DNA from: an uncultured Clostridia bacterium
GTDB taxonomy: Bacteria > Bacillota > Clostridia > Christensenellales > UBA1242
Assembly: GCA_934747385.1 (NCBI GenBank)
Contig: CAKVGK010000002.1
Span: 2,436-66,435 of the forward strand
DNA: 64,000 bases
Direction of reading: 5' to 3'
In this document: piece by piece, positions 1 through 64,000 of the stretch
Layout: every line of letters begins with the position of its first letter
How positions within the stretch are numbered: position 1 is the stretch's first letter
Translations under genes and position numbers: made by a program
Notes under the pieces: model-generated
The model's input: only the letters and a program-made list of their open reading frames with translations
Told to the model about the DNA's origin: nothing
The model's database searches: none

Positions 1-1140
1 TTGGTCAGCGCAACCAGCGTTCTGCGAGGCTACTTTCAAGGTGTGGGCTATTTTTCACCAAGCACCATTTCAAGCGTTATTGAGCAACTTGCAAAAATGG
101 TTTTTGGTTTAATGTTGAGTTTAATGTTAATCAACATAAGTCTGTTCGCCTCAATTATTGGTGCAATGGTGGCGATTGTTATAAGTGAATTGTTTGCTTT
201 GTTTGTACTTATAATTTTCTTTAAAAAGAATCCTCCAAAAGACAAAGAAACTCAAGAAAACATTTCAATAAAGGAAGTGTTTAAAGATATTTTGCCAATA
301 ACCATTACGAACGTTATTTTGCCAATAAGCAGTTTTGTTGACAGCCTGCTTGTTGTTAATCTGTTAAGCATAAATTTCAGCAAAAACATGTCAATTTTTA
401 TGTATGGGGTAGAATCTGGTGCGGTGTCTTCATTGGTTAGCCTGCCAACCATATTTTCGTTTGCTATTGCAAGTGTACTGCTTCCAACATTAACAGGGAA
501 TAGCCATGTTCACAATAAAACACACAAGTTAGCATTGGGCTTAAAAATTGTGCTGATTATCACTTTGCCTTGTGTTATTTGCTTCACTTTGTTCCCAGAT
601 AGATTGATAAAACTTTTGTATGCAGACAAACTATCCGGCTTCGGCGTTGAAGGGCTAAACATTGCATATAGGCTTCTCACAATTTCAGGTTTTGGTGTTG
701 TGTTTTTAAGCATTAATCAATTATATTCAAGTTGTTTGCAGGCGGTGGACAAGCGCATGGCGACCATTAGAAACTTAACAATGGCGGTTGTGGTTAAATT
801 TGTTATTGAACTGATATTTATGCCAAGCGTAATGGTTAATATTTATGCACTCGCTGTTGGAAACACGGCATGCTATATAACTGCCATGGCATTAAACCAT
901 TTGGAAATTGAAGAGAGTTTCCCATTGAAATTCGATTACATGTTCATGTGCAAATTATTGTTGTGCAATGCGGTTATGTTGGTTTCTCTCATATTGGTGT
1001 TTGGCTTAAGTCAATCTCAAATTGTTGTTCTGTTGGGATTTGTGCTTGCTGCCGCATTGTATTTGCTTTTGCTTTTCGCAACCAAAATTTTCAACAAAAA
1101 AGACTTGGCAATGCTAAAATATGGAACAATAAAACGTTAA
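1..1140 (+). CDS. MOP-superfamily polysaccharide/lipid II flippase (MurJ/SpoVB/YabM-like), N-terminus outside window
   Basis: Frame is open from the window edge to the stop at 1138-1140. The product is almost entirely hydrophobic helices and begins in the RGYFQG...EQ region typical of MurJ/SpoVB-type flippases. Confidence 0.65.
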   Translation: MVSATSVLRGYFQGVGYFSPSTISSVIEQLAKMVFGLMLSLMLINISLFASIIGAMVAIVISELFALFVLIIFFKKNPPKDKETQENISIKEVFKDILPITITNVILPISSFVDSLLVVNLLSINFSKNMSIFMYGVESGAVSSLVSLPTIFSFAIASVLLPTLTGNSHVHNKTHKLALGLKIVLIITLPCVICFTLFPDRLIKLLYADKLSGFGVEGLNIAYRLLTISGFGVVFLSINQLYSSCLQAVDKRMATIRNLTMAVVVKFVIELIFMPSVMVNIYALAVGNTACYITAMALNHLEIEESFPLKFDYMFMCKLLLCNAVMLVSLILVFGLSQSQIVVLLGFVLAAALYLLLLFATKIFNKKDLAMLKYGTIKR

Positions 1141-1208
1141 TTTGAAATATTGTGATTAATTTTAAGTTTATTGGTAAAAACCTTATTAATAATTTTTAAG
1201 GAGATACT

Positions 1209-1481
1209 ATGAATAAAAATGAATTTGTAACAGAGATAAACGCAAAAACTGGTTTGACAAAAAAGGATTGCAAACTTTGCTTGGAAACAATAATCAGTGT
1301 GATTAAGGACGCTCTTAAAAATGGTGACAGTGTAACCCTTTCCAACTTTGGGAAATTCAAAGTGAACGAAATCAAAGCAAAGCCAATGTATAGTTTTCAA
1401 ACTGGAAAAACTTATTTGGCAGAGCAAAGAAAAACACCAGTTTTTAGAGCAAGCGAAAATTTAAAAAGAAGTGTAAAATAA
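1209..1481 (+). CDS. hup: DNA-binding protein HU
   Basis: 90 aa. MNKNEFV...GDSVTLSNFGKFKV...FRASENLK matches the HU/IHF signature. AAGGAG RBS upstream. Confidence 0.9.
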   Translation: MNKNEFVTEINAKTGLTKKDCKLCLETIISVIKDALKNGDSVTLSNFGKFKVNEIKAKPMYSFQTGKTYLAEQRKTPVFRASENLKRSVK

Positions 1482-1526
1482 AATTAAAATCATAAAAAAA
1501 TCAACAAAAACAATAAAAAAAGCAAA

Positions 1527-1979
1527 TTATTTTGCTTTTTTTCGTTTTTCTTTAAAAAATGATTGAATTAAATTTTTATTTTCCTTTTCAAAATCTTCAA
1601 ATTTTTCAATGTTTACAGAGTGATTTAAACATGTTTGCAAATTAAATTTTGTTAATCCACCACTTTGTTCATCGGTCACTGCGTAAAACAAATTTTTAAA
1701 TCTTGCGTTCATAATTGCGCCTGCACACATTGGGCAGGGCTCAAGAGTTACATAAATATCGCAGTCGTCCAATCGCCAAGATTTTAATTTTTTGCAAGCC
1801 TTTTCAATTGCCAAAATTTCTGCATGGTGGGTGGCTATTTGGTGATGCTCTCTCAAATTGTACGCTTTTGCAACAACTTTATTATTTTTGACAATAACAG
1901 CGCCAACAGGAACTTCTCCTTTGCGCTTTGCTGTGTATGCGAGCATTGTTGCCAATTTCATTGCTTCGTTCTTTTCCAT
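1527..1979 (-). CDS. tadA: tRNA adenosine(34) deaminase TadA
   Basis: HAEILAI and PCPMCAGA zinc-binding deaminase motifs. I prefer the internal ATG at 1979 (MEKNEAMKLA...) to the track start at 2078. Confidence 0.85.
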   Translation of the reverse strand: MEKNEAMKLATMLAYTAKRKGEVPVGAVIVKNNKVVAKAYNLREHHQIATHHAEILAIEKACKKLKSWRLDDCDIYVTLEPCPMCAGAIMNARFKNLFYAVTDEQSGGLTKFNLQTCLNHSVNIEKFEDFEKENKNLIQSFFKEKRKKAK

Positions 1980-2874
1980 ATTTAACATTTTGCACAAAAG
2001 TGGAATTAAAGTCAATTGAATTTGCAAACTGATTTGCAGCATTAAGTGCCAGTATTGGAACATTTTTGTTTTGCTCATAAATTTCTGGCAAACTTTCCTC
2101 AGTTAAAGGGTGGGGCAAATCTTCATTTCCAACTTCGATTGTGCAAGCGGGAATGGTCAACTTTTGAATGCACCAGTCTTTGTAGCCTCCTGTGGAATTT
2201 TCGGTCAAAACAACTGGGTAACTGGTTGCTTTGCTTAAAATTGTGCCAATTTCAAAATCTCTGTTTCTGTTCTGTTCGGTTTGTCCTTCAAAGCCGTAAT
2301 AGATTATTTCTCCCTTGCTGTGATAAGAGATTGTCAATTTAGGTTTAACTTTTAACGTAAAATTAATTAAATCTTGCACCTCACGTTCACTTTCAGGGTA
2401 AAAACCTATAAAATTTTCAGTGTTGGGGCAGTTCACGTTTTGCGCTCCGCCTCCCCAGTTGGCGTTGAAGTTTGTGTTCAAGTCAACAAGATTAATGTTT
2501 GCCTTGTATTGACTGAAATTATTGCTTCCGTTGTTTGCCAAAGTCAAATATTGTTTAGTTATTGAGCAATTTAAAAAATCTAATCCATCAAGAACAACAT
2601 GTGCTCCATCAGGGTTTGTTAGAAAAACAAAGTAAATTCCACCATTTTTTACCATATTATTGTTGCTGAGTTCGCGCACCAATTCAACAAGCAAAAGAGT
2701 GGTTATGTATTCCCGCGCGTGAATGCCTGCTTGAATTAAAATTTGTGTGCCAGAATAGTCTCCCAAATGTGTTGCCAAAATGTCTTCACCAAGCACGGAT
2801 TTGCCAATGCTAAAAAGTTCCACACCTTCCTCTTCAAGTTGCTTAATGCGGTCGATAAGTTCATTATAAGTCAT
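1882..2874 (-). CDS. M14-family zinc carboxypeptidase (gamma-D-glutamyl-meso-diaminopimelate peptidase-like)
   Basis: HAREY, NPDG and YHS motifs in the order expected for M14 peptidases. AGGTGG RBS. The 3' end overlaps the tadA start by about 98 nt. Confidence 0.75.
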   Translation of the reverse strand: MTYNELIDRIKQLEEEGVELFSIGKSVLGEDILATHLGDYSGTQILIQAGIHAREYITTLLLVELVRELSNNNMVKNGGIYFVFLTNPDGAHVVLDGLDFLNCSITKQYLTLANNGSNNFSQYKANINLVDLNTNFNANWGGGAQNVNCPNTENFIGFYPESEREVQDLINFTLKVKPKLTISYHSKGEIIYYGFEGQTEQNRNRDFEIGTILSKATSYPVVLTENSTGGYKDWCIQKLTIPACTIEVGNEDLPHPLTEESLPEIYEQNKNVPILALNAANQFANSIDFNSTFVQNVKYGKERSNEIGNNARIHSKAQRRSSCWRCYCQK

Positions 2875-2971
2875 AGTCCACCTAATCCTTTATTTTTATT
2901 ATGATTTAACCGCTTAAAATGTTTAAGGTTTTTCATTTTGTTTAACTTTCGGCATGTTTTTTGCAATAAAA

Positions 2972-2988
2972 AGGGGCATAAGACCCCT
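2972..2988 (-). terminator. Rho-independent terminator after rlmH
   Basis: On the minus strand: AGGGGTC-TTAT-GCCCCT followed by a T-run. Confidence 0.6.
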
Positions 2989-3000
2989 GATTGAAATTTC

Positions 3001-3471
3001 CTATTTGTGGTAAGCAATGTGGTTTATAATTGTAAAAGCGCGGTAAATCTGCTCCAAAAAAATAACTCTCATAAGTTGGTGAGGAAAAGTCATTTTTGAA
3101 AATGAAATTCTTTCCAAGCACTTATCTTTAATTCTTTTAGCAATGCCGTTAGACGCTCCAATTATAAAACTAATTTCGCTTGTTTTTAAGCACAAATTTT
3201 GTATCTTTTCTGAAAATTGTTCGCTTGAAAACTGTGGTGCATCAATGTCTAAACAGATGGGGTAACCCTTCATGTGTTTTTCAATGTTTAATGCGTCTTT
3301 TTCAAGAGCAGAAAGAATGTCCTTTTCGTTTGCTGAAGCTGGGTTGTTTTCTTTCAATTTAATAATTTTTAGTTCTGCAAATCTGGAAATCCTTTTTGAA
3401 TATTCGGCAATTGCTTGTTGCAGATAGCCTTCTTTTATGTCACCAATTGCAATCAAATTTATTTTTAACAT
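3001..3471 (-). CDS. rlmH: 23S rRNA (pseudouridine1915-N3)-methyltransferase RlmH
   Basis: About 156 aa SPOUT protein. MLKINLIAIGDIK...ISFSKMTFPHQLMRVIFLEQIYRA is typical of RlmH. The ATG at 3471 overlaps the upstream TAA (TAATG). Confidence 0.9.
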   Translation of the reverse strand: MLKINLIAIGDIKEGYLQQAIAEYSKRISRFAELKIIKLKENNPASANEKDILSALEKDALNIEKHMKGYPICLDIDAPQFSSEQFSEKIQNLCLKTSEISFIIGASNGIAKRIKDKCLERISFSKMTFPHQLMRVIFLEQIYRAFTIINHIAYHK

Positions 3472-4511
3472 TAAATCAACCCCCAAATAAAAGAAGATAA
3501 CGTGACTAAAGCCCCCAATATTATGCTGGAAATTATAAACACTTTACTTTTAAAATTACCAGATTTTTGTGGTGCATTTAGCAAATGTCTTTGCTTTAAA
3601 ACAATGTTTACTTGGCTGATTTTTTCTTGCGCTTGTTCAATTGTTAAAGTGTTGGATTTAAGGTATTTAACAATCTTTTCAATGTCCATTTTTGCACGTT
3701 CTCGCATCATTTGCCCTGCAAGATGTTTGTAACACCAAATAAGCAGCATTACGGCAAGGCTAACAAAGGTCACATAAAGCAAAATGCTTGAAGCAAGCAT
3801 GGTTTCAAATTCTTGAATAAAACTTGCCAAAGGCCAATTCATATATACGCCATAGTAGAAGTAGGTTGAAAGTGCGTTGTTCATGAAATGAATAATCATA
3901 CTTGGGAAAATGCTGTCACTCACCAAAGCAATATAGCCCATTAATGCCCCCAAAATAGTTGCGTAAAAGAATTGATTTATATTCAAGTGAATTAATCCAA
4001 ACAGTATGGAAGAAATTATCAAAGCATATCTAGGATTGGAATATTTTTTGTTTGCGTGCAGCATAATTCCGCGATGCAAAAATTCCTCGCAAAAGCCGGG
4101 CAACAGGCAAGAGAGCACAAGTTCTTTAAACAATGAAAAGTAACTGAGTGTTTGGCTGGAACCGCCAAGTTTAACTGATTCATAACCGAGCATGCTTATT
4201 ATTGAAGCAAAAGTTTGCGCAACAAATGAATTTATAGCATACAAAACAATTCCAAGCAAAATTGAAATGATAATCATTTTGCCAGAAATTGCTTTAAAGC
4301 CAGCGTCTGCAAATGTCTGTTTTACATTTTTGCCAACAAACAATGTGTAAAGCAAAAGGGGCACACCAAAAAGGACAACACATTGAATTAAAAATGCTGA
4401 AAGATATTCGTTTGTAACAATTCCAAAACTGCCCAAAACAAACACCACGGCAACAAGTGTGATGCTAACAAAATATATAAATCCAATTTTTGTTAAATTC
4501 TTATTTTTCAT
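3471..4511 (-). CDS. CPBP-family intramembrane glutamic endopeptidase (CAAX protease-like)
   Basis: Polytopic membrane protein with EEFLHRG, FGLIH and HFMNN motifs. Confidence 0.75.
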   Translation of the reverse strand: MKNKNLTKIGFIYFVSITLVAVVFVLGSFGIVTNEYLSAFLIQCVVLFGVPLLLYTLFVGKNVKQTFADAGFKAISGKMIIISILLGIVLYAINSFVAQTFASIISMLGYESVKLGGSSQTLSYFSLFKELVLSCLLPGFCEEFLHRGIMLHANKKYSNPRYALIISSILFGLIHLNINQFFYATILGALMGYIALVSDSIFPSMIIHFMNNALSTYFYYGVYMNWPLASFIQEFETMLASSILLYVTFVSLAVMLLIWCYKHLAGQMMRERAKMDIEKIVKYLKSNTLTIEQAQEKISQVNIVLKQRHLLNAPQKSGNFKSKVFIISSIILGALVTLSSFIWGLI

Positions 4512-4513
4512 AT

Positions 4514-5371
4514 CTATATTACAAAATTAATTAAAACCCAAAACACAATCATAACGCCAAGGCTAACAAGCAAACTTATTGCCTCTAGTTTGCTCAGTTT
4601 AAATGCAGTTGAATTTTTAAAAGTATAAAGTAAAATTGTTGTTAAAAACAAGACAAAGGCAACTGCGGCAATCAAGTAAAATGTCCAGTGATTGAAATAA
4701 AAGCCAATTCCTGTTAGGGCTAGTGCGTTGTTTGTTATGTGGACAATAATACAATATATTATGTTGTTTTCTTTTGCCATTATTACACCAAACAACAATC
4801 CCATCAATAAAGGGTAAAGCATTTGTTCTTTTGACATGTGAAAAATGCTAAACATTATTGCACTGACCCAAATTGCCAATTGTTTGCTTTTGTTTTCAAG
4901 CCCTTTGTAAATTATTCCGCGGAAAAGCAATTCTTCACAAATTGCAGGAATAATCACTCTTGAAAAAGCGGAATAAAGATAGCCTATTCCTGAAATATTA
5001 ATCGCGGTTGGGGCAATCTTAAAAAGTTTGTTAAAACTTAAAACAACGGGGTAAAGCAAAAAGTAACTTATAACTGCAATGCCAATGTAACATACGATTT
5101 TTAACGCGGATAGGTGCTTGGTGTAGTTGATTTCTGCTTTCCTTTTATAAAACAAGAAAATCAAAACAAACACAAGGTTCATAACGATAACAGAAATAAG
5201 AAACCCTAAATTGTTGCTTGAAAAGTCGTAAAAGGCTTTTGATTCATAGCCATTAAGTTTGTAAACAACAATTCCAATAACGGCAAAAAAAACAAGTGCA
5301 ATTTGACTTAAAACAAAACTTGCAACAAAACTGATTGAACTATCAACAACATTAATTTGCTTTTTTTCCAT
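4514..5371 (-). CDS. CPBP-family intramembrane glutamic endopeptidase (second paralog)
   Basis: Polytopic membrane protein with EELLFRG, FSIFH and HITNN motifs. Confidence 0.75.
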   Translation of the reverse strand: MEKKQINVVDSSISFVASFVLSQIALVFFAVIGIVVYKLNGYESKAFYDFSSNNLGFLISVIVMNLVFVLIFLFYKRKAEINYTKHLSALKIVCYIGIAVISYFLLYPVVLSFNKLFKIAPTAINISGIGYLYSAFSRVIIPAICEELLFRGIIYKGLENKSKQLAIWVSAIMFSIFHMSKEQMLYPLLMGLLFGVIMAKENNIIYCIIVHITNNALALTGIGFYFNHWTFYLIAAVAFVLFLTTILLYTFKNSTAFKLSKLEAISLLVSLGVMIVFWVLINFVI

Positions 5372-5463
5372 TGTTATTTAATAATAACAAAAAACATAAT
5401 CAAAAGCAATTGAATTTTGTTGCGGATTTGCAACTGTTTGTAGGGTTTGGAATATATAACAAT

Positions 5464-6135
5464 ATGAAATACATAGTTTACGATAAAACCTTGCAAAACA
5501 AAGATTTGCAGAAATACAATATCTTTATTTCAGCGGACTCTAAGGTGGCGGAAGGAACAAAAATCTGGTCAAATGTCTGCATTGACTCTGCAAGCATTGT
5601 GTGCTCAGGTTGTGAAATAACCTCTAATTCTGTGCTGGAGAACACGCAGATTGATGCAAACGTTTGCGTAAAATCTTCATATTTGGAAGATTGCAAAATT
5701 GGTGAGGGATGCACGATTGGACCATTTTCTCACATTCGTGGCAATTCAGTGTTGGGGAAACAATGCAGGGTGGGTAATTTTGTGGAAATAAAAAATGCTC
5801 AAATTGGAAGTTTTTGCAAGATGGCACATTTGGCTTACATTGGTGACGCAACAATTGGAGAGAATTGCAACATTGGCTGTGGAGTGATTTTTTGCAATTA
5901 TAATGGCAAAATAAAACAACGTTCAACTTTGGGCGATAATGTGTTTGTCGGTTCAAATTCAAACCTGATTGCACCAGTTACAATTGAAAGCAATGTTTAT
6001 ATTGCGGGAGGAAGCACAATAACTCAGGACATAAAAAAGGACGAATTTGCCATTGCAAGGTCAAGACAAATTAACAAAACTAATTTTAAAAATCCTTACA
6101 TTGAAGGAATAAAAGAAAAGCAAAATAAAAAATAA
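5464..6135 (+). CDS. Left-handed beta-helix acetyltransferase equivalent to the C-terminal (GlcN-1-P acetyltransferase) domain of GlmU
   Basis: AHLAYIGDATIGENCNIGCGVIFCNYNGKIKQRSTLGDNVFVGSNSNLIAPVTI aligns with the GlmU C-terminal domain. No uridyltransferase domain is present. I prefer the ATG at 5464 to the TTG at 5371. Confidence 0.7.
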   Translation: MKYIVYDKTLQNKDLQKYNIFISADSKVAEGTKIWSNVCIDSASIVCSGCEITSNSVLENTQIDANVCVKSSYLEDCKIGEGCTIGPFSHIRGNSVLGKQCRVGNFVEIKNAQIGSFCKMAHLAYIGDATIGENCNIGCGVIFCNYNGKIKQRSTLGDNVFVGSNSNLIAPVTIESNVYIAGGSTITQDIKKDEFAIARSRQINKTNFKNPYIEGIKEKQNKK

Positions 6136-6172
6136 AAAATGCAAAAAATTAATAAAAAGTAACAAAAAAATG

Positions 6173-6733
6173 CTATTTTTTAGCATTTTTTAAATATTTT
6201 TCATAATTTTCATAAATGATTTCAGCAATTTGCTCAGGCGTGTAAAGTGTGCTGTCAACAACCAAATCATAATTTTTCATTTGAGTATTGTTGGTTTTGT
6301 AAAGTTCCAAGTATCTTTTGTTTTCTTCATTCCAGCGGTCTTTCAAAATTTGCTCTGCATGTTTTATGTTTTTAACAGATTCATTTTCACGTTTGGCATA
6401 AAGCAGCCTTTCGCTTGCGGTTGCAATGTCCACGTCAATAAAGACTTTAAAAGATTTTTTTGCAAAATGCCATGCAAGGCGACTGTCGATTAAAAGATTG
6501 TCATCAATTCTGGTTTTACCAATCTCTTCAATTTGGGAGTCAATATATTTGTCAACATCTTTAACATTTGGCGCGTGTTGTTGAAAGTCTAACACGTTTT
6601 CGTAGCCTTGTTCGGCTGCAATTTTGCGCATTATATCTCCTGCGCATAGATAATCAAATCCGTACTTTTCACAAAATATTTTGCTTACAGTTCCTTTTCC
6701 ACTGCAAGGCTTGCCTGTTACAGTTATAATCAT
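6173..6733 (-). CDS. Cytidylate kinase-like P-loop kinase
   Basis: 186 aa. GKPCSGKGT P-loop and the overall pattern of short (d)CMP kinases. Confidence 0.65.
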   Translation of the reverse strand: MIITVTGKPCSGKGTVSKIFCEKYGFDYLCAGDIMRKIAAEQGYENVLDFQQHAPNVKDVDKYIDSQIEEIGKTRIDDNLLIDSRLAWHFAKKSFKVFIDVDIATASERLLYAKRENESVKNIKHAEQILKDRWNEENKRYLELYKTNNTQMKNYDLVVDSTLYTPEQIAEIIYENYEKYLKNAKK

Positions 6734-6963
6734 TAGTTTTCACCTTTCACAGAAATGTCACTTCCGTCACCAGTTTCATTATTTTTATGTTCTTTGTAAT
6801 ATTCAAGCATGTTGGTCAACCTTTCCACTTCCGTTTGCTTGGCACTGAGTTCGCGTTGCTTTTTATTTATAGCAACAAGTTGGAAAACTGAAATTACAAA
6901 AAGCGCAACAATCAAAATAATTGCAAGGCTGATAACCATTTTAACTTTAGAGTTTGCTTTCAT
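6733..6963 (-). CDS. divIC: Septum formation initiator (DivIC/FtsB-like)
   Basis: 76 aa with one TM helix followed by a coiled coil. It sits directly after yabP-yabQ, as in B. subtilis. Confidence 0.55.
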   Translation of the reverse strand: MKANSKVKMVISLAIILIVALFVISVFQLVAINKKQRELSAKQTEVERLTNMLEYYKEHKNNETGDGSDISVKGEN

Positions 6964-7303
6964 TTGTTGTGTTTTTCCTTTTTGAAGATTTGAGAATAGT
7001 ATACCACTTCAAACTTAAAAATACAACTAAATTTTTAGCCAATTTGTTGAACCAAAAAAATCCAACAACAAAGGCAAGAAATAGGGCAATGGAAATTTTG
7101 CCAAAATTAAAATAATTTAATAAAAAAACAAAAAATATTGAAAAAGTACTAAAAATTATGCTTTGAAATATAATTTTTTTAAAATCTTTTGAAAAATTTA
7201 TGCAAAATATAATAAAAAACAAATTATAAATTATTGCACATAAAAACCCAAAAACCAAAAATATTAAAAAACAATTAAGTTGATTTATTGTTGAAAAAAT
7301 CAT
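6947..7303 (-). CDS. yabQ: Spore cortex biosynthesis protein YabQ-like
   Basis: 118-aa hydrophobic protein between yabP and divIC. The call rests on synteny. Confidence 0.5.
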   Translation of the reverse strand: MIFSTINQLNCFLIFLVFGFLCAIIYNLFFIIFCINFSKDFKKIIFQSIIFSTFSIFFVFLLNYFNFGKISIALFLAFVVGFFWFNKLAKNLVVFLSLKWYTILKSSKRKNTTNESKL

Positions 7304-7578
7304 TTAAAAATCTTCCTGAAAAATGGTTGTTTGTTTTTTGCTTCAACATATTTTAAGCAATCAATTTCACCCGTTATGTCTGCTTTGTTGAGGGAGTTAT
7401 CAAGTTTAATTAATTCCAATCCAGCGCCAACAATCATCAAGCCGCCAAAAACTGTGTCTAACTGAATTAAGTCTGGTTTAAGGCTGACTATTTTGTTAAC
7501 TCCAGTTAAACTTAAATTTTTTCGATTGTTTAGTGTTAAAGTTTGCTCTTTTGAGATTTGATTTTTATTTTGTTCCAT
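7300..7578 (-). CDS. yabP: Sporulation protein YabP
   Basis: 92 aa. NRKNLSLTGVNKIVSLKPDLIQLDTVFGGLMIVGAGLELIKLD matches the YabP/YqfC pattern. Confidence 0.7.
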   Translation of the reverse strand: MEQNKNQISKEQTLTLNNRKNLSLTGVNKIVSLKPDLIQLDTVFGGLMIVGAGLELIKLDNSLNKADITGEIDCLKYVEAKNKQPFFRKIFK

Positions 7579-7677
7579 AATTATTCCTTTTTCTATTTTA
7601 TTTTTTACGCTTAAAAATTATGTTAAAAAGGCTTTAAATTTAATTATTAAAATAATAAAATTAAAACGATAAAATAT

Positions 7678-7707
7678 TTGACAAATTATGCTAATAATAT
7701 TTATAAT
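7678..7707 (+). promoter_or_regulatory. Sigma-A-type promoter for the giant lipoprotein gene
   Basis: TTGACA (7678-7683), 18-nt spacer, TATAAT (7702-7707). Confidence 0.5.
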
Positions 7708-7781
7708 TAAATTATTAATTAATTTATTTTTTTACTTTAATAATTCGGTGCGTTTAGGTTAAATTAATTTTAGGGGAACAC

Positions 7782-10700
7782 ATGAAAAAAACTGCAAAAA
7801 TTATTTGTTTAATTTTAACACTATTTGTTAGTGCGCTTTTTTCGGCTTGTAAGGTTAATTACAACAAGCTTAAAATTTCTTTCTGCTCCAGTGATGGCAA
7901 TTCAATAAGCCAAGTTCGCATGATTATTGATGAGGAAAGGGAAGAGAGTGCCAAAACTAAATTTGCAGTTCAGTTTGATGGAATAAAGCAAAAAAACATT
8001 GGCGACGTTTTAATCTATTCTGTTCCTAACGATTTGGTTGCTATTGAAGAAACGTATCTTGAGGACAATAAATATTTTGTAAACCTCCAAGCCAACATTC
8101 AAGGCACAGGCAAAATTTATGCAAAGCATTTGACCTCTGGCAAAACTGGCGCGATTGATTTGGTTGTTGACAAGAAAACAAAATCATTAAACAAAATTGT
8201 TGACGAATACATTGTCGCAATCCCTCAAACCGACAGCACACAAATTTTTGAATTTCCTTTTGATGAATTGCTTGGTCAGGACGGAACAGACAAACTTGGC
8301 TTTAGGCTTGCTTCTGGTCAAATGCCAACTGGCGTTGAATTAAGTTTTGCTGGTTCAAGTTTTGACAACGCTGCAACCGGCTTGCAACTTTCAAACAATA
8401 TTGAACACAATTCATCTGTAACATTGTACCCAGTTTCTTTTATGCAAGGTTATGAGGCCGTTACGGAATACACAACTCAGGCAATCAAATTCACTTTTGT
8501 TAAAGCCTTGACAAACACAAGTTTTGTTTTGGACACAGACGCCGACCATAAGCAAAACGGCAATTTGAATTTGAATAATACAGTTTTTCACTTGATAGCA
8601 AAAGACACTGTCCAAGCAACAGGCGGAAATTATCAATTTAACAATATCAAATTTGAATTAAAACTCAACCTTGGCAGCGACACTGAACTGGTTAGTTTAA
8701 TAAACGAAACTCAATTTGGCTATCTTAAAGATTATTACGAAATTAAGTGGATTGTACCAGAAGATTTTAGAAATTTGTTGGAAGTTTTTGAAGATGAGTA
8801 CACAAATATTGTGATTGAGGCAAAAGATTATGCAGCAGACATTGCAAACATAAAAATTGGCTTGGTTCCAAAGTGTGCAGGCAATTTAGAGGAAGTATTC
8901 AAACAGGTTCAAATCAAGTGTGACGTTAAGCCAACCGAGTTTGAAATTTCTGTTCAGGGCAAAATTCAACAAAATACTGGCGTTAAAAATGTTTATAACA
9001 TAGACTTGTATGACTATTATAATTCAGCAGATAGTGCACTTGGCGCAAGTTTCACTTTCAAACCATTGATGGAATATTCTTATGCCGATTTTAAAAACAT
9101 TCAAATTGTTGTCAGCCCAAGCATTTTGGACGTAATCAGGCAAGAAAATGGCAAACAAATTGGAACAAACACACTCAATGACATAGAGGGTGAAACCCTT
9201 CTTGACATGGCAAGCAACAGATATTTGCTTCAATTTTACGCAGACGGCAAACCTTTGGAATTTGACTATTCCCAACAAACTGGCATGGCAGTTTCAAAGC
9301 AAATAACTTACAGAGACTATTTGCGTCGCGTGCAAATTAAATACACCGACATGATTACTGAACAAGACACAAAATCCCTTGAATGCAAAATTCAAACTTG
9401 CTATTCTGGTGATTTGGAATACTTAAAAAAAGTTGGCTCAACTGTTGCAACTATTCAGTTTAACCACAAAGAGGGTATTAAAGAACTCACCATGTATGCG
9501 GGCAGTTTAACAAAGGGCAGCACGGGCACAGATAGCGTTTCAACAATCACAGACGAAAATAACAATCGCGTTAAGGTTGAAAATTTGTACCTTGACCGCA
9601 ACAATTCAACAATAAATTATGTTGTGTATGTAAACCAAATTTTGGGTGATAAAAACAAGGTTATAAATAGGGCAGACATAAACGTTAAAGTGATTGGAGG
9701 CAAGAACAATCCGCTTAAAATTGTGCAAAACACCACGGATGCAACAATTGGCGCAGGAAAAACTGAAATTAAGTACGAATATGGCAATCAGTCCACAAAC
9801 CCACCTTTCAATTCAATTGTTTTAAGGTTGAGTTTTGACGAGAATGGCAAGCCAATCACAGACGTCGGCAATTATTCAATTGTGTTTACATATGCCGATG
9901 AGGAAATTTACAGAATAAACTGCTTGGTTTACGAAAGTTTGAAAAGTGAACAAATTTCACTAAACGTTGCAGGAGATTCAAGCCTTATTGCAAATTCTAG
10001 TTTTGACGCTGCTGGTCAAAAAACCTATAAGTATGCAGGTTACAACGCAGATTATATTGTTAAAGTTGACAGCCAAAGCAAAACAACCGTCACAATTAAT
10101 TTGCCAGAACAATTCACAAACGACTACATTACAGGTTTCACATATAACCTCGTTTACTGCAACAATGATAACCAGATTCAAGAAGAAGTAGACATAAACA
10201 ATTATGTGCTTAAACTTGTGGCAAACAACAAAATTGAATTAACCTTTGTTAAAGGCACAATTTTGGAAGACAAAATTGGACAAATCCAACTGCAAATTGG
10301 CATTATAACTCAAAAATTCAGCAACATTTTGCAAAAAGGTGACACTGAAATTAACAACAACATTTTAAAAACATTCTTTGCGTACGAGGAAATAACAAAA
10401 GACGATATTAGCCTTACGAAAACCAATGTGAATGGCTATTGGGCAAGCATGTTGAGTCCTTATTACAAGGAAGGCAGCGAAAACTTGTCACAAATGAGCG
10501 TTGAAGTGCTTTTGAGAGATAACACACTTTGGAAGTATGTTCAACCACAAAAGCAAGACGAAGAAAACAGTTATAACACAATTTGGTTTGTTAACGACAA
10601 TGCTGAAGTTGTTAAAAAATTGGAACAAACAGACAATGGCATAAAACTTGAATTTGTTGGAAAGCAAAACAGTGTAAGTTTTGACCTGTTTGCGCAAGTT

Positions 10701-13700
10701 CAGCAATTCAATTTGCCAGCATTAACATTAAAATGCCATGTTGAAGTTAGCGAACCTGTTATAACAGACAATGTTTACATAACAAGCGAAACAAAGGTTG
10801 TTTCGGGCAGCGACAGCAAGCGCGTCATCAGTTTGACCGCAGGGCAAGAATACTTGATGGAAGTGGAATATTATTCCAATAAATTTGAAACTTTGCCAGT
10901 GAATGAGCGCAGAATAACAAACCCAGGCATTGTTATGCTTGTGGTTGATAAATTTGGCAATGTTCACAACAGTGTTGTAAGTGTGGACGGGAACAAACTT
11001 ATTGTGAGGGACAATTTCACATTGTCAACTGACTTAAGCGTAATCATTTTTGCAAAGGACGCATTGAGTGAAAAACTTTCTTATTCACAATACGATTTAA
11101 GCAATTTGTTCAAATATCTCATGAAAGAGCACAAAACTGCTTATCAAATCATAGATTTGGTTGTTTCAAACGGCACAGAGCAAAACCCTTATGCAATTTT
11201 TAACGAAAAAGACTTTTGGCAGATTGGTGATTCAAACTTGTCAAAAACAAAGTTCTATAGGCTTATGAATAACATTCATGTTAGTTCAACCAAATCTATT
11301 GATGGCTTTGAAGGGGGAATTGATAGTTATGGCAGTTCTTTATTCACAATTTATGGCTTAAAACTTAACAACTCTGTTAAAAACTTGTTTGTTGGTTTAA
11401 AAGGCAAAATCACAAATGTCAATTTTGAAGTCAATTTTGGTTATATCAACTATCAAGCAACTAATCAGGAGAAAGAACAAAACAATTTGGGACTTATAGA
11501 CATTGTTGACGAGGGTGCAACACTTGCAAACGTTTGCGTAACAGCAACAACTGGTAATGGCTTGGTTATTAATGGGCTGGTTTCTGGCGGCGTTAAAAAT
11601 TATGTTTACTTTGGCGTTTTGGTGGGCGTAAATAATGGCACAATCAAGTATACAAAAGAAACAATAATCGGTTCAAATTCAAGCATTGCAATTCGGGGCA
11701 ACAATTTGTACTTTGGTGGGCTTGTGGGATTAAACAATGGCGAAATTGTTGGCAAAAACGACAACAACCAAACCACTGCAAGCGGTGGTGGACAAGAAAT
11801 TAAGTTCACAAGTTTTGTGGAAGACCAAGGCGCTGTTTCTAGCGTTAGCATAGTTGCTTCTGGCTTTGAATATGGTGCATTGGGCGGTGTTGTTGGCTTG
11901 AACAAAGGCAAAATTTCCTGTGTTTACGCAACAGGCACAATCTTAACCCCTGCAGAAAAAATATTGAACAATGTTGGTGGCGTGATTGGTGAAAACAATC
12001 AAGCAGAAGCCAAAGTTCAGTTTGAACTTAATGGTAGCGAAATAGAAAAGATAACTTTGACAAATGAAAAAACATATTTAACCAAATTAAAATCCTCTGT
12101 TCAAATCAAGGCAAACAATAATGTTGGGGGCATAACGGGCGTGGACACATTTGGCATATATTCACAATGCAAATACCAAATTTTTGCAGGTTCAAAGTTT
12201 GGCATTCAAGCAAACAGCAATGTTGGCGGCATTGTGGGATATGCAAACAACACTGCGCTTGAATATTGCTCAACATATAGTTATCGTTGGGACTATTCTA
12301 ATCTCGAAACCATTGAAAGCCAAACAACAGAATTGGCAGATATCAGCGCAGATTCTGCCGTTTCGGGCTTAATTGGCTTTGCAAATTCAACAAATGACAC
12401 AATTGTGGCAGGTGTTGATTTACAAAATGTTGTAATCAAAAATTCAAGCGTCAATGCCTACGTGCTTGGCACAACAACTGCTCATGCTCTCATTGGTCAG
12501 CGTAATGATAAACCAAATGCTGTTTTGGATTGTTATTTCCTTGGCGGCATTAAAACTGGCGAGGGCAACACAGCAGGCTTTAAGGGTTCCAACAATGGTG
12601 CAAGCGAAAACGCAAACGTAAACTATGCGTATGTTATAAGAAGTTTGGTTAATGAAACAATTAATATAAAAAATGGAACAATAACTAATGCTGATGGGAG
12701 TGTTGCAAGAACAGGTTGGAGCAAAAATGAAAATTTAAACAGCAACCAGCCATATGTTTTGCAAAAAAATGAAACAATCAAACCAACCTTTGACGTTGCC
12801 CCAACAAGCATAACTTTGAAATTAAAAGACACTGCAGCGAAAGAATTTGGCGTAAAAGATGAAGAGAGTAATTATGTCAACAATTTAATTCGTATTGATT
12901 TGTTGGACTACAATTTGAATTCCAACGACGCAATTGAATATTACACCTCTCAAACAAAGAAAAACACACATAGCATTATTGCAGATATATTCACAATCAA
13001 AGCACAGCCAGCGGATTTGCTTAGCGAGGTTCGCTTAAAAGTTGACTCAACCAATTCTTCTATTTTAATGATTTCTAACGGAAACTTAATTGCTCGCTCA
13101 ACTGGTGTTGCTCAAATCAACTTCACCTCAGTTTTAAACCAAAATGTTAAATCAAAAGTTAATGTTGACGTTTCAAAACCATTTGGTGAAAAAGTGCAAT
13201 TCTACCTTTCCCGCGATGACGAAACTTTCTACGCTGACAGCACAGGCAACTCAACAATCAGTTTAACCCAAGGCGAAGCAGTGTTGTTGAACTACATTGC
13301 AATTGGCGGAACCGCTCCAGATATTGGTGGAGGCAATTATAGATACTTAACAAACGAAAAAGTGAATTTGCGCGTTAATGTTGAAGTGGCCAGCGGAAAT
13401 TTGGAAGATCGCAAAACAATCAGTGACTATTTATTGGTCAGTGGCTTCAATTTGAACAAAGATAATAGCGATAATTATTCTATTGTGTTGAATTACAACA
13501 CACCATTCAGCATAAAGGCAATTAGAAAGATTGAAAATGTTGAATTCAAATTCACAGTCACTCCATTCATAAATATCGGTGGAGGAGATAATTACCAATA
13601 CACAAAGAATTACGATAAACCTGTGGTTTTCAATGTTGAAACAGTAAGCGGCGTTTCTGCAATGGCTTTGGATAGCGAAAACATAATTCTTTACCCTAAC

Positions 13701-16700
13701 GACACAACCACAATAACAGCAATTTTAACCACGGACAAAGAACTTAAAACCAAAGAAGAACTATCTAAGTTAATTAATTACATTAAAATTAATGACACAA
13801 CTTTTGGAAGTGATTCTAGTGAAGTAAAAGGCTGTTTGAGTGTTAAAGAAGTTGGTACGTTTGATGAAGAAAGACACTCTCAAATTGTTAAATTCAATTT
13901 TGTTGTAACTGAAGCAATTCAAAAAATAATGAAAGACAATCAAACAAACACAATGTATATTAACTTTAAGGCATCAGGTTCTCTTGGCACAGGAGCAGAA
14001 AGCAGCATAAAATTCAACATTCTTAAACAACGCATTGATGAAATTGTTGTGCGTAACTATATTTATGAGCGCCTCACAAATGGAGATTTTGATTACACCA
14101 AATATTACGAAAACAACATTCTTCGCCCAATTGGTGAGGGCTTGATTACAATCGACATTGCTCCATTAAACGGCAATTTTGATTATCTTGAAATAAGCGA
14201 CATCACAGGCGCGGAAGAAATTGTGTTCGTTCAAACAGAGGGTGTTCATGGCAAACGAATTTTGGATAATGTTGAAAAGTCAACTGACCAAAAAGGCATA
14301 AGGCTGCAATCTTTAAGTGGTGGCGGCAAAGTTTATGTTGCAACCATGATTGACGCAAACTTCACAAACCGCAAACACATTGTTCAAGTTCGCGCATATG
14401 TTGACGGAATTGAAATTAAATCCACCACATTGCAAATTGACGTCAAAATGCTGCCAGAAGTTAACATTTATTTGGTTAATAAAGACGGCACTGTTAACCG
14501 CAACACGGTTGAAAACAATTACGTTGCGCAAAACACAACTGTTCGCTTTAAAGTTGAAACCAAAAATAGTGATGATATTGAGCCTATTGTAGAGGCAAAA
14601 ATTGGAAGTGCCATTCAATCAATAACAAACGAGGGCAATGGCTATTATTCAATCGCACTCGGTGCAAACGCTGGCAACAAGTTGGAAATTAAGGCAACCA
14701 CGCAACTCACTTTGAACAATGGCAACATTGAAGAAAGTTCAACCACTCAAGAATATGGAATTGAAAATTATGTAATCAACAACATAAGCGTAACCCACAG
14801 CACAACCAATGTGGTTGACGGCAAAAACATAACAAAAATTTACGGCAACTTGGGTGCAGACGTTCCAATTGAATTTTACTTTAAAAATGTGGACTTAACT
14901 TTTGAGGACGAACGATTTGAATATAAGGCAGATACCTATGACGAAACCGAAACAGATAAGGCAAAATTAGGTATTAGAAACTTTCTTAGCACGCTGAATA
15001 GTAAAGAAGTTTTAAACTATCTATCATTTGATTTCTCGCGAGTTGAACTTGATGATGACAAAATACTTGCACAACTAGCAGATAATGATTCAATAAAACT
15101 CAATTTCACAAACAATAAAGGCACAAGCGAGGAGAGAACTGAAACTATTGCAAGTGTTTGGTTTGACGGCACAGCAAAAACAATCAAAGTTAATATGTCC
15201 AGAGATTTTGACATTGATTTGACACTAACTTTGCCATTAAAAACTAAGGACAACAATTTTGTTATAACCAGCAATGAAGACGCAACAATAACACGCAAAT
15301 TTGTTTATCAGTTGGATTTTATTGAAGAAAGTTCATTCTTAGAGCCAATTGCAGTGAGAAGTGAAGAAGATTTCTTGAATATGTCCAGCGGCGGCGATTA
15401 CATTTTGGCAAAAGACTTGAACTTTGACGTATACACTCCAATTGATGTTAAATTAAATAGTTTTGACGGCAATGGTCACAAAATCACAATCAATAGTTTT
15501 GGTTTGTTTGAAGAGGCAAATATCAGCGCAGGTTTGTTCAAACAAGTTTATGAAAATATGGTTGTTATGAACCTGAATGTTGAATATAAAATCATGAGGT
15601 CAACCCCTTACGATTTGTGCAACAACTCAGCAAATGTGGATTATGTTGATGCAAGTTTCGGAGGCATAACTGCCAATAATAGCGGCGTAATCACAAATTG
15701 CAAAACTTTGGGTGAAATATATTTGTGTGCGTCCGTTGTTGAACAAGCAATTGAGGACGACGAAATCAGTTTCAACATTGCTGGCTTGGTTTGCAAAAAC
15801 TTGGGAACTGGTCGCATCACAAACTCAGTAAGTGAACTTCAAATCACTGCAAAAGCAAACATTGCAGGCGTGGTATGTTCAAACAGCGGCAAAATTGCCT
15901 CAACCTATTTCAATGCAAATAATGGTAAGGGCAGAATTTACGCTTACAACAATAACGTTACTGTTCCATATTTAATTCAAGTTGCAGGCTTTGCGCTTAA
16001 CAACGAAACTGACGGCGAAATTTCAATGTGCTATGTTGAGTCTGGCACACACGTGCGCAACGGCTCAAATATCGGCAATATTTCAGCAAAAGACTATTCT
16101 TCTGGCTTTGTTTACACAAACTCAGGCAGCATAGTGGATTGTTATGCAGATATCGAATTGATTGGCGAATCCAGCAACAACGATATTGCAGGCTTTGTTT
16201 ACAATAACACTGGCGAAGTTGAAAATTGTTATTCGTTTGTTAACAATGGCAAAAAGACCAACCTCATCAGCATGTTTGCACCTGAAAAAACCACAGGAAT
16301 CACAAATTGTTACGAAATTAAACAGGACGTTGCCGGTTACAAAAACAATGTTGAGGGTTTAACAACAATATCTTCACTCAACCGCACTCAAAAAGAGAGT
16401 TACCCTTCATTAATGTTTGGCAACAACATTAGTGCAGTGTGGACAAAATCTCCACAAGATTTGCCAAAACTTGTTTCAACACAAGAAAAGGTTGAATTTA
16501 GCGGCGAGGCTTTGAAAGATGAAGATAAGAATAAGGAATATCCAGAATATTATTATGGGCTTAAAACATTAAATCTTGAAGTTAAAGACATCCTTGATGA
16601 TTTAGGCAATATTATAAGGAAAGAATATAAATATAAAACCATTGCAAACAATTTTGGAGATAAACAAAACCCAATTTTAATTTATAATCTTGCAACTTGG

Positions 16701-18587
16701 AACTATTATTTAGGTCAAACAGAGCAGTCTAATTCTTACTATCAAAACACAAAATATTATTTCAGGCTGGTTAACGATATTGACTTTAGTTCAGTTTACG
16801 AAAACCCTACTTCAAGCGTTTGTGAGTTTAACGGCAATTTGCAAGGCAACAACATGGACGTTTCCAACTTCAAAATTTATTCCTCACAAAACTTAACAAA
16901 CATTGGTTTGTTCTCAGCTGTTAAGTCGCTTAACGACGCGGCTTTTGATTCAGTAGTGCGCAACATTCACTTGCTTCCAACAAGCGTAACCGCTTCAAGA
17001 ACGCAGGCAGTTGGTGTGCTTACAGGTTTGGCAGAAAACTTCAACCTTTACAACATTCAAGTTAACGCACAAGATTTAACCATTGTGGGCGGAAATGCAG
17101 TTGGAGGTGTGGCTGGTTTTGTTCGCGGCAAGTTCGATATAGACGGCATTTACTCAAACGTTGGCGCTTATTCAAGCCGCTCGCAGCAAGACAATAATTA
17201 CAGCATTTTCTTGTCAAAATATCAGCATTATGACTACATTTCAAGCAACCTTAGTTCAGTTTATTATGCAGGCAGTGCGTTTGGCATTTTGGATTCAAGC
17301 ATTCAAGATAACAAAACCTTGCTTAACTGGCAAATTCATCAAGACATGCAATTTGTAAGGCATGTTCAAGTTGAGTTAAACATAATCCTTTCTGGTGAAA
17401 CTGTTGGTGCACTCGTTGGCTTGGTTGGAAAAAATGTTGTGCTCACAAATTCAAAGTCAACAATCGCATCGGGCAATTTCGCGGGCTCTCAATATTCAGC
17501 CGGTCTGGTTGGTGAAAACCATGGCGTAATAAGTCAGGCTCAAGTTGAATTGAAAAGTGCGGATTTGTTCAAAAATTCGCCTGCAGTTTCAGCAGGTGCG
17601 GTGGGTTTGAATTTGAATGGTTTGATTGATAATGTAACCGTTTATGCGGAAATTTTAAAAACAAATCAATCAATTGTTGCAGGTTTGGTTGGTAGGAACT
17701 TAAAAGGTTATATCAGCAATGTTTCAGTTGACGGCTTGTTCAGCGGTTATCTTGTTGGAGGCATTGTTGGCGCAGATTATGACATAACAACCTTTGTTAA
17801 CAGGTCAATTTCTGGCGGTACAGGTGCAATACGCATCAACAGGTCAACGCTTGAAGATTTAACAAAAACCACATTTATAAACTTCAAAGAAAATGAATAT
17901 TTCAAAAATATGGCATTATCTAAGCAATGTGTTGACAATTTTATTTTAAATTCAGCGTCATATTACACTTTCAAAGAAGACACAAGCACAAAACAAGTTA
18001 ACATTATTGCAAAGAAAGTGCTTGGCTTGGCTGTTGGCGTAACCGACAAGGGCGATGATTATGACATTGTTTACGGCTACAACACTGTTAACAATCAACT
18101 CATTTTCAACGGCTCGTACAATATAAACGGCATTGGCGCAGTTAAATCGAATTACACAATAAACAACAAAGCCATTTGGTTTGGTTTGATGAATATAATC
18201 AACAACTATCAGTTGCCAGAAAAGTTCACTCAAAATTCAGTGGTGTTGTTTGCAGTCGGTGCAAAAGTTTCAAGTTTCGATTTGTGGCTTTACAACACTG
18301 GATACACAAACGAATGCTTTGCAATAGTTCGTGCTTCGGGTGGTGAGGATTCTTCGCAAGCAGTTATGGCAAGCATCGTTGCCAATGAAACAAATTCAGT
18401 TGTGTATATCAAAAAATCAACTGGCAACTTCTTCAAAATGTCAAAGGACGATAAATATTTGACAAACATAAATTTGAGTTCTATAGATTTGGCAGATTTA
18501 AGCACAATGTTAACAGACGCAGAAGATGAAAAAACCTATAAGTTTGTTCGCGACAACGATAACACAAAATTGTGGCAAATCTCATAA
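7782..18587 (+). CDS. Giant (3601 aa) surface lipoprotein with three GLUG-repeat modules
   Basis: Signal peptide with lipobox (LFSAC). Uninterrupted 10.8-kb ORF. Repeated (G/A)G(L/I/V)(V/I)G.N.G.I motifs lie in three blocks at about 11600-12400, 15650-16230 and 17000-17790. Confidence 0.8.
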   Translation: MKKTAKIICLILTLFVSALFSACKVNYNKLKISFCSSDGNSISQVRMIIDEEREESAKTKFAVQFDGIKQKNIGDVLIYSVPNDLVAIEETYLEDNKYFVNLQANIQGTGKIYAKHLTSGKTGAIDLVVDKKTKSLNKIVDEYIVAIPQTDSTQIFEFPFDELLGQDGTDKLGFRLASGQMPTGVELSFAGSSFDNAATGLQLSNNIEHNSSVTLYPVSFMQGYEAVTEYTTQAIKFTFVKALTNTSFVLDTDADHKQNGNLNLNNTVFHLIAKDTVQATGGNYQFNNIKFELKLNLGSDTELVSLINETQFGYLKDYYEIKWIVPEDFRNLLEVFEDEYTNIVIEAKDYAADIANIKIGLVPKCAGNLEEVFKQVQIKCDVKPTEFEISVQGKIQQNTGVKNVYNIDLYDYYNSADSALGASFTFKPLMEYSYADFKNIQIVVSPSILDVIRQENGKQIGTNTLNDIEGETLLDMASNRYLLQFYADGKPLEFDYSQQTGMAVSKQITYRDYLRRVQIKYTDMITEQDTKSLECKIQTCYSGDLEYLKKVGSTVATIQFNHKEGIKELTMYAGSLTKGSTGTDSVSTITDENNNRVKVENLYLDRNNSTINYVVYVNQILGDKNKVINRADINVKVIGGKNNPLKIVQNTTDATIGAGKTEIKYEYGNQSTNPPFNSIVLRLSFDENGKPITDVGNYSIVFTYADEEIYRINCLVYESLKSEQISLNVAGDSSLIANSSFDAAGQKTYKYAGYNADYIVKVDSQSKTTVTINLPEQFTNDYITGFTYNLVYCNNDNQIQEEVDINNYVLKLVANNKIELTFVKGTILEDKIGQIQLQIGIITQKFSNILQKGDTEINNNILKTFFAYEEITKDDISLTKTNVNGYWASMLSPYYKEGSENLSQMSVEVLLRDNTLWKYVQPQKQDEENSYNTIWFVNDNAEVVKKLEQTDNGIKLEFVGKQNSVSFDLFAQVQQFNLPALTLKCHVEVSEPVITDNVYITSETKVVSGSDSKRVISLTAGQEYLMEVEYYSNKFETLPVNERRITNPGIVMLVVDKFGNVHNSVVSVDGNKLIVRDNFTLSTDLSVIIFAKDALSEKLSYSQYDLSNLFKYLMKEHKTAYQIIDLVVSNGTEQNPYAIFNEKDFWQIGDSNLSKTKFYRLMNNIHVSSTKSIDGFEGGIDSYGSSLFTIYGLKLNNSVKNLFVGLKGKITNVNFEVNFGYINYQATNQEKEQNNLGLIDIVDEGATLANVCVTATTGNGLVINGLVSGGVKNYVYFGVLVGVNNGTIKYTKETIIGSNSSIAIRGNNLYFGGLVGLNNGEIVGKNDNNQTTASGGGQEIKFTSFVEDQGAVSSVSIVASGFEYGALGGVVGLNKGKISCVYATGTILTPAEKILNNVGGVIGENNQAEAKVQFELNGSEIEKITLTNEKTYLTKLKSSVQIKANNNVGGITGVDTFGIYSQCKYQIFAGSKFGIQANSNVGGIVGYANNTALEYCSTYSYRWDYSNLETIESQTTELADISADSAVSGLIGFANSTNDTIVAGVDLQNVVIKNSSVNAYVLGTTTAHALIGQRNDKPNAVLDCYFLGGIKTGEGNTAGFKGSNNGASENANVNYAYVIRSLVNETINIKNGTITNADGSVARTGWSKNENLNSNQPYVLQKNETIKPTFDVAPTSITLKLKDTAAKEFGVKDEESNYVNNLIRIDLLDYNLNSNDAIEYYTSQTKKNTHSIIADIFTIKAQPADLLSEVRLKVDSTNSSILMISNGNLIARSTGVAQINFTSVLNQNVKSKVNVDVSKPFGEKVQFYLSRDDETFYADSTGNSTISLTQGEAVLLNYIAIGGTAPDIGGGNYRYLTNEKVNLRVNVEVASGNLEDRKTISDYLLVSGFNLNKDNSDNYSIVLNYNTPFSIKAIRKIENVEFKFTVTPFINIGGGDNYQYTKNYDKPVVFNVETVSGVSAMALDSENIILYPNDTTTITAILTTDKELKTKEELSKLINYIKINDTTFGSDSSEVKGCLSVKEVGTFDEERHSQIVKFNFVVTEAIQKIMKDNQTNTMYINFKASGSLGTGAESSIKFNILKQRIDEIVVRNYIYERLTNGDFDYTKYYENNILRPIGEGLITIDIAPLNGNFDYLEISDITGAEEIVFVQTEGVHGKRILDNVEKSTDQKGIRLQSLSGGGKVYVATMIDANFTNRKHIVQVRAYVDGIEIKSTTLQIDVKMLPEVNIYLVNKDGTVNRNTVENNYVAQNTTVRFKVETKNSDDIEPIVEAKIGSAIQSITNEGNGYYSIALGANAGNKLEIKATTQLTLNNGNIEESSTTQEYGIENYVINNISVTHSTTNVVDGKNITKIYGNLGADVPIEFYFKNVDLTFEDERFEYKADTYDETETDKAKLGIRNFLSTLNSKEVLNYLSFDFSRVELDDDKILAQLADNDSIKLNFTNNKGTSEERTETIASVWFDGTAKTIKVNMSRDFDIDLTLTLPLKTKDNNFVITSNEDATITRKFVYQLDFIEESSFLEPIAVRSEEDFLNMSSGGDYILAKDLNFDVYTPIDVKLNSFDGNGHKITINSFGLFEEANISAGLFKQVYENMVVMNLNVEYKIMRSTPYDLCNNSANVDYVDASFGGITANNSGVITNCKTLGEIYLCASVVEQAIEDDEISFNIAGLVCKNLGTGRITNSVSELQITAKANIAGVVCSNSGKIASTYFNANNGKGRIYAYNNNVTVPYLIQVAGFALNNETDGEISMCYVESGTHVRNGSNIGNISAKDYSSGFVYTNSGSIVDCYADIELIGESSNNDIAGFVYNNTGEVENCYSFVNNGKKTNLISMFAPEKTTGITNCYEIKQDVAGYKNNVEGLTTISSLNRTQKESYPSLMFGNNISAVWTKSPQDLPKLVSTQEKVEFSGEALKDEDKNKEYPEYYYGLKTLNLEVKDILDDLGNIIRKEYKYKTIANNFGDKQNPILIYNLATWNYYLGQTEQSNSYYQNTKYYFRLVNDIDFSSVYENPTSSVCEFNGNLQGNNMDVSNFKIYSSQNLTNIGLFSAVKSLNDAAFDSVVRNIHLLPTSVTASRTQAVGVLTGLAENFNLYNIQVNAQDLTIVGGNAVGGVAGFVRGKFDIDGIYSNVGAYSSRSQQDNNYSIFLSKYQHYDYISSNLSSVYYAGSAFGILDSSIQDNKTLLNWQIHQDMQFVRHVQVELNIILSGETVGALVGLVGKNVVLTNSKSTIASGNFAGSQYSAGLVGENHGVISQAQVELKSADLFKNSPAVSAGAVGLNLNGLIDNVTVYAEILKTNQSIVAGLVGRNLKGYISNVSVDGLFSGYLVGGIVGADYDITTFVNRSISGGTGAIRINRSTLEDLTKTTFINFKENEYFKNMALSKQCVDNFILNSASYYTFKEDTSTKQVNIIAKKVLGLAVGVTDKGDDYDIVYGYNTVNNQLIFNGSYNINGIGAVKSNYTINNKAIWFGLMNIINNYQLPEKFTQNSVVLFAVGAKVSSFDLWLYNTGYTNECFAIVRASGGEDSSQAVMASIVANETNSVVYIKKSTGNFFKMSKDDKYLTNINLSSIDLADLSTMLTDAEDEKTYKFVRDNDNTKLWQIS

Positions 18588-18602
18588 ATTTTGATGTTCA
18601 AG

Positions 18603-18630
18603 TTGACAAATTTTGCACATGGTATATAAT
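18603..18630 (+). promoter_or_regulatory. Sigma-A-type promoter placing the TSS on the queH ATG (leaderless)
   Basis: TTGACA (18603-18608), 16-nt spacer, TATAAT (18625-18630), then 6 nt to the ATG at 18637. No SD. Confidence 0.55.
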
Positions 18631-18636
18631 ATTTGC

Positions 18637-19221
18637 ATGAAGATTGACTACAACAAATTAATGCACGAAGAAATAAGTAGTTTTGGTTCAATAAAGCCAA
18701 AACTACTTTTGCATTGTTGTTGTGCGCCTTGTTCAACAGCAGTTATTGAAAAACTTGCAAAGCATTTTGAAATAACATTTTTCTTTTACAATCCCAATAT
18801 ATTCCCAAAGCAGGAATTTGATTTGCGCAAAAGCCAGTTTGAAAAACTTGGTGTTCAGGTTGTGGACATTGGTTATAACCACCAAGAATTTGTTGATTTG
18901 GTACATGGCTTGGAAGCAGAGCCTGAAGGTGGTGCCCGCTGCCGAATTTGCATTGCGGATAGGCTGGACAAAGCATTTAATTATGCCATTGCAAACAATT
19001 TTGACATTGTGACCACAACACTTTCAATCAGTCCGCACAAAGACGCACAATTCATCAACCAACTTGGAGAAATAAATGAAAAAAAGTATGGCATAAAATT
19101 TCTTCATGCTGATTTCAAAAAGGAAGATGGCTATCTCAGGTCAATTCAAATATGCAAAGAAAAGCAGATTTATAGGCAGGACTATTGCGGTTGCGAATTT
19201 TCAAAAAATAATAAGGACTAA
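18637..19221 (+). CDS. queH: Epoxyqueuosine reductase QueH
   Basis: KPKLLLHCCCAPCS and the C-terminal YRQDYCGC motif are typical of QueH (DUF208). Confidence 0.85.
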   Translation: MKIDYNKLMHEEISSFGSIKPKLLLHCCCAPCSTAVIEKLAKHFEITFFFYNPNIFPKQEFDLRKSQFEKLGVQVVDIGYNHQEFVDLVHGLEAEPEGGARCRICIADRLDKAFNYAIANNFDIVTTTLSISPHKDAQFINQLGEINEKKYGIKFLHADFKKEDGYLRSIQICKEKQIYRQDYCGCEFSKNNKD

Positions 19222-19241
19222 CACGCTTTGGCGTGTTTTTT
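19220..19241 (+). terminator. Rho-independent terminator after queH
   Basis: AACACGC-TTTG-GCGTGTT followed by a T-run. Confidence 0.7.
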
Positions 19242-19260
19242 CTTGCTGGCTTTGCCAAAA

Positions 19261-19290
19261 TTAACATTCTAAAAAATCAAGTCATATAAA
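19261..19290 (+). promoter_or_regulatory. Possible promoter for alr (weaker, leaderless geometry)
   Basis: TTAACA, 18-nt spacer, TATAAA, then 5 nt to the ATG at 19296. No SD. Confidence 0.3.
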
Positions 19291-19295
19291 AATTT

Positions 19296-20315
19296 ATGTT
19301 CAATAAATTTGTTATATATAAAAAGAATTTAATCAATAACATAAATCAAATCAAGGCAAAAAATTCACAAACTAAGATTTGTGCCATGGTCAAAGCAAAC
19401 GCTTATGGGGTTGGCGAGCAACAAGTGGTCAAAATTTTGAATAAGTATGTGGATTTTTTTGGTGTTGCTAACTATGTTGAGGCTTTAAAAATCAAAAACC
19501 TTACAAATAAAAAAATTTTAATAACTTCAGCGTTAGATATTACTCACATTAACAAGCGTTTTTCTTACACTTGCAATAGTCTGCAAGACATTGAATCCCT
19601 TGCAAATTTGAACAAAAAAATAAATATTCATCTAAAAATCAATTCAGGCATGAATCGATTTGGCATTTCATCAATTGAAGAGGCAAAGCAGTGCTTGCAA
19701 AAAATTGCAGAAAGTAAGTTGATTTTAGAAGGAGTGTACACCCATTTTGCCACAACGGACGAATATGTTTCTGTTCAACTTAAAACTTTCCATAAATATG
19801 TTGCGTTAACACAAAAAATGGGGTTTAACCCAATTTTTCATGCAGATAACAGCCATGTTTTTGACAAATTCAATCACAACTTCCAAATGGTGCGCATAGG
19901 TTTTAATTTATATAACAGTAGTGAATTAAACTACAAACCCGTTGTTGAAATAAAAACCCAAATAGTGCAAACCAACATTGTTAAAAAAGGTCAATTGGTT
20001 GGTTACGACAGGCGTTTTGTTGCCTCAACCCGCAGGGTTGTGGCAGTTTTGCCCTTAGGTTATGCCGATGGTTTTGACATGCGATATTTGGGATTAAAGT
20101 TGAATATTTCTGGTTCATTGTGCAAAGTTTTGAATATTTGCATGGATTGTTTTATGTTGGACATAACCAAAACAAACTTAAAAAAAGGTGACAGAATTTC
20201 AATTTTAAATTCTGCCAACCCTTTGAGTTTATATGCCAATTATTCGTCAACCAGCGAATATGAGGTTATGTGTAAATTCGGAAATTTGCGTGCTGATAGG
20301 TTGGTTGAAAATTAA
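19296..20315 (+). CDS. alr: Alanine racemase
   Basis: AMVKANAYGVG (PLP lysine motif), THFA and GYADG motifs. Confidence 0.9.
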   Translation: MFNKFVIYKKNLINNINQIKAKNSQTKICAMVKANAYGVGEQQVVKILNKYVDFFGVANYVEALKIKNLTNKKILITSALDITHINKRFSYTCNSLQDIESLANLNKKINIHLKINSGMNRFGISSIEEAKQCLQKIAESKLILEGVYTHFATTDEYVSVQLKTFHKYVALTQKMGFNPIFHADNSHVFDKFNHNFQMVRIGFNLYNSSELNYKPVVEIKTQIVQTNIVKKGQLVGYDRRFVASTRRVVAVLPLGYADGFDMRYLGLKLNISGSLCKVLNICMDCFMLDITKTNLKKGDRISILNSANPLSLYANYSSTSEYEVMCKFGNLRADRLVEN

Positions 20316-28225: not shown

Positions 28226-29626
28226 ATGTCACTTATTTCTGATTTAATAAAATATCATGGCAACATACCATTGGAGTCAGCATTTCATGGGTTTATCTAT
28301 TGGTTCACACAAGTTATTGGATTAATTTTCTTTTTAATGTATTTCCACCAGTTTGTGTATTTAATAATTGGAACATTGCACCACACTAAAATTAAGGGCA
28401 GTGATTTTAAAAAGCACACCTATGGCATTGTTATTTCAGCAAGGAATGAAAGCAAAGTTATTGGCAATCTTATCAAAAGTATTCAAGCAAACGACTATCC
28501 TCAAGATTTGTTGAAAATCTTTGTTATTGCAGACAACTGCACAGACAACACCGCGCAAATTTGTCGTGATTTGGGTTGCATTGTGTTTGAGCGTTTTGAC
28601 CAAGAAAAAATTGGCAAGGGTTATGCTTTAAATTGGTTCTTCACTCAACTTCACACAGAAGAACAATATGCAAATTTAGTTCCAGAAGCGTACATAATTG
28701 TGGATGCGGACAATGTGCTTAAACCAAATTTCATCACAGAGATGAACAAGGTTTACGATAAAGGTTATAAAATGGTTACATCTTATCGTAACAGCAAAAA
28801 CTTTGGCAAAAACTGGATTACAGCGGGCTATGGATATTGGTTCTTGCATGAAGCAAGACATTTAAACAACTCACGTATGATGATTAAATCATCTTGTGCA
28901 ATTTCTGGCACAGGGTTTCTTATTGACACAAGTGTGGTCAAGGAATTTGGTAACTGGAATTTCTTCACTCTTACAGAAGATATTCAATGTTCAACAGAAT
29001 ATGCCATCACAGGCAGAAAAGTTGGTTATTGCGGCACAGCAGAACTTTATGATGAACAACCAGAAACATTCAAACAATCTTGGCGTCAACGTGAACGTTG
29101 GGCAAAAGGTTTTTATCAAGTGTTTGGTCGCCGAGGCTGGAGTTTGATAAAACATTCATTCACAAATTTCTCTTGTTGGGACATTTTAACAACATTGTTC
29201 CCAGCATTGGTTATTTCTCTTACAATGTGTATTGTGCTTCCAACATGTTCAATTGTTGGGCTTTGCATGGGCAGCGGGACACTTGCTTGGTTTGCGCTTA
29301 AAGAATTATTGATGACAATTGGTCAAATGTATGGTTTGATGTTTGTTATTGCAAGTTTGGTCTGCATTACAGAATGGAAAAAAATCAAATGTCCATGGTA
29401 TAAAAAAATACTTCATCTGTTTACTTTCCCAATTTTTATGTTTACATATTTGCCAATTTCAGTTGCTGCAATGTTTAAAAAAGTTACATGGAAGCCAATT
29501 GTTCACACAGCAAACATGAGTTTGGACGAAATTAACGCAAAAGCAGATAAGCAAGCAAAGGCTGTTGTTGGCGTTGTTGAAAATTCAAAAGACACAACAA
29601 ATAAAGAAGAAAATAGTGAAGAGTAA
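28226..29626 (+). CDS. Family-2 glycosyltransferase, membrane-integrated processive synthase type
   Basis: N-terminal TM helix, GT-A core (DNCTDNT, DADN) and QSWRQRERWAKG (QxxRW-type motif), followed by four or more C-terminal TM helices. Confidence 0.75.
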   Translation: MSLISDLIKYHGNIPLESAFHGFIYWFTQVIGLIFFLMYFHQFVYLIIGTLHHTKIKGSDFKKHTYGIVISARNESKVIGNLIKSIQANDYPQDLLKIFVIADNCTDNTAQICRDLGCIVFERFDQEKIGKGYALNWFFTQLHTEEQYANLVPEAYIIVDADNVLKPNFITEMNKVYDKGYKMVTSYRNSKNFGKNWITAGYGYWFLHEARHLNNSRMMIKSSCAISGTGFLIDTSVVKEFGNWNFFTLTEDIQCSTEYAITGRKVGYCGTAELYDEQPETFKQSWRQRERWAKGFYQVFGRRGWSLIKHSFTNFSCWDILTTLFPALVISLTMCIVLPTCSIVGLCMGSGTLAWFALKELLMTIGQMYGLMFVIASLVCITEWKKIKCPWYKKILHLFTFPIFMFTYLPISVAAMFKKVTWKPIVHTANMSLDEINAKADKQAKAVVGVVENSKDTTNKEENSEE

Positions 29627-29636
29627 TTTAAAAAAA

Positions 29637-29661
29637 ATCACCTTATTAGGGTGATTTTTTT
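29637..29661 (+). terminator. Rho-independent terminator after the GT2 synthase
   Basis: ATCACC-TTATTAG-GGTGAT followed by T7. Confidence 0.7.
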
Positions 29662-29704
29662 GTGTATTGCTATTTTTAAATCAAAAGTTGACGCAAGATT
29701 TTTG

Positions 29705-30427
29705 TTAGTTGTATTTCACATTATATAAAAACAAATACTCAGGTTTTGCTGTGAAAGTGGATTTAAAGCCATTAAAAAGTGTTGGTTTGAGTTGTTTTAA
29801 ATCAATTTTGCATTCGCCAATTTTAAGCATTGTGCCAACAAGATTTCGAACCATTTTATACAAAAATCCATTGCCAGTAACTGCAAAAGTCAAGTCATTG
29901 CCTTTGCGTAGCAGTGTTGCACAATAAATTGTTCGCACGTCATTTTCCGTTTGACCGCCAGCGGCCTTAAATCCAGAAAAATCGTGCGTGCCAGCGATGA
30001 GAGAACAAAACTTTTTCATAGCCTTAAAATTTAAGGTTGACTTAACAATCAATTTATCCTTTTCAAGTGGCAGGTCTATGTTTGAAATATGCATTTTGTA
30101 AATATATGTTTTTCTTTTTGCACTAAATCTGGCATGGATTGTGGTTGGGGCAATGGACAACACTTTTATTTCAACCGGTAAAAGTGCGTTGATTGATTTT
30201 AAAAACTTTTGTTCATTCAATGCAAAGTCAATATCAAAATGAACAGGTTGACGGTACGCTGAAACACCAGCGTCTGTTCTGCCACTTGCCACGCATTCCA
30301 CATGTTGTTTTGTTATTGTTTCAATGGCTTTTTCCAATTCAAACTGGATGGTTTTGTTGGTCGATTTTTGCTTTTGAAAGCCAGAATAATTTTTTCCATC
30401 GTAAGTCACAATCATTAAATATCGCAT
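29705..30427 (-). CDS. truA: tRNA pseudouridine(38-40) synthase TruA
   Basis: MRYLMIVTYDGKNYSGFQKQ and GRTDAGVSA catalytic motif. Confidence 0.9.
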   Translation of the reverse strand: MRYLMIVTYDGKNYSGFQKQKSTNKTIQFELEKAIETITKQHVECVASGRTDAGVSAYRQPVHFDIDFALNEQKFLKSINALLPVEIKVLSIAPTTIHARFSAKRKTYIYKMHISNIDLPLEKDKLIVKSTLNFKAMKKFCSLIAGTHDFSGFKAAGGQTENDVRTIYCATLLRKGNDLTFAVTGNGFLYKMVRNLVGTMLKIGECKIDLKQLKPTLFNGFKSTFTAKPEYLFLYNVKYN

Positions 30428-30631
30428 ATTTGCTCCTTATTTTATTTTAACAAAACTTAAAAATCTTTGCAATTGTTTGCAATAACGCAAAATTTTTTTT
30501 ATACTATAATTAACAAATTCAATTTTGATTTGCTGAAAACTTTTTAAAAATAAACCGCATATTTTGGGTTTTAAACAAATCAAAATTGACACCAACATGA
30601 TTAAAAAAACGTAAATATTTAAAGGGGTATT

Positions 30632-33600
30632 ATGCAAAAACTTACAGTTGATGGAAATTATTGCGCAAGCAACATTGCTTACATGATGAATGATGTTGCG
30701 GTTATTTATCCAATCACGCCTTCAAGCCCAATGGCAGAAAATTGCGACACTTTTATGACAGAAAGCCGCAAAAATATTTTTGGCAACACACTGCGCATTG
30801 CTCAAATGCAAAGCGAAGCCGGTGTTGCAGGAGCAGTTCATGGCAGTTTGATGGCAGGCGCAAAAACCACAACTTTCACTTCCAGCCAGGGGCTTATGCT
30901 TATGCTCCCAAACATGTATAAAATTGCAGGCGAGTGTTTGCCAACAGTTTTTTATGTTGCAGCCCGAACTGTGGCGACCCATGCATTGAGCATTTTTTGC
31001 GATTATAGCGACATTTACGCTTGCATGAAAACAGGTTTTAACATTATCAATTGTTCGTCTGTGCAAGAGGTTAACGACATTGCCATTGCAGCCGAACTTG
31101 CTGCGCAAAAAACTGGCACACCTTTCATTTGTTTTTTTGACGGGTTTAGAACCAGCCACGAATATAACACTGTGTATGTAAGTAACCTCGAAGACCTCAA
31201 AAAAATTGTGGATTTTGCAGACATTAAAGCATTCAAGCAACGAGCCCTCAACAATTACAACAGTTTCAGCGCAGGCACAAACCAAAACCCAGACGTTTTT
31301 ATGCAAAATCGAGTTAAGGCAATAGATAAATATAGCAAAGTGATTGAAAATGTAAAATACTGTTTAAACAAGCAGGCAGAAATCACAAATCGACATTATG
31401 ACACAGTTGAATATTTTGGCGATAAATATGCTCGTGACGTGGTTGTTTCTATTGGCAGTTCAGCGGATGTTTTACGCCTTGCCCAAAAACAATATGGCAA
31501 AAATGTTGGTATTTTAAAAATCCGTTTGTTAAAACCTTTTGATGAACAAACATTTATCAGCAAATTGCCAAAAAATGTGCGAAATATAACCATCTTGGAA
31601 CGCAATTTGGACGTAAATGGCACCGACACACTCACAGGCTATGTTTTGTCCGCACTTCAAAAGAACAAAATCAATTGCAACACATATTCCGGTTGCTTTG
31701 GCTTGGGGGGCAAAGAGTTCACGCCAGATATGGCGCTTGCAGTGTTTGAAAATATGTTCAAACGCAAAAAGCAATTTTTCACCGTTGGTGTGTATGACGA
31801 TATTTCCGGAACAAGTTTGGAAGTTGCTCCAAAATACCAAGACAAAATTGCCGATTTTAGCATGCGAGTTTATGGCTTGGGCAGCGACGGCAGTGTAAGT
31901 TCAGTTAAAAACACAATCAAAATTTTGGGGGAGGAAACCACAAGTTATGTGCAAGGCTATTTCGATTACGACAGCAAAAAATCGGGCAGCCTAACTATTT
32001 CACATATGCGTGCAAGTTTTCAACCAATCATTGCGCCTTTCAACCCACAACAAGTGGATTTGCTTATGTGCAACAATGCAGGTTTTATTGAGAAATATGA
32101 CATGACTGATTGCCTAAAAAATAACGGCATTATGCTCATCAATTGTCCGTACGATTTTGATGCTCTTAACAAAATTATGCCAGACAAAATGAAACAAGAT
32201 TTAATAGAGAAACACACACGTGTTTATTCAATCAATGCCAGTAAAATTGCTATGGACAACGCTCTTGGTGGCAAGATTAACACCATCATGCAAACTGCAT
32301 TGTTCTACGTTTCTGGTTTGTTACCTTTTGACGTTGCAATGTCAAATATCAAGCAAACCATTGAAAAAACATATTCACGCAAAGGTCAAGCAGTTGTTGA
32401 TGCGAATTTGAAAGCAATTCAACAAGCAGTTGACAACTTGCAAACAATCAAAACAAATCAACTTACAATCAACCACAATTTGACGTGCAAAGTGACTCAA
32501 AGTGAGTATTACGAAGATATCATCGTGCCAACTTCCAACCAGCAAGGCAATGATATTCCTGTCAGCAAATTTGACGTTTCTGGTCGTATGCCAACCGACA
32601 CTTCAAAGTTTGAAAAGCGTGCTTTGGCCGAACTTTTGCCTAATTGGATAAGCGAAAAATGCATTCAATGCGGCAGGTGCACAATGATGTGCCCACACGC
32701 AGCAATTCGCCCAGTGATTTTTAGTGAAAAACGCAAAGTGCCAAAAACTTTTGAAGGCAAAAAAGCATTTATTTGTGATGGTAATTATCGCATGCAAGTC
32801 AACACCTTGGATTGCACTGGCTGTGGCGTTTGTGCGAGCATTTGCCCAGTTAAAGCACTTATTATGGAAAAGGCAGAAAAAATTAGAGATAAAGAAATTG
32901 CTAACTATGAATTTATGCTCACTTTGCCACAAAACACACCTTTCACACCAAACACAGCAAAAGGCGTGCAATTCAAAAAACCATATTTTGAGTTCAGCGG
33001 TGCGTGCGCCGGTTGTGGAGAAACACCTTACATTAAACTAGCCACTCAATTGTTTGGCGACCGAATGCTTATTGCCAACGCAACAGGTTGCTCATCAATT
33101 TATGGCGGCACTTATCCAACTTGCCCATACAGCAAGGATAAGGATGGCTTTGGCCCAAGTTGGGCAAACAGTTTGTTTGAAGATAACGCCGAATTTGGCT
33201 TTGGCATTTCAATTGCCCGCCGCAATGAACGCAACAATTTTATTGAAAAATTAAGGTCAATCAAACTCTCTCGCAAACTAGCCAATATGGTTAAAGAGTT
33301 TTTGTTAAACCCAGAAAATCACGAAAACAACAAGGCTTTAACCATCAAACTTAAAGACTATCAAAAAGGGCATATTATTGAACCGCAAGACCAATATTTG
33401 TTTGACAACATTCATTTGATTGTCAGCCCAAGCGTGTGGATTTTTGGCGGTGATGGTTGGGCTTATGATATCGGCTTTGGCGGACTTGACCATGTTGTTG
33501 CCAGTGGCGAAAATGTCAACATTTTGGTGTTGGATACCGAAGTTTATTCCAACACAGGCGGTCAAACCAGCAAGTCAACTCCAAGAGGCGCAACAGCCAA

Positions 33601-34069
33601 ATTTAATATGACAGGCAAAACCACCAAAAAGAAAGATTTGGCTTCCATGCTCATGACTTACAAAGACGTTTATGTTGCCCAAGTTGCAATGGGTGCAAAC
33701 CCAGACCAATGCGTGCAAGCCTTTGTGGAGGCAGAGCAATATGATGGACCTAGTGTGATAATTGCTTATGCGCCATGTATTAACCATGGCTATGATATGA
33801 AACAAAGCCAAATCCACAGTTGGAATTCAGTAAAGAGTGGTTATAACACATTGTTCCGCTATAATCCTACCGCAAAACAACCAATGCAAGTTGACAGTTA
33901 CGACCCAACCATGCCATACTCCGAATATGTTGAAAGTGAAAACCGCTTTGCAATTTTAAGCAAAGTCAACAAAACCAGCAAAGCAAAACTTATCAAGCAA
34001 AGCGAGCAAGACGCAATTTTGCGCCGCACCACATATCTAAACAAACAAAAAGAAAGCAAAAAAGATTAA
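30632..34069 (+). CDS. nifJ: Pyruvate:ferredoxin (flavodoxin) oxidoreductase
   Basis: 1145-aa single-chain PFOR. Two CxxCxxCxxxCP ferredoxin motifs and the TPP-binding GGDGW...D motif. Confidence 0.95.
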   Translation: MQKLTVDGNYCASNIAYMMNDVAVIYPITPSSPMAENCDTFMTESRKNIFGNTLRIAQMQSEAGVAGAVHGSLMAGAKTTTFTSSQGLMLMLPNMYKIAGECLPTVFYVAARTVATHALSIFCDYSDIYACMKTGFNIINCSSVQEVNDIAIAAELAAQKTGTPFICFFDGFRTSHEYNTVYVSNLEDLKKIVDFADIKAFKQRALNNYNSFSAGTNQNPDVFMQNRVKAIDKYSKVIENVKYCLNKQAEITNRHYDTVEYFGDKYARDVVVSIGSSADVLRLAQKQYGKNVGILKIRLLKPFDEQTFISKLPKNVRNITILERNLDVNGTDTLTGYVLSALQKNKINCNTYSGCFGLGGKEFTPDMALAVFENMFKRKKQFFTVGVYDDISGTSLEVAPKYQDKIADFSMRVYGLGSDGSVSSVKNTIKILGEETTSYVQGYFDYDSKKSGSLTISHMRASFQPIIAPFNPQQVDLLMCNNAGFIEKYDMTDCLKNNGIMLINCPYDFDALNKIMPDKMKQDLIEKHTRVYSINASKIAMDNALGGKINTIMQTALFYVSGLLPFDVAMSNIKQTIEKTYSRKGQAVVDANLKAIQQAVDNLQTIKTNQLTINHNLTCKVTQSEYYEDIIVPTSNQQGNDIPVSKFDVSGRMPTDTSKFEKRALAELLPNWISEKCIQCGRCTMMCPHAAIRPVIFSEKRKVPKTFEGKKAFICDGNYRMQVNTLDCTGCGVCASICPVKALIMEKAEKIRDKEIANYEFMLTLPQNTPFTPNTAKGVQFKKPYFEFSGACAGCGETPYIKLATQLFGDRMLIANATGCSSIYGGTYPTCPYSKDKDGFGPSWANSLFEDNAEFGFGISIARRNERNNFIEKLRSIKLSRKLANMVKEFLLNPENHENNKALTIKLKDYQKGHIIEPQDQYLFDNIHLIVSPSVWIFGGDGWAYDIGFGGLDHVVASGENVNILVLDTEVYSNTGGQTSKSTPRGATAKFNMTGKTTKKKDLASMLMTYKDVYVAQVAMGANPDQCVQAFVEAEQYDGPSVIIAYAPCINHGYDMKQSQIHSWNSVKSGYNTLFRYNPTAKQPMQVDSYDPTMPYSEYVESENRFAILSKVNKTSKAKLIKQSEQDAILRRTTYLNKQKESKKD

Positions 34070-34101
34070 AAAAAAGTTCGTATTAATTACGAACTTTTTT
34101 T
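34069..34101. terminator. Bidirectional terminator shared by PFOR (+) and SRP RNA (-)
   Basis: AGTTCGTA-TTAAT-TACGAACT flanked by an A-run and a T-run. Confidence 0.7.
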
Positions 34102-34105
34102 GGTA

Positions 34106-34376
34106 AGTTGCACATGCATTCTTGAAACAAATTGCCTGCTGGCATAAACCTTTTGCACTCCATCAAAGCAACCTTACAGCACATACTGTATCCTTCTTAA
34201 TGCTGCTGCCTTCCGGCCCTGACATGTTTCGAGGGGCAATATTGTATAAGACCTTAATTTCAACATGCACAAAGCCTACTCAACACAGCCAAGTTTGCCC
34301 CGCATAATGCACATCAGCCCTGCTGTAGTGGATTGCAGGTTACAGGGCACCACTAGCTCCCCGCCTAGTACAACTC
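34106..34376 (-). ncRNA. ffs: Signal recognition particle RNA, large Bacillus-type (ends approximate, +/-15 nt)
   Basis: The minus strand contains GUCAGGGCCGGAAGGCAGCAGC, the conserved helix-8 (domain IV) SRP motif. An Alu-like 5' region is present (GGUGCCCUGUAACC...CAGGGC). The stretch is relatively GC-rich, has its own promoter, and has no credible ORF. Confidence 0.8.
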
Positions 34377-34382
34377 ATTGTT

Positions 34383-34411
34383 ATTATACACAAACGCACA
34401 CAAAAACTCAA
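34383..34411 (-). promoter_or_regulatory. Promoter for SRP RNA
   Basis: Minus strand: TTGAGT (34411-34406), 17-nt spacer, TATAAT (34388-34383). Confidence 0.55.
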
Positions 34412-34619
34412 CACATTTTTTAAATTTTGCAGTTAATTTCAACAAAATTTTAAAATTTTCAACAAAAATCAAAGTTTGAAAGGGCAAAATGCAACAATTT
34501 TACAGCCAATTGTTTGAATTGTTTTTGACAATATGGTATAATTAAACATAATAAAATTAAAATTAAGTTTTAACAGATTTTAATATATAAACAAATTACT
34601 TCAATTAAAGGGAGGAAGT

Positions 34620-35339
34620 ATGAAAAAATCCAATGCAGAGCGTTTTATAACCGCCTACAATCAAATTGACTACAATTTGCGTGCAATTTACGATTTCAAG
34701 CGCAGCATGTCTTTCAGTGACGTTGTGCGCCGTGCAGTTTTGTTGAACTCTGTAGTGCGTAAATACGAAGAAGATTTGATTGATTTTGGCAGACTTCGCA
34801 ACGCAATTGTGCATACAGGCAACAACAAATTTATCATTGCCGAGCCACACGATGATATTGTGGAAAAGATTGAAAAACTTTCTGAAATCATTGCCGAGCC
34901 ACCACGTGCAATTGACCGCGTTGGCAACAAAGATGTTATTGTTATTGAGCAAGAGATGAAAATTGCAGAGTCAATGGAAATTATTTCACGCACAGGGTAT
35001 TCAAATTTGCCTGTTTACAATGGAAATAAATTGATCGGTGTGCTTAATGCCCGCAAATTGCTTGGCGTGTTGGGTGCAAAAGTTGGCGAAGGTGTTAATT
35101 TACAAGAGTATATTGACAACACAACAGTGTCTGAGATTATTGCTCAAATGGGAGAAGACTACTACTACATTTTGGCAGATGATAAACTCACTATTGATGC
35201 CGCAATGAATTATTTTGAAAGCAATCGCAAATTACTCATAATAATCATCACTAAGGAAGGTAAGGACACAAGCCGTCCAAATTGCATCATTACGCAAGCA
35301 GACATTATTGATATGAAAAAAATCTTAGACGTTTATTAA
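34620..35339 (+). CDS. HEPN-like N-terminal domain fused to a CBS-domain pair
   Basis: GGGAGG RBS. The all-helical N-terminal region of about 100 aa carries GRLRNAIVH (R-N-x3-H at 34797-34814). The C-terminal region of about 130 aa has a CBS-pair pattern (SNLPVYNGNKLIGVLN..., LLIIIITKEG...IITQADII). Confidence 0.6.
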   Translation: MKKSNAERFITAYNQIDYNLRAIYDFKRSMSFSDVVRRAVLLNSVVRKYEEDLIDFGRLRNAIVHTGNNKFIIAEPHDDIVEKIEKLSEIIAEPPRAIDRVGNKDVIVIEQEMKIAESMEIISRTGYSNLPVYNGNKLIGVLNARKLLGVLGAKVGEGVNLQEYIDNTTVSEIIAQMGEDYYYILADDKLTIDAAMNYFESNRKLLIIIITKEGKDTSRPNCIITQADIIDMKKILDVY

Positions 35340-35352
35340 GATTAATGTTATA

Positions 35353-35381
35353 TTGACAAACTAACAATTTAGATATATTAT
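35353..35381 (+). promoter_or_regulatory. Sigma-A-type promoter placing the TSS on the methyltransferase ATG (leaderless)
   Basis: TTGACA (35353-35358), 17-nt spacer, TATTAT (35376-35381), then 6 nt to the ATG at 35388. No SD. Confidence 0.6.
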
Positions 35382-35387
35382 TAAAAT

Positions 35388-36245
35388 ATGAAAATAGCAA
35401 CAGATTGGAAAGATTATAAAGTTTTAAAAACCGCAAAAGGCGAAAAGTTGGAGCAAATTGGCGGTTTTACTTTTTTACGCCCAGACCCACAAGTGATTTG
35501 GAACAATGATACACCAATTAAACAAAAAGTTGACGCACATTACACTCGCACAGAAAATAAGTCAGGCGAGTGGAAAATTAATTCTAAAATGCCAAAAAGT
35601 TTCGTAATAGAGCGCAAAGGCGTAAAATTTCACATAGAGCCAATGAGTTTTAAACATATTTGTTTGTTTCCAGAACAAGCCGTCAATTGGGACATTATGA
35701 CCAAATTAATCAAAGCCGCAAACCGCCCAATCAAGGTCCTTAATTTGTTTGCGTACACTGGTGGGGCTAGCATTGAATGTGCTTTGGCTGGCGCACAAGT
35801 TACTCATGTTGACGCAAGTAAAAGTATGATTGAAATTGCCAAAGAAAATGCAAGATTGAACAATATAACAAACATTCGTTACATTATGGATGATTGTGCC
35901 AAGTTTGTTGAGCGTGAAATTAGACGCGGCAATTTTTATGATGCAATCATTATGGACCCTCCATCATTTGGACGCGGTCCAAAAGGTGAAACTTGGAAAA
36001 TAGAAGACAATATTTTTGATTTTGTCCGTTTGTGCAGTAAAGTGCTTTCTCAAAATCCACTCTTTGTGCTTATCAACAGTTACACCACAGGCTTGCAACC
36101 AACAGTTATGTCTAACATTTTAAACTTGACAATTTCTGGTGGGAAAACTGACGCTTACGAAGTTGGCTTGCCAACAGAACAATCAGGCGTGGTGTTGCCT
36201 TGCGGTTGCAGTGCAATAAAAACATTTGAAAATAAAAACAAGTAA
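35388..36245 (+). CDS. Class I SAM-dependent (rRNA) methyltransferase, RlmI/YwbD-like catalytic domain
   Basis: NLFAYTGG, HVDASK and IIMDPPSFGRG motifs. Confidence 0.7.
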   Translation: MKIATDWKDYKVLKTAKGEKLEQIGGFTFLRPDPQVIWNNDTPIKQKVDAHYTRTENKSGEWKINSKMPKSFVIERKGVKFHIEPMSFKHICLFPEQAVNWDIMTKLIKAANRPIKVLNLFAYTGGASIECALAGAQVTHVDASKSMIEIAKENARLNNITNIRYIMDDCAKFVEREIRRGNFYDAIIMDPPSFGRGPKGETWKIEDNIFDFVRLCSKVLSQNPLFVLINSYTTGLQPTVMSNILNLTISGGKTDAYEVGLPTEQSGVVLPCGCSAIKTFENKNK

Positions 36246-36339
36246 AAATTTTAAAAAACTTTAAAATTTAAGTAAAAAATGCTGAAAATCTTAACTTTTT
36301 TAGCAATAATGCAAAAAACACAATAAAAAAGGAATACAA

Positions 36340-37062
36340 ATGCAAATCGAACCAAAAATTTTATACGAAGATAATCATATCATTGTTGTGGTTAAGCCAC
36401 ATAATATCTCTGTTCAAGAAGATGAAAGTAAAGATATTGATATGCTCACAATCATTAAAAATTTTATCAAAGAGCGCGATAAAAAGCCAGGCAACGTGTT
36501 TTTAGGTTTGGTTCACAGGTTGGATAGACCAACTGGTGGCGTTATGGTTTTTGCAAAAACAAGCAAAGCAGCAGCAAGGCTGAGTGCTGAATTAAAATCA
36601 AAACAAATGCAAAAAACTTATTTAACTGTTATTTGTGGCAAACCACAAATTGCAAATGACCAGCTTGTAACCTATCTTAAAAAAGATGAAAAAACAAACA
36701 CTGTTTTCATTGCACCAAAAACGGAAGATGGTGCAAAACAAGCAATTTTAAATTATCAAGTTTTGGGATCTAAAGAGTTCACAGAAAATGGGCAAGACAC
36801 AACATTAAGTTTGTTGGAAATAGATTTAATAACAGGCAGAAGCCACCAAATCCGCGTTCAAATGTCCAAGCAATTAAACGCTCCAATTTATGCAGATTTT
36901 AAGTATGGCGACAAAACTCATAAAGGCAATCTTGCATTGTGGGCATACAAATTGGAATTTATTCATCCAACAACAAAACAAAATATGGTTTTTAAAGTTG
37001 AACCAGATTACGAAAATTCAATTTTTAATAATTTCAAAAATAAAATAGAAAAATTAATTTAA
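36340..37062 (+). CDS. RluA-family pseudouridine synthase
   Basis: HRLDRPTGGVMVFAKT catalytic motif and GRSHQIRVQ. Confidence 0.85.
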   Translation: MQIEPKILYEDNHIIVVVKPHNISVQEDESKDIDMLTIIKNFIKERDKKPGNVFLGLVHRLDRPTGGVMVFAKTSKAAARLSAELKSKQMQKTYLTVICGKPQIANDQLVTYLKKDEKTNTVFIAPKTEDGAKQAILNYQVLGSKEFTENGQDTTLSLLEIDLITGRSHQIRVQMSKQLNAPIYADFKYGDKTHKGNLALWAYKLEFIHPTTKQNMVFKVEPDYENSIFNNFKNKIEKLI

Positions 37063-37078
37063 TATTAAAAAACACCTA

Positions 37079-37106
37079 AAAATACGTATTTTTGCGTATT
37101 TTTTTT
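37079..37106 (+). terminator. Rho-independent terminator after the RluA-family gene
   Basis: AAATACG-loop-CGTATTT followed by T8. Confidence 0.6.
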
Positions 37107-37351
37107 GTAATTTTAATTAATTTTTTAAAATCTTTAAATTAATTCAATTTTAATTGTGTTTCTTGCTTGAAATTGTGCACTAAAATTTGGCAAAAAAAGT
37201 TGAAAAAATTTTTAAAAAACCTATTGACTATAACTCAAATTAGTGGTACAACAATGGTAACTTTAAAGCAAAATCCAATCATAATTTAAGTTTAAAAAAG
37301 CGTTATAAAAAATTATATTGCAACTGCAAAACAAGTTATAAGGAGAAAATT

Positions 37352-38860
37352 ATGAACAATAAATTAGCAGTGTTTGAGTTGGGTGTTAACGACATTAAAC
37401 TCACAATCTTTAATTGCACTCAAACAGGTTTTTTCACAATAGAACAACAAATTGTTGAACCTGTCAAATTAATTCAAGACATGGAACGCGATGGATACAT
37501 TAAACCAGCGCGCATTCAAGAAACAATTTGCGTGCTTAAAAATTTCCGCAAAATTGTTGACAACGCAAAAATTGAAAACCACATTTGTTACGCAAATCCA
37601 GTTATCGCAACTGCGCGCAATCAAATAGCGTTTTTAGATGAGGTTTACAAAACAGTTTCTCTTTACTTTAAAATTTTAACCACAGATGAGCAAATTTCTG
37701 CTTTGCACAGCGCGGTTATGTATTCATTCGCCATGACTCGAGGCGTGCTTGTTCAGGTTGGGGACTATTCAACTGAAATTGTCAAATTCAATCGCAGGGT
37801 GATTGCAAATAGCGTTTCATTGCCTTTTGGCAGCCTCACACTTTTGGAGCAGTTTGAAAATTGTCCTTTGGCTGAACGCATGGACAAGGTTGTTGAGTTC
37901 ATGAGCAAAGAACTTAAAAAATATGATTGGTTATATAATTTAGATGAAGACTGCGAATTTTTCGGTGTGGGTGAAGTATTCTTGTCAATTGGCAAACTCT
38001 CTCGCAAGGCTTCAAGATACCCTTTGGACGTTGCACATAACTATCAAGTTACAAGCGATAGTTTTGCAGGCATTTACAACTTAATTCGAGGCTTGGATTT
38101 GGACAAAGCCAAAAAACTCAAAGGCATAAGCGAAAAACGTGCAGACGTTATCGCGGTTGGAATTGCAATTGTTAAAGCCATTCATAATGAATTCATTCGT
38201 GGCGACATTCATATTTCCACAAATGGCGAAATGTATGGCATTGTTGCAAAAAATTTGCTTGCTCAAACGGGTGAAAAACCTTTGCTTGACATTCTTGGCT
38301 ATTCATTGAGTGCAATTAACGAATTCTATCCAACAAATGCCAATTTAGACAGCAATTATTCTTTGGCGGTGATTTTATATAAACAACTTAAAGTTTTGCA
38401 CAAATTATCTCGTCCTTATGTTAAAGTTCTGCGTATTGCGGCAAGCATGTGTATGTCTGGCAAACGCATTGCTTTTGAAAATTACACAAAAAACAATTTC
38501 CCAGTGATTTTAAACAGCAACATTTATGGCGCTTCTCATAAAGACATTTTGCTTGCAGCATTTGTTGCCAGCAGCCAAAATATAGACGATTTTAGTTTGA
38601 CAGAATGGATTAGGTATAAAGACTTGGTTACAGATGAAGATTTAGACGCAGTTAAAAAACTTGCAGTTATAATCAAACTTGCAACCATGCTCAACATAAC
38701 TGGTTCTAACACTGTTAAAGATATTGCTTGCGACGTGCTTGGCGACACTGTTATTTTAAAAACAGAAGTCGAACACGAAGCAACTCTTGAAATTTCTCAA
38801 GCAATGTCCATTGCTGGTGATTTTAAAAAAGTATACGGCAAAAATTTGCAGATTTTGTAA
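37352..38860 (+). CDS. Ppx/GppA-family phosphatase-like protein (divergent)
   Basis: 502 aa. ASKHA-fold pattern followed by a helical HD-like C-terminal half. The N-terminal motif reads ELGVNDIKL instead of the usual DLGSNS. Confidence 0.5.
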   Translation: MNNKLAVFELGVNDIKLTIFNCTQTGFFTIEQQIVEPVKLIQDMERDGYIKPARIQETICVLKNFRKIVDNAKIENHICYANPVIATARNQIAFLDEVYKTVSLYFKILTTDEQISALHSAVMYSFAMTRGVLVQVGDYSTEIVKFNRRVIANSVSLPFGSLTLLEQFENCPLAERMDKVVEFMSKELKKYDWLYNLDEDCEFFGVGEVFLSIGKLSRKASRYPLDVAHNYQVTSDSFAGIYNLIRGLDLDKAKKLKGISEKRADVIAVGIAIVKAIHNEFIRGDIHISTNGEMYGIVAKNLLAQTGEKPLLDILGYSLSAINEFYPTNANLDSNYSLAVILYKQLKVLHKLSRPYVKVLRIAASMCMSGKRIAFENYTKNNFPVILNSNIYGASHKDILLAAFVASSQNIDDFSLTEWIRYKDLVTDEDLDAVKKLAVIIKLATMLNITGSNTVKDIACDVLGDTVILKTEVEHEATLEISQAMSIAGDFKKVYGKNLQIL

Positions 38861-38878
38861 ACATACAAAGGGGGAGTT

Positions 38879-39874
38879 ATGTTTAGAATAGATTTGGGCT
38901 TGAAGTTTGGCAGTAACGAAATTATTGTGTTTAAAAAGGGCAGCGGCATTGTTGCAAAAGAACCAGCCTATCTTGCGGTAACCAAAGCAGGCAAGTCTTA
39001 TAAGGTTCACGCAATAGGCAAAAAAGCGGAAAAACTTTTCAACATCAAAGCAACAAATTATCAAGTGTTTCGTCCAATTGAAAATGGCGAAATAGTAAAC
39101 GAGAAAATGGCACGCCTTCTTCTTGAAAAAATAATTAAAAATGTTGTGGAAGACAATAATTTTGCCATGTTCACATATGCTCTTGTTGCAGTGCCAAGTG
39201 CGTTAAACGAACGACAATTGCTTTTAATCAAAAAAGTTCTGCACGAGGCGGGCATTAACAAAGTGGAGTTTGTGTTCAACAGCGTTTGTGTTCAAACAAG
39301 TTCGGGCTTTGACGCTCAAAGCCATGTTATGGTGGTTGATATTGGCAAAAATGTAACCGACATTTCAATTCTTAATGAGTTTAATTTCAGTTTTGGCAGA
39401 ATGTATTTCCTTGGCGGTGAGGATATGGACAAAAGTATTGTTACTTTTGTTGCGGACAATTACGGACTTAAAATTAGTGAATTGTCTGCTGAAAACATTA
39501 AGAATGAAGTTGCTTCTCTTTATAATCGAGACATGTACGCTTGTGACTTTGTTGGCACAAATGAAAATGGCAATATGGTGCGTGCAACAATCACTGCAAA
39601 CGACGTAAGACTGGCAATAACAAATGTTTATGATGCTATCTTTGAGCGAGTTAACGAAGTGCTTAAAAATTTGCCAGCAGAGTTGGTTAAAGAGATTTAT
39701 AGCACTGGCATAGTGTTTGTTGGTGGCGGCAGCAAGATTGCAGGGCTTTATGAGTACGCAAAAAATAAATTTGATTTTCCAGTTGTTGTTGCGGACGACC
39801 CTTCAAATGCTGTCATTGTTGGGCTTGGCAAACTTTTAACCGCAGATAAAGAATTTTTAAAAATAACATTATAA
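38879..39874 (+). CDS. MreB-like actin homolog (divergent)
   Basis: Collinear with MreB along its whole length (FRPIENGEIV, VVDIG, GGEDMD, GIVFVGGGSKI, DDPSNAVIVGLGK). The phosphate-1/2 motifs are eroded (DLGLKFGSN, DIGKNVTD). Confidence 0.7.
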   Translation: MFRIDLGLKFGSNEIIVFKKGSGIVAKEPAYLAVTKAGKSYKVHAIGKKAEKLFNIKATNYQVFRPIENGEIVNEKMARLLLEKIIKNVVEDNNFAMFTYALVAVPSALNERQLLLIKKVLHEAGINKVEFVFNSVCVQTSSGFDAQSHVMVVDIGKNVTDISILNEFNFSFGRMYFLGGEDMDKSIVTFVADNYGLKISELSAENIKNEVASLYNRDMYACDFVGTNENGNMVRATITANDVRLAITNVYDAIFERVNEVLKNLPAELVKEIYSTGIVFVGGGSKIAGLYEYAKNKFDFPVVVADDPSNAVIVGLGKLLTADKEFLKITL

Positions 39875-40075
39875 TTTTAAAAATTTGAAAAAATTGCAAA
39901 AAATCATTAAAAGATGTTATATTTTAACAAAAAATTAAAAAATTTGCATTATTTGGTGAATTTTTAATTAATTTGACTAAATAAAAAATAAATTAGCAAA
40001 GGTAAAAAAGAACAAAATTCGCCTTTGCTTTTTTTTGCTGTTGTGCTAAATTCTTTTCGTATTTAGGAGGCAAAA

Positions 40076-40867
40076 ATGGCACGTGTAATTGTTATAACGT
40101 CTGGCAAAGGTGGGGTAGGCAAAACAACTATAACAGCAAACCTTGGCAGACAACTTGCAAAACGCAATATGAGAGTTTGTTTGATTGATATGGATATTGG
40201 TCTAAATAATCTTGACGTGGTTATGAATATGGAAGACCGAATTGTTTACACTTTATTGGACGTTTTAGAAGGTAAATGCCGCCTAAAAGAGGCAATTGTT
40301 CAAGACGATTATTTTCCGCTTCTATATTTGCTTTCAACAGGTGGGTTGAATCAAAACTTGTCCATTTCAATTGCTGACATAAAAATGGTTATAAACGAAC
40401 TTGGCAAGGCATTTGATTTTGTGCTGATTGATTGCCCAGCAGGCATTGACGCAGGCTTTAAGCGTGCAGTCTATTGTGCAGACGAAGCACTGGTTGTGAC
40501 AACTCCACATTTAAGCAGCATTCGTGACGCTGATAAAGTTGTGACCATTCTTTCCAGTTACAACATTTCATCAAAAAGGTTTGTTATTAATCGTGCGCGC
40601 GGTGACCTCATTCAGGACAAGCTCATGTTCGACGTTTACGACGTTGGCAAATCGCTTAAAATCGATTTTGGTGGGGTTATTCCTGATGACGACAGTGTTA
40701 TAACAAGCAGCAGCGAAAATAGTGGTGATCAGCGCATTGCATTAAATAGGTCATTCAGTATTTTGGCAGATAACATTTTAACAGGCGAAAAAAAGTTGTT
40801 TGATTGTACATACAAATATCGCGGATTGTTAGGGAAGATAAAAAAGATATTAAAGCGGAGTTGTTGA
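40076..40867 (+). CDS. minD: Septum site-determining ATPase MinD
   Basis: Deviant Walker A SGKGGVGKTT and a C-terminal amphipathic membrane-targeting helix (GLLGKIKKILK). Confidence 0.9.
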   Translation: MARVIVITSGKGGVGKTTITANLGRQLAKRNMRVCLIDMDIGLNNLDVVMNMEDRIVYTLLDVLEGKCRLKEAIVQDDYFPLLYLLSTGGLNQNLSISIADIKMVINELGKAFDFVLIDCPAGIDAGFKRAVYCADEALVVTTPHLSSIRDADKVVTILSSYNISSKRFVINRARGDLIQDKLMFDVYDVGKSLKIDFGGVIPDDDSVITSSSENSGDQRIALNRSFSILADNILTGEKKLFDCTYKYRGLLGKIKKILKRSC

Positions 40868-41089
40868 AAAATGATTAAACATAGAATGAATAAAATTGAT
40901 AACAATCCAAGATAATTTACATACAAATATCGCGGATTGTTAGGGAAGATAAAAAAGATATTAAAGCGGAGTTGTTGAAAAATGATTAAACATAGAATGA
41001 ATAAAATTGATAACAATCCAAGATAATTTACATACAAATATCGCGGATTGTTAGGGAAGATAAAAAAGATATTAAAGCGGAGTTGTTGA
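40807..41089. repeat. Perfect 111-bp tandem repeat, 2.55 copies, starting inside the minD 3' end
   Basis: Units 40807-40917 and 40918-41028 are identical. A third copy matches from 41029 through 41089 and then diverges. Confidence 0.95.
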
Positions 41090-41205
41090 GTGTTGGCATT
41101 GAAAAAATAATTAAAAATTCAAATAATTGGCAAAATAATTAAAAAATAGCCTCAATTTTACAATTTTTTATTAAATTTTTATTAATTTTGGCAAAAAGGA
41201 GAATT

Positions 41206-41433
41206 ATGGACTTAAAAAATAGATTGTCGGCGATGATTGAAAAAGACAAACAAAATAATCCAAAATTTTTAAGTGAAGTAATAAAATCGGATTTCTTTTA
41301 TTTAATAAGCAATTATTTTGAGGTTGCTTTTGACGATATAAAAGTAAACATAGAGGCAAACAAAACAGATTATGAAATCACAATCTTGTGCGTGGGGGAT
41401 CGAATTAAATTGTTACGTACTTTGCCCAATTAA
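41206..41433 (+). CDS. minE: Cell division topological specificity factor MinE
   Basis: 75 aa directly after minD. The pattern ...FLSEVIKSDFFYLISNYFEV..DDIKVNIE resembles Firmicute MinE. AAAGGAG RBS precedes the ATG at 41206. Confidence 0.65.
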   Translation: MDLKNRLSAMIEKDKQNNPKFLSEVIKSDFFYLISNYFEVAFDDIKVNIEANKTDYEITILCVGDRIKLLRTLPN

Positions 41434-41468
41434 GTACTAAATAATAAGGCGAATAAATATCTTAATTT

Positions 41469-42299
41469 ATGAAAAAGTTTAAGGTTGGGGCAAGTTTGTT
41501 TTTGTTGACAGGCACGTGTTTTATTTGTCACAAATTATTGCTGCTTGTCAACTATCTGCTTGCTTTAATTTTTCACGAATTGGCACATGTTTTTGCTGCA
41601 ACAAAGCGTGGTTATAAAGTCAAATATGTTCGCCTTTCAATGTTTGGTTTGGCTGTGGAATTGACAGATGAAATTGACAACAAGGATGCATTTGCAATTA
41701 ACATTGCGGGCCCTATGTGCAACCTTGTTTTATGCATTTTGTGTTTGGCTTGTTACAGCGTCTTTCCTGCCACAAGCAAAATTTTAAACAACTTTTGTGT
41801 CTGCAATTTGGTGTTATCATTTTTCAATCTTTTGCCAGTAACTCCACTTGATGGTGGCAAAATTTTTAAAAGTATTTTTAAAACGAATAAGGCGTATAAG
41901 TGTGCAGACCTGTTCGTTCGTGCTGGCTTAACAATCATGTTTTTAACTTTGTTCATATGTTCATTTATCAATGCAGCCAACGCAGGGATACAACAAATCA
42001 ATTTACAATCAATAAACTGGTTTTTCTTTGTATTTGCCTTGTTTTTTGCGCTCAGCAGGCCAAGCAACCAGCCAAATTTTAACCTGTTTAAATCCAAAAA
42101 GCCGCACAAGTTTGAAAAAATTGTTATGCTGAAAGTTTCTAAAGAAGAAAACCTTTTTGGTCTGCTGAAAATGATAAACTCCCACCATTACACCATATTT
42201 TATTGCGCAGACACACCCAAAAAATATTACGACGAAGACACAATTGTTTCTCTTTCCCTTAAATTTCCGCTCAGCACTACAATAAAAGAAATCAATTAA
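41469..42299 (+). CDS. spoIVFB: M50 site-2 metalloprotease, SpoIVFB-like
   Basis: HELAHV and NLLPVTPLDGGK motifs within TM helices. The position between minDE and rplU matches B. subtilis spoIVFB. Confidence 0.65.
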   Translation: MKKFKVGASLFLLTGTCFICHKLLLLVNYLLALIFHELAHVFAATKRGYKVKYVRLSMFGLAVELTDEIDNKDAFAINIAGPMCNLVLCILCLACYSVFPATSKILNNFCVCNLVLSFFNLLPVTPLDGGKIFKSIFKTNKAYKCADLFVRAGLTIMFLTLFICSFINAANAGIQQINLQSINWFFFVFALFFALSRPSNQPNFNLFKSKKPHKFEKIVMLKVSKEENLFGLLKMINSHHYTIFYCADTPKKYYDEDTIVSLSLKFPLSTTIKEIN

Positions 42300-42464
42300 C
42301 CGCAAAGGTTTGTATATTGTTTAGAAATCCTTCGACTGCGCTTAGGATGGCAGGACACTTTGTTCAAGATGGCAGCGAGTGTGTTTGTTCTTGTGAAATA
42401 ATTCAAATCGCTTTGCTTATAGCAAATGACGACATTTTTACTTGTAAAAATATTAACTAAACTG

Positions 42465-42493
42465 TTGACAATTTTGTTGGTGTTTGTTATAAT
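42465..42493 (+). promoter_or_regulatory. Consensus sigma-A promoter for the rplU-prp-rpmA operon
   Basis: TTGACA (42465-42470), 17-nt spacer, TATAAT (42488-42493). The leader of about 75 nt before the RBS could hold an L21-type leader structure (not verified). Confidence 0.7.
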
Positions 42494-42574
42494 ACAAAAC
42501 GTAGTACCACATTGAACAGGCTTTAAAATCTCTTAGAGTGCCTTAAAAGTGAGTCTTTATAGGAGGTAACTAGT

Positions 42575-42880
42575 ATGTACGCGATAGCAAATATTTCAGG
42601 TAAACAATTTAAAGTTGAAGCCGGTAATACTCTTGTTGTTGATCGTCTTAACGCTGAAGCTGGCGAAGTTGTAACATTCCCAGTTCTTATGATTGTTGAC
42701 GGCAGCAAATCAAAAGTTGGCAACCCTGTTGTAAAAGATATTGTTGTTAGTGCAAAAGTTGTTGAACACGTTTTGGATAAGAAAATCACAGTTTATAAAT
42801 ACAAAGCTAAAAAGAACGAACGTAAGAAACAAGGTCACAGACAACCATACACAAAAATTACAATCGAAAGCATAGGTTAA
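42575..42880 (+). CDS. rplU: 50S ribosomal protein L21
   Basis: MYAIANISGKQFKVEAGNTLVVDRL... is the canonical L21 sequence. AGGAGG RBS. Confidence 0.95.
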   Translation: MYAIANISGKQFKVEAGNTLVVDRLNAEAGEVVTFPVLMIVDGSKSKVGNPVVKDIVVSAKVVEHVLDKKITVYKYKAKKNERKKQGHRQPYTKITIESIG

Positions 42881-42883
42881 TAG

Positions 42884-43195
42884 ATGATTAACTTAACAAT
42901 TTTAAAAAGTAACAATGCAATAACAACCATTCAGGCCAAAGGTCATTCTGGCTATGCGGTGGCTGGGCAAGATATTGTGTGCAGCGCGGTTTCAACAATC
43001 ATGCAAACGACTTTGAATGGTTTGCTTGAAGTGGTGAAAGCGGACGTTGATTACGAAATCAATGAGGAAATCCCTTTTATGCGCATTAGCGTGAAAGAGG
43101 ACGATAAGCAAGCACAAATTTTAATGCAAAGCGCATATCTGGCTGTTAAACAAATTGCAGATGATTACAAAGACTACATTAAAATAAAGGAGTAA
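42884..43195 (+). CDS. prp: Ribosomal-processing cysteine protease Prp (YsxB)
   Basis: 103 aa between rplU and rpmA. GHSGYA...DIVCSAVS motif. Confidence 0.85.
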
Positions 43196-43197
43196 CT

Positions 43198-43479
43198 ATG
43201 ATTAAGTTCAATATTCAATTGTTTGCCCATAAAAAAGGCGGCGGCAGCACAAAGAACGGTCGAGATAGTGAATCAAAACGTCTTGGTGTTAAAACTGGCG
43301 ATGGTCAATTTGTTCACGCTGGTTCAATTATTGTTCGCCAAAGAGGAACAAAAATCTACCCATCAACAAATGTTGGTTGCGGCAAAGATTACACATTGTT
43401 TGCTTTAATTGACGGCGTTGTTCGTTTTAAACGTGACGCTAGGGGCAGAAAAATTGCCACTGTAGAAGCAAAAATCTAA
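43198..43479 (+). CDS. rpmA: 50S ribosomal protein L27 with N-terminal propeptide
   Basis: [24 protein letters not shown]... is canonical L27 with the Firmicute Prp-cleaved extension. Confidence 0.95.
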
Positions 43480-43499
43480 TTAATTATAAATATCAAAAA

Positions 43500-43525
43500 A
43501 GGACTTTCAGCAAAGTCCTTTTTTT
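43500..43525 (+). terminator. Rho-independent terminator after rpmA
   Basis: AGGACTTT-CAGC-AAAGTCCT followed by T7. Confidence 0.8.
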
Positions 43526-43692
43526 AATTCTAATCTCACGTGCCACTTTGAAACCGATTACTCGATTGAGTGTATCTTTTCTTTTTGTCTTTTGTATGCG
43601 GAAATGATTGTTTAATTGAGAATATATTTTCTTTCTGCAATATTTGTCATACCGAAATGCAATAGCATCGAGTGTATTTCTTTTAATGTTCA

Positions 43693-43921
43693 TCTAAAGA
43701 GCTGCGACTCAACGCTAACGCATTGAGAACGCTCAATTTAAAAATACGCGACTCAACGCTGACGCATTGAGAACACTCAATTTAAAAATACGCGACTCAA
43801 CGCTGACGCATTGAGAACACTCAATTTAAAAATACGCGACTCAACGCTAGCGCATTGAGAACACTCAATTTAAAAATACGCGACTCAACGCTAACGCATT
43901 GAGAACGCTCAATTTAAAAAT
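43693..43921. repeat. Five tandem copies of a 44-bp unit
   Basis: GCGACTCAACGCTRRCGCATTGAGAACRCTCAATTTAAAAATAC starts at 43704, 43748, 43792, 43836 and 43880. The last copy overlaps the stop codon of the minus-strand gene 43909..44643. Confidence 0.95.
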
Positions 43922-44643
43922 CTCGCGTCAAACTTATTTTTACAAGCGAAGATAATGGCAATCACAATGTCCAACAACAGCAAGAAAACCATAACCAACC
44001 AGAACACATAACCAGGGCGAACAAACGCAAGGGTGGTTATAACCGCAACGGCCAACAAAAGTGCAACAATAACAGGGATTAAACTGAATTTGTTGAACTT
44101 TGTCTTAATTTTTGCAGATTTATTAATTTCTTTATCTTCAATATAAATGTTTGTAACAAACCTTGGGTCAATTTCAAACAATCTATTTGCAATGTGAGAA
44201 TTTAATAGTTCAAGCATAAAATCCTTAGGAATATATTGCAATTTGGGGCTTGCCAATCCGTCTTTGTTCTTAAACATTGCTTTAACGTAAATATTATAAG
44301 AGCCATTGCTAAATTGTTCAAAAAAGTTATATTTAGGCATGAGATTAACAATTTTGCTTCCGTCGCCAATCTTGCTTAAAAAATTGTTGAGCATGTGGTT
44401 GTTTAGTTCCAAGCTGGAATAGCAGAGTAAAACATCGTCCATAGGGCATTTCATAAGCATAGCGTGCAAAACTTTTGCCAAATTTTTTGAGTAAATGGCG
44501 GTAATATTATAACCGAAAGATTTAAAAAGTGTTTGAAATGGACTTTTGACAACAAAGTAAATATCGTTGCCAAACCTTGCTTGCATCATATCAACCTTGC
44601 TTTTGATATTGCTAACGCTATCAACCACGTAAACTAATTTCAT
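43909..44643 (-). CDS. Hypothetical membrane-anchored protein (soluble N-domain of about 180 aa plus two C-terminal TM helices)
   Basis: ORF with an AGGGG RBS. I recognised no family. A faint GT-A-like pattern (CPMDD) is speculative. Confidence 0.5.
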   Translation of the reverse strand: MKLVYVVDSVSNIKSKVDMMQARFGNDIYFVVKSPFQTLFKSFGYNITAIYSKNLAKVLHAMLMKCPMDDVLLCYSSLELNNHMLNNFLSKIGDGSKIVNLMPKYNFFEQFSNGSYNIYVKAMFKNKDGLASPKLQYIPKDFMLELLNSHIANRLFEIDPRFVTNIYIEDKEINKSAKIKTKFNKFSLIPVIVALLLAVAVITTLAFVRPGYVFWLVMVFLLLLDIVIAIIFACKNKFDARFLN

Positions 44644-44789
44644 AATTGACCCCTATATATTTGAATTATACAACAAAAATTTCAATTTTAAAAACAAAAT
44701 ACATAAAAATCGCAAAAATGTTTGATATTGGTTTGTGTCTTTCATTAAAAATAAAAAAAATTAGTATTGACATAAATTAAAAACAAAAA

Positions 44790-44808
44790 AAGCGAGAATG
44801 AATCTCAC
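44790..44808 (-). terminator. Terminator after the XRE-family gene
   Basis: Minus strand: AGTGAGA-TTCAT-TCTCGCT followed by T7. Confidence 0.55.
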
Positions 44809-44813
44809 TTTTT

Positions 44814-45581
44814 TTATTTTAAACTAACACTAATAGTTTCACTTTTTTCTTGTTTCTCTTGGACTGGAGCAGTTGTGGAGGTGGACTCTTCTTGAGTTTT
44901 TATGGTATTTTCAACCTCTTTTTCATTTTTAAACTTTTTGTGCTTTTCAGCCTTTTTCTTTTTCTCTTTCAGGTGCTCTTTTTTTGGCTTGCGTAAAAGT
45001 GCTCCCCAAAGAATAAATGCAATTTGCAGTGGAATGCCAACAAAGTAAATAATCCAAACATTGTATTGAATCAATTGAACATGCAAGCACACCAGTGTTG
45101 ACCACAACAAGAAAGATAAAATCCAAAATAACCACTGGCGTTTGCCCCAAATTGAGTTGAACACAATCAAAACAATGAACGAAGTGGGCACAGACCATAA
45201 AAATAACATGTAAAGGTTTCCGCCTGAAACAATTTTATTGGAAACATACCAAATTGTTGCGGCAATCCAAACAGTACAAACAGCCAAAAGGGAGATAATC
45301 AATTTTGTTGGGAACAATCTATCTCTTATAGGCACTTTTGTCTCTTCTTCTGCACACAAAGAGTCATTTTTCTGCGTTAAATCGTCCAAAGTTACGCCAT
45401 AAAAACTGGCCAATTGGAAAAGAATGTCAATGCTTGGCAAAGATTCACCTTTTTCCCATTTTGAAATGGATTTGTCGGAATAATTAAATTTTTCAGCCAA
45501 TTCAAGTTGTGTGAGTTTTTTGCTTCTTCTTAGCTTTTGCAAATTTTGCCCAATTATCAGGTTTATATCTTCGTTTGTCAT
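44814..45581 (-). CDS. Membrane-tethered XRE-family HTH regulator
   Basis: The HTH_3 pattern (QNLQKLRRSKKLTQLELAEKFNYSDKSISKWEKGESLPSIDILFQLASFYGVTLDDL) is followed by four TM helices and a K/E-rich tail. I prefer the ATG at 45581 with a GAGG RBS. Confidence 0.75.
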   Translation of the reverse strand: MTNEDINLIIGQNLQKLRRSKKLTQLELAEKFNYSDKSISKWEKGESLPSIDILFQLASFYGVTLDDLTQKNDSLCAEEETKVPIRDRLFPTKLIISLLAVCTVWIAATIWYVSNKIVSGGNLYMLFLWSVPTSFIVLIVFNSIWGKRQWLFWILSFLLWSTLVCLHVQLIQYNVWIIYFVGIPLQIAFILWGALLRKPKKEHLKEKKKKAEKHKKFKNEKEVENTIKTQEESTSTTAPVQEKQEKSETISVSLK

Positions 45582-45678
45582 ATTTACCTCATAATAATAT
45601 AAATATTTTACAATATTGGAAAAAATATTGCAAACGATTTGAACTATTCTCTTCAAATTAGAGCAATTATCAAACAAT

Positions 45679-46719
45679 CTAAGATTTTGAGAGTCGGTTT
45701 TTAATAATTTTGAGAGAGTTGAGTGCTAGATTGAAGTCACATTTGCTGCAAGAAAGACCAATTTTAATTTTGTCTTTTAAACTTAGCATAAGATTGCAGT
45801 TCTCTTTCCCATTTTTACAAACCAAAAAATTTTGTTTAGTATCACAAAAAGAACTAATTTTTGTGCCAGGTTTTGCCAGATTAAAAATATTTTTAACAAT
45901 CAAAACAGTTCCAGTTCCATTTAAAAGTTTTGCACAGTCCTTGTGAACAACTTTGGCGTCATATTGTGTCATTATATCAAGATTGGCGTAGGAAAGTTCA
46001 TCAAATGATTTCGTTTTACATATGTTTGGATTGATAGGGAACACGCCATTAACGTCAGTCCAGTTTTCGTAAATGTTGACACCCAAACATTTGGCAATAA
46101 TGCTGCCAGTCAGGTCACTTCCACCTCGGCTGAAAAGTTTGATTTTTTTAACTTTAGTTTTTATGTTTTTTGTAACAGATTCTTGTTGAGAAATATTTTT
46201 ATTGTCAATAAAATATTCTTCGTAGCAAGCGTAAAACCCAGGAATAATTATTTTTTTATATTTTAGCACATATTTTTTTAAATTTTTTTCAGTTTTTTTA
46301 TAATTTATTTTATTTTTTTCAAAAAATATTACATTTTCTGCGGGAATTAATTTAATTTTTAAATATTTTGACATTATCATTGAGGTTAAAAATTCTCCAC
46401 GCGAAATGAAAAAATCTTTATCGTTATCTTGGTCAAATTTTTTGCAATAATGCTCAATGATTTCATTAATATTTAATTTGACATTTGTGTTATGGCAAAG
46501 CCTTTGCAGTTTTTCAGCAATACACTTTTTAATTTTACTTTTATTTGTGTTTTTATGGGTGTAGGCGATAAGTAAGTCAGTTAGTTTTTTATCTTTGTCA
46601 TTTTCTTTTCCAATTGCGGAAAAAACCCAAATTGTCCTTTCATTGTTGTTTAGACTTGCAACATTTTTTATTGCCTGTTTGCCGGTTGTTGCTTTGCCTC
46701 CAAATTTGCACACTATCAT
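45679..46719 (-). CDS. Aspartate kinase-like amino acid kinase (short form)
   Basis: MIVCKFGG...S and SRGGSDLTGS motifs. Lies in an operon with dapB and dapA. Confidence 0.65.
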   Translation of the reverse strand: MIVCKFGGKATTGKQAIKNVASLNNNERTIWVFSAIGKENDKDKKLTDLLIAYTHKNTNKSKIKKCIAEKLQRLCHNTNVKLNINEIIEHYCKKFDQDNDKDFFISRGEFLTSMIMSKYLKIKLIPAENVIFFEKNKINYKKTEKNLKKYVLKYKKIIIPGFYACYEEYFIDNKNISQQESVTKNIKTKVKKIKLFSRGGSDLTGSIIAKCLGVNIYENWTDVNGVFPINPNICKTKSFDELSYANLDIMTQYDAKVVHKDCAKLLNGTGTVLIVKNIFNLAKPGTKISSFCDTKQNFLVCKNGKENCNLMLSLKDKIKIGLSCSKCDFNLALNSLKIIKNRLSKS

Positions 46720-47363
46720 AGCAGTTCCTCAATTGAATAAAATCCAGCGGGTGAGTTTGTTAACTTTTCGCAAACTTTTATTGCACCCTCGCAAAAGCAA
46801 TTTCGGCTTAAAGCGGTGTGTTTTATTTCAACAACCTCATTCTCGCCAAAAGCCACTAAAGAATGCTCTCCAATAATGCTTCCAGCACGCACGGCAAAGG
46901 TTTCTGGACGTATGTTTAGTTTGTCAAGCTTATAAATAATTTGTTTTGCTGTTCCGCTTGGTGCGTCTTTCTTTTGTTTGTGGTGAATTTCAGTCAAAAC
47001 AAAATCGTAATCTTTTACGGCAGCCATGCACTCAAGCATTTTTGAAAAAGCCATAACGCCAACACTCAAATTGGGGCATAAGGCAATGGCAATATTTTTG
47101 CTTGCAAGTTTCATTAACTTTAAATTGTTTTTATCATGATTTGTGCAGGCAATCAAAATTGGCTTTTTCTTTGCCTTGGCAAGTTGTAAATTTTGTTCTA
47201 AAGCCTGAGGGGAAGAGAAGTCCACAATAACATCAAATTGCTCTTTATTTGCCTGTTCAAAATTTTGTTTATCGACCGCAAAAAAATCAATATTTTTGTT
47301 TGTCATATATTTTTGCATTTGTGTTCCCATTCGTCCATTTGCACCAATTAATAGAATTTTCAT
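46716..47363 (-). CDS. dapB: 4-hydroxy-tetrahydrodipicolinate reductase (short form)
   Basis: MKILLIGANGRMG and EIHHKQKKDAPSGTA motifs. Confidence 0.85.
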   Translation of the reverse strand: MKILLIGANGRMGTQMQKYMTNKNIDFFAVDKQNFEQANKEQFDVIVDFSSPQALEQNLQLAKAKKKPILIACTNHDKNNLKLMKLASKNIAIALCPNLSVGVMAFSKMLECMAAVKDYDFVLTEIHHKQKKDAPSGTAKQIIYKLDKLNIRPETFAVRAGSIIGEHSLVAFGENEVVEIKHTALSRNCFCEGAIKVCEKLTNSPAGFYSIEELL

Positions 47364-47464
47364 TAAAACCTCATTGATATAAAATTTTAAAAATAATTAA
47401 AAAAATGTTTAAAATATTAAGAAAAACGCGCAAAAAATTGAAATTTTTTAAAAATATATTAATT

Positions 47465-48322
47465 TTAATTAAATTTTTTTATAATTTCTTTTAAAGATTT
47501 TTTAATTTTATTTTTATTTTCTTCAGTTAGAATTGTTAATGGTTTTCTAACAATGTTTTTGCAAAGACCAAATTCACTCAATGCTAATTTAACAGGAATA
47601 GGGTTAACTTCACAAAACAATAAACTATTAATTTCAAACAACGCATTGTGCAAATTTTTGCTGCATTCTTGGTTTTGCCATTGGTTGCAAACAAGGTTTG
47701 GGAATATATTGCTTGTCACGCTTATGCAGCCATCTCCGCCATGACTAAAGAATAAATGATTGAATTTGTCGTTGCCGCTGTAAACTGGCTTGTGATGATT
47801 ATTTAGCAATTTCAAAATTTGGTCAATATCTCCACTGGCTTCTTTTGTTCCTATCATGTAATTCAATTTTTCCAACTCCAAAATGGTTTGAGGTTGAATG
47901 TTTAATCCTGTTCGGCTTGGAACATTGTAAACAATAAAAGGGAATTTGACTTTGTTAATTTCTTTGTAATGTTCAATCAATCCAAGTTGTGTGCATTTGT
48001 TGTAATATGGGCTTACAACCACCGCACCATCAGCACCAAGTTTTTTTGCCTGCTTTGTGTTTTTAACAGCCTGCAAAGTGGAATTGCAACCTGTGCCAAC
48101 AAGCAGAAAGCAACGCCCATGAATTTGTTGCACACAAAATTGAATTATCTGTTTGCGCTCTTTTGGTAAAATAGTGGGAGATTCACCAGTTGTTCCCAAA
48201 ATTAAAATGGCGTCAATTTGATTTGCAATTTGAAATTCAATCATTTTTTCCAAGGAGGAATAATCAATTTCATTTTTTTTGTTAAATGGGGTTGCCAAAG
48301 CGGTGCAAGTTTTAAATTTCAT
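47465..48322 (-). CDS. dapA: 4-hydroxy-tetrahydrodipicolinate synthase
   Basis: LGTTGES motif, YNVPSRTG and the GTKEASG lysine motif. Confidence 0.9.
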   Translation of the reverse strand: MKFKTCTALATPFNKKNEIDYSSLEKMIEFQIANQIDAILILGTTGESPTILPKERKQIIQFCVQQIHGRCFLLVGTGCNSTLQAVKNTKQAKKLGADGAVVVSPYYNKCTQLGLIEHYKEINKVKFPFIVYNVPSRTGLNIQPQTILELEKLNYMIGTKEASGDIDQILKLLNNHHKPVYSGNDKFNHLFFSHGGDGCISVTSNIFPNLVCNQWQNQECSKNLHNALFEINSLLFCEVNPIPVKLALSEFGLCKNIVRKPLTILTEENKNKIKKSLKEIIKKFN

Positions 48323-48511
48323 ATGTCACCTCTTACATCTTGTGATATATATTTTAATGCTTTAAATTAATCAAGTGTGAAAAGACTCTTTTAAACCTTT
48401 AAAACAATTGGCAACAAATTGCAAGCGAAATTCCAATTTCAATTTTGACACTTCTTAACAATAAATAATGCTTAAAATAAGCAAATTTTTGCATATGTCG
48501 GTACATCCTGC

Positions 48512-48540
48512 TTGACAAGTTTTCTGCTGAATGATATCAT
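48512..48540 (+). promoter_or_regulatory. Promoter for the 48597 gene
   Basis: TTGACA (48512-48517), 17-nt spacer, TATCAT (48535-48540). Confidence 0.45.
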
Positions 48541-48596
48541 GAATTTTCGCGATATCAAATAAATAACGAATGAATATCGCAGAGTAAAAGGAGATT

Positions 48597-49358
48597 ATGG
48601 AAGACACTGTCAACATTGAAAAAACCACTTTCAAGTCAAAAGCCGATTTTGAAAGAGCGATTAATAAATACATTTCAAAAATCAACAAAACGGATGAGTT
48701 TGTTCTGTTTGCGCATCAAATTAATAATTTTAGGCAGTCAGTGGGGGAGCGTAATCCTCAAATTAAATTAAATTCTATTTTAACAAAAGGTTTAAATGCT
48801 TATAAATATAGCTCAGCGGACGGAACACTTAACTACATGGGTTTAAGCACAGAGTCTTGCACAATAGACAATGTCTTGAATTACGATTATCATAAATTTG
48901 GCGTGGGGCAAATAAACAATTTTCCAACCATTATTCTTGCTTTTCCTAGATTTATTAAATACGACGGCAAACAAGTTGAATTTGCAACCTCACCTTACAG
49001 CAAGGAAAAGCCAGGTTCTCACCAAAAGTTGGTTGCACTTTTAACGAAAAGAATTTCACAATATCACACAGTTGACACACAATATACTCCAAAAACTTGG
49101 CTTGATATTATGAAAGGCTTTGCGGATTTCGCAATAAAGGACACACTTTTTGCATTTTATCAACAGGCTGAAAACGAATATGTTTTGTTGTTGCCACACA
49201 CGCATTGGGTAGAGCAAAGCGCAGATAAATACGCCATTCACAAACACAATTTGGCAAAAATGGTTGAAAGTTTTAAAGGCAATTTGGAAGACGCTATTGT
49301 TTACGAAACCAAACAAAATCAGTTGATTGTTGACTCTTATTTGAACGATTACGATTGA
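48597..49358 (+). CDS. Hypothetical protein, no recognised family
   Basis: 253-aa ORF with an AAAGGAG RBS and normal composition. Confidence 0.55.
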   Translation: MEDTVNIEKTTFKSKADFERAINKYISKINKTDEFVLFAHQINNFRQSVGERNPQIKLNSILTKGLNAYKYSSADGTLNYMGLSTESCTIDNVLNYDYHKFGVGQINNFPTIILAFPRFIKYDGKQVEFATSPYSKEKPGSHQKLVALLTKRISQYHTVDTQYTPKTWLDIMKGFADFAIKDTLFAFYQQAENEYVLLLPHTHWVEQSADKYAIHKHNLAKMVESFKGNLEDAIVYETKQNQLIVDSYLNDYD

Positions 49359-49412
49359 CAAATTTAAAATTGTGTTGTATAATCCAGCATACAAACAAAA
49401 AGGTAGGTTATT

Positions 49413-49856
49413 ATGAAAGAAAAAACTTATGTTATGGTTAAACCAGGATTTGCAGATAATCCACAAGTTATCAAGTATGTTAAACAAAGGTTAAAACAGG
49501 CAGGATTAACAATCAATGAAGAGTCTTACATTTGCTACGATGAAAGCCACGCAAAACAACACTATGTTGATCATGTTTTAAAATCTTTTTATCCTGAATT
49601 GGAACAATATATAACAAGTAGTCCAGCATATGGAATGATTGTTACTGGTGAAAACGCAATCTCAACAATTCGCGCAATGGCTGGAGCAACAAAAAATCCT
49701 GAAGAAGGAACAATTAGATATGAAGTTCCAAAAATGTTGAACCTTCCAATAAGGGTTACTGAAAACGTTGTTCATTCTTCAGACAGTGTGGAAGCAGCTC
49801 AACGTGAAATTGCAATTTTTGAAGATTTGGTTAATAACAACACAAAAACAGTTTAG
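49413..49856 (+). CDS. ndk: Nucleoside diphosphate kinase
   Basis: KTYVMVKPGF..., catalytic NVVHSSDS motif, 147 aa. Confidence 0.85.
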   Translation: MKEKTYVMVKPGFADNPQVIKYVKQRLKQAGLTINEESYICYDESHAKQHYVDHVLKSFYPELEQYITSSPAYGMIVTGENAISTIRAMAGATKNPEEGTIRYEVPKMLNLPIRVTENVVHSSDSVEAAQREIAIFEDLVNNNTKTV

Positions 49857-49876
49857 CAAATGCTAAACTTTTTTTT
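49851..49876 (+). terminator. Rho-independent terminator after ndk
   Basis: GTTTAGCA-AA-TGCTAAAC followed by T8. It overlaps the stop codon. Confidence 0.75.
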
Positions 49877-49900
49877 GCGATTTACAACAATTTTTTAAGT

Positions 49901-49929
49901 TTGACTTGCTGATTTGAAAATTATATAAT
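49901..49929 (+). promoter_or_regulatory. Sigma-A-type promoter placing the TSS on the MTHFS ATG (leaderless)
   Basis: TTGACT (49901-49906), 17-nt spacer, TATAAT (49924-49929), then 7 nt to the ATG at 49937. No SD. Confidence 0.6.
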
Positions 49930-49936
49930 AATTAAA

Positions 49937-50506
49937 ATGAAAAAGACATTGCGCGAACAAATGAAGCAGAAAAGGAATAAACTTTCAACTTTTGAGGTTG
50001 AAAAATTTTCTCATCAAATTTTTGAAAATTTTAAAAAAGAATTAAAAAATTTAGGTTGTAACACTTTTTTTGTTTATAACAGTTTTGGCAAAGAAGTGCG
50101 CACAAATGAGATTGTTGAATTTTTGCTTAAAGGGGGCAAAAAAGTTTATATGCCTCGCGTTGAAGGCAAGCAAATGGTGGCAGTGCAAGTTCAGCAAAAC
50201 ACTCAATTTGCAATCAGCAACTATGGAATAATGGAGCCAGTTGGCAAGGCTGAGCAGATTGATGATTTTGTTTGTTTGGCTCCTTGCTTGGCGGTTGATA
50301 GTTTCGGCAATAGGTTGGGCTATGGTGGCGGCTATTACGACAGATTTTTGGCCAATAAACACTCAATTAACATAGCAATTTGCTTCAACTTTCAGTGCGT
50401 TGAAAAACTTGAACCCAATCAATTCGACCAACCCATGCACCTAATCATCACCCAAAATTCAGTTATTAAATTAAGTAGAGAAAAAGAATATTCAATCAAA
50501 TCTTAA
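49937..50506 (+). CDS. 5-formyltetrahydrofolate cyclo-ligase
   Basis: GYGGGYYDRFL motif and the typical length of about 190 aa. Confidence 0.85.
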   Translation: MKKTLREQMKQKRNKLSTFEVEKFSHQIFENFKKELKNLGCNTFFVYNSFGKEVRTNEIVEFLLKGGKKVYMPRVEGKQMVAVQVQQNTQFAISNYGIMEPVGKAEQIDDFVCLAPCLAVDSFGNRLGYGGGYYDRFLANKHSINIAICFNFQCVEKLEPNQFDQPMHLIITQNSVIKLSREKEYSIKS

Positions 50507-50514
50507 TTATAGCA

Positions 50515-50542
50515 AAAAAGCACTGCATGAAGCAGTGTTTTT
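50515..50542. terminator. Bidirectional terminator between convergent genes
   Basis: CACTGC-ATGAA-GCAGTG flanked by an A-run and a T-run. Confidence 0.65.
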
Positions 50543-50584
50543 GTATTTATTGAGAATCGTTATTTAAACATTATTGTTGATAAA

Positions 50585-51499
50585 CTAGTTTATTCTTTCA
50601 CGGACATAATATAAAGGCTTGTGTTTTGATTCAACAAAAGTGCGATAAACATAATTACCAATCAATGATAAACATACGATAATAACATTCGTACATATCA
50701 AAATAGTAAAGATAATTGATAAAGTACCAAGCAAATTGAAGTGTTTTGTGGCGACGCACGCTATTATTGAAATAATCAAACCAAAGAATGATAAAATCCC
50801 TAAAAACAATCCAGATTTAAACAATAAATCAATAGGGAGACTTGACTGGGAAAATATAATATCCTCAGCACTTTTTAGTCTCTTTTTAAAGTTATAACCA
50901 GACTTTCCTTCAAATCTGTTTTCTCGAACAACTTGAACACAACCCTGTTTAAAGCCTAATGAATTAACATAGCACACAAACCCTCTACTATTTTCGCGGT
51001 TTGAAATAACAGAATCAATAACAATTCGGCTATATATTCCAAAATTGCTTATATTGTTATCAATTTTTATTCCCATAATTTTTGAATAGGTGCTATAAAA
51101 CAATTTTGAGGTTAACTTCTTTAATTTTACATTTTTAATTTGAGCCAAGACATAGTCGTAATCATTTTGTTTTATTGTTTGATATAACAGCATAATATCT
51201 TCTGGCTTATCTTGTAAATCACAGTCCATAACCACAACATAATTGCCAGATGACGCATCAAGACCTGCCAAAATTGCTTTTTGTTGACCGAAATTTTTAG
51301 ACAAGTCTAAACCAATGATTTTATTGTTGTTATTACATTGTTTCTTAATTTCTGCCCAAGAATTCTTAGGGCAGTGGTCATTGACTAAAATAATTTCATA
51401 GTCATTTGTCAGTTCTGACAAGGTTTGAGTTAAGCGTTCGCACAAAGGTTGTATTGCTGCTGGACAGCCGTAAACAGGCACAACAACTGATATCTCCAT
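50585..51499 (-). CDS. Polyprenyl-phosphate glycosyltransferase (GT2; DPM1/GtrB/ArnC/CsbB architecture)
   Basis: VVVPVYG, SKNFGQQ, MDCDLQDKPED and RFEGKSGY motifs, followed by two C-terminal TM helices and a (K)PLYYV tail. Confidence 0.8.
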   Translation of the reverse strand: MEISVVVPVYGCPAAIQPLCERLTQTLSELTNDYEIILVNDHCPKNSWAEIKKQCNNNNKIIGLDLSKNFGQQKAILAGLDASSGNYVVVMDCDLQDKPEDIMLLYQTIKQNDYDYVLAQIKNVKLKKLTSKLFYSTYSKIMGIKIDNNISNFGIYSRIVIDSVISNRENSRGFVCYVNSLGFKQGCVQVVRENRFEGKSGYNFKKRLKSAEDIIFSQSSLPIDLLFKSGLFLGILSFFGLIISIIACVATKHFNLLGTLSIIFTILICTNVIIVCLSLIGNYVYRTFVESKHKPLYYVRERIN

Positions 51500-51508
51500 A
51501 ATAATCTC

Positions 51509-51841
51509 CTAAATATAAAATATAATAATTCCCACAATGATAATAAGGTTTCCAAGAATAACATTCCATGAAAGTTTTTCTTTTAGAATAAGCCAACTAA
51601 AAATTAAAATAAAAACATATCCTAGAGTTTCAATAATAGGGCCACTTGTGTATGCAATGCCTCGATATGCCAAAATTGTGAGTAGAGTTGAAACAATCAA
51701 AAGTAAATATCCTCCAATAACCAAAGGATTGAGGTATTCTTGCTTTATTGTTTTGTGGGGTTTGTTTGCACTTATCTTTAAAAGCAATTGAGAAATAGAT
51801 GCTATAAAGACAGATAAAATCATAATAAAATAATACATCAT
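51509..51841 (-). CDS. Small four-helix EamA/SMR-like membrane protein (ArnE-like flippase subunit candidate)
   Basis: 110 aa with four hydrophobic helices. Overlaps the upstream paralog by 4 nt. Confidence 0.6.
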   Translation of the reverse strand: MMYYFIMILSVFIASISQLLLKISANKPHKTIKQEYLNPLVIGGYLLLIVSTLLTILAYRGIAYTSGPIIETLGYVFILIFSWLILKEKLSWNVILGNLIIIVGIIIFYI

Positions 51842-52248
51842 TTTTTAATGTTTACAACAATTATTCCTACAATAACTATTGCTACTCCTATTAATTTAGT
51901 TGCAGAAAAAGATTCATTAAATATTGTTGCTCCCCAAATTAGAGTCCAAATTAGGGCAGTTGCTTTGAAAGCGTAAGAAATTGATAAGTTGAGATGCTTT
52001 ATAATTTGTTGCCAAATAATTGCATAAGCCCCTAAAATTAAAATTTCTAAACCATAAAATAAACAAAATTTAAAAGACAAGAAGGCTTCGCCTGAAGCAA
52101 ATTTTGCACATACCCCAGACAAAGAGGATAAAAATATTGAGGCTATCAACACTAAATATAAAACAACTTTCTTTTTAGTTGATAAAGATGTTACATTTGT
52201 TTCGTTTGTTACAGGTTTATTTGTTTGATTTGAATTGTTTTCTTCCAT
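51838..52248 (-). CDS. Small four-helix EamA/SMR-like membrane protein (ArnF-like flippase subunit candidate)
   Basis: 136 aa with a polar N-tail and four hydrophobic helices. The start overlaps the upstream SDR gene stop by 1 nt. Confidence 0.6.
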   Translation of the reverse strand: MEENNSNQTNKPVTNETNVTSLSTKKKVVLYLVLIASIFLSSLSGVCAKFASGEAFLSFKFCLFYGLEILILGAYAIIWQQIIKHLNLSISYAFKATALIWTLIWGATIFNESFSATKLIGVAIVIVGIIVVNIKK

Positions 52249-53255
52249 TACTTGTTTTTCCTATATTTAAACCAATCGTTGTAAAAATTATTTTCCATTT
52301 CATTTTTAAAGTCAATCATCATATCTTTGTAATTTGTAAATTTTGGAGCAAATCCAAAGTCATTAATAGATTTAGAAATGTCTAAGAAATAACTTGGAGA
52401 ATTATTTGGTTTTTCAGGTCTTAAAACTATTTTTGATTTTTTATCCTTACCAAAGACGTCTATAATTGTTTGAATCTGGTCTTTTAAATATAACTTGTTG
52501 CCATTAGAAATATTGTATACACCATATGCCTTGTCACTTTTTATTGCATCGCAACATGCGTCAACAAGGTCTTTTACATAAATTATATCACGATATAAAT
52601 TTTCATTTCCCCAAAGTTCTATATCTTCACCATTCTGTGCTTTCTCAATAAATGTTTGAATTCCAGACTTATATGCTTTGCCATCAACATAAATAGTGCC
52701 ATGTGGACCAACGCCATATACAGGAGGAAGCCTAAATATAATTGGTTTGAAGTTAAAGGTTGAGGCGTAGTGAAATATATAATCTATTGCTGCAAGTTTG
52801 CTTATAATGTAGGCACTGTGATCACCTGTATATTTTATTTTTCTTTCGGCATTTTCTTTGATGGGCTGACCATTAATTCCGTTGGCAAGGATATCAGAAT
52901 AAGATGAAGTATACAAAAAGTTAGGTATTTTGTTTTTTACACAATATTCTAGGGCATAAATTGTACCTAATACGTTTGTCTTTACATAGTCTTCAGAATC
53001 ATCAAAATTTGAATCATCATATTTAATATTTGCAGGCAGTCTGCCAGCAAACATAATAATTGCTTCTACGTTTGAAGTTGGCAATTTGCTAAAATCTTCT
53101 TTTTTATTAATGTCTAATTGAACCCAAGTCAAATTTTTATGTTCAAAACTTGGTTTCTTTGAAAAATAAGTTCCAACAACTTGTTCGTTTTCGTCAAGAA
53201 GCTTTTTAACCATATAGCTACCAATAAAGCCACTTGCTCCCAAAACTAATATCAT
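52248..53255 (-). CDS. NAD-dependent sugar-nucleotide epimerase/dehydratase/reductase (extended SDR)
   Basis: GASGFIGS Rossmann motif and YIISK (YxxxK). Confidence 0.8.
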   Translation of the reverse strand: MILVLGASGFIGSYMVKKLLDENEQVVGTYFSKKPSFEHKNLTWVQLDINKKEDFSKLPTSNVEAIIMFAGRLPANIKYDDSNFDDSEDYVKTNVLGTIYALEYCVKNKIPNFLYTSSYSDILANGINGQPIKENAERKIKYTGDHSAYIISKLAAIDYIFHYASTFNFKPIIFRLPPVYGVGPHGTIYVDGKAYKSGIQTFIEKAQNGEDIELWGNENLYRDIIYVKDLVDACCDAIKSDKAYGVYNISNGNKLYLKDQIQTIIDVFGKDKKSKIVLRPEKPNNSPSYFLDISKSINDFGFAPKFTNYKDMMIDFKNEMENNFYNDWFKYRKNK

Positions 53256-54403
53256 TTGTTTAAAACCTCCAACAATTTTTTTCTATCATCAAAATGCATG
53301 ATTGCATAACCAAGTCTAGATGAACTATCCACAACTTCGTTTTCATTTATTGTTTCTGGCAAATCCATTTGAATTATATTTCTTTTACGTATTTTTTTAA
53401 CAATATCCAGATCGGTTTGATTGAATATGTATTTTATTCCAACGTTTTTATAAACTGGCTTAAAATCTGCTTGCAAATTCAAAGGATTGCCAACCGCGCA
53501 ATCAATACAATATTTTACAAAATCATGGCCGGTGGAATATTTAACTAGGTCACTTCCAATAAAATCGCCACCCATTCTACTTCCAATTTCAATAATTTTA
53601 ATCGTTCTGCTTGCAGTGTCCCACTTAAATTCGCTATGAGAGCAACCCTGTTTAATATTCAAGGCGTTTAATGCTTCATAGATTGACTTTTCAATAATTT
53701 TTAATTCTGCTTTGTTAAAACCAGATGGTTCGATATGTCCGGTTTCAATAAAGTTTGGTGCACCAGTTGTGAATTTTTTTGTCACAGCAAGCATTGTATG
53801 CTTTCCATTTTGTGAAATACACTCGGCTGAAAATTCATCTCCTTCCAAAAATTCTTCAATAATAGCCTTTTTTTCAAAGGATTGTTCAAAAGCATTTTCT
53901 AATGCGGTGTCAAGTTCTTCTGTGCTGAATATTTTTGTAATCGCTCTACTTCCAGACCTGTCGGTTGGTTTTACAATAAGTGGAAATTTAAAATTTGAAA
54001 TATTCACTTCCTGAATGTTTGAAACAACTTCAAATTTAGGGCATTCAATACCATGTCTAGAAAAACATGATCTCATTAAATATTTGTTTGTGCTGTTTGT
54101 TGTACACTCTACGCTGTTGCCTGGCAAATTTAATTCTTTTGCCAACTTATTAACAGTGATATTTGCTAAGTCACTTGCAATAGTACAAATACCGCATGGG
54201 TGGATTTGTTTTAATATTTCCAAAATTTTTGAAATATTTTTAATGTCTATATCATAAAATTTATCAATAAAATCAAAACCTGTGGCCCCAGTTTTCCATG
54301 CAAACACATGTGTTTCATAACCTAATATCTTTGCTTTTTTAATTAATGGTAATTGCAAATAACTTGCGCCAATAATCGCTAATTTTTTTATTTTTTGACT
54401 CAT
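53252..54403 (-). CDS. ATP-grasp domain ligase
   Basis: FPLIVKPTDRSGSR, IIEEFLEGDEFS and SRMGGD patterns typical of the ATP-grasp fold. Confidence 0.75.
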   Translation of the reverse strand: MSQKIKKLAIIGASYLQLPLIKKAKILGYETHVFAWKTGATGFDFIDKFYDIDIKNISKILEILKQIHPCGICTIASDLANITVNKLAKELNLPGNSVECTTNSTNKYLMRSCFSRHGIECPKFEVVSNIQEVNISNFKFPLIVKPTDRSGSRAITKIFSTEELDTALENAFEQSFEKKAIIEEFLEGDEFSAECISQNGKHTMLAVTKKFTTGAPNFIETGHIEPSGFNKAELKIIEKSIYEALNALNIKQGCSHSEFKWDTASRTIKIIEIGSRMGGDFIGSDLVKYSTGHDFVKYCIDCAVGNPLNLQADFKPVYKNVGIKYIFNQTDLDIVKKIRKRNIIQMDLPETINENEVVDSSSRLGYAIMHFDDRKKLLEVLNK

Positions 54404-54410
54404 GTCCTCA

Positions 54411-54440
54411 ATATTAGCATTTTTTTTGATATTTTGTCAA
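54411..54440 (-). promoter_or_regulatory. Promoter for the minus-strand sugar operon
   Basis: Minus strand: TTGACA, 18-nt spacer, TAATAT, then 7 nt (TGAGGAC) to the ATG at 54403. Confidence 0.45.
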
Positions 54441-54492
54441 ATGATTATATTTATTGTTGAAAAATAAAATAAAAAGTTCTTTGTATAATGCT

Positions 54493-54521
54493 TTGACTTA
54501 TTTTTCTTGTGGTTTTATAAT
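54493..54521 (+). promoter_or_regulatory. Promoter for the plus-strand sugar operon
   Basis: TTGACT (54493-54498), 17-nt spacer, TATAAT (54516-54521). Confidence 0.55.
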
Positions 54522-54546
54522 AGTTAAACAATTAAAAGGGAAAATT

Positions 54547-55686
54547 ATGATACCATTTAACAAACCTAGTTTAACAGAGCTAGAAAAAAAATATATGTTA
54601 CAGGCCATTGAATCTGGAAAAATATGTGGAGATGGAGGGTTTACTAAAAAGGTTAATGAATTTTTTAAAAAAAAATTTAATGTTGATAATTTTATGTTAA
54701 CAACCTCTTGCAGTTCTGCTTTGGACATGTCTGCAATTTTGTTGGATTTGCAAAAAGGAGACGAAGTAATTGTTCCGTCATATACATTCGTTTCAACTGC
54801 TAATTCGATAGTTTTACGTGGAGCAACTCCTGTTTTTTGTGATGTTTGCAAAGAAACTATGAATATCGACCCTAATAAAATTGAAGAATTGATTACAACA
54901 AGAACAAAAGCAATATACGTCGTGCACTATGCTGGTCATGTTTGTGATATGGACAAAATTATGAGTATCGCAAGATCTCATGATTTATATGTCGTTGAGG
55001 ATGCAGCGCAAGCAGTTGGTTCTCTCTATAATGGTAAAGTTGCTGGCACAATAGGAGATATGGGTTGTTATTCTTTTCATGAAACAAAAAATTATGTAAT
55101 GGGTGAAGGTGGTGCTTTAATAATTAACAACCCAAAATTTGTAGAAAGGGCTGAAATTATTCGTGAAAAAGGAACTGACAGAAGTAAGTTTTTGCGTGGA
55201 CAAGTTGACAAATACACCTGGCAGGATTGTGGCTCCTCATTCTTGCCATCAGACATTTTGTCTGCAATATTGTACGCTCAATTAGAAAGATTTGATGAAA
55301 TTTTTAATAAGCGTATGTCAGCATGGAATTATTATTATCAAAATCTTAAAATTCTTGAAGAACAAGGATTGATAGAATTACAGGGCAGCAAAGTTGAAAA
55401 CTACCAACATAACGCACACATGTTTTATATTTTGACTAAAGATATCCAAGAACGTGATAAATTAACTGCATATTTAAAGCAATGCGGAATCAGTGCAGTT
55501 TTCCATTATGTTCCGCTGCATAATTCACCTTTTGCAATCAAACTTTTAAACAACAAAATTCCAAAACTGCCAGTAACCGTAGAGTATTCACAGAGGTTAC
55601 TGCGTTTGCCAATGTATGCTGATATCAGTTTGAATGAATTGGAATTTATTGTTAATTCAATCAAAACTTTTTATGAGGTGAAATAA
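54547..55686 (+). CDS. wecE: dTDP-4-keto-6-deoxyhexose 4-aminotransferase (DegT/DnrJ/EryC1 family, WecE-like)
   Basis: MIPFNKPSLTELEKKYMLQAIESGKICGDGGFTKKVNEFF closely parallels the E. coli WecE N-terminus. SFHETKN is the PLP-lysine motif. I prefer the ATG at 54547. Confidence 0.75.
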   Translation: MIPFNKPSLTELEKKYMLQAIESGKICGDGGFTKKVNEFFKKKFNVDNFMLTTSCSSALDMSAILLDLQKGDEVIVPSYTFVSTANSIVLRGATPVFCDVCKETMNIDPNKIEELITTRTKAIYVVHYAGHVCDMDKIMSIARSHDLYVVEDAAQAVGSLYNGKVAGTIGDMGCYSFHETKNYVMGEGGALIINNPKFVERAEIIREKGTDRSKFLRGQVDKYTWQDCGSSFLPSDILSAILYAQLERFDEIFNKRMSAWNYYYQNLKILEEQGLIELQGSKVENYQHNAHMFYILTKDIQERDKLTAYLKQCGISAVFHYVPLHNSPFAIKLLNNKIPKLPVTVEYSQRLLRLPMYADISLNELEFIVNSIKTFYEVK

Positions 55687-56558
55687 TGAAAGGTATAATT
55701 TTAGCAGGTGGCAAAGGAACAAGGTTGTGGCCAATAACCAAATCTATAAGCAAGCAAATTATTCCAATTTATGATAAACCTATGATTTTTTATCCGTTGT
55801 CGGTATTAATGCTTGCAAACATTAAGGAATATTTAATAATTTCAACACCTAGAGATATCCCAATGTTTAAAGAATTGCTTGGCGATGGAAGTCAATTAGG
55901 AATAAATATTCAGTATAAAATTCAAGAGAATGCAAATGGAATTGCTGAAGCGTTCTTAATAGGTAAGGATTTTATAGGGAAGGATAATGTGTGCTTAATT
56001 CTGGGCGACAATTTCTTTTATGGTCATGGATTTTCAGATTTCTTAAAAGAATGCAAAACAATAGATCAAGTAGGTGGAGCATACGTCCTAGCATATAAAG
56101 TAAAAGACCCAACAAAATATGGGGTTGTTGAATTTGATGAAACAAAAAAAGTTGTTTCCATTGAAGAAAAGCCTTTGATTCCAAAATCTGAGTATGCAAT
56201 ACCTGGATTGTATTTTTTTGATAATTCAGTTATTGAAAAAACAAAGAATTGTAAGAAATCTGCAAGAGGTGAATATGAGATTGTTTCAATCTTAAATCAA
56301 TACCTAAATGAAAACAAATTAAAGTGCGCGGTTGTTGGTAGAGGTTTAGCATGGCTTGACACTGGGGAACCTTCTGGACTTAACGACGCTAGCAATTTTG
56401 TGAGAACAATACAAGATTCTCAGTCTGCTTATATTGCTTGTCTTGAAGAAGTTGCTTATAATCAAGGATTTATAAACTATCAACAGTTAATTAATCTAGG
56501 CAAAACTTACAAATCAGAATATGGAAAATATATTCTATCTTTAAAGGAGAAAAATTAA
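55686..56558 (+). CDS. rfbA: Glucose-1-phosphate thymidylyltransferase
   Basis: MKGIILAGGKGTRLWPIT...KQIIPIYDKPMIFYPLS is canonical RmlA. Confidence 0.9.
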   Translation: MKGIILAGGKGTRLWPITKSISKQIIPIYDKPMIFYPLSVLMLANIKEYLIISTPRDIPMFKELLGDGSQLGINIQYKIQENANGIAEAFLIGKDFIGKDNVCLILGDNFFYGHGFSDFLKECKTIDQVGGAYVLAYKVKDPTKYGVVEFDETKKVVSIEEKPLIPKSEYAIPGLYFFDNSVIEKTKNCKKSARGEYEIVSILNQYLNENKLKCAVVGRGLAWLDTGEPSGLNDASNFVRTIQDSQSAYIACLEEVAYNQGFINYQQLINLGKTYKSEYGKYILSLKEKN

Positions 56559-57601
56559 TGCAAACTTATTTAATTACCGGTGGTGCAGGTTTCATTGGTT
56601 CAAACTTTATAAAATACATGCTAAAAACATATAAAGAAATTAAAATTATCAATCTGGACAAATTAACATATGCTGGAAATATTAACAATTTAAGAACTTG
56701 TGAAACCGATGAAAGATATAGCTTCGTAAGAGGAGATATTTGCGATAAACAAGTGGTAGAAAACATATTCAAACAAAATAATATTGATTATGTTGTAAAT
56801 TTTGCAGCGGAAAGTCATGTTGACAATAGTATAAAATCTGCATTCCCTTTTTTTGAAACAAATGTTATGGGGTGCTTAAATTTGATTGAACAAGCAAGAA
56901 AATTTTGGAGTGATGGCGAAGGCTATTTGCCAAATAAAAAATTTCTTCAAATTTCAACAGATGAAGTATATGGGAGCTTGGAATTAGATTCCGTAGAAAA
57001 GTTTAATGAGCAAACTAACATTAATCCGCATTCTCCTTATTCGGCGTCAAAAGCAAGCGCAGATATGCTTGTTAAATCTTTCTATGATACGCACAAAATG
57101 CCAATTAACATAACAAGATGTTCAAATAATTATGGACCATTTCAATTTCCAGAAAAATTAATACCTTTAATATTTACAAAATGTCTAAAAAAACAATCTT
57201 TACCAGTATATGGTGATGGGTTAAATGTTAGAGATTGGTTATTTGTTGAAGACCACTGTAGAGCTATTGATTTAGTTTTGCATAAAGGCAAAATAGGCGA
57301 AATTTATAATATTGGTGGCGGTGTTGAGCAACCAAATATAGCCATAGTTAAAAAGATTATTAATTTTTTGCATAAATACGACGCTAAAATAACAGAAGAA
57401 TTGATAACTTATGTTACAGACAGAAAGGGACATGATAGAAGATATGCTATTGATTGTTCGAAATTGACGAAAGAATTAGGATATAGTCCAATGTATAATT
57501 TTAACCAAGCAATGGACGAAACTCTGACATGGTATTTAAACAACAAAAATTGGTTGGAAAATATTGTAAGTGGTGAATATGTCAACGACAACAACGCTTA
57601 G
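56558..57601 (+). CDS. rfbB: dTDP-glucose 4,6-dehydratase
   Basis: TGGAGFIGSNF, STDEVYG and YSASKA motifs. Confidence 0.9.
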   Translation: MQTYLITGGAGFIGSNFIKYMLKTYKEIKIINLDKLTYAGNINNLRTCETDERYSFVRGDICDKQVVENIFKQNNIDYVVNFAAESHVDNSIKSAFPFFETNVMGCLNLIEQARKFWSDGEGYLPNKKFLQISTDEVYGSLELDSVEKFNEQTNINPHSPYSASKASADMLVKSFYDTHKMPINITRCSNNYGPFQFPEKLIPLIFTKCLKKQSLPVYGDGLNVRDWLFVEDHCRAIDLVLHKGKIGEIYNIGGGVEQPNIAIVKKIINFLHKYDAKITEELITYVTDRKGHDRRYAIDCSKLTKELGYSPMYNFNQAMDETLTWYLNNKNWLENIVSGEYVNDNNA

Positions 57602-59273
57602 TTCTTCAGAGAATAAAAACCTTAGCAACCCAAATCAGGCAAGAAAGAAGATTTGGATTTCTTTTGCAATTGTACTGGTTTACTTTGCTTTGTTGTTGCT
57701 CATTTTTAATTTCATGTTCAGCATAAATGATGACAGGCAAATTATGGAGATAGTGTGTGGAAAATTTTCCAATGCAACACCTTATGCTATCTTTATTTCA
57801 ACTTTGTTTTCTTATCCACTATATTTTCTTTATAAACTATTCCCAAATTTCCCAGTGTATGGCTTTGCTTATGTTGTAGAAATGTTTTTAGTTTTATGGT
57901 TTATTACATTTTTTGTTTTAAGCAAAGTTCAACAGAATATTAAAATAAAAGCACTGTTTATTACAATAACATATTTAACATTATTACCATTTTTGGTTTT
58001 AACTCAATTTACATTTGTTACGGCAATATTATGTTTTCCTCTTGTTATAATAAGTGTTTATTTTAATAAATTCAGTAAAAAAGAAAAAATAGTTTATTCG
58101 GTTTTATTTGCCTTGTTCGCGTTTTTATCCGTTGGAATTAGATATCAAGTCTTCTTAATGTCGGTACCGTTTGTTGGTTTAGGAGTTGTACTTGGGCTCT
58201 CAAAAGATAAAAAATCATTTATATCAACACTGTTAATAGTTTTAATGACTGTTGTTTTTTTATTTAATCTTGGTTTGAACAAAATAATTTTGTCAAATGA
58301 TGAGAATTATAAAAATTTTAACGAATACAACATTGTAAGGTCTGATTTATATGATTATTATGGATTCCCTGATTATGATAGCAACAGAGAATTTTATGAA
58401 AGCTTATCAATTGATAAATCAGCTTATGAATTATTAACACATTATGTTTTTGATATCCCTGAAGCAAGTTTGGAAAACATGAGGGTTATTAGGGACTATC
58501 AGTTAGAAAATTCAACAAAATCAAATAGATTTATTATCAAAACAGTATATGAGGGTTTTAATGGTTCAAAAGTATTGTCCAGCTTAATAATTATTCTCAT
58601 AGTCACAAATTGTTTCTGTGGCATAAAAAATAAAGATAAGAGAATTTTATTCTCTATTTTACTATTGGTTATTGGAACTTTAATTATGTCTGCATTTATT
58701 GCTTATAAAATGAAATTCCCAGTTCGTATTGCAGAATGCTTACTGTTATTTAATTTTTACTTTTTAATTGCACAATTAACAAGTTTCGAAAATTCGCCGA
58801 TAAAAACAAAAACAAGCAAAATTCTGTTTTGCATTATGGGAATATTAATGTTTAGCATGTTTGTTCATTCTATTGTCAAAACATATAATTATAGTAGAGG
58901 AATAAAATCTTATTGTAATTTTTATCAGGGGCTTGAAAATGAATTAATAAATCGACCTGAAAATATATATTTTGTCGAAAAAGACATAACAATTCCTTTG
59001 AATGCTTATTTGTTAAAGTCAACAAAAGTAGTAACAAACCAGTATGTGTCGGATTGGAATGTGTTTTCAACCTTTTACAATTCTTTAATGAAAGAATTAA
59101 AATATTCTTCATTTTATGATTTGTTAAATAATGCTGATAATTTTTACTTGGTAACAAATGACTTAAATGTTATTAATAGATATAACGAATATGTAGGTTC
59201 AAGATTTAATAAAAAATTTGTTAATACAGAGGAGATATTGAATTGTAAAATTTGGTTTTTGTGCCCAGTTTAA
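57570..59273 (+). CDS. Large polytopic membrane protein, candidate GT-C-type glycosyltransferase
   Basis: 567 aa with at least 10 predicted TM helices in the N-terminal two thirds. Acidic NDD follows TM1. A soluble tail of about 130 aa follows. The start (57570 GTG or 57579 ATG) overlaps the rfbB end. Confidence 0.5.
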   Translation: MVNMSTTTTLSSSENKNLSNPNQARKKIWISFAIVLVYFALLLLIFNFMFSINDDRQIMEIVCGKFSNATPYAIFISTLFSYPLYFLYKLFPNFPVYGFAYVVEMFLVLWFITFFVLSKVQQNIKIKALFITITYLTLLPFLVLTQFTFVTAILCFPLVIISVYFNKFSKKEKIVYSVLFALFAFLSVGIRYQVFLMSVPFVGLGVVLGLSKDKKSFISTLLIVLMTVVFLFNLGLNKIILSNDENYKNFNEYNIVRSDLYDYYGFPDYDSNREFYESLSIDKSAYELLTHYVFDIPEASLENMRVIRDYQLENSTKSNRFIIKTVYEGFNGSKVLSSLIIILIVTNCFCGIKNKDKRILFSILLLVIGTLIMSAFIAYKMKFPVRIAECLLLFNFYFLIAQLTSFENSPIKTKTSKILFCIMGILMFSMFVHSIVKTYNYSRGIKSYCNFYQGLENELINRPENIYFVEKDITIPLNAYLLKSTKVVTNQYVSDWNVFSTFYNSLMKELKYSSFYDLLNNADNFYLVTNDLNVINRYNEYVGSRFNKKFVNTEEILNCKIWFLCPV

Positions 59274-59560
59274 TCAAAAAATCTCGTCAATAGATTTGGC
59301 GAGATTTTTATAATAATAACCCTAAAACAGCTCAATATAGTATAATTTTGAACTTAAGTTTAACGTGATATATCTTTATACTATAATTTGTTTTATAAGC
59401 ATTTTTGGCTTAGTTTTTTTGATTCTAGGTTTAGGTTTTCATAATGCAATATGTTTTTCTATCAAAATCTTGTTAAATTATACTCAGTCAAAAAAATGAC
59501 TAAAAAAGCACACTGTATTTAGTGCGCTTATAATGTTAAATCACAACATATTGCGGTGTT

Positions 59561-59651
59561 TGGCGGAGAGTGAGGGATTTGAACCCTCGCGCGCCTTTCG
59601 ACGCCTACATCCTTAGCAGGGACGCCTCTTCGACCTCTTGAGTAACTCTCC
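59561..59651 (-). tRNA. tRNA-Ser (anticodon GCT), CCA encoded
   Basis: Minus strand: GGAGAGT...CGTCC-CTGCTAA-GGATG, long variable arm, GAGGG-TTCAAAT-CCCTC, ACTCTCC-G-CCA. Confidence 0.9.
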
Positions 59652-59902
59652 TCATCGAACCACCGATAATATTAAAATAATTTTGTAATTACTTATGTGA
59701 AAAACATTTTCAGTATAGCACAACAAAAAAGTTGTGTCAATCATATTTTACACATTTTGTTAAAGAAAAACGGGTTTAAACTAACTAGAATTTTAAAACG
59801 AAAAAATTTGTCTAAATTTGTAAAAGTGAAAAAATGTGGCAAAATAAGTGGACAAATAGAATATTTTTTATTATTATTTTATTAGGTTAAAAGGGAGGAT
59901 TT

Positions 59903-61441
59903 ATGAAAAAAATATTAAGAAGCGCAATGGCTTTAAGTTTGGCTGGTGCAGCGTGCTTAAGTTTTGTTGGTTGTGGAAATGACGGCTCAAAAATTGAGGC
60001 AGCAAACAGAAAAGCGTTCGGCAAAGTGTATGCCGCAATTTCAAATTACAGTGCAAATTTGGCAGCGTTGGGAAAAAACTCAACTGAAAGCAAAAATTTT
60101 GAATTCAAAATTGGCTTTGATTTTGATATGAAGACGTTAGATATGTCAACAGACGAATTAACTTCCACTCAGTTAAAATCAATTATGTCAATGAATTTTA
60201 ATGCGGCTTTTGGTGCAAAAACTGGCGCAGAAAACCAAATGTATGCTTACATTAACGCCAAGAATTTAGACAATCAATTGGCAAATTTAATGCACGCATA
60301 TTTCACAACAAAGCAAGACGATGACGTGTTTGTTCGTTGTTACATGAACACTCAGCCAGAGGATTGGGAAACAACATTCACAAGCTATTACACAGAGACC
60401 ACAAGTTATGAATTGAACACTTCAGCAAATTTTGGCGAAGCGCAAATTTATAAAAAAGTTGAAGGAGAGGAAGACCAATATCAACCGATTTTTGTTCAAC
60501 CAGAAGATTGGGACACAAACTATCAAACATATTACGTTTTAAAGCCACAATATGTTCAAAACACAAATCAAACTTTCGACGCTGCAACAGAATATTACAA
60601 ATTAAGTGACATGGTTTACGCTTACTTGAACACAAATGTTTCAGAGTTTGTTAGCTATGAATTGCTTGCCACTGAACCAGCAGATTGGAATTTAAATTAC
60701 AAAAAATATTATAAATTAGGATACAACTATCAGAGTAACACAAATCCAGATTTTGAAGCAGGTATATACTACACATTTAGTACAACAGATGATGATTATC
60801 ATTTGTTGGAAGAAAAGCCAGCAGATTGGGAAACAAATTATGAATCATACTATGTTCAAGTTCCAGCATATGTTTCTAACACAAACACGACATTTGAAGC
60901 AAATAACACTTATGCATTAAAAACTTCTTTGCCAGAAGCCATTGCGGATGTGTTGATTGCAAATATTGAAGATGGCAAATATTCAATCAGTCTTCCAATT
61001 GAAACAGTTAAAGACATGCTTCCAACAACAGGCGACGAAGATGCTACAACAGACATTGTTGACACTCAACAAATCAGTTCAATTATCTCTTCAATTAAAA
61101 ACATTCAAAACTATGACCAATTTAAGGCATTGATTGCTGAAATGGACGCCTCAATTTCTTCTTCAACAGACGCAAACGGCAGTGCACTTATCATCAGCCA
61201 ATCAATAACAGAAGGCACAGGCCTTGCGTCAACCACAACTTCAAATGAACTTAAAATTTATGTTGGCAACAATGGCAGCATGACAATCAGTTTCAAATCA
61301 ACTGTTTCCACTGCAGGCATTCAAGTGAGCTCTATGAGTTTGAATTTGTCAATCTCATTGTCAACATTTGATGAATCACAAGTTCCAACAGAAGTTGAAC
61401 TTGAAGATTATGAAGTAATCACCCTTGAAGATATTTTCTAA
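59903..61441 (+). CDS. Lipoprotein with internal P(E/A)DW(E/D)TNY..YY repeats
   Basis: Signal peptide with lipobox (FVGC). GGGAGG RBS. Four repeats of about 45 aa. Confidence 0.75.
   Translation: MKKILRSAMALSLAGAACLSFVGCGNDGSKIEAANRKAFGKVYAAISNYSANLAALGKNSTESKNFEFKIGFDFDMKTLDMSTDELTSTQLKSIMSMNFNAAFGAKTGAENQMYAYINAKNLDNQLANLMHAYFTTKQDDDVFVRCYMNTQPEDWETTFTSYYTETTSYELNTSANFGEAQIYKKVEGEEDQYQPIFVQPEDWDTNYQTYYVLKPQYVQNTNQTFDAATEYYKLSDMVYAYLNTNVSEFVSYELLATEPADWNLNYKKYYKLGYNYQSNTNPDFEAGIYYTFSTTDDDYHLLEEKPADWETNYESYYVQVPAYVSNTNTTFEANNTYALKTSLPEAIADVLIANIEDGKYSISLPIETVKDMLPTTGDEDATTDIVDTQQISSIISSIKNIQNYDQFKALIAEMDASISSSTDANGSALIISQSITEGTGLASTTTSNELKIYVGNNGSMTISFKSTVSTAGIQVSSMSLNLSISLSTFDESQVPTEVELEDYEVITLEDIF
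60353..60908 (+). repeat. Four in-frame repeats of about 135 nt inside the lipoprotein gene
   Basis: PEDWETTFTSYY, PEDWDTNYQTYY, PADWNLNYKKYY and PADWETNYESYY, each followed by Y..NTN..F(D/E)A. Confidence 0.8.
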
Positions 61442-61500
61442 ACTTGCAATAAACCAATTTATTTGATTTACGCATAAATCCAGTTTGTTAATAACAATTA

Positions 61501-61531
61501 AAAAAACAGGCACTGATATGCCTGTTTTTTT
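61501..61531. terminator. Bidirectional terminator between convergent genes
   Basis: ACAGGCA-CTGATA-TGCCTGT flanked by A6 and T7. Confidence 0.75.
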
Positions 61532-61553
61532 ACCCCTAGTTTAGGGTAGAGTT

Positions 61554-61718
61554 CTATTCACCTAAAGTGTAATAGCTGCCTGAGTGTTGAGTGGCAGGGA
61601 ATCTTTTGCCTTTTTCAAGGTAAAGGCTGCCGCCATTATGTCCTTCACTGTCATATGCTACATATGAACCAGATTGTGGGACTGTTTCACCAGGTTTCCA
61701 TTGCTTTGTTTTAGACAT
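61554..61718 (-). CDS. YjzC-like small protein (54 aa; absent from the ORF track)
   Basis: Hand translation gives MSKTKQWKPGETVPQSGSYVAYDSEGHNGGSLYLEKGKRFPATQHSGSYYTLGE. GGAGGTG RBS. The KPGE.VP.SG.Y...KG..FP.T pattern resembles B. subtilis YjzC. Confidence 0.65.
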   Translation of the reverse strand: MSKTKQWKPGETVPQSGSYVAYDSEGHNGGSLYLEKGKRFPATQHSGSYYTLGE

Positions 61719-61822
61719 CTAGCACCTCCATTTGTATTTTGTGCATGTTCATGGTGGTTATTCAAAACAGACACTAACAAATTTTGGCAAATAAATCTTA
61801 AAAATCTGCCAAACTCAAAAGA

Positions 61823-61851
61823 TTGCCAAATATTTTAATATATGCTAATAT
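61823..61851 (+). promoter_or_regulatory. Promoter placing the TSS on the addB ATG (leaderless)
   Basis: TTGCCA (61823-61828), 17-nt spacer, TAATAT (61846-61851), then 6 nt to the ATG at 61858. No SD. Confidence 0.5.
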
Positions 61852-61857
61852 TAGCAT

Positions 61858-64000
61858 ATGATAAAATTGGTTAATTTAGTTTCGTTTGACCAGGCACTTG
61901 AGTTTGTGCCAAGTTTTTGTTCGGACAAATTAATGCAAGATATAAACATAATTGTGCCAGACAAACTCAGTTTGTTCATGGAAAAGCACTTGTTTGAAAG
62001 CCTTAATATCAGTGCAAGTTTTAACCTTAGGGTAGTGACATTAGATAGACTTGTCAAAAAAAATATGGATTTGCCAAAAACAAAACAAATAAGCAAACTT
62101 GGCAGCATTGTTTTGGTTCACAAAATTTTAATGGACAACAGCCAAAATTTGTCAGTTTTAAAAAATAGGGCATATTCGTTTGGCTATGCGGAAGAAATTT
62201 TAAACACAATCGGGCAATTAAAGGCTTCGAAAATTTTAGTTGAAGAAATGCTTAAATTCACACATTCTAACACCCAACTGCAAAACAAAATTCACGATTT
62301 GGCAATCGTTTTTGAACAATATGAAACCTTAAAAGCAGGCTTGTTGGACGCAACTGACCAATTCTTAATGTGCTGCTTAAACCTCAACAAAATACACACA
62401 AATCAAAACTTTTTGTTTGTTGGGTTTGACGATTTCACCGCAGTGGAATACACAGCCATTGAACAATTGGCAACAAGCAATGAGGTCATTGTTTTAAATT
62501 ATTCATGCAAATCAAACAACCAACACTTGTATAACGACGAAATTGCTTCTCAACTTAAACAAATTGCATACATAAATCAACTCCCAATTGAATTTTCAAC
62601 TTTTGAGCAAGTTACTGACACGCTTAAATCATACATTTCAAAGAACATTTTTGGCATAAAACCTTCAACTTTTTGCGATGAACAAGAAAGGGTTAAAATT
62701 TTTGCCTGTAAAGATAGTTACGAAGAAATTGACCAAGTTGCACGTGACATTCGCATGAAAGTCCTTGATGGTGCAAAGTTTTCTCAGTTTGGTGTTGCAG
62801 TTTTTAATAAGGACAATTTAAACGAACAACTCAACGAAATTTTCACTAAATATGAATTAAACTTTTATCTTGATGGCGAAATGGAAATCAATCAAAGCAC
62901 ACTTTACAAATTTGTGTGCGACGTTTTGCGACTAAACCTTGAGTCATATGAGGTAGTGCATTATATTGACATTATAAATTCACCATTTTTTGTGTTGGAC
63001 GAGCAGACTAAACAAGCGTTAATTTTAAAACTTTTGCAAATCAATTTTAAAGGCAATTTAACCACAAAACTGGATTTGGGCGAACTTAGCGCAGCAAAAG
63101 AAAAATTAATAGAATTTTTAAATTATTTTGATTTTAAAGAAAAAACAATTGAAAATGTTAATCAACAACTGAAATACGCGTTTAAAACGCTGGAATTTGA
63201 AGCAATTTTGCAAAATTTATGTGAAAAAACTGAAATTTTTAGTAAACAAATTTTGCTGTCGAAATCAATTGAAACAATTGAAAATGTTTTTGACGAAATT
63301 GAAAAGTTCTATTCTGGTGCATGTTTAGACGTGGTTGCAGACGTGTTTTTCCACGTAGGTGAGGTGTGCAAAATAAGCAATTTGCCACTAACTTTGGACG
63401 CAATCAAAATTGTTGACGCAAACAATTTTTGTGAAAGATTTAACAATTTGTATGTTTTAGGGTGCAGTGCAGATAATGCCCCAAGTTTTAAAGCGGATTG
63501 CGGCATTATCGTGGACGATGAAATTGCAGAACTTAACTTTAAACACAAACTTTCACCAACAATTGCACATATCAACAAACTTGCACGTTTGCGCTTGTTG
63601 AACTCCTGTTTAAATTTCAGGCAAACTCTCACCCTAGCTTATTCTCGCACACAAAGCGAGTTGGTTAAAGAGTTTTGCGCAAGGCTTACAAACAAAAACG
63701 CACAAAAGCTGCAGCCAAGTTTGAATTTGCTTGGGCAATATGTTGCAATTTCAAAACAGGATTTTATTGAAAAAAATTTGATATATAGCACAAATTCTGC
63801 AAAAAAATTTGTTGCAAGCAAAAATTTATCTCATGTTTCAAAATGTGATGGTTTAAAAATAGACACAATTTCCGCAAGTAGGCTGGAAGATTATTTCAAA
63901 TGCCCATTTCATCATTTTTTGAATTACACCTTAAAGGTGCGTGAACGCTTAAAAACAGACATAATGCCGCTTGACACAGGTAACATTTTGCATGAAATTT
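61858..64000 (+). CDS. addB: ATP-dependent helicase/deoxyribonuclease subunit B (AddB/RexB), C-terminus outside window; absent from the ORF track
   Basis: I translated frame 1 by hand from 61858 to the window end and found no stop. Near the end, SRLEDYFKCPFHHFLNYTLKVRERLKTDIMPLDTGNILHE matches the start of the AddB nuclease domain. Confidence 0.75.
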   Translation, partial: MIKLVNLVSFDQALEFVPSFCSDKLMQDINIIVPDKLSLFMEKHLFESLNISASFNLRVVTLDRLVKKNMDLPKTKQISKLGSIVLVHKILMDNSQNLSVLKNRAYSFGYAEEILNTIGQLKASKILVEEMLKFTHSNTQLQNKIHDLAIVFEQYETLKAGLLDATDQFLMCCLNLNKIHTNQNFLFVGFDDFTAVEYTAIEQLATSNEVIVLNYSCKSNNQHLYNDEIASQLKQIAYINQLPIEFSTFEQVTDTLKSYISKNIFGIKPSTFCDEQERVKIFACKDSYEEIDQVARDIRMKVLDGAKFSQFGVAVFNKDNLNEQLNEIFTKYELNFYLDGEMEINQSTLYKFVCDVLRLNLESYEVVHYIDIINSPFFVLDEQTKQALILKLLQINFKGNLTTKLDLGELSAAKEKLIEFLNYFDFKEKTIENVNQQLKYAFKTLEFEAILQNLCEKTEIFSKQILLSKSIETIENVFDEIEKFYSGACLDVVADVFFHVGEVCKISNLPLTLDAIKIVDANNFCERFNNLYVLGCSADNAPSFKADCGIIVDDEIAELNFKHKLSPTIAHINKLARLRLLNSCLNFRQTLTLAYSRTQSELVKEFCARLTNKNAQKLQPSLNLLGQYVAISKQDFIEKNLIYSTNSAKKFVASKNLSHVSKCDGLKIDTISASRLEDYFKCPFHHFLNYTLKVRERLKTDIMPLDTGNILHEI

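Follow-up and report, generated by a model that had tools for sequence, protein, structure and literature searches.

A conserved nine-gene cassette of a low-GC Firmicute as a candidate pathway for extracytoplasmic glycosylation with a dTDP-Fuc4N-derived sugar

Two divergent operons in a low-GC gut-type Firmicute combine genes for a dTDP-linked amino sugar with genes for an ATP-grasp ligase, a lipid-carrier glycosyltransferase, two small four-helix proteins and a large polytopic protein, and the question is what sugar this set of genes would make and where it would be delivered. The reading that we favour, with a probability of about 0.6, is a self-contained undecaprenyl phosphate (Und-P)-dependent extracytoplasmic glycosylation system of the GtrABC/Arn/CsbB–GtcA–YfhO kind, in which a dTDP-Fuc4N-derived sugar is probably N-acylated by the ATP-grasp ligase. 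This donor sugar is new for systems of these types, and no paper describing the cassette was found in the literature.

Layout and conservation of the cassette

The window (the whole 64-kb stretch of DNA that was analysed) was found to carry all nine ORFs of the first-pass annotation with the same coordinates and strands. They are listed here with the non-coding elements.

50516..50542, no strand: terminator-like bidirectional hairpin that separates the last gene of the minus operon from the MTHFS gene
50585..51499, minus: GT2, predicted polyprenyl-phosphate glycosyltransferase (Pfam, NCBIfam and structure matches)
51509..51841, minus: 110-aa four-helix EamA/SMR-fold protein, predicted N-out flippase half (Pfam EamA)
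51838..52248, minus: 136-aa four-helix EamA/SMR-fold protein, predicted N-in flippase half (NCBIfam, hhalign)
52248..53255, minus: extended SDR, epimerase/reductase-like (Pfam Epimerase)
53252..54403, minus: ATP-grasp ligase of the L-amino-acid-ligase type, 383 aa (Pfam ATP-grasp_4)
54404..54546, no strand: putative divergent promoter region common to both operons (consensus matches only)
54547..55686, plus: WecE-type dTDP-4-keto-6-deoxy-D-glucose 4-aminotransferase (NCBIfam)
55686..56558, plus: RmlA glucose-1-phosphate thymidylyltransferase (TIGR01207)
56558..57601, plus: RmlB dTDP-glucose 4,6-dehydratase (TIGR01181)
57570..59273, plus: predicted GT-C-fold glycosyltransferase with about 11 TM helices, 567 aa (AF2 model, Foldseek)

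The mechanical ORF of the transaminase begins at a TTG (54454), but the alignment to E. coli WecE begins at the ATG at 54547 (MIPFN...), and the divergent arrangement around an intergenic region of 54404–54546 is therefore correct as annotated. This region contains a candidate plus-strand promoter (TTGACT-17-TATAAT at 54493–54521, 11 of 12 consensus matches) and a candidate minus-strand promoter (TTGACA-18-TAATAT with a TG, at 54440–54411, 10 of 12). The genes for the 136-aa and 110-aa proteins overlap by 4 bp, and the gene for the 567-aa protein, starting at 57570 or at the ATG at 57579 (database protein P0001), overlaps the 3′ end of rmlB. The hairpin lies shortly past the GT2 stop at 50585; read on the plus strand it forms a stem of 11 pairs ahead of a T run, and on the minus strand one of 6 pairs, again ahead of a T run.

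Three other lineages carry this set of nine genes, with 32–69% protein identity, two of them (L001 and L007) in the divergent layout of the window and the third (L004) as a single co-directional operon with a different gene order; the grouping is far beyond chance. The flanks of the cassette are housekeeping genes in the window and are heterogeneous in 26 related loci (117 neighbour genes). Relatives of the ATP-grasp ligase are encoded in at least 373 GTDB species representatives, several cultured gut commensals among them; Longicatena caecimuris DSM 29481 and Blautia caecimuris DSM 29492 are examples of cultured carriers. Of 52 well-flanked loci around ATP-grasp homologues, 51 have a GT2 and 47 the transaminase; the counts are 46 and 45 for the two small proteins, 42 for a large polytopic protein and only 14 for the SDR. 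The polytopic partner is DUF2142/PMT_2-like in 33 loci, of the YfhO family in eight, of the 567-aa family in six, of a 552–588-aa family without Pfam matches in five and DUF6056 in two. Such an exchange of partners between loci would be expected if acceptor-specific GT-C enzymes worked on one donor module.

The nucleotide sugar and its probable acylation

Profile HMM searches (Pfam and NCBIfam) bore out the domain assignments of the cluster proteins. RmlA scores 410.3 bits against TIGR01207 (cut-off 360.65) and is 52% identical to E. coli RfbA, and RmlB scores 469.2 bits against TIGR01181 (cut-off 365.1). The transaminase exceeds the NCBIfam cut-offs of both PRK11706 (557.5 bits, cut-off 375) and TIGR02379 (514.2 bits, cut-off 434.85); at 52% identity to E. 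coli WecE over its full length (E 3e-140), against 30% to ArnB, it is on sequence criteria a true WecE orthologue, and no other protein of the cluster is assigned as firmly. E. coli RfbC, RfbD, Wzx, WecD, ArnA, ArnD and ArnT gave no tblastn match in the 64-kb window at E ≤ 0.01, although it should be noted that the absence of RmlC and RmlD applies to the window and that both could be encoded elsewhere in the genome. RmlA and RmlB would thus supply dTDP-4-keto-6-deoxy-D-glucose, which the WecE orthologue would aminate at C4 to dTDP-4-amino-4,6-dideoxy-D-galactose (dTDP-Fuc4N). The SDR (Pfam Epimerase, 2.2e-40) carries the GxxGxxG and YxxxK motifs, no RmlB-type dehydratase motif was seen in its sequence, and its closest solved structures are nucleotide-sugar epimerases (4zrm, 2.3e-18); it may be an optional tailoring epimerase or reductase.

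The first-pass annotation had ended the pathway at the free amine and given the ATP-grasp ligase no role. This does not agree with the distribution of the genes, as the ligase is a core part of the cassette and its gene is the one that most regularly accompanies that of the transaminase (in 47 of 52 loci, mostly as the adjacent gene). The protein matches Pfam ATP-grasp_4 (1e-20) and its closest solved relative is the L-amino acid ligase BL00235 (3vot, 5.1e-25), with 4dim and BacD also matched; its scores against curated L-amino acid ligase relatives all lie far under the equivalog cut-offs, and no member of the cassette's ATP-grasp subfamily was found in the searchable literature. By analogy with these ligases (BL00235, BacD/YwfE, DdaF and PylC are the nearest solved or curated relatives), the enzyme would activate a carboxylate, most simply that of an amino acid, as an acyl phosphate and then form an amide, the proposed amine acceptor being the 4-amino group of the sugar and not, as in the known enzymes, an amino acid. 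It would so take the place that WecD (acetylation) has in the dTDP-Fuc4NAc branch of enterobacterial common antigen (ECA) synthesis and ArnA (formylation) in the Arn pathway, and would lock in an otherwise unfavourable transamination product. Given its constant association with the transaminase and the WecD/ArnA place that it fills, the delivered sugar is more probably N-acylated. As with each chemical step proposed here, we infer the acyl group and the order of acylation and lipid loading; the substrate of the ligase is guessed from gene context and could be an unrelated compound or the lipid-linked sugar.

A cationic decoration like L-Ara4N, with Fuc4N or Qui4N delivered as the free amine, would fit an RmlA/RmlB/WecE chain that stops at the amine, the presence of all parts of a three-component system and the dispensability of the SDR in most related loci. 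The ATP-grasp ligase and SDR would then serve another purpose, for example a separate small molecule or modification of the acceptor. We consider this unlikely given the constancy of the ATP-grasp ligase and because ArnB-type transaminations are known to be drawn forward by N-acylation. The N-acyltransferase place that is filled in both the ECA and Arn pathways would otherwise be empty. Pfam and tblastn searches detected no acetyltransferase, formyltransferase or deacylase in the window.

Lipid loading, flipping and transfer

Loading of the probably acylated sugar onto Und-P at the cytoplasmic face would fall to the GT2 (Pfam Glycos_transf_2, 1.5e-23). The DPM1/GtrB/ArnC layout annotated for it was upheld by full-length alignments, with the C-terminal TM hairpin included, to GtrB sll0501, which is closest in sequence (5eke, 4e-39), and to structures of ArnC (9hwj, 4.8e-26), with 24% identity to E. 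coli ArnC over residues 2–304 (E 3e-31); judged from these alignments it has the GtrB/ArnC/DPMS layout of a GT-A domain and two C-terminal TM helices. Its best NCBIfam match is PgfS (154.6 bits, cut-off 500), with ArnC at 119.7 bits also under cut-off. As it is the sole GT-A enzyme in the cluster there is no other locally encoded exit for the dTDP-sugar, but to our knowledge no GtrB/ArnC-type enzyme has been demonstrated to use a dTDP-sugar donor.

The two small proteins are paralogues (hhalign probability 97%). The 110-aa protein matches Pfam EamA (1.1e-07) and has the S-Q-L-x-x-K TM1 motif in common with ArnE; the best NCBIfam matches of the 136-aa protein are ArnE (37.4 bits) and ArnF (27.7 bits), both under cut-off. 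ArnE is the best match of both in NCBIfam and of both families in hhalign comparisons (hhalign probability 95% for the 136-aa family and 92% over 105 columns for the 110-aa family, of which E. coli ArnE is the sole full-length match). The K/R bias places loops 1 and 3 of the 110-aa family inside in 59 of 59 members and is opposite in 33 of 34 members of the 136-aa family, and an antiparallel heterodimer is therefore predicted, with the 136-aa protein N-in and the 110-aa protein N-out, that would flip the Und-P-sugar like ArnE/ArnF. If the pair were instead a usual SMR heterodimer of the EbrAB/MdtIJ type that exports drugs or polyamines, flipping would depend on a GtrA- or Wzx-type protein encoded elsewhere. 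EbrAB and MdtIJ are likewise antiparallel heterodimers, NCBIfam contains weak EbrA, EbrB and MdtI matches, and the hhalign probabilities of exporters come close to those of ArnE (MdtI 92% against 95% for ArnE with the 136-aa family, MdtJ 85–90%, EmrE 74–88%). Exporter function is nevertheless very improbable, as ArnE scores slightly higher, the alignments of both families lack the Glu14 within the membrane on which proton-coupled SMR exporters depend, and in about 45 of 52 loci, drawn from several families of Clostridia, the pair is found together with the genes for the transaminase, the ATP-grasp ligase and the GT2; in a distant relative, L090, a Wzx-like gene stands in its place. The QacE/EmrE-type exporters raised in the first pass are thus likewise improbable.

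The 567-aa protein has no Pfam match, hhalign finds nothing between it and E. coli ArnT, and a 66-sequence profile of its family matches no PDB sequence. The family is large (6,323 cluster representatives in a profile search at E ≤ 1e-3), and 10 of 66 homologues match PF19528 (DUF6056 = GT_STM0557_N), with others matching GtrII, PMT_2 and TMEM260. The AF2 model (pLDDT 92.8, pTM 0.93) has about 11 TM helices and a C-terminal extracytoplasmic alpha/beta domain, and its top six Foldseek matches are all GT-C enzymes (ALG12, PglB, ArnT twice, STT3 and EmbB), with TM-scores of 0.43–0.50 to GT-C enzymes. From this modelled fold and the weak clan-level Pfam matches of its homologues the protein appears to be a GT-C glycosyltransferase. 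Invariant in the family are R188, D259, W493 and D51, the last in an N-D-D motif directly after TM1 that would lie in the first extracytoplasmic loop, and further family members also adjoin a GtrB-like GT2. The protein would move the sugar onto an acceptor outside the membrane, for which we infer lipoteichoic acid, wall teichoic acid, a different polysaccharide of the wall or surface proteins rich in Ser/Thr as candidates.

Were it a Wzy polymerase, an O-antigen or teichoic-acid ligase or a transporter, the cluster would feed a classical cytoplasmically assembled Und-PP-linked polysaccharide. This is the least probable of the alternatives considered. In its favour, a weak Pfam match to EpsG (Wzy-like) was seen in one of 66 homologues, a Wzx-like Polysacc_synt gene and LicD adjoin the cassette in L090, and a MurJ/Wzx-like ORF lies at the far edge of the window (1–1140). 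Against it, neither Wzy nor WaaL is among the 136 Foldseek matches of the model, the cluster has no initiating phosphoglycosyltransferase, further glycosyltransferases, Wzx or Wzy, its sole GT-A enzyme is built like the GtrB/ArnC enzymes, which act on the monophosphate Und-P, and a classical Wzx/Wzy context does not recur around the cassette in the 26 related loci.

Relation to known systems

In the Gram-negative Arn (Pmr) pathway ArnB, ArnA, ArnC, ArnD, ArnE/ArnF and ArnT place L-Ara4N onto lipid A. The cassette has the same logic, from a 4-keto nucleotide sugar through DegT-family transamination and putative N-acylation to a GT2 with two C-terminal TM helices acting on Und-P, flipping by a small paralogue pair and a GT-C outside, and the likeness extends to the full-length match of the GT2 to ArnC, to ArnE as best match of the small pair and to ArnT among the top structures. 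The Arn-like logic proposed in the first pass has withstood every refuting condition named for it (fold of the polytopic protein, kinship of the small pair and genomic context), but the parts are analogues and not Arn orthologues: the scores lie under the ArnC, ArnE and ArnF cut-offs, no kinship in sequence was detected between the GT-C and ArnT, and the transaminase belongs with WecE. The cassette sugar would also be a dTDP-linked 6-deoxyhexose and not a UDP-linked pentose, the ATP-grasp ligase takes over from the formyltransferase, and a deacylase like ArnD is absent. As the organism has no lipid A, the acceptor must differ. With the ECA branch (RffH, RffG, WecE, WecD) the cassette has the first three enzymes in common; in ECA synthesis these are followed by the acetyltransferase WecD, by the cytoplasmic glycosyltransferase WecF acting on an Und-PP-linked repeat unit and then by Wzx and Wzy, steps that are all absent from the cassette.

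GtrA/GtrB/GtrC carry out O-antigen glucosylation in Shigella and Salmonella phages, with STM0557–0559 as a further example. As there, a GT2 (nearest to GtrB) is combined with a variable, acceptor-specific GT-C partner, and PF19528, matched by homologues of the 567-aa protein, is the domain at the N terminus of GtrC proteins of the STM0557 family, although the window protein itself falls below PF19528. The cassette differs in its amino-dideoxyhexose with dedicated biosynthetic genes, where GtrABC draws UDP-glucose from central metabolism, and in having an EamA/SMR-type heterodimer and not GtrA as flippase candidate. Gram-positive multi-component systems combine a GT-A enzyme acting on Und-P with a flippase and an external GT-C, and those known take Glc, Gal, GlcNAc or GalNAc from UDP-sugars, with flippases of the GtrA or Wzx type (PMC8035078). 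The systems compared (CsbB/GtcA/YfhO, GtlA/GtlB, CsdAB–CflA, GacI/J/K/L and PgfS/PgfE/PgfM1 of streptococcal protein O-glycosylation) have the architecture of the cassette, but none has a 4-amino-4,6-dideoxyhexose, an ATP-grasp ligase or an ArnE/F-like pair. The score of the GT2 is far under the PgfS cut-off. An SDR epimerase is also present in the Pgf operon (PMC12041528). The likeness to CsbB/GtcA/YfhO is seen in related loci that pair the donor module of the cassette with YfhO-family GT-Cs, and in L001 a YfhO gene adjoins the cassette.

Organization of the cassette and the nucleotide-sugar branch

The nine open reading frames that the first-pass annotation had placed between 50585 and 59273 were all found at the following positions, the start of the transaminase gene being taken as ATG 54547, where the alignment to E. 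coli WecE starts.

Genes of the cassette (position, strand, product)
50585-51499, minus: GT2 glycosyltransferase, 304 aa; minus operon
51509-51841, minus: small membrane protein, 110 aa; gene overlaps that of the 136-aa protein by 4 bp
51838-52248, minus: small membrane protein, 136 aa; gene overlaps that of the 110-aa protein by 4 bp
52248-53255, minus: extended SDR, 335 aa; minus operon
53252-54403, minus: ATP-grasp protein, 383 aa; minus operon
start ATG 54547, plus: DegT-family transaminase; start set by alignment with E. coli WecE
55686-56558, plus: RmlA; plus operon
56558-57601, plus: RmlB; plus operon
57570/57579-59273, plus: polytopic protein, 564/567 aa; overlaps the end of rmlB

Good divergent sigma-70-like hexamers are present in the 143-bp intergenic region and a hairpin, terminator-like in both directions, lies 3' of the GT2 gene, each of these being a consensus match only. 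The flanks of the cassette are housekeeping genes, with dapA, dapB, an amino-acid kinase, NDK and 5-formyl-THF cyclo-ligase upstream and tRNA-Ser followed by a 512-aa lipoprotein gene downstream. The adjoining tRNA-Ser(GCT) gene (59561-59651, minus) and a cassette GC content of 0.28-0.31 in the region 50000-60000, slightly below a value of about 0.34 and below the 0.33-0.41 of most of the window, are compatible with a mobile island inserted at tRNA-Ser or otherwise acquired horizontally, although neither an integrase nor flanking repeats were seen. The window also encodes a large SRP RNA, PFOR, MreB, and MinD followed by an M50 peptidase which, together with the Clostridia affiliation of the related loci, fit a low-GC anaerobic Firmicute.

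RmlA (410.3 bits against TIGR01207, equivalog cut-off 360.65) and RmlB (469.2 bits against TIGR01181, equivalog cut-off 365.1) were assigned with NCBIfam models, as was the transaminase, which scored 557.5 bits against PRK11706 (cut-off 375) and 514.2 bits against TIGR02379 (cut-off 434.85) and is 52% identical to E. coli WecE over its full length (377 residues, E 3e-140), as against only 30% to ArnB. As all three pass curated equivalog cut-offs, the branch leads, as was first proposed, to a dTDP-4-amino-4,6-dideoxyhexose. The product names of PRK11706 and TIGR02379 conflict (galactose versus glucose) but the sugar is most likely the galacto isomer, Fuc4N, because the transaminase is orthologous to WecE. 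E. coli RfbC, RfbD, Wzx, WzxE, WecD, ArnA, ArnD and ArnT used as tblastn queries gave no match within the 64-kb window. The SDR carries NAD-binding and YxxxK motifs and its likeness to nucleotide-sugar epimerases is distant; a role as 4,6-dehydratase was ruled out and scores to RmlD were negligible.

The ATP-grasp protein (1e-20 against Pfam ATP-grasp_4) has as its nearest solved relatives the L-amino acid ligases BL00235 (3vot, 5.1e-25) and BacD (5e-10). WecD and ArnA N-acylate the 4-amino sugar in their pathways. This precedent for N-acylation at the same step, the kinship with L-amino acid ligases, the absence of an acetyl- or formyltransferase and the near-obligate partnership with the transaminase in related loci suggest that the protein probably joins a carboxylate, with an amino acid favoured, to the sugar 4-amine; if true, this would be a new activity for the superfamily. 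The net charge of the delivered sugar depends on the acyl group, since an alpha-aminoacyl substituent would keep the positive charge and an acidic or neutral acyl group would not. A second, more distant ATP-grasp gene (23-30% identity) lies inside the cassette at related loci (L021, L043, L050, L055, L070, L075-L077 and L084), one of which (L050) has a third, the loci with extra copies being of Blautia type or from Longicatena. The presence of two or three such genes hints at stepwise, peptide-like lengthening of the amino-sugar substituent.

Membrane components of the cassette

The GT2 enzyme is the sole GT-A enzyme in the cassette. It consists of a GT-A domain with DxD, an interface region and two C-terminal TM helices, and is alignable from end to end with GtrB (residues 2-300 with 5eke 27-327, 4e-39) and with ArnC (residues 2-302 with 9hwj 9-313, 4.8e-26), the BLASTP alignment with E. 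coli ArnC extending through the TM hairpin. This confirms the GtrB/ArnC/DPMS (DPM1) layout recognised in the first-pass annotation. It does not score as an orthologue of either ArnC or PgfS, falling below both NCBIfam equivalog cut-offs (119.7 bits against 529 and 154.6 bits against 500 respectively).

For the 136-aa and 110-aa proteins, family profiles were built from homologues gathered at related loci. The two families are paralogues (hhalign probability 97%) and each has E. coli ArnE as its best match (110-aa family: probability 92%, full-length; 136-aa family: probability 95%). Against the NCBIfam models the 136-aa protein falls below the cut-offs (ArnE 37.4 bits versus 92, ArnF 27.7 versus 99) and the 110-aa protein has no ArnE or ArnF match. 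The 110-aa family shares with ArnE an S-Q-L-x-x-K motif in TM1. Positively charged residues (K/R) are found in loops 1 and 3 in all 59 members of the 110-aa family and in the termini and loop 2 in 33 of the 34 members of the 136-aa family, and this opposite distribution predicts that the two proteins form an antiparallel heterodimer. The four-helix fold is also that of the SMR drug exporters, which score only slightly below ArnE in hhalign, mostly over partial lengths, so that an ordinary drug exporter has to be considered. This reading is disfavoured by the opposite K/R bias, by the higher ArnE scores and by the absence of an equivalent of EmrE Glu14, a position taken by Ala in the 110-aa and by Ser in the 136-aa protein, with no acidic residue in TM1 of the family consensus. 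The small proteins are therefore less likely to be QacE/EmrE-type exporters, and the heterodimeric transporter first suggested gains support: like ArnE/F they are an adjacent paralogous pair of DMT/SMR fold, without Glu14, encoded beside a putative synthase of undecaprenyl phosphate (Und-P)-linked sugar and a GT-C, and they co-occur with GT2 and GT-C in related loci.

The 567-aa polytopic protein has neither a Pfam nor an NCBIfam match. A word-indexed search with the protein found only eight relatives, one with a 66-sequence profile only 4 proteins, and a single-sequence search of GTDB representatives none. An exhaustive profile search found 6,323 related cluster representatives, of which 1,704, mostly matching along their whole length, had E<=1e-30, so the protein is part of a large unannotated family. 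The Pfam family PF19528 (formerly DUF6056, now GT_STM0557_N), which is the Salmonella GtrC family, was reached by three of the seven close and 10 of the 66 wider homologues (best E 2.7e-8) but not by the 567-aa protein itself; one homologue, P0006, carries it in precomputed annotation. Other homologues matched GtrII, PMT_2 or TMEM260-like families, all of these and PF19528 being members of the GT-C clan, and one of the 66 matched EpsG weakly. No functional study of DUF6056 was located in open-access texts.

A first AlphaFold2 model from a 7-sequence alignment (pLDDT 67.8; ArnT and AftA as top but weak matches) was superseded by one from the 66-sequence alignment (pLDDT 92.8, pTM 0.93), which shows roughly 11 TM helices, with a long extracytoplasmic loop following TM7 and an alpha/beta domain at the C-terminus. 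The best six PDB matches in Foldseek are all GT-C enzymes, namely ALG12 (E 2.8e-4, TM 0.44/0.50), PglB, apo ArnT (E 1.9e-3, TM 0.43/0.45), STT3, ArnT with Und-P and EmbB, and no match outside GT-C exceeds a probability of 0.41. Neither Wzy nor WaaL is among the Foldseek matches and no transporter match is credible, so that a polymerase, ligase or transporter identity, any of which would have told against the original proposal, was rejected on fold. The parallel with ArnT drawn in the first-pass annotation thus holds for the modelled structure and fails at the sequence level: E. coli ArnT had an hhalign probability of 0.2% against the 66-sequence profile, this profile matched no PDB sequence at E<=10, and membership of the ArnT family (GT83) was rejected on these grounds. 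As modelled, the protein is a GT-C by fold and not an ArnT-family member.

In the 66-sequence alignment D51 of an N50-D51-D52 motif directly after TM1 never varies and D52 is conserved to 90% or more, while R188, R254, D259 and R383 are invariant or nearly so. The N-terminus bears an RKK motif which, by the positive-inside rule, puts the N-D-D loop outside. GT-C enzymes bear their catalytic acid in the first external loop, and this predicted topology places N-D-D at that position. Other members of the 567-aa family also lie beside a GtrB-like GT2, as at L090 and L094. The second of these (2-11655 of L094) has two tandem GT-C paralogues and GT2, then a 79-aa protein without a Pfam match, a short-chain reductase, a split transketolase, an AMP-binding enzyme, LuxE and LuxC, and looks like a distinct, possibly acyl- or aldehyde-modified, lipid-linked sugar decoration using the same GT-C family.

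Conservation of the donor module and proposed pathway

All nine genes recur at 32-69% identity in three further lineages: a metagenomic pair of loci (L001/L002) with the same divergent layout, an adjoining YfhO gene and Clostridia markers such as SCIFF; an uncultured Clostridia MAG (L007); and a pair of loci (L004/L005) with a single operon in a different gene order. Of the nine, the GT-C diverges most (32-39%), which would be expected of an acceptor-specific component. When the ATP-grasp alignment was used to scan GTDB, with one genome per species, at least 373 species representatives carried a relative. Among the best 80 of these loci, which were examined, Clostridia of the gut or rumen predominate (Blautia, Roseburia, Acutalibacteraceae and others), and some loci are from Erysipelotrichaceae. 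Cultured carriers include Longicatena caecimuris DSM 29481, in which two members of the 567-aa protein's family are encoded at the locus (L050), Blautia caecimuris DSM 29492, Roseburia amylophila and Hominiventricola aquisgranensis. One record (L063, 'Thermoguttaceae bacterium LCP21S3_D1') agrees in gene order and gene lengths with L056, the locus from Roseburia amylophila, and is probably mislabelled or contaminated rather than a planctomycete occurrence.

Co-occurrence within 7 kb of the ATP-grasp gene was counted at the 52 loci flanked by 5 kb or more on each side. GT2 was present at 51 of these, the WecE-like transaminase at 47, the 110-aa protein at 46, the 136-aa protein at 45 and a polytopic protein (400 aa or longer, with 7 or more TM) at 42; SDR (14/52), RmlB (13/52) and RmlA (10/52) were found less often. 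The polytopic partner splits into unrelated sequence clusters, these being DUF2142/PMT_2-like (33 loci), YfhO (8), the window's own family (6), a 552-588-aa family without a Pfam match (5) and DUF6056 (2). As the partner varies, the conserved unit is a donor module of transaminase, ATP-grasp protein, presumed flippase pair and GT2, joined to one of several interchangeable GT-C enzymes. At L090 the order is transaminase, GT-C, GT2, ATP-grasp and SDR, with a Wzx-like gene replacing the small pair. A Pfam census of 117 non-core neighbours at 26 loci gave 196 families, none recurring more than four times, the most frequent being choline-binding-type wall repeats, RmlC, HATPase_c and YkuD. No recurrent Wzx/Wzy families were found among them. 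A Wzx/Wzy capsule or S-layer glycan locus around the cassette, a setting that would have spoken against the original proposal, was seen neither in the window nor among these neighbours.

These assignments allow a pathway to be proposed. By family assignment RmlA and RmlB would make dTDP-4-keto-6-deoxyglucose and the WecE orthologue would convert it to dTDP-Fuc4N, the stereochemistry following from the likeness to WecE; the ATP-grasp protein would then couple the 4-amine to a carboxylate, probably that of an amino acid, with the SDR as a putative optional tailoring step. GT2, a loading enzyme by family, would place this presumed donor on Und-P, the predicted 136/110 heterodimer would flip the lipid-linked sugar, and the protein with the GT-C fold would hand it to an external acceptor. 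Candidate acceptors by analogy are lipoteichoic acid, wall teichoic acid and wall polysaccharides, as in known Gram-positive systems (PMC8035078), and Ser/Thr-rich regions of surface proteins, as glycosylated by the Pgf system (PMC12041528). Put more broadly, gut Clostridia and their relatives would widely use a hitherto undescribed aminoacyl- or peptidyl-Fuc4N envelope modification, running from an ATP-grasp sugar-aminoacyl ligase to placement by a GT-C. One amino acid would be added to dTDP-Fuc4N, or a short peptide where two or three ATP-grasp genes are present; a GtrB-type enzyme using the dTDP-sugar would load Und-P, an ArnE/F-like antiparallel pair would flip the product, and interchangeable GT-Cs would deliver it to teichoic acids, wall polysaccharides or surface proteins. 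We hold this reading as a whole only tentatively, at a little over one chance in three.

Multi-component transmembrane glycosylation is well established in the Gtr, Arn, CsbB/YfhO and Pgf systems. The cassette follows the same logic as Arn, Gtr and CsbB-YfhO, yet its genes are not the orthologues of those in any one of these systems: scores lie below the ArnC, ArnE, ArnF and PgfS cut-offs, homology to ArnT is missing and GtrC (PF19528) is reached only by relatives of the 567-aa protein. In the Gram-positive systems reviewed the sugars added are common UDP-derived hexoses or HexNAc, the donors listed being only Glc, Gal and GlcNAc and the flippases only of GtrA or Wzx type (PMC8035078). No paper that brings ATP-grasp ligases together with WecE-type transaminases and GtrB-type enzymes was found in open-access texts, nor was the system itself described there. 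The class of mechanism is familiar, but these texts gave no description of its donor chemistry, of this type of flippase in a Gram-positive lineage or of the GT-C family.

If true, a dTDP-derived 4-amino-4,6-dideoxyhexose donor would extend multi-component glycosylation, the ArnE/F-like heterodimeric flippase would extend its known range beyond Gram-negative bacteria, and one donor module would pair with at least five different GT-C families. A family of unannotated membrane proteins with more than 6,000 clusters would also gain a functional context. The aminoacyl- or peptidyl-sugar modification, for its part, would give Gram-positive bacteria a third way of tuning their surface charge, beside D-alanylation and lysyl-phosphatidylglycerol, and might have effects on resistance to antimicrobial peptides, on phage adsorption and on how the host recognises commensals. 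The prediction thus bears on commensal surface charge, phage receptors and immune visibility, and the cultured carriers make it directly testable.

Other features of the window

From the 3' end of minD to the start of the next gene (40807-41089) a 111-bp unit is repeated in tandem, in 2.5 copies that are 100% identical; the duplication is either very recent or an assembly artefact. Five head-to-tail copies of a 44-bp unit (96% matches) with an internal inverted repeat lie at 43704-43921, the array ending at the 3' end of a 244-aa minus-strand ORF; a CRISPR was ruled out because there are no spacers. A 902-aa ORF without a Pfam match (21385-24093, plus) lies where GC is raised and the AT skew is extreme (0.41). 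Its product combines a membrane segment at the N-terminus with a long coiled-coil/acidic region and about a dozen C-terminal AT-hook-like repeats (K/R-x-GRPRK/GRPKK). It would, from these features, be a membrane-anchored multi-AT-hook protein, which is to our knowledge unusual in bacteria.

An LtaS-like sulfatase-family membrane protein (25324-27549, plus), with a weak match to the LtaS (lipoteichoic acid synthase) model, and a processive-type GT2 (EpsU/PgaC-like; 28226-29626, plus) are encoded 23-25 kb upstream of the cassette and may point to the envelope polymers of this organism. The 512-aa lipoprotein directly 3' of the cassette and tRNA-Ser (59903-61441, plus) is Thr/Ser-rich, without a Pfam match, and repeats 'P(E/A)DW(E/D/N)(T/L)N(Y/F)xxYY' motifs. 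A 3,601-aa ORF (7782-18587, plus), Asn/Ser/Thr-rich and without a Pfam domain, carries a lipoprotein signal (…LFSAC), and this giant surface lipoprotein could be a candidate acceptor for surface glycosylation.
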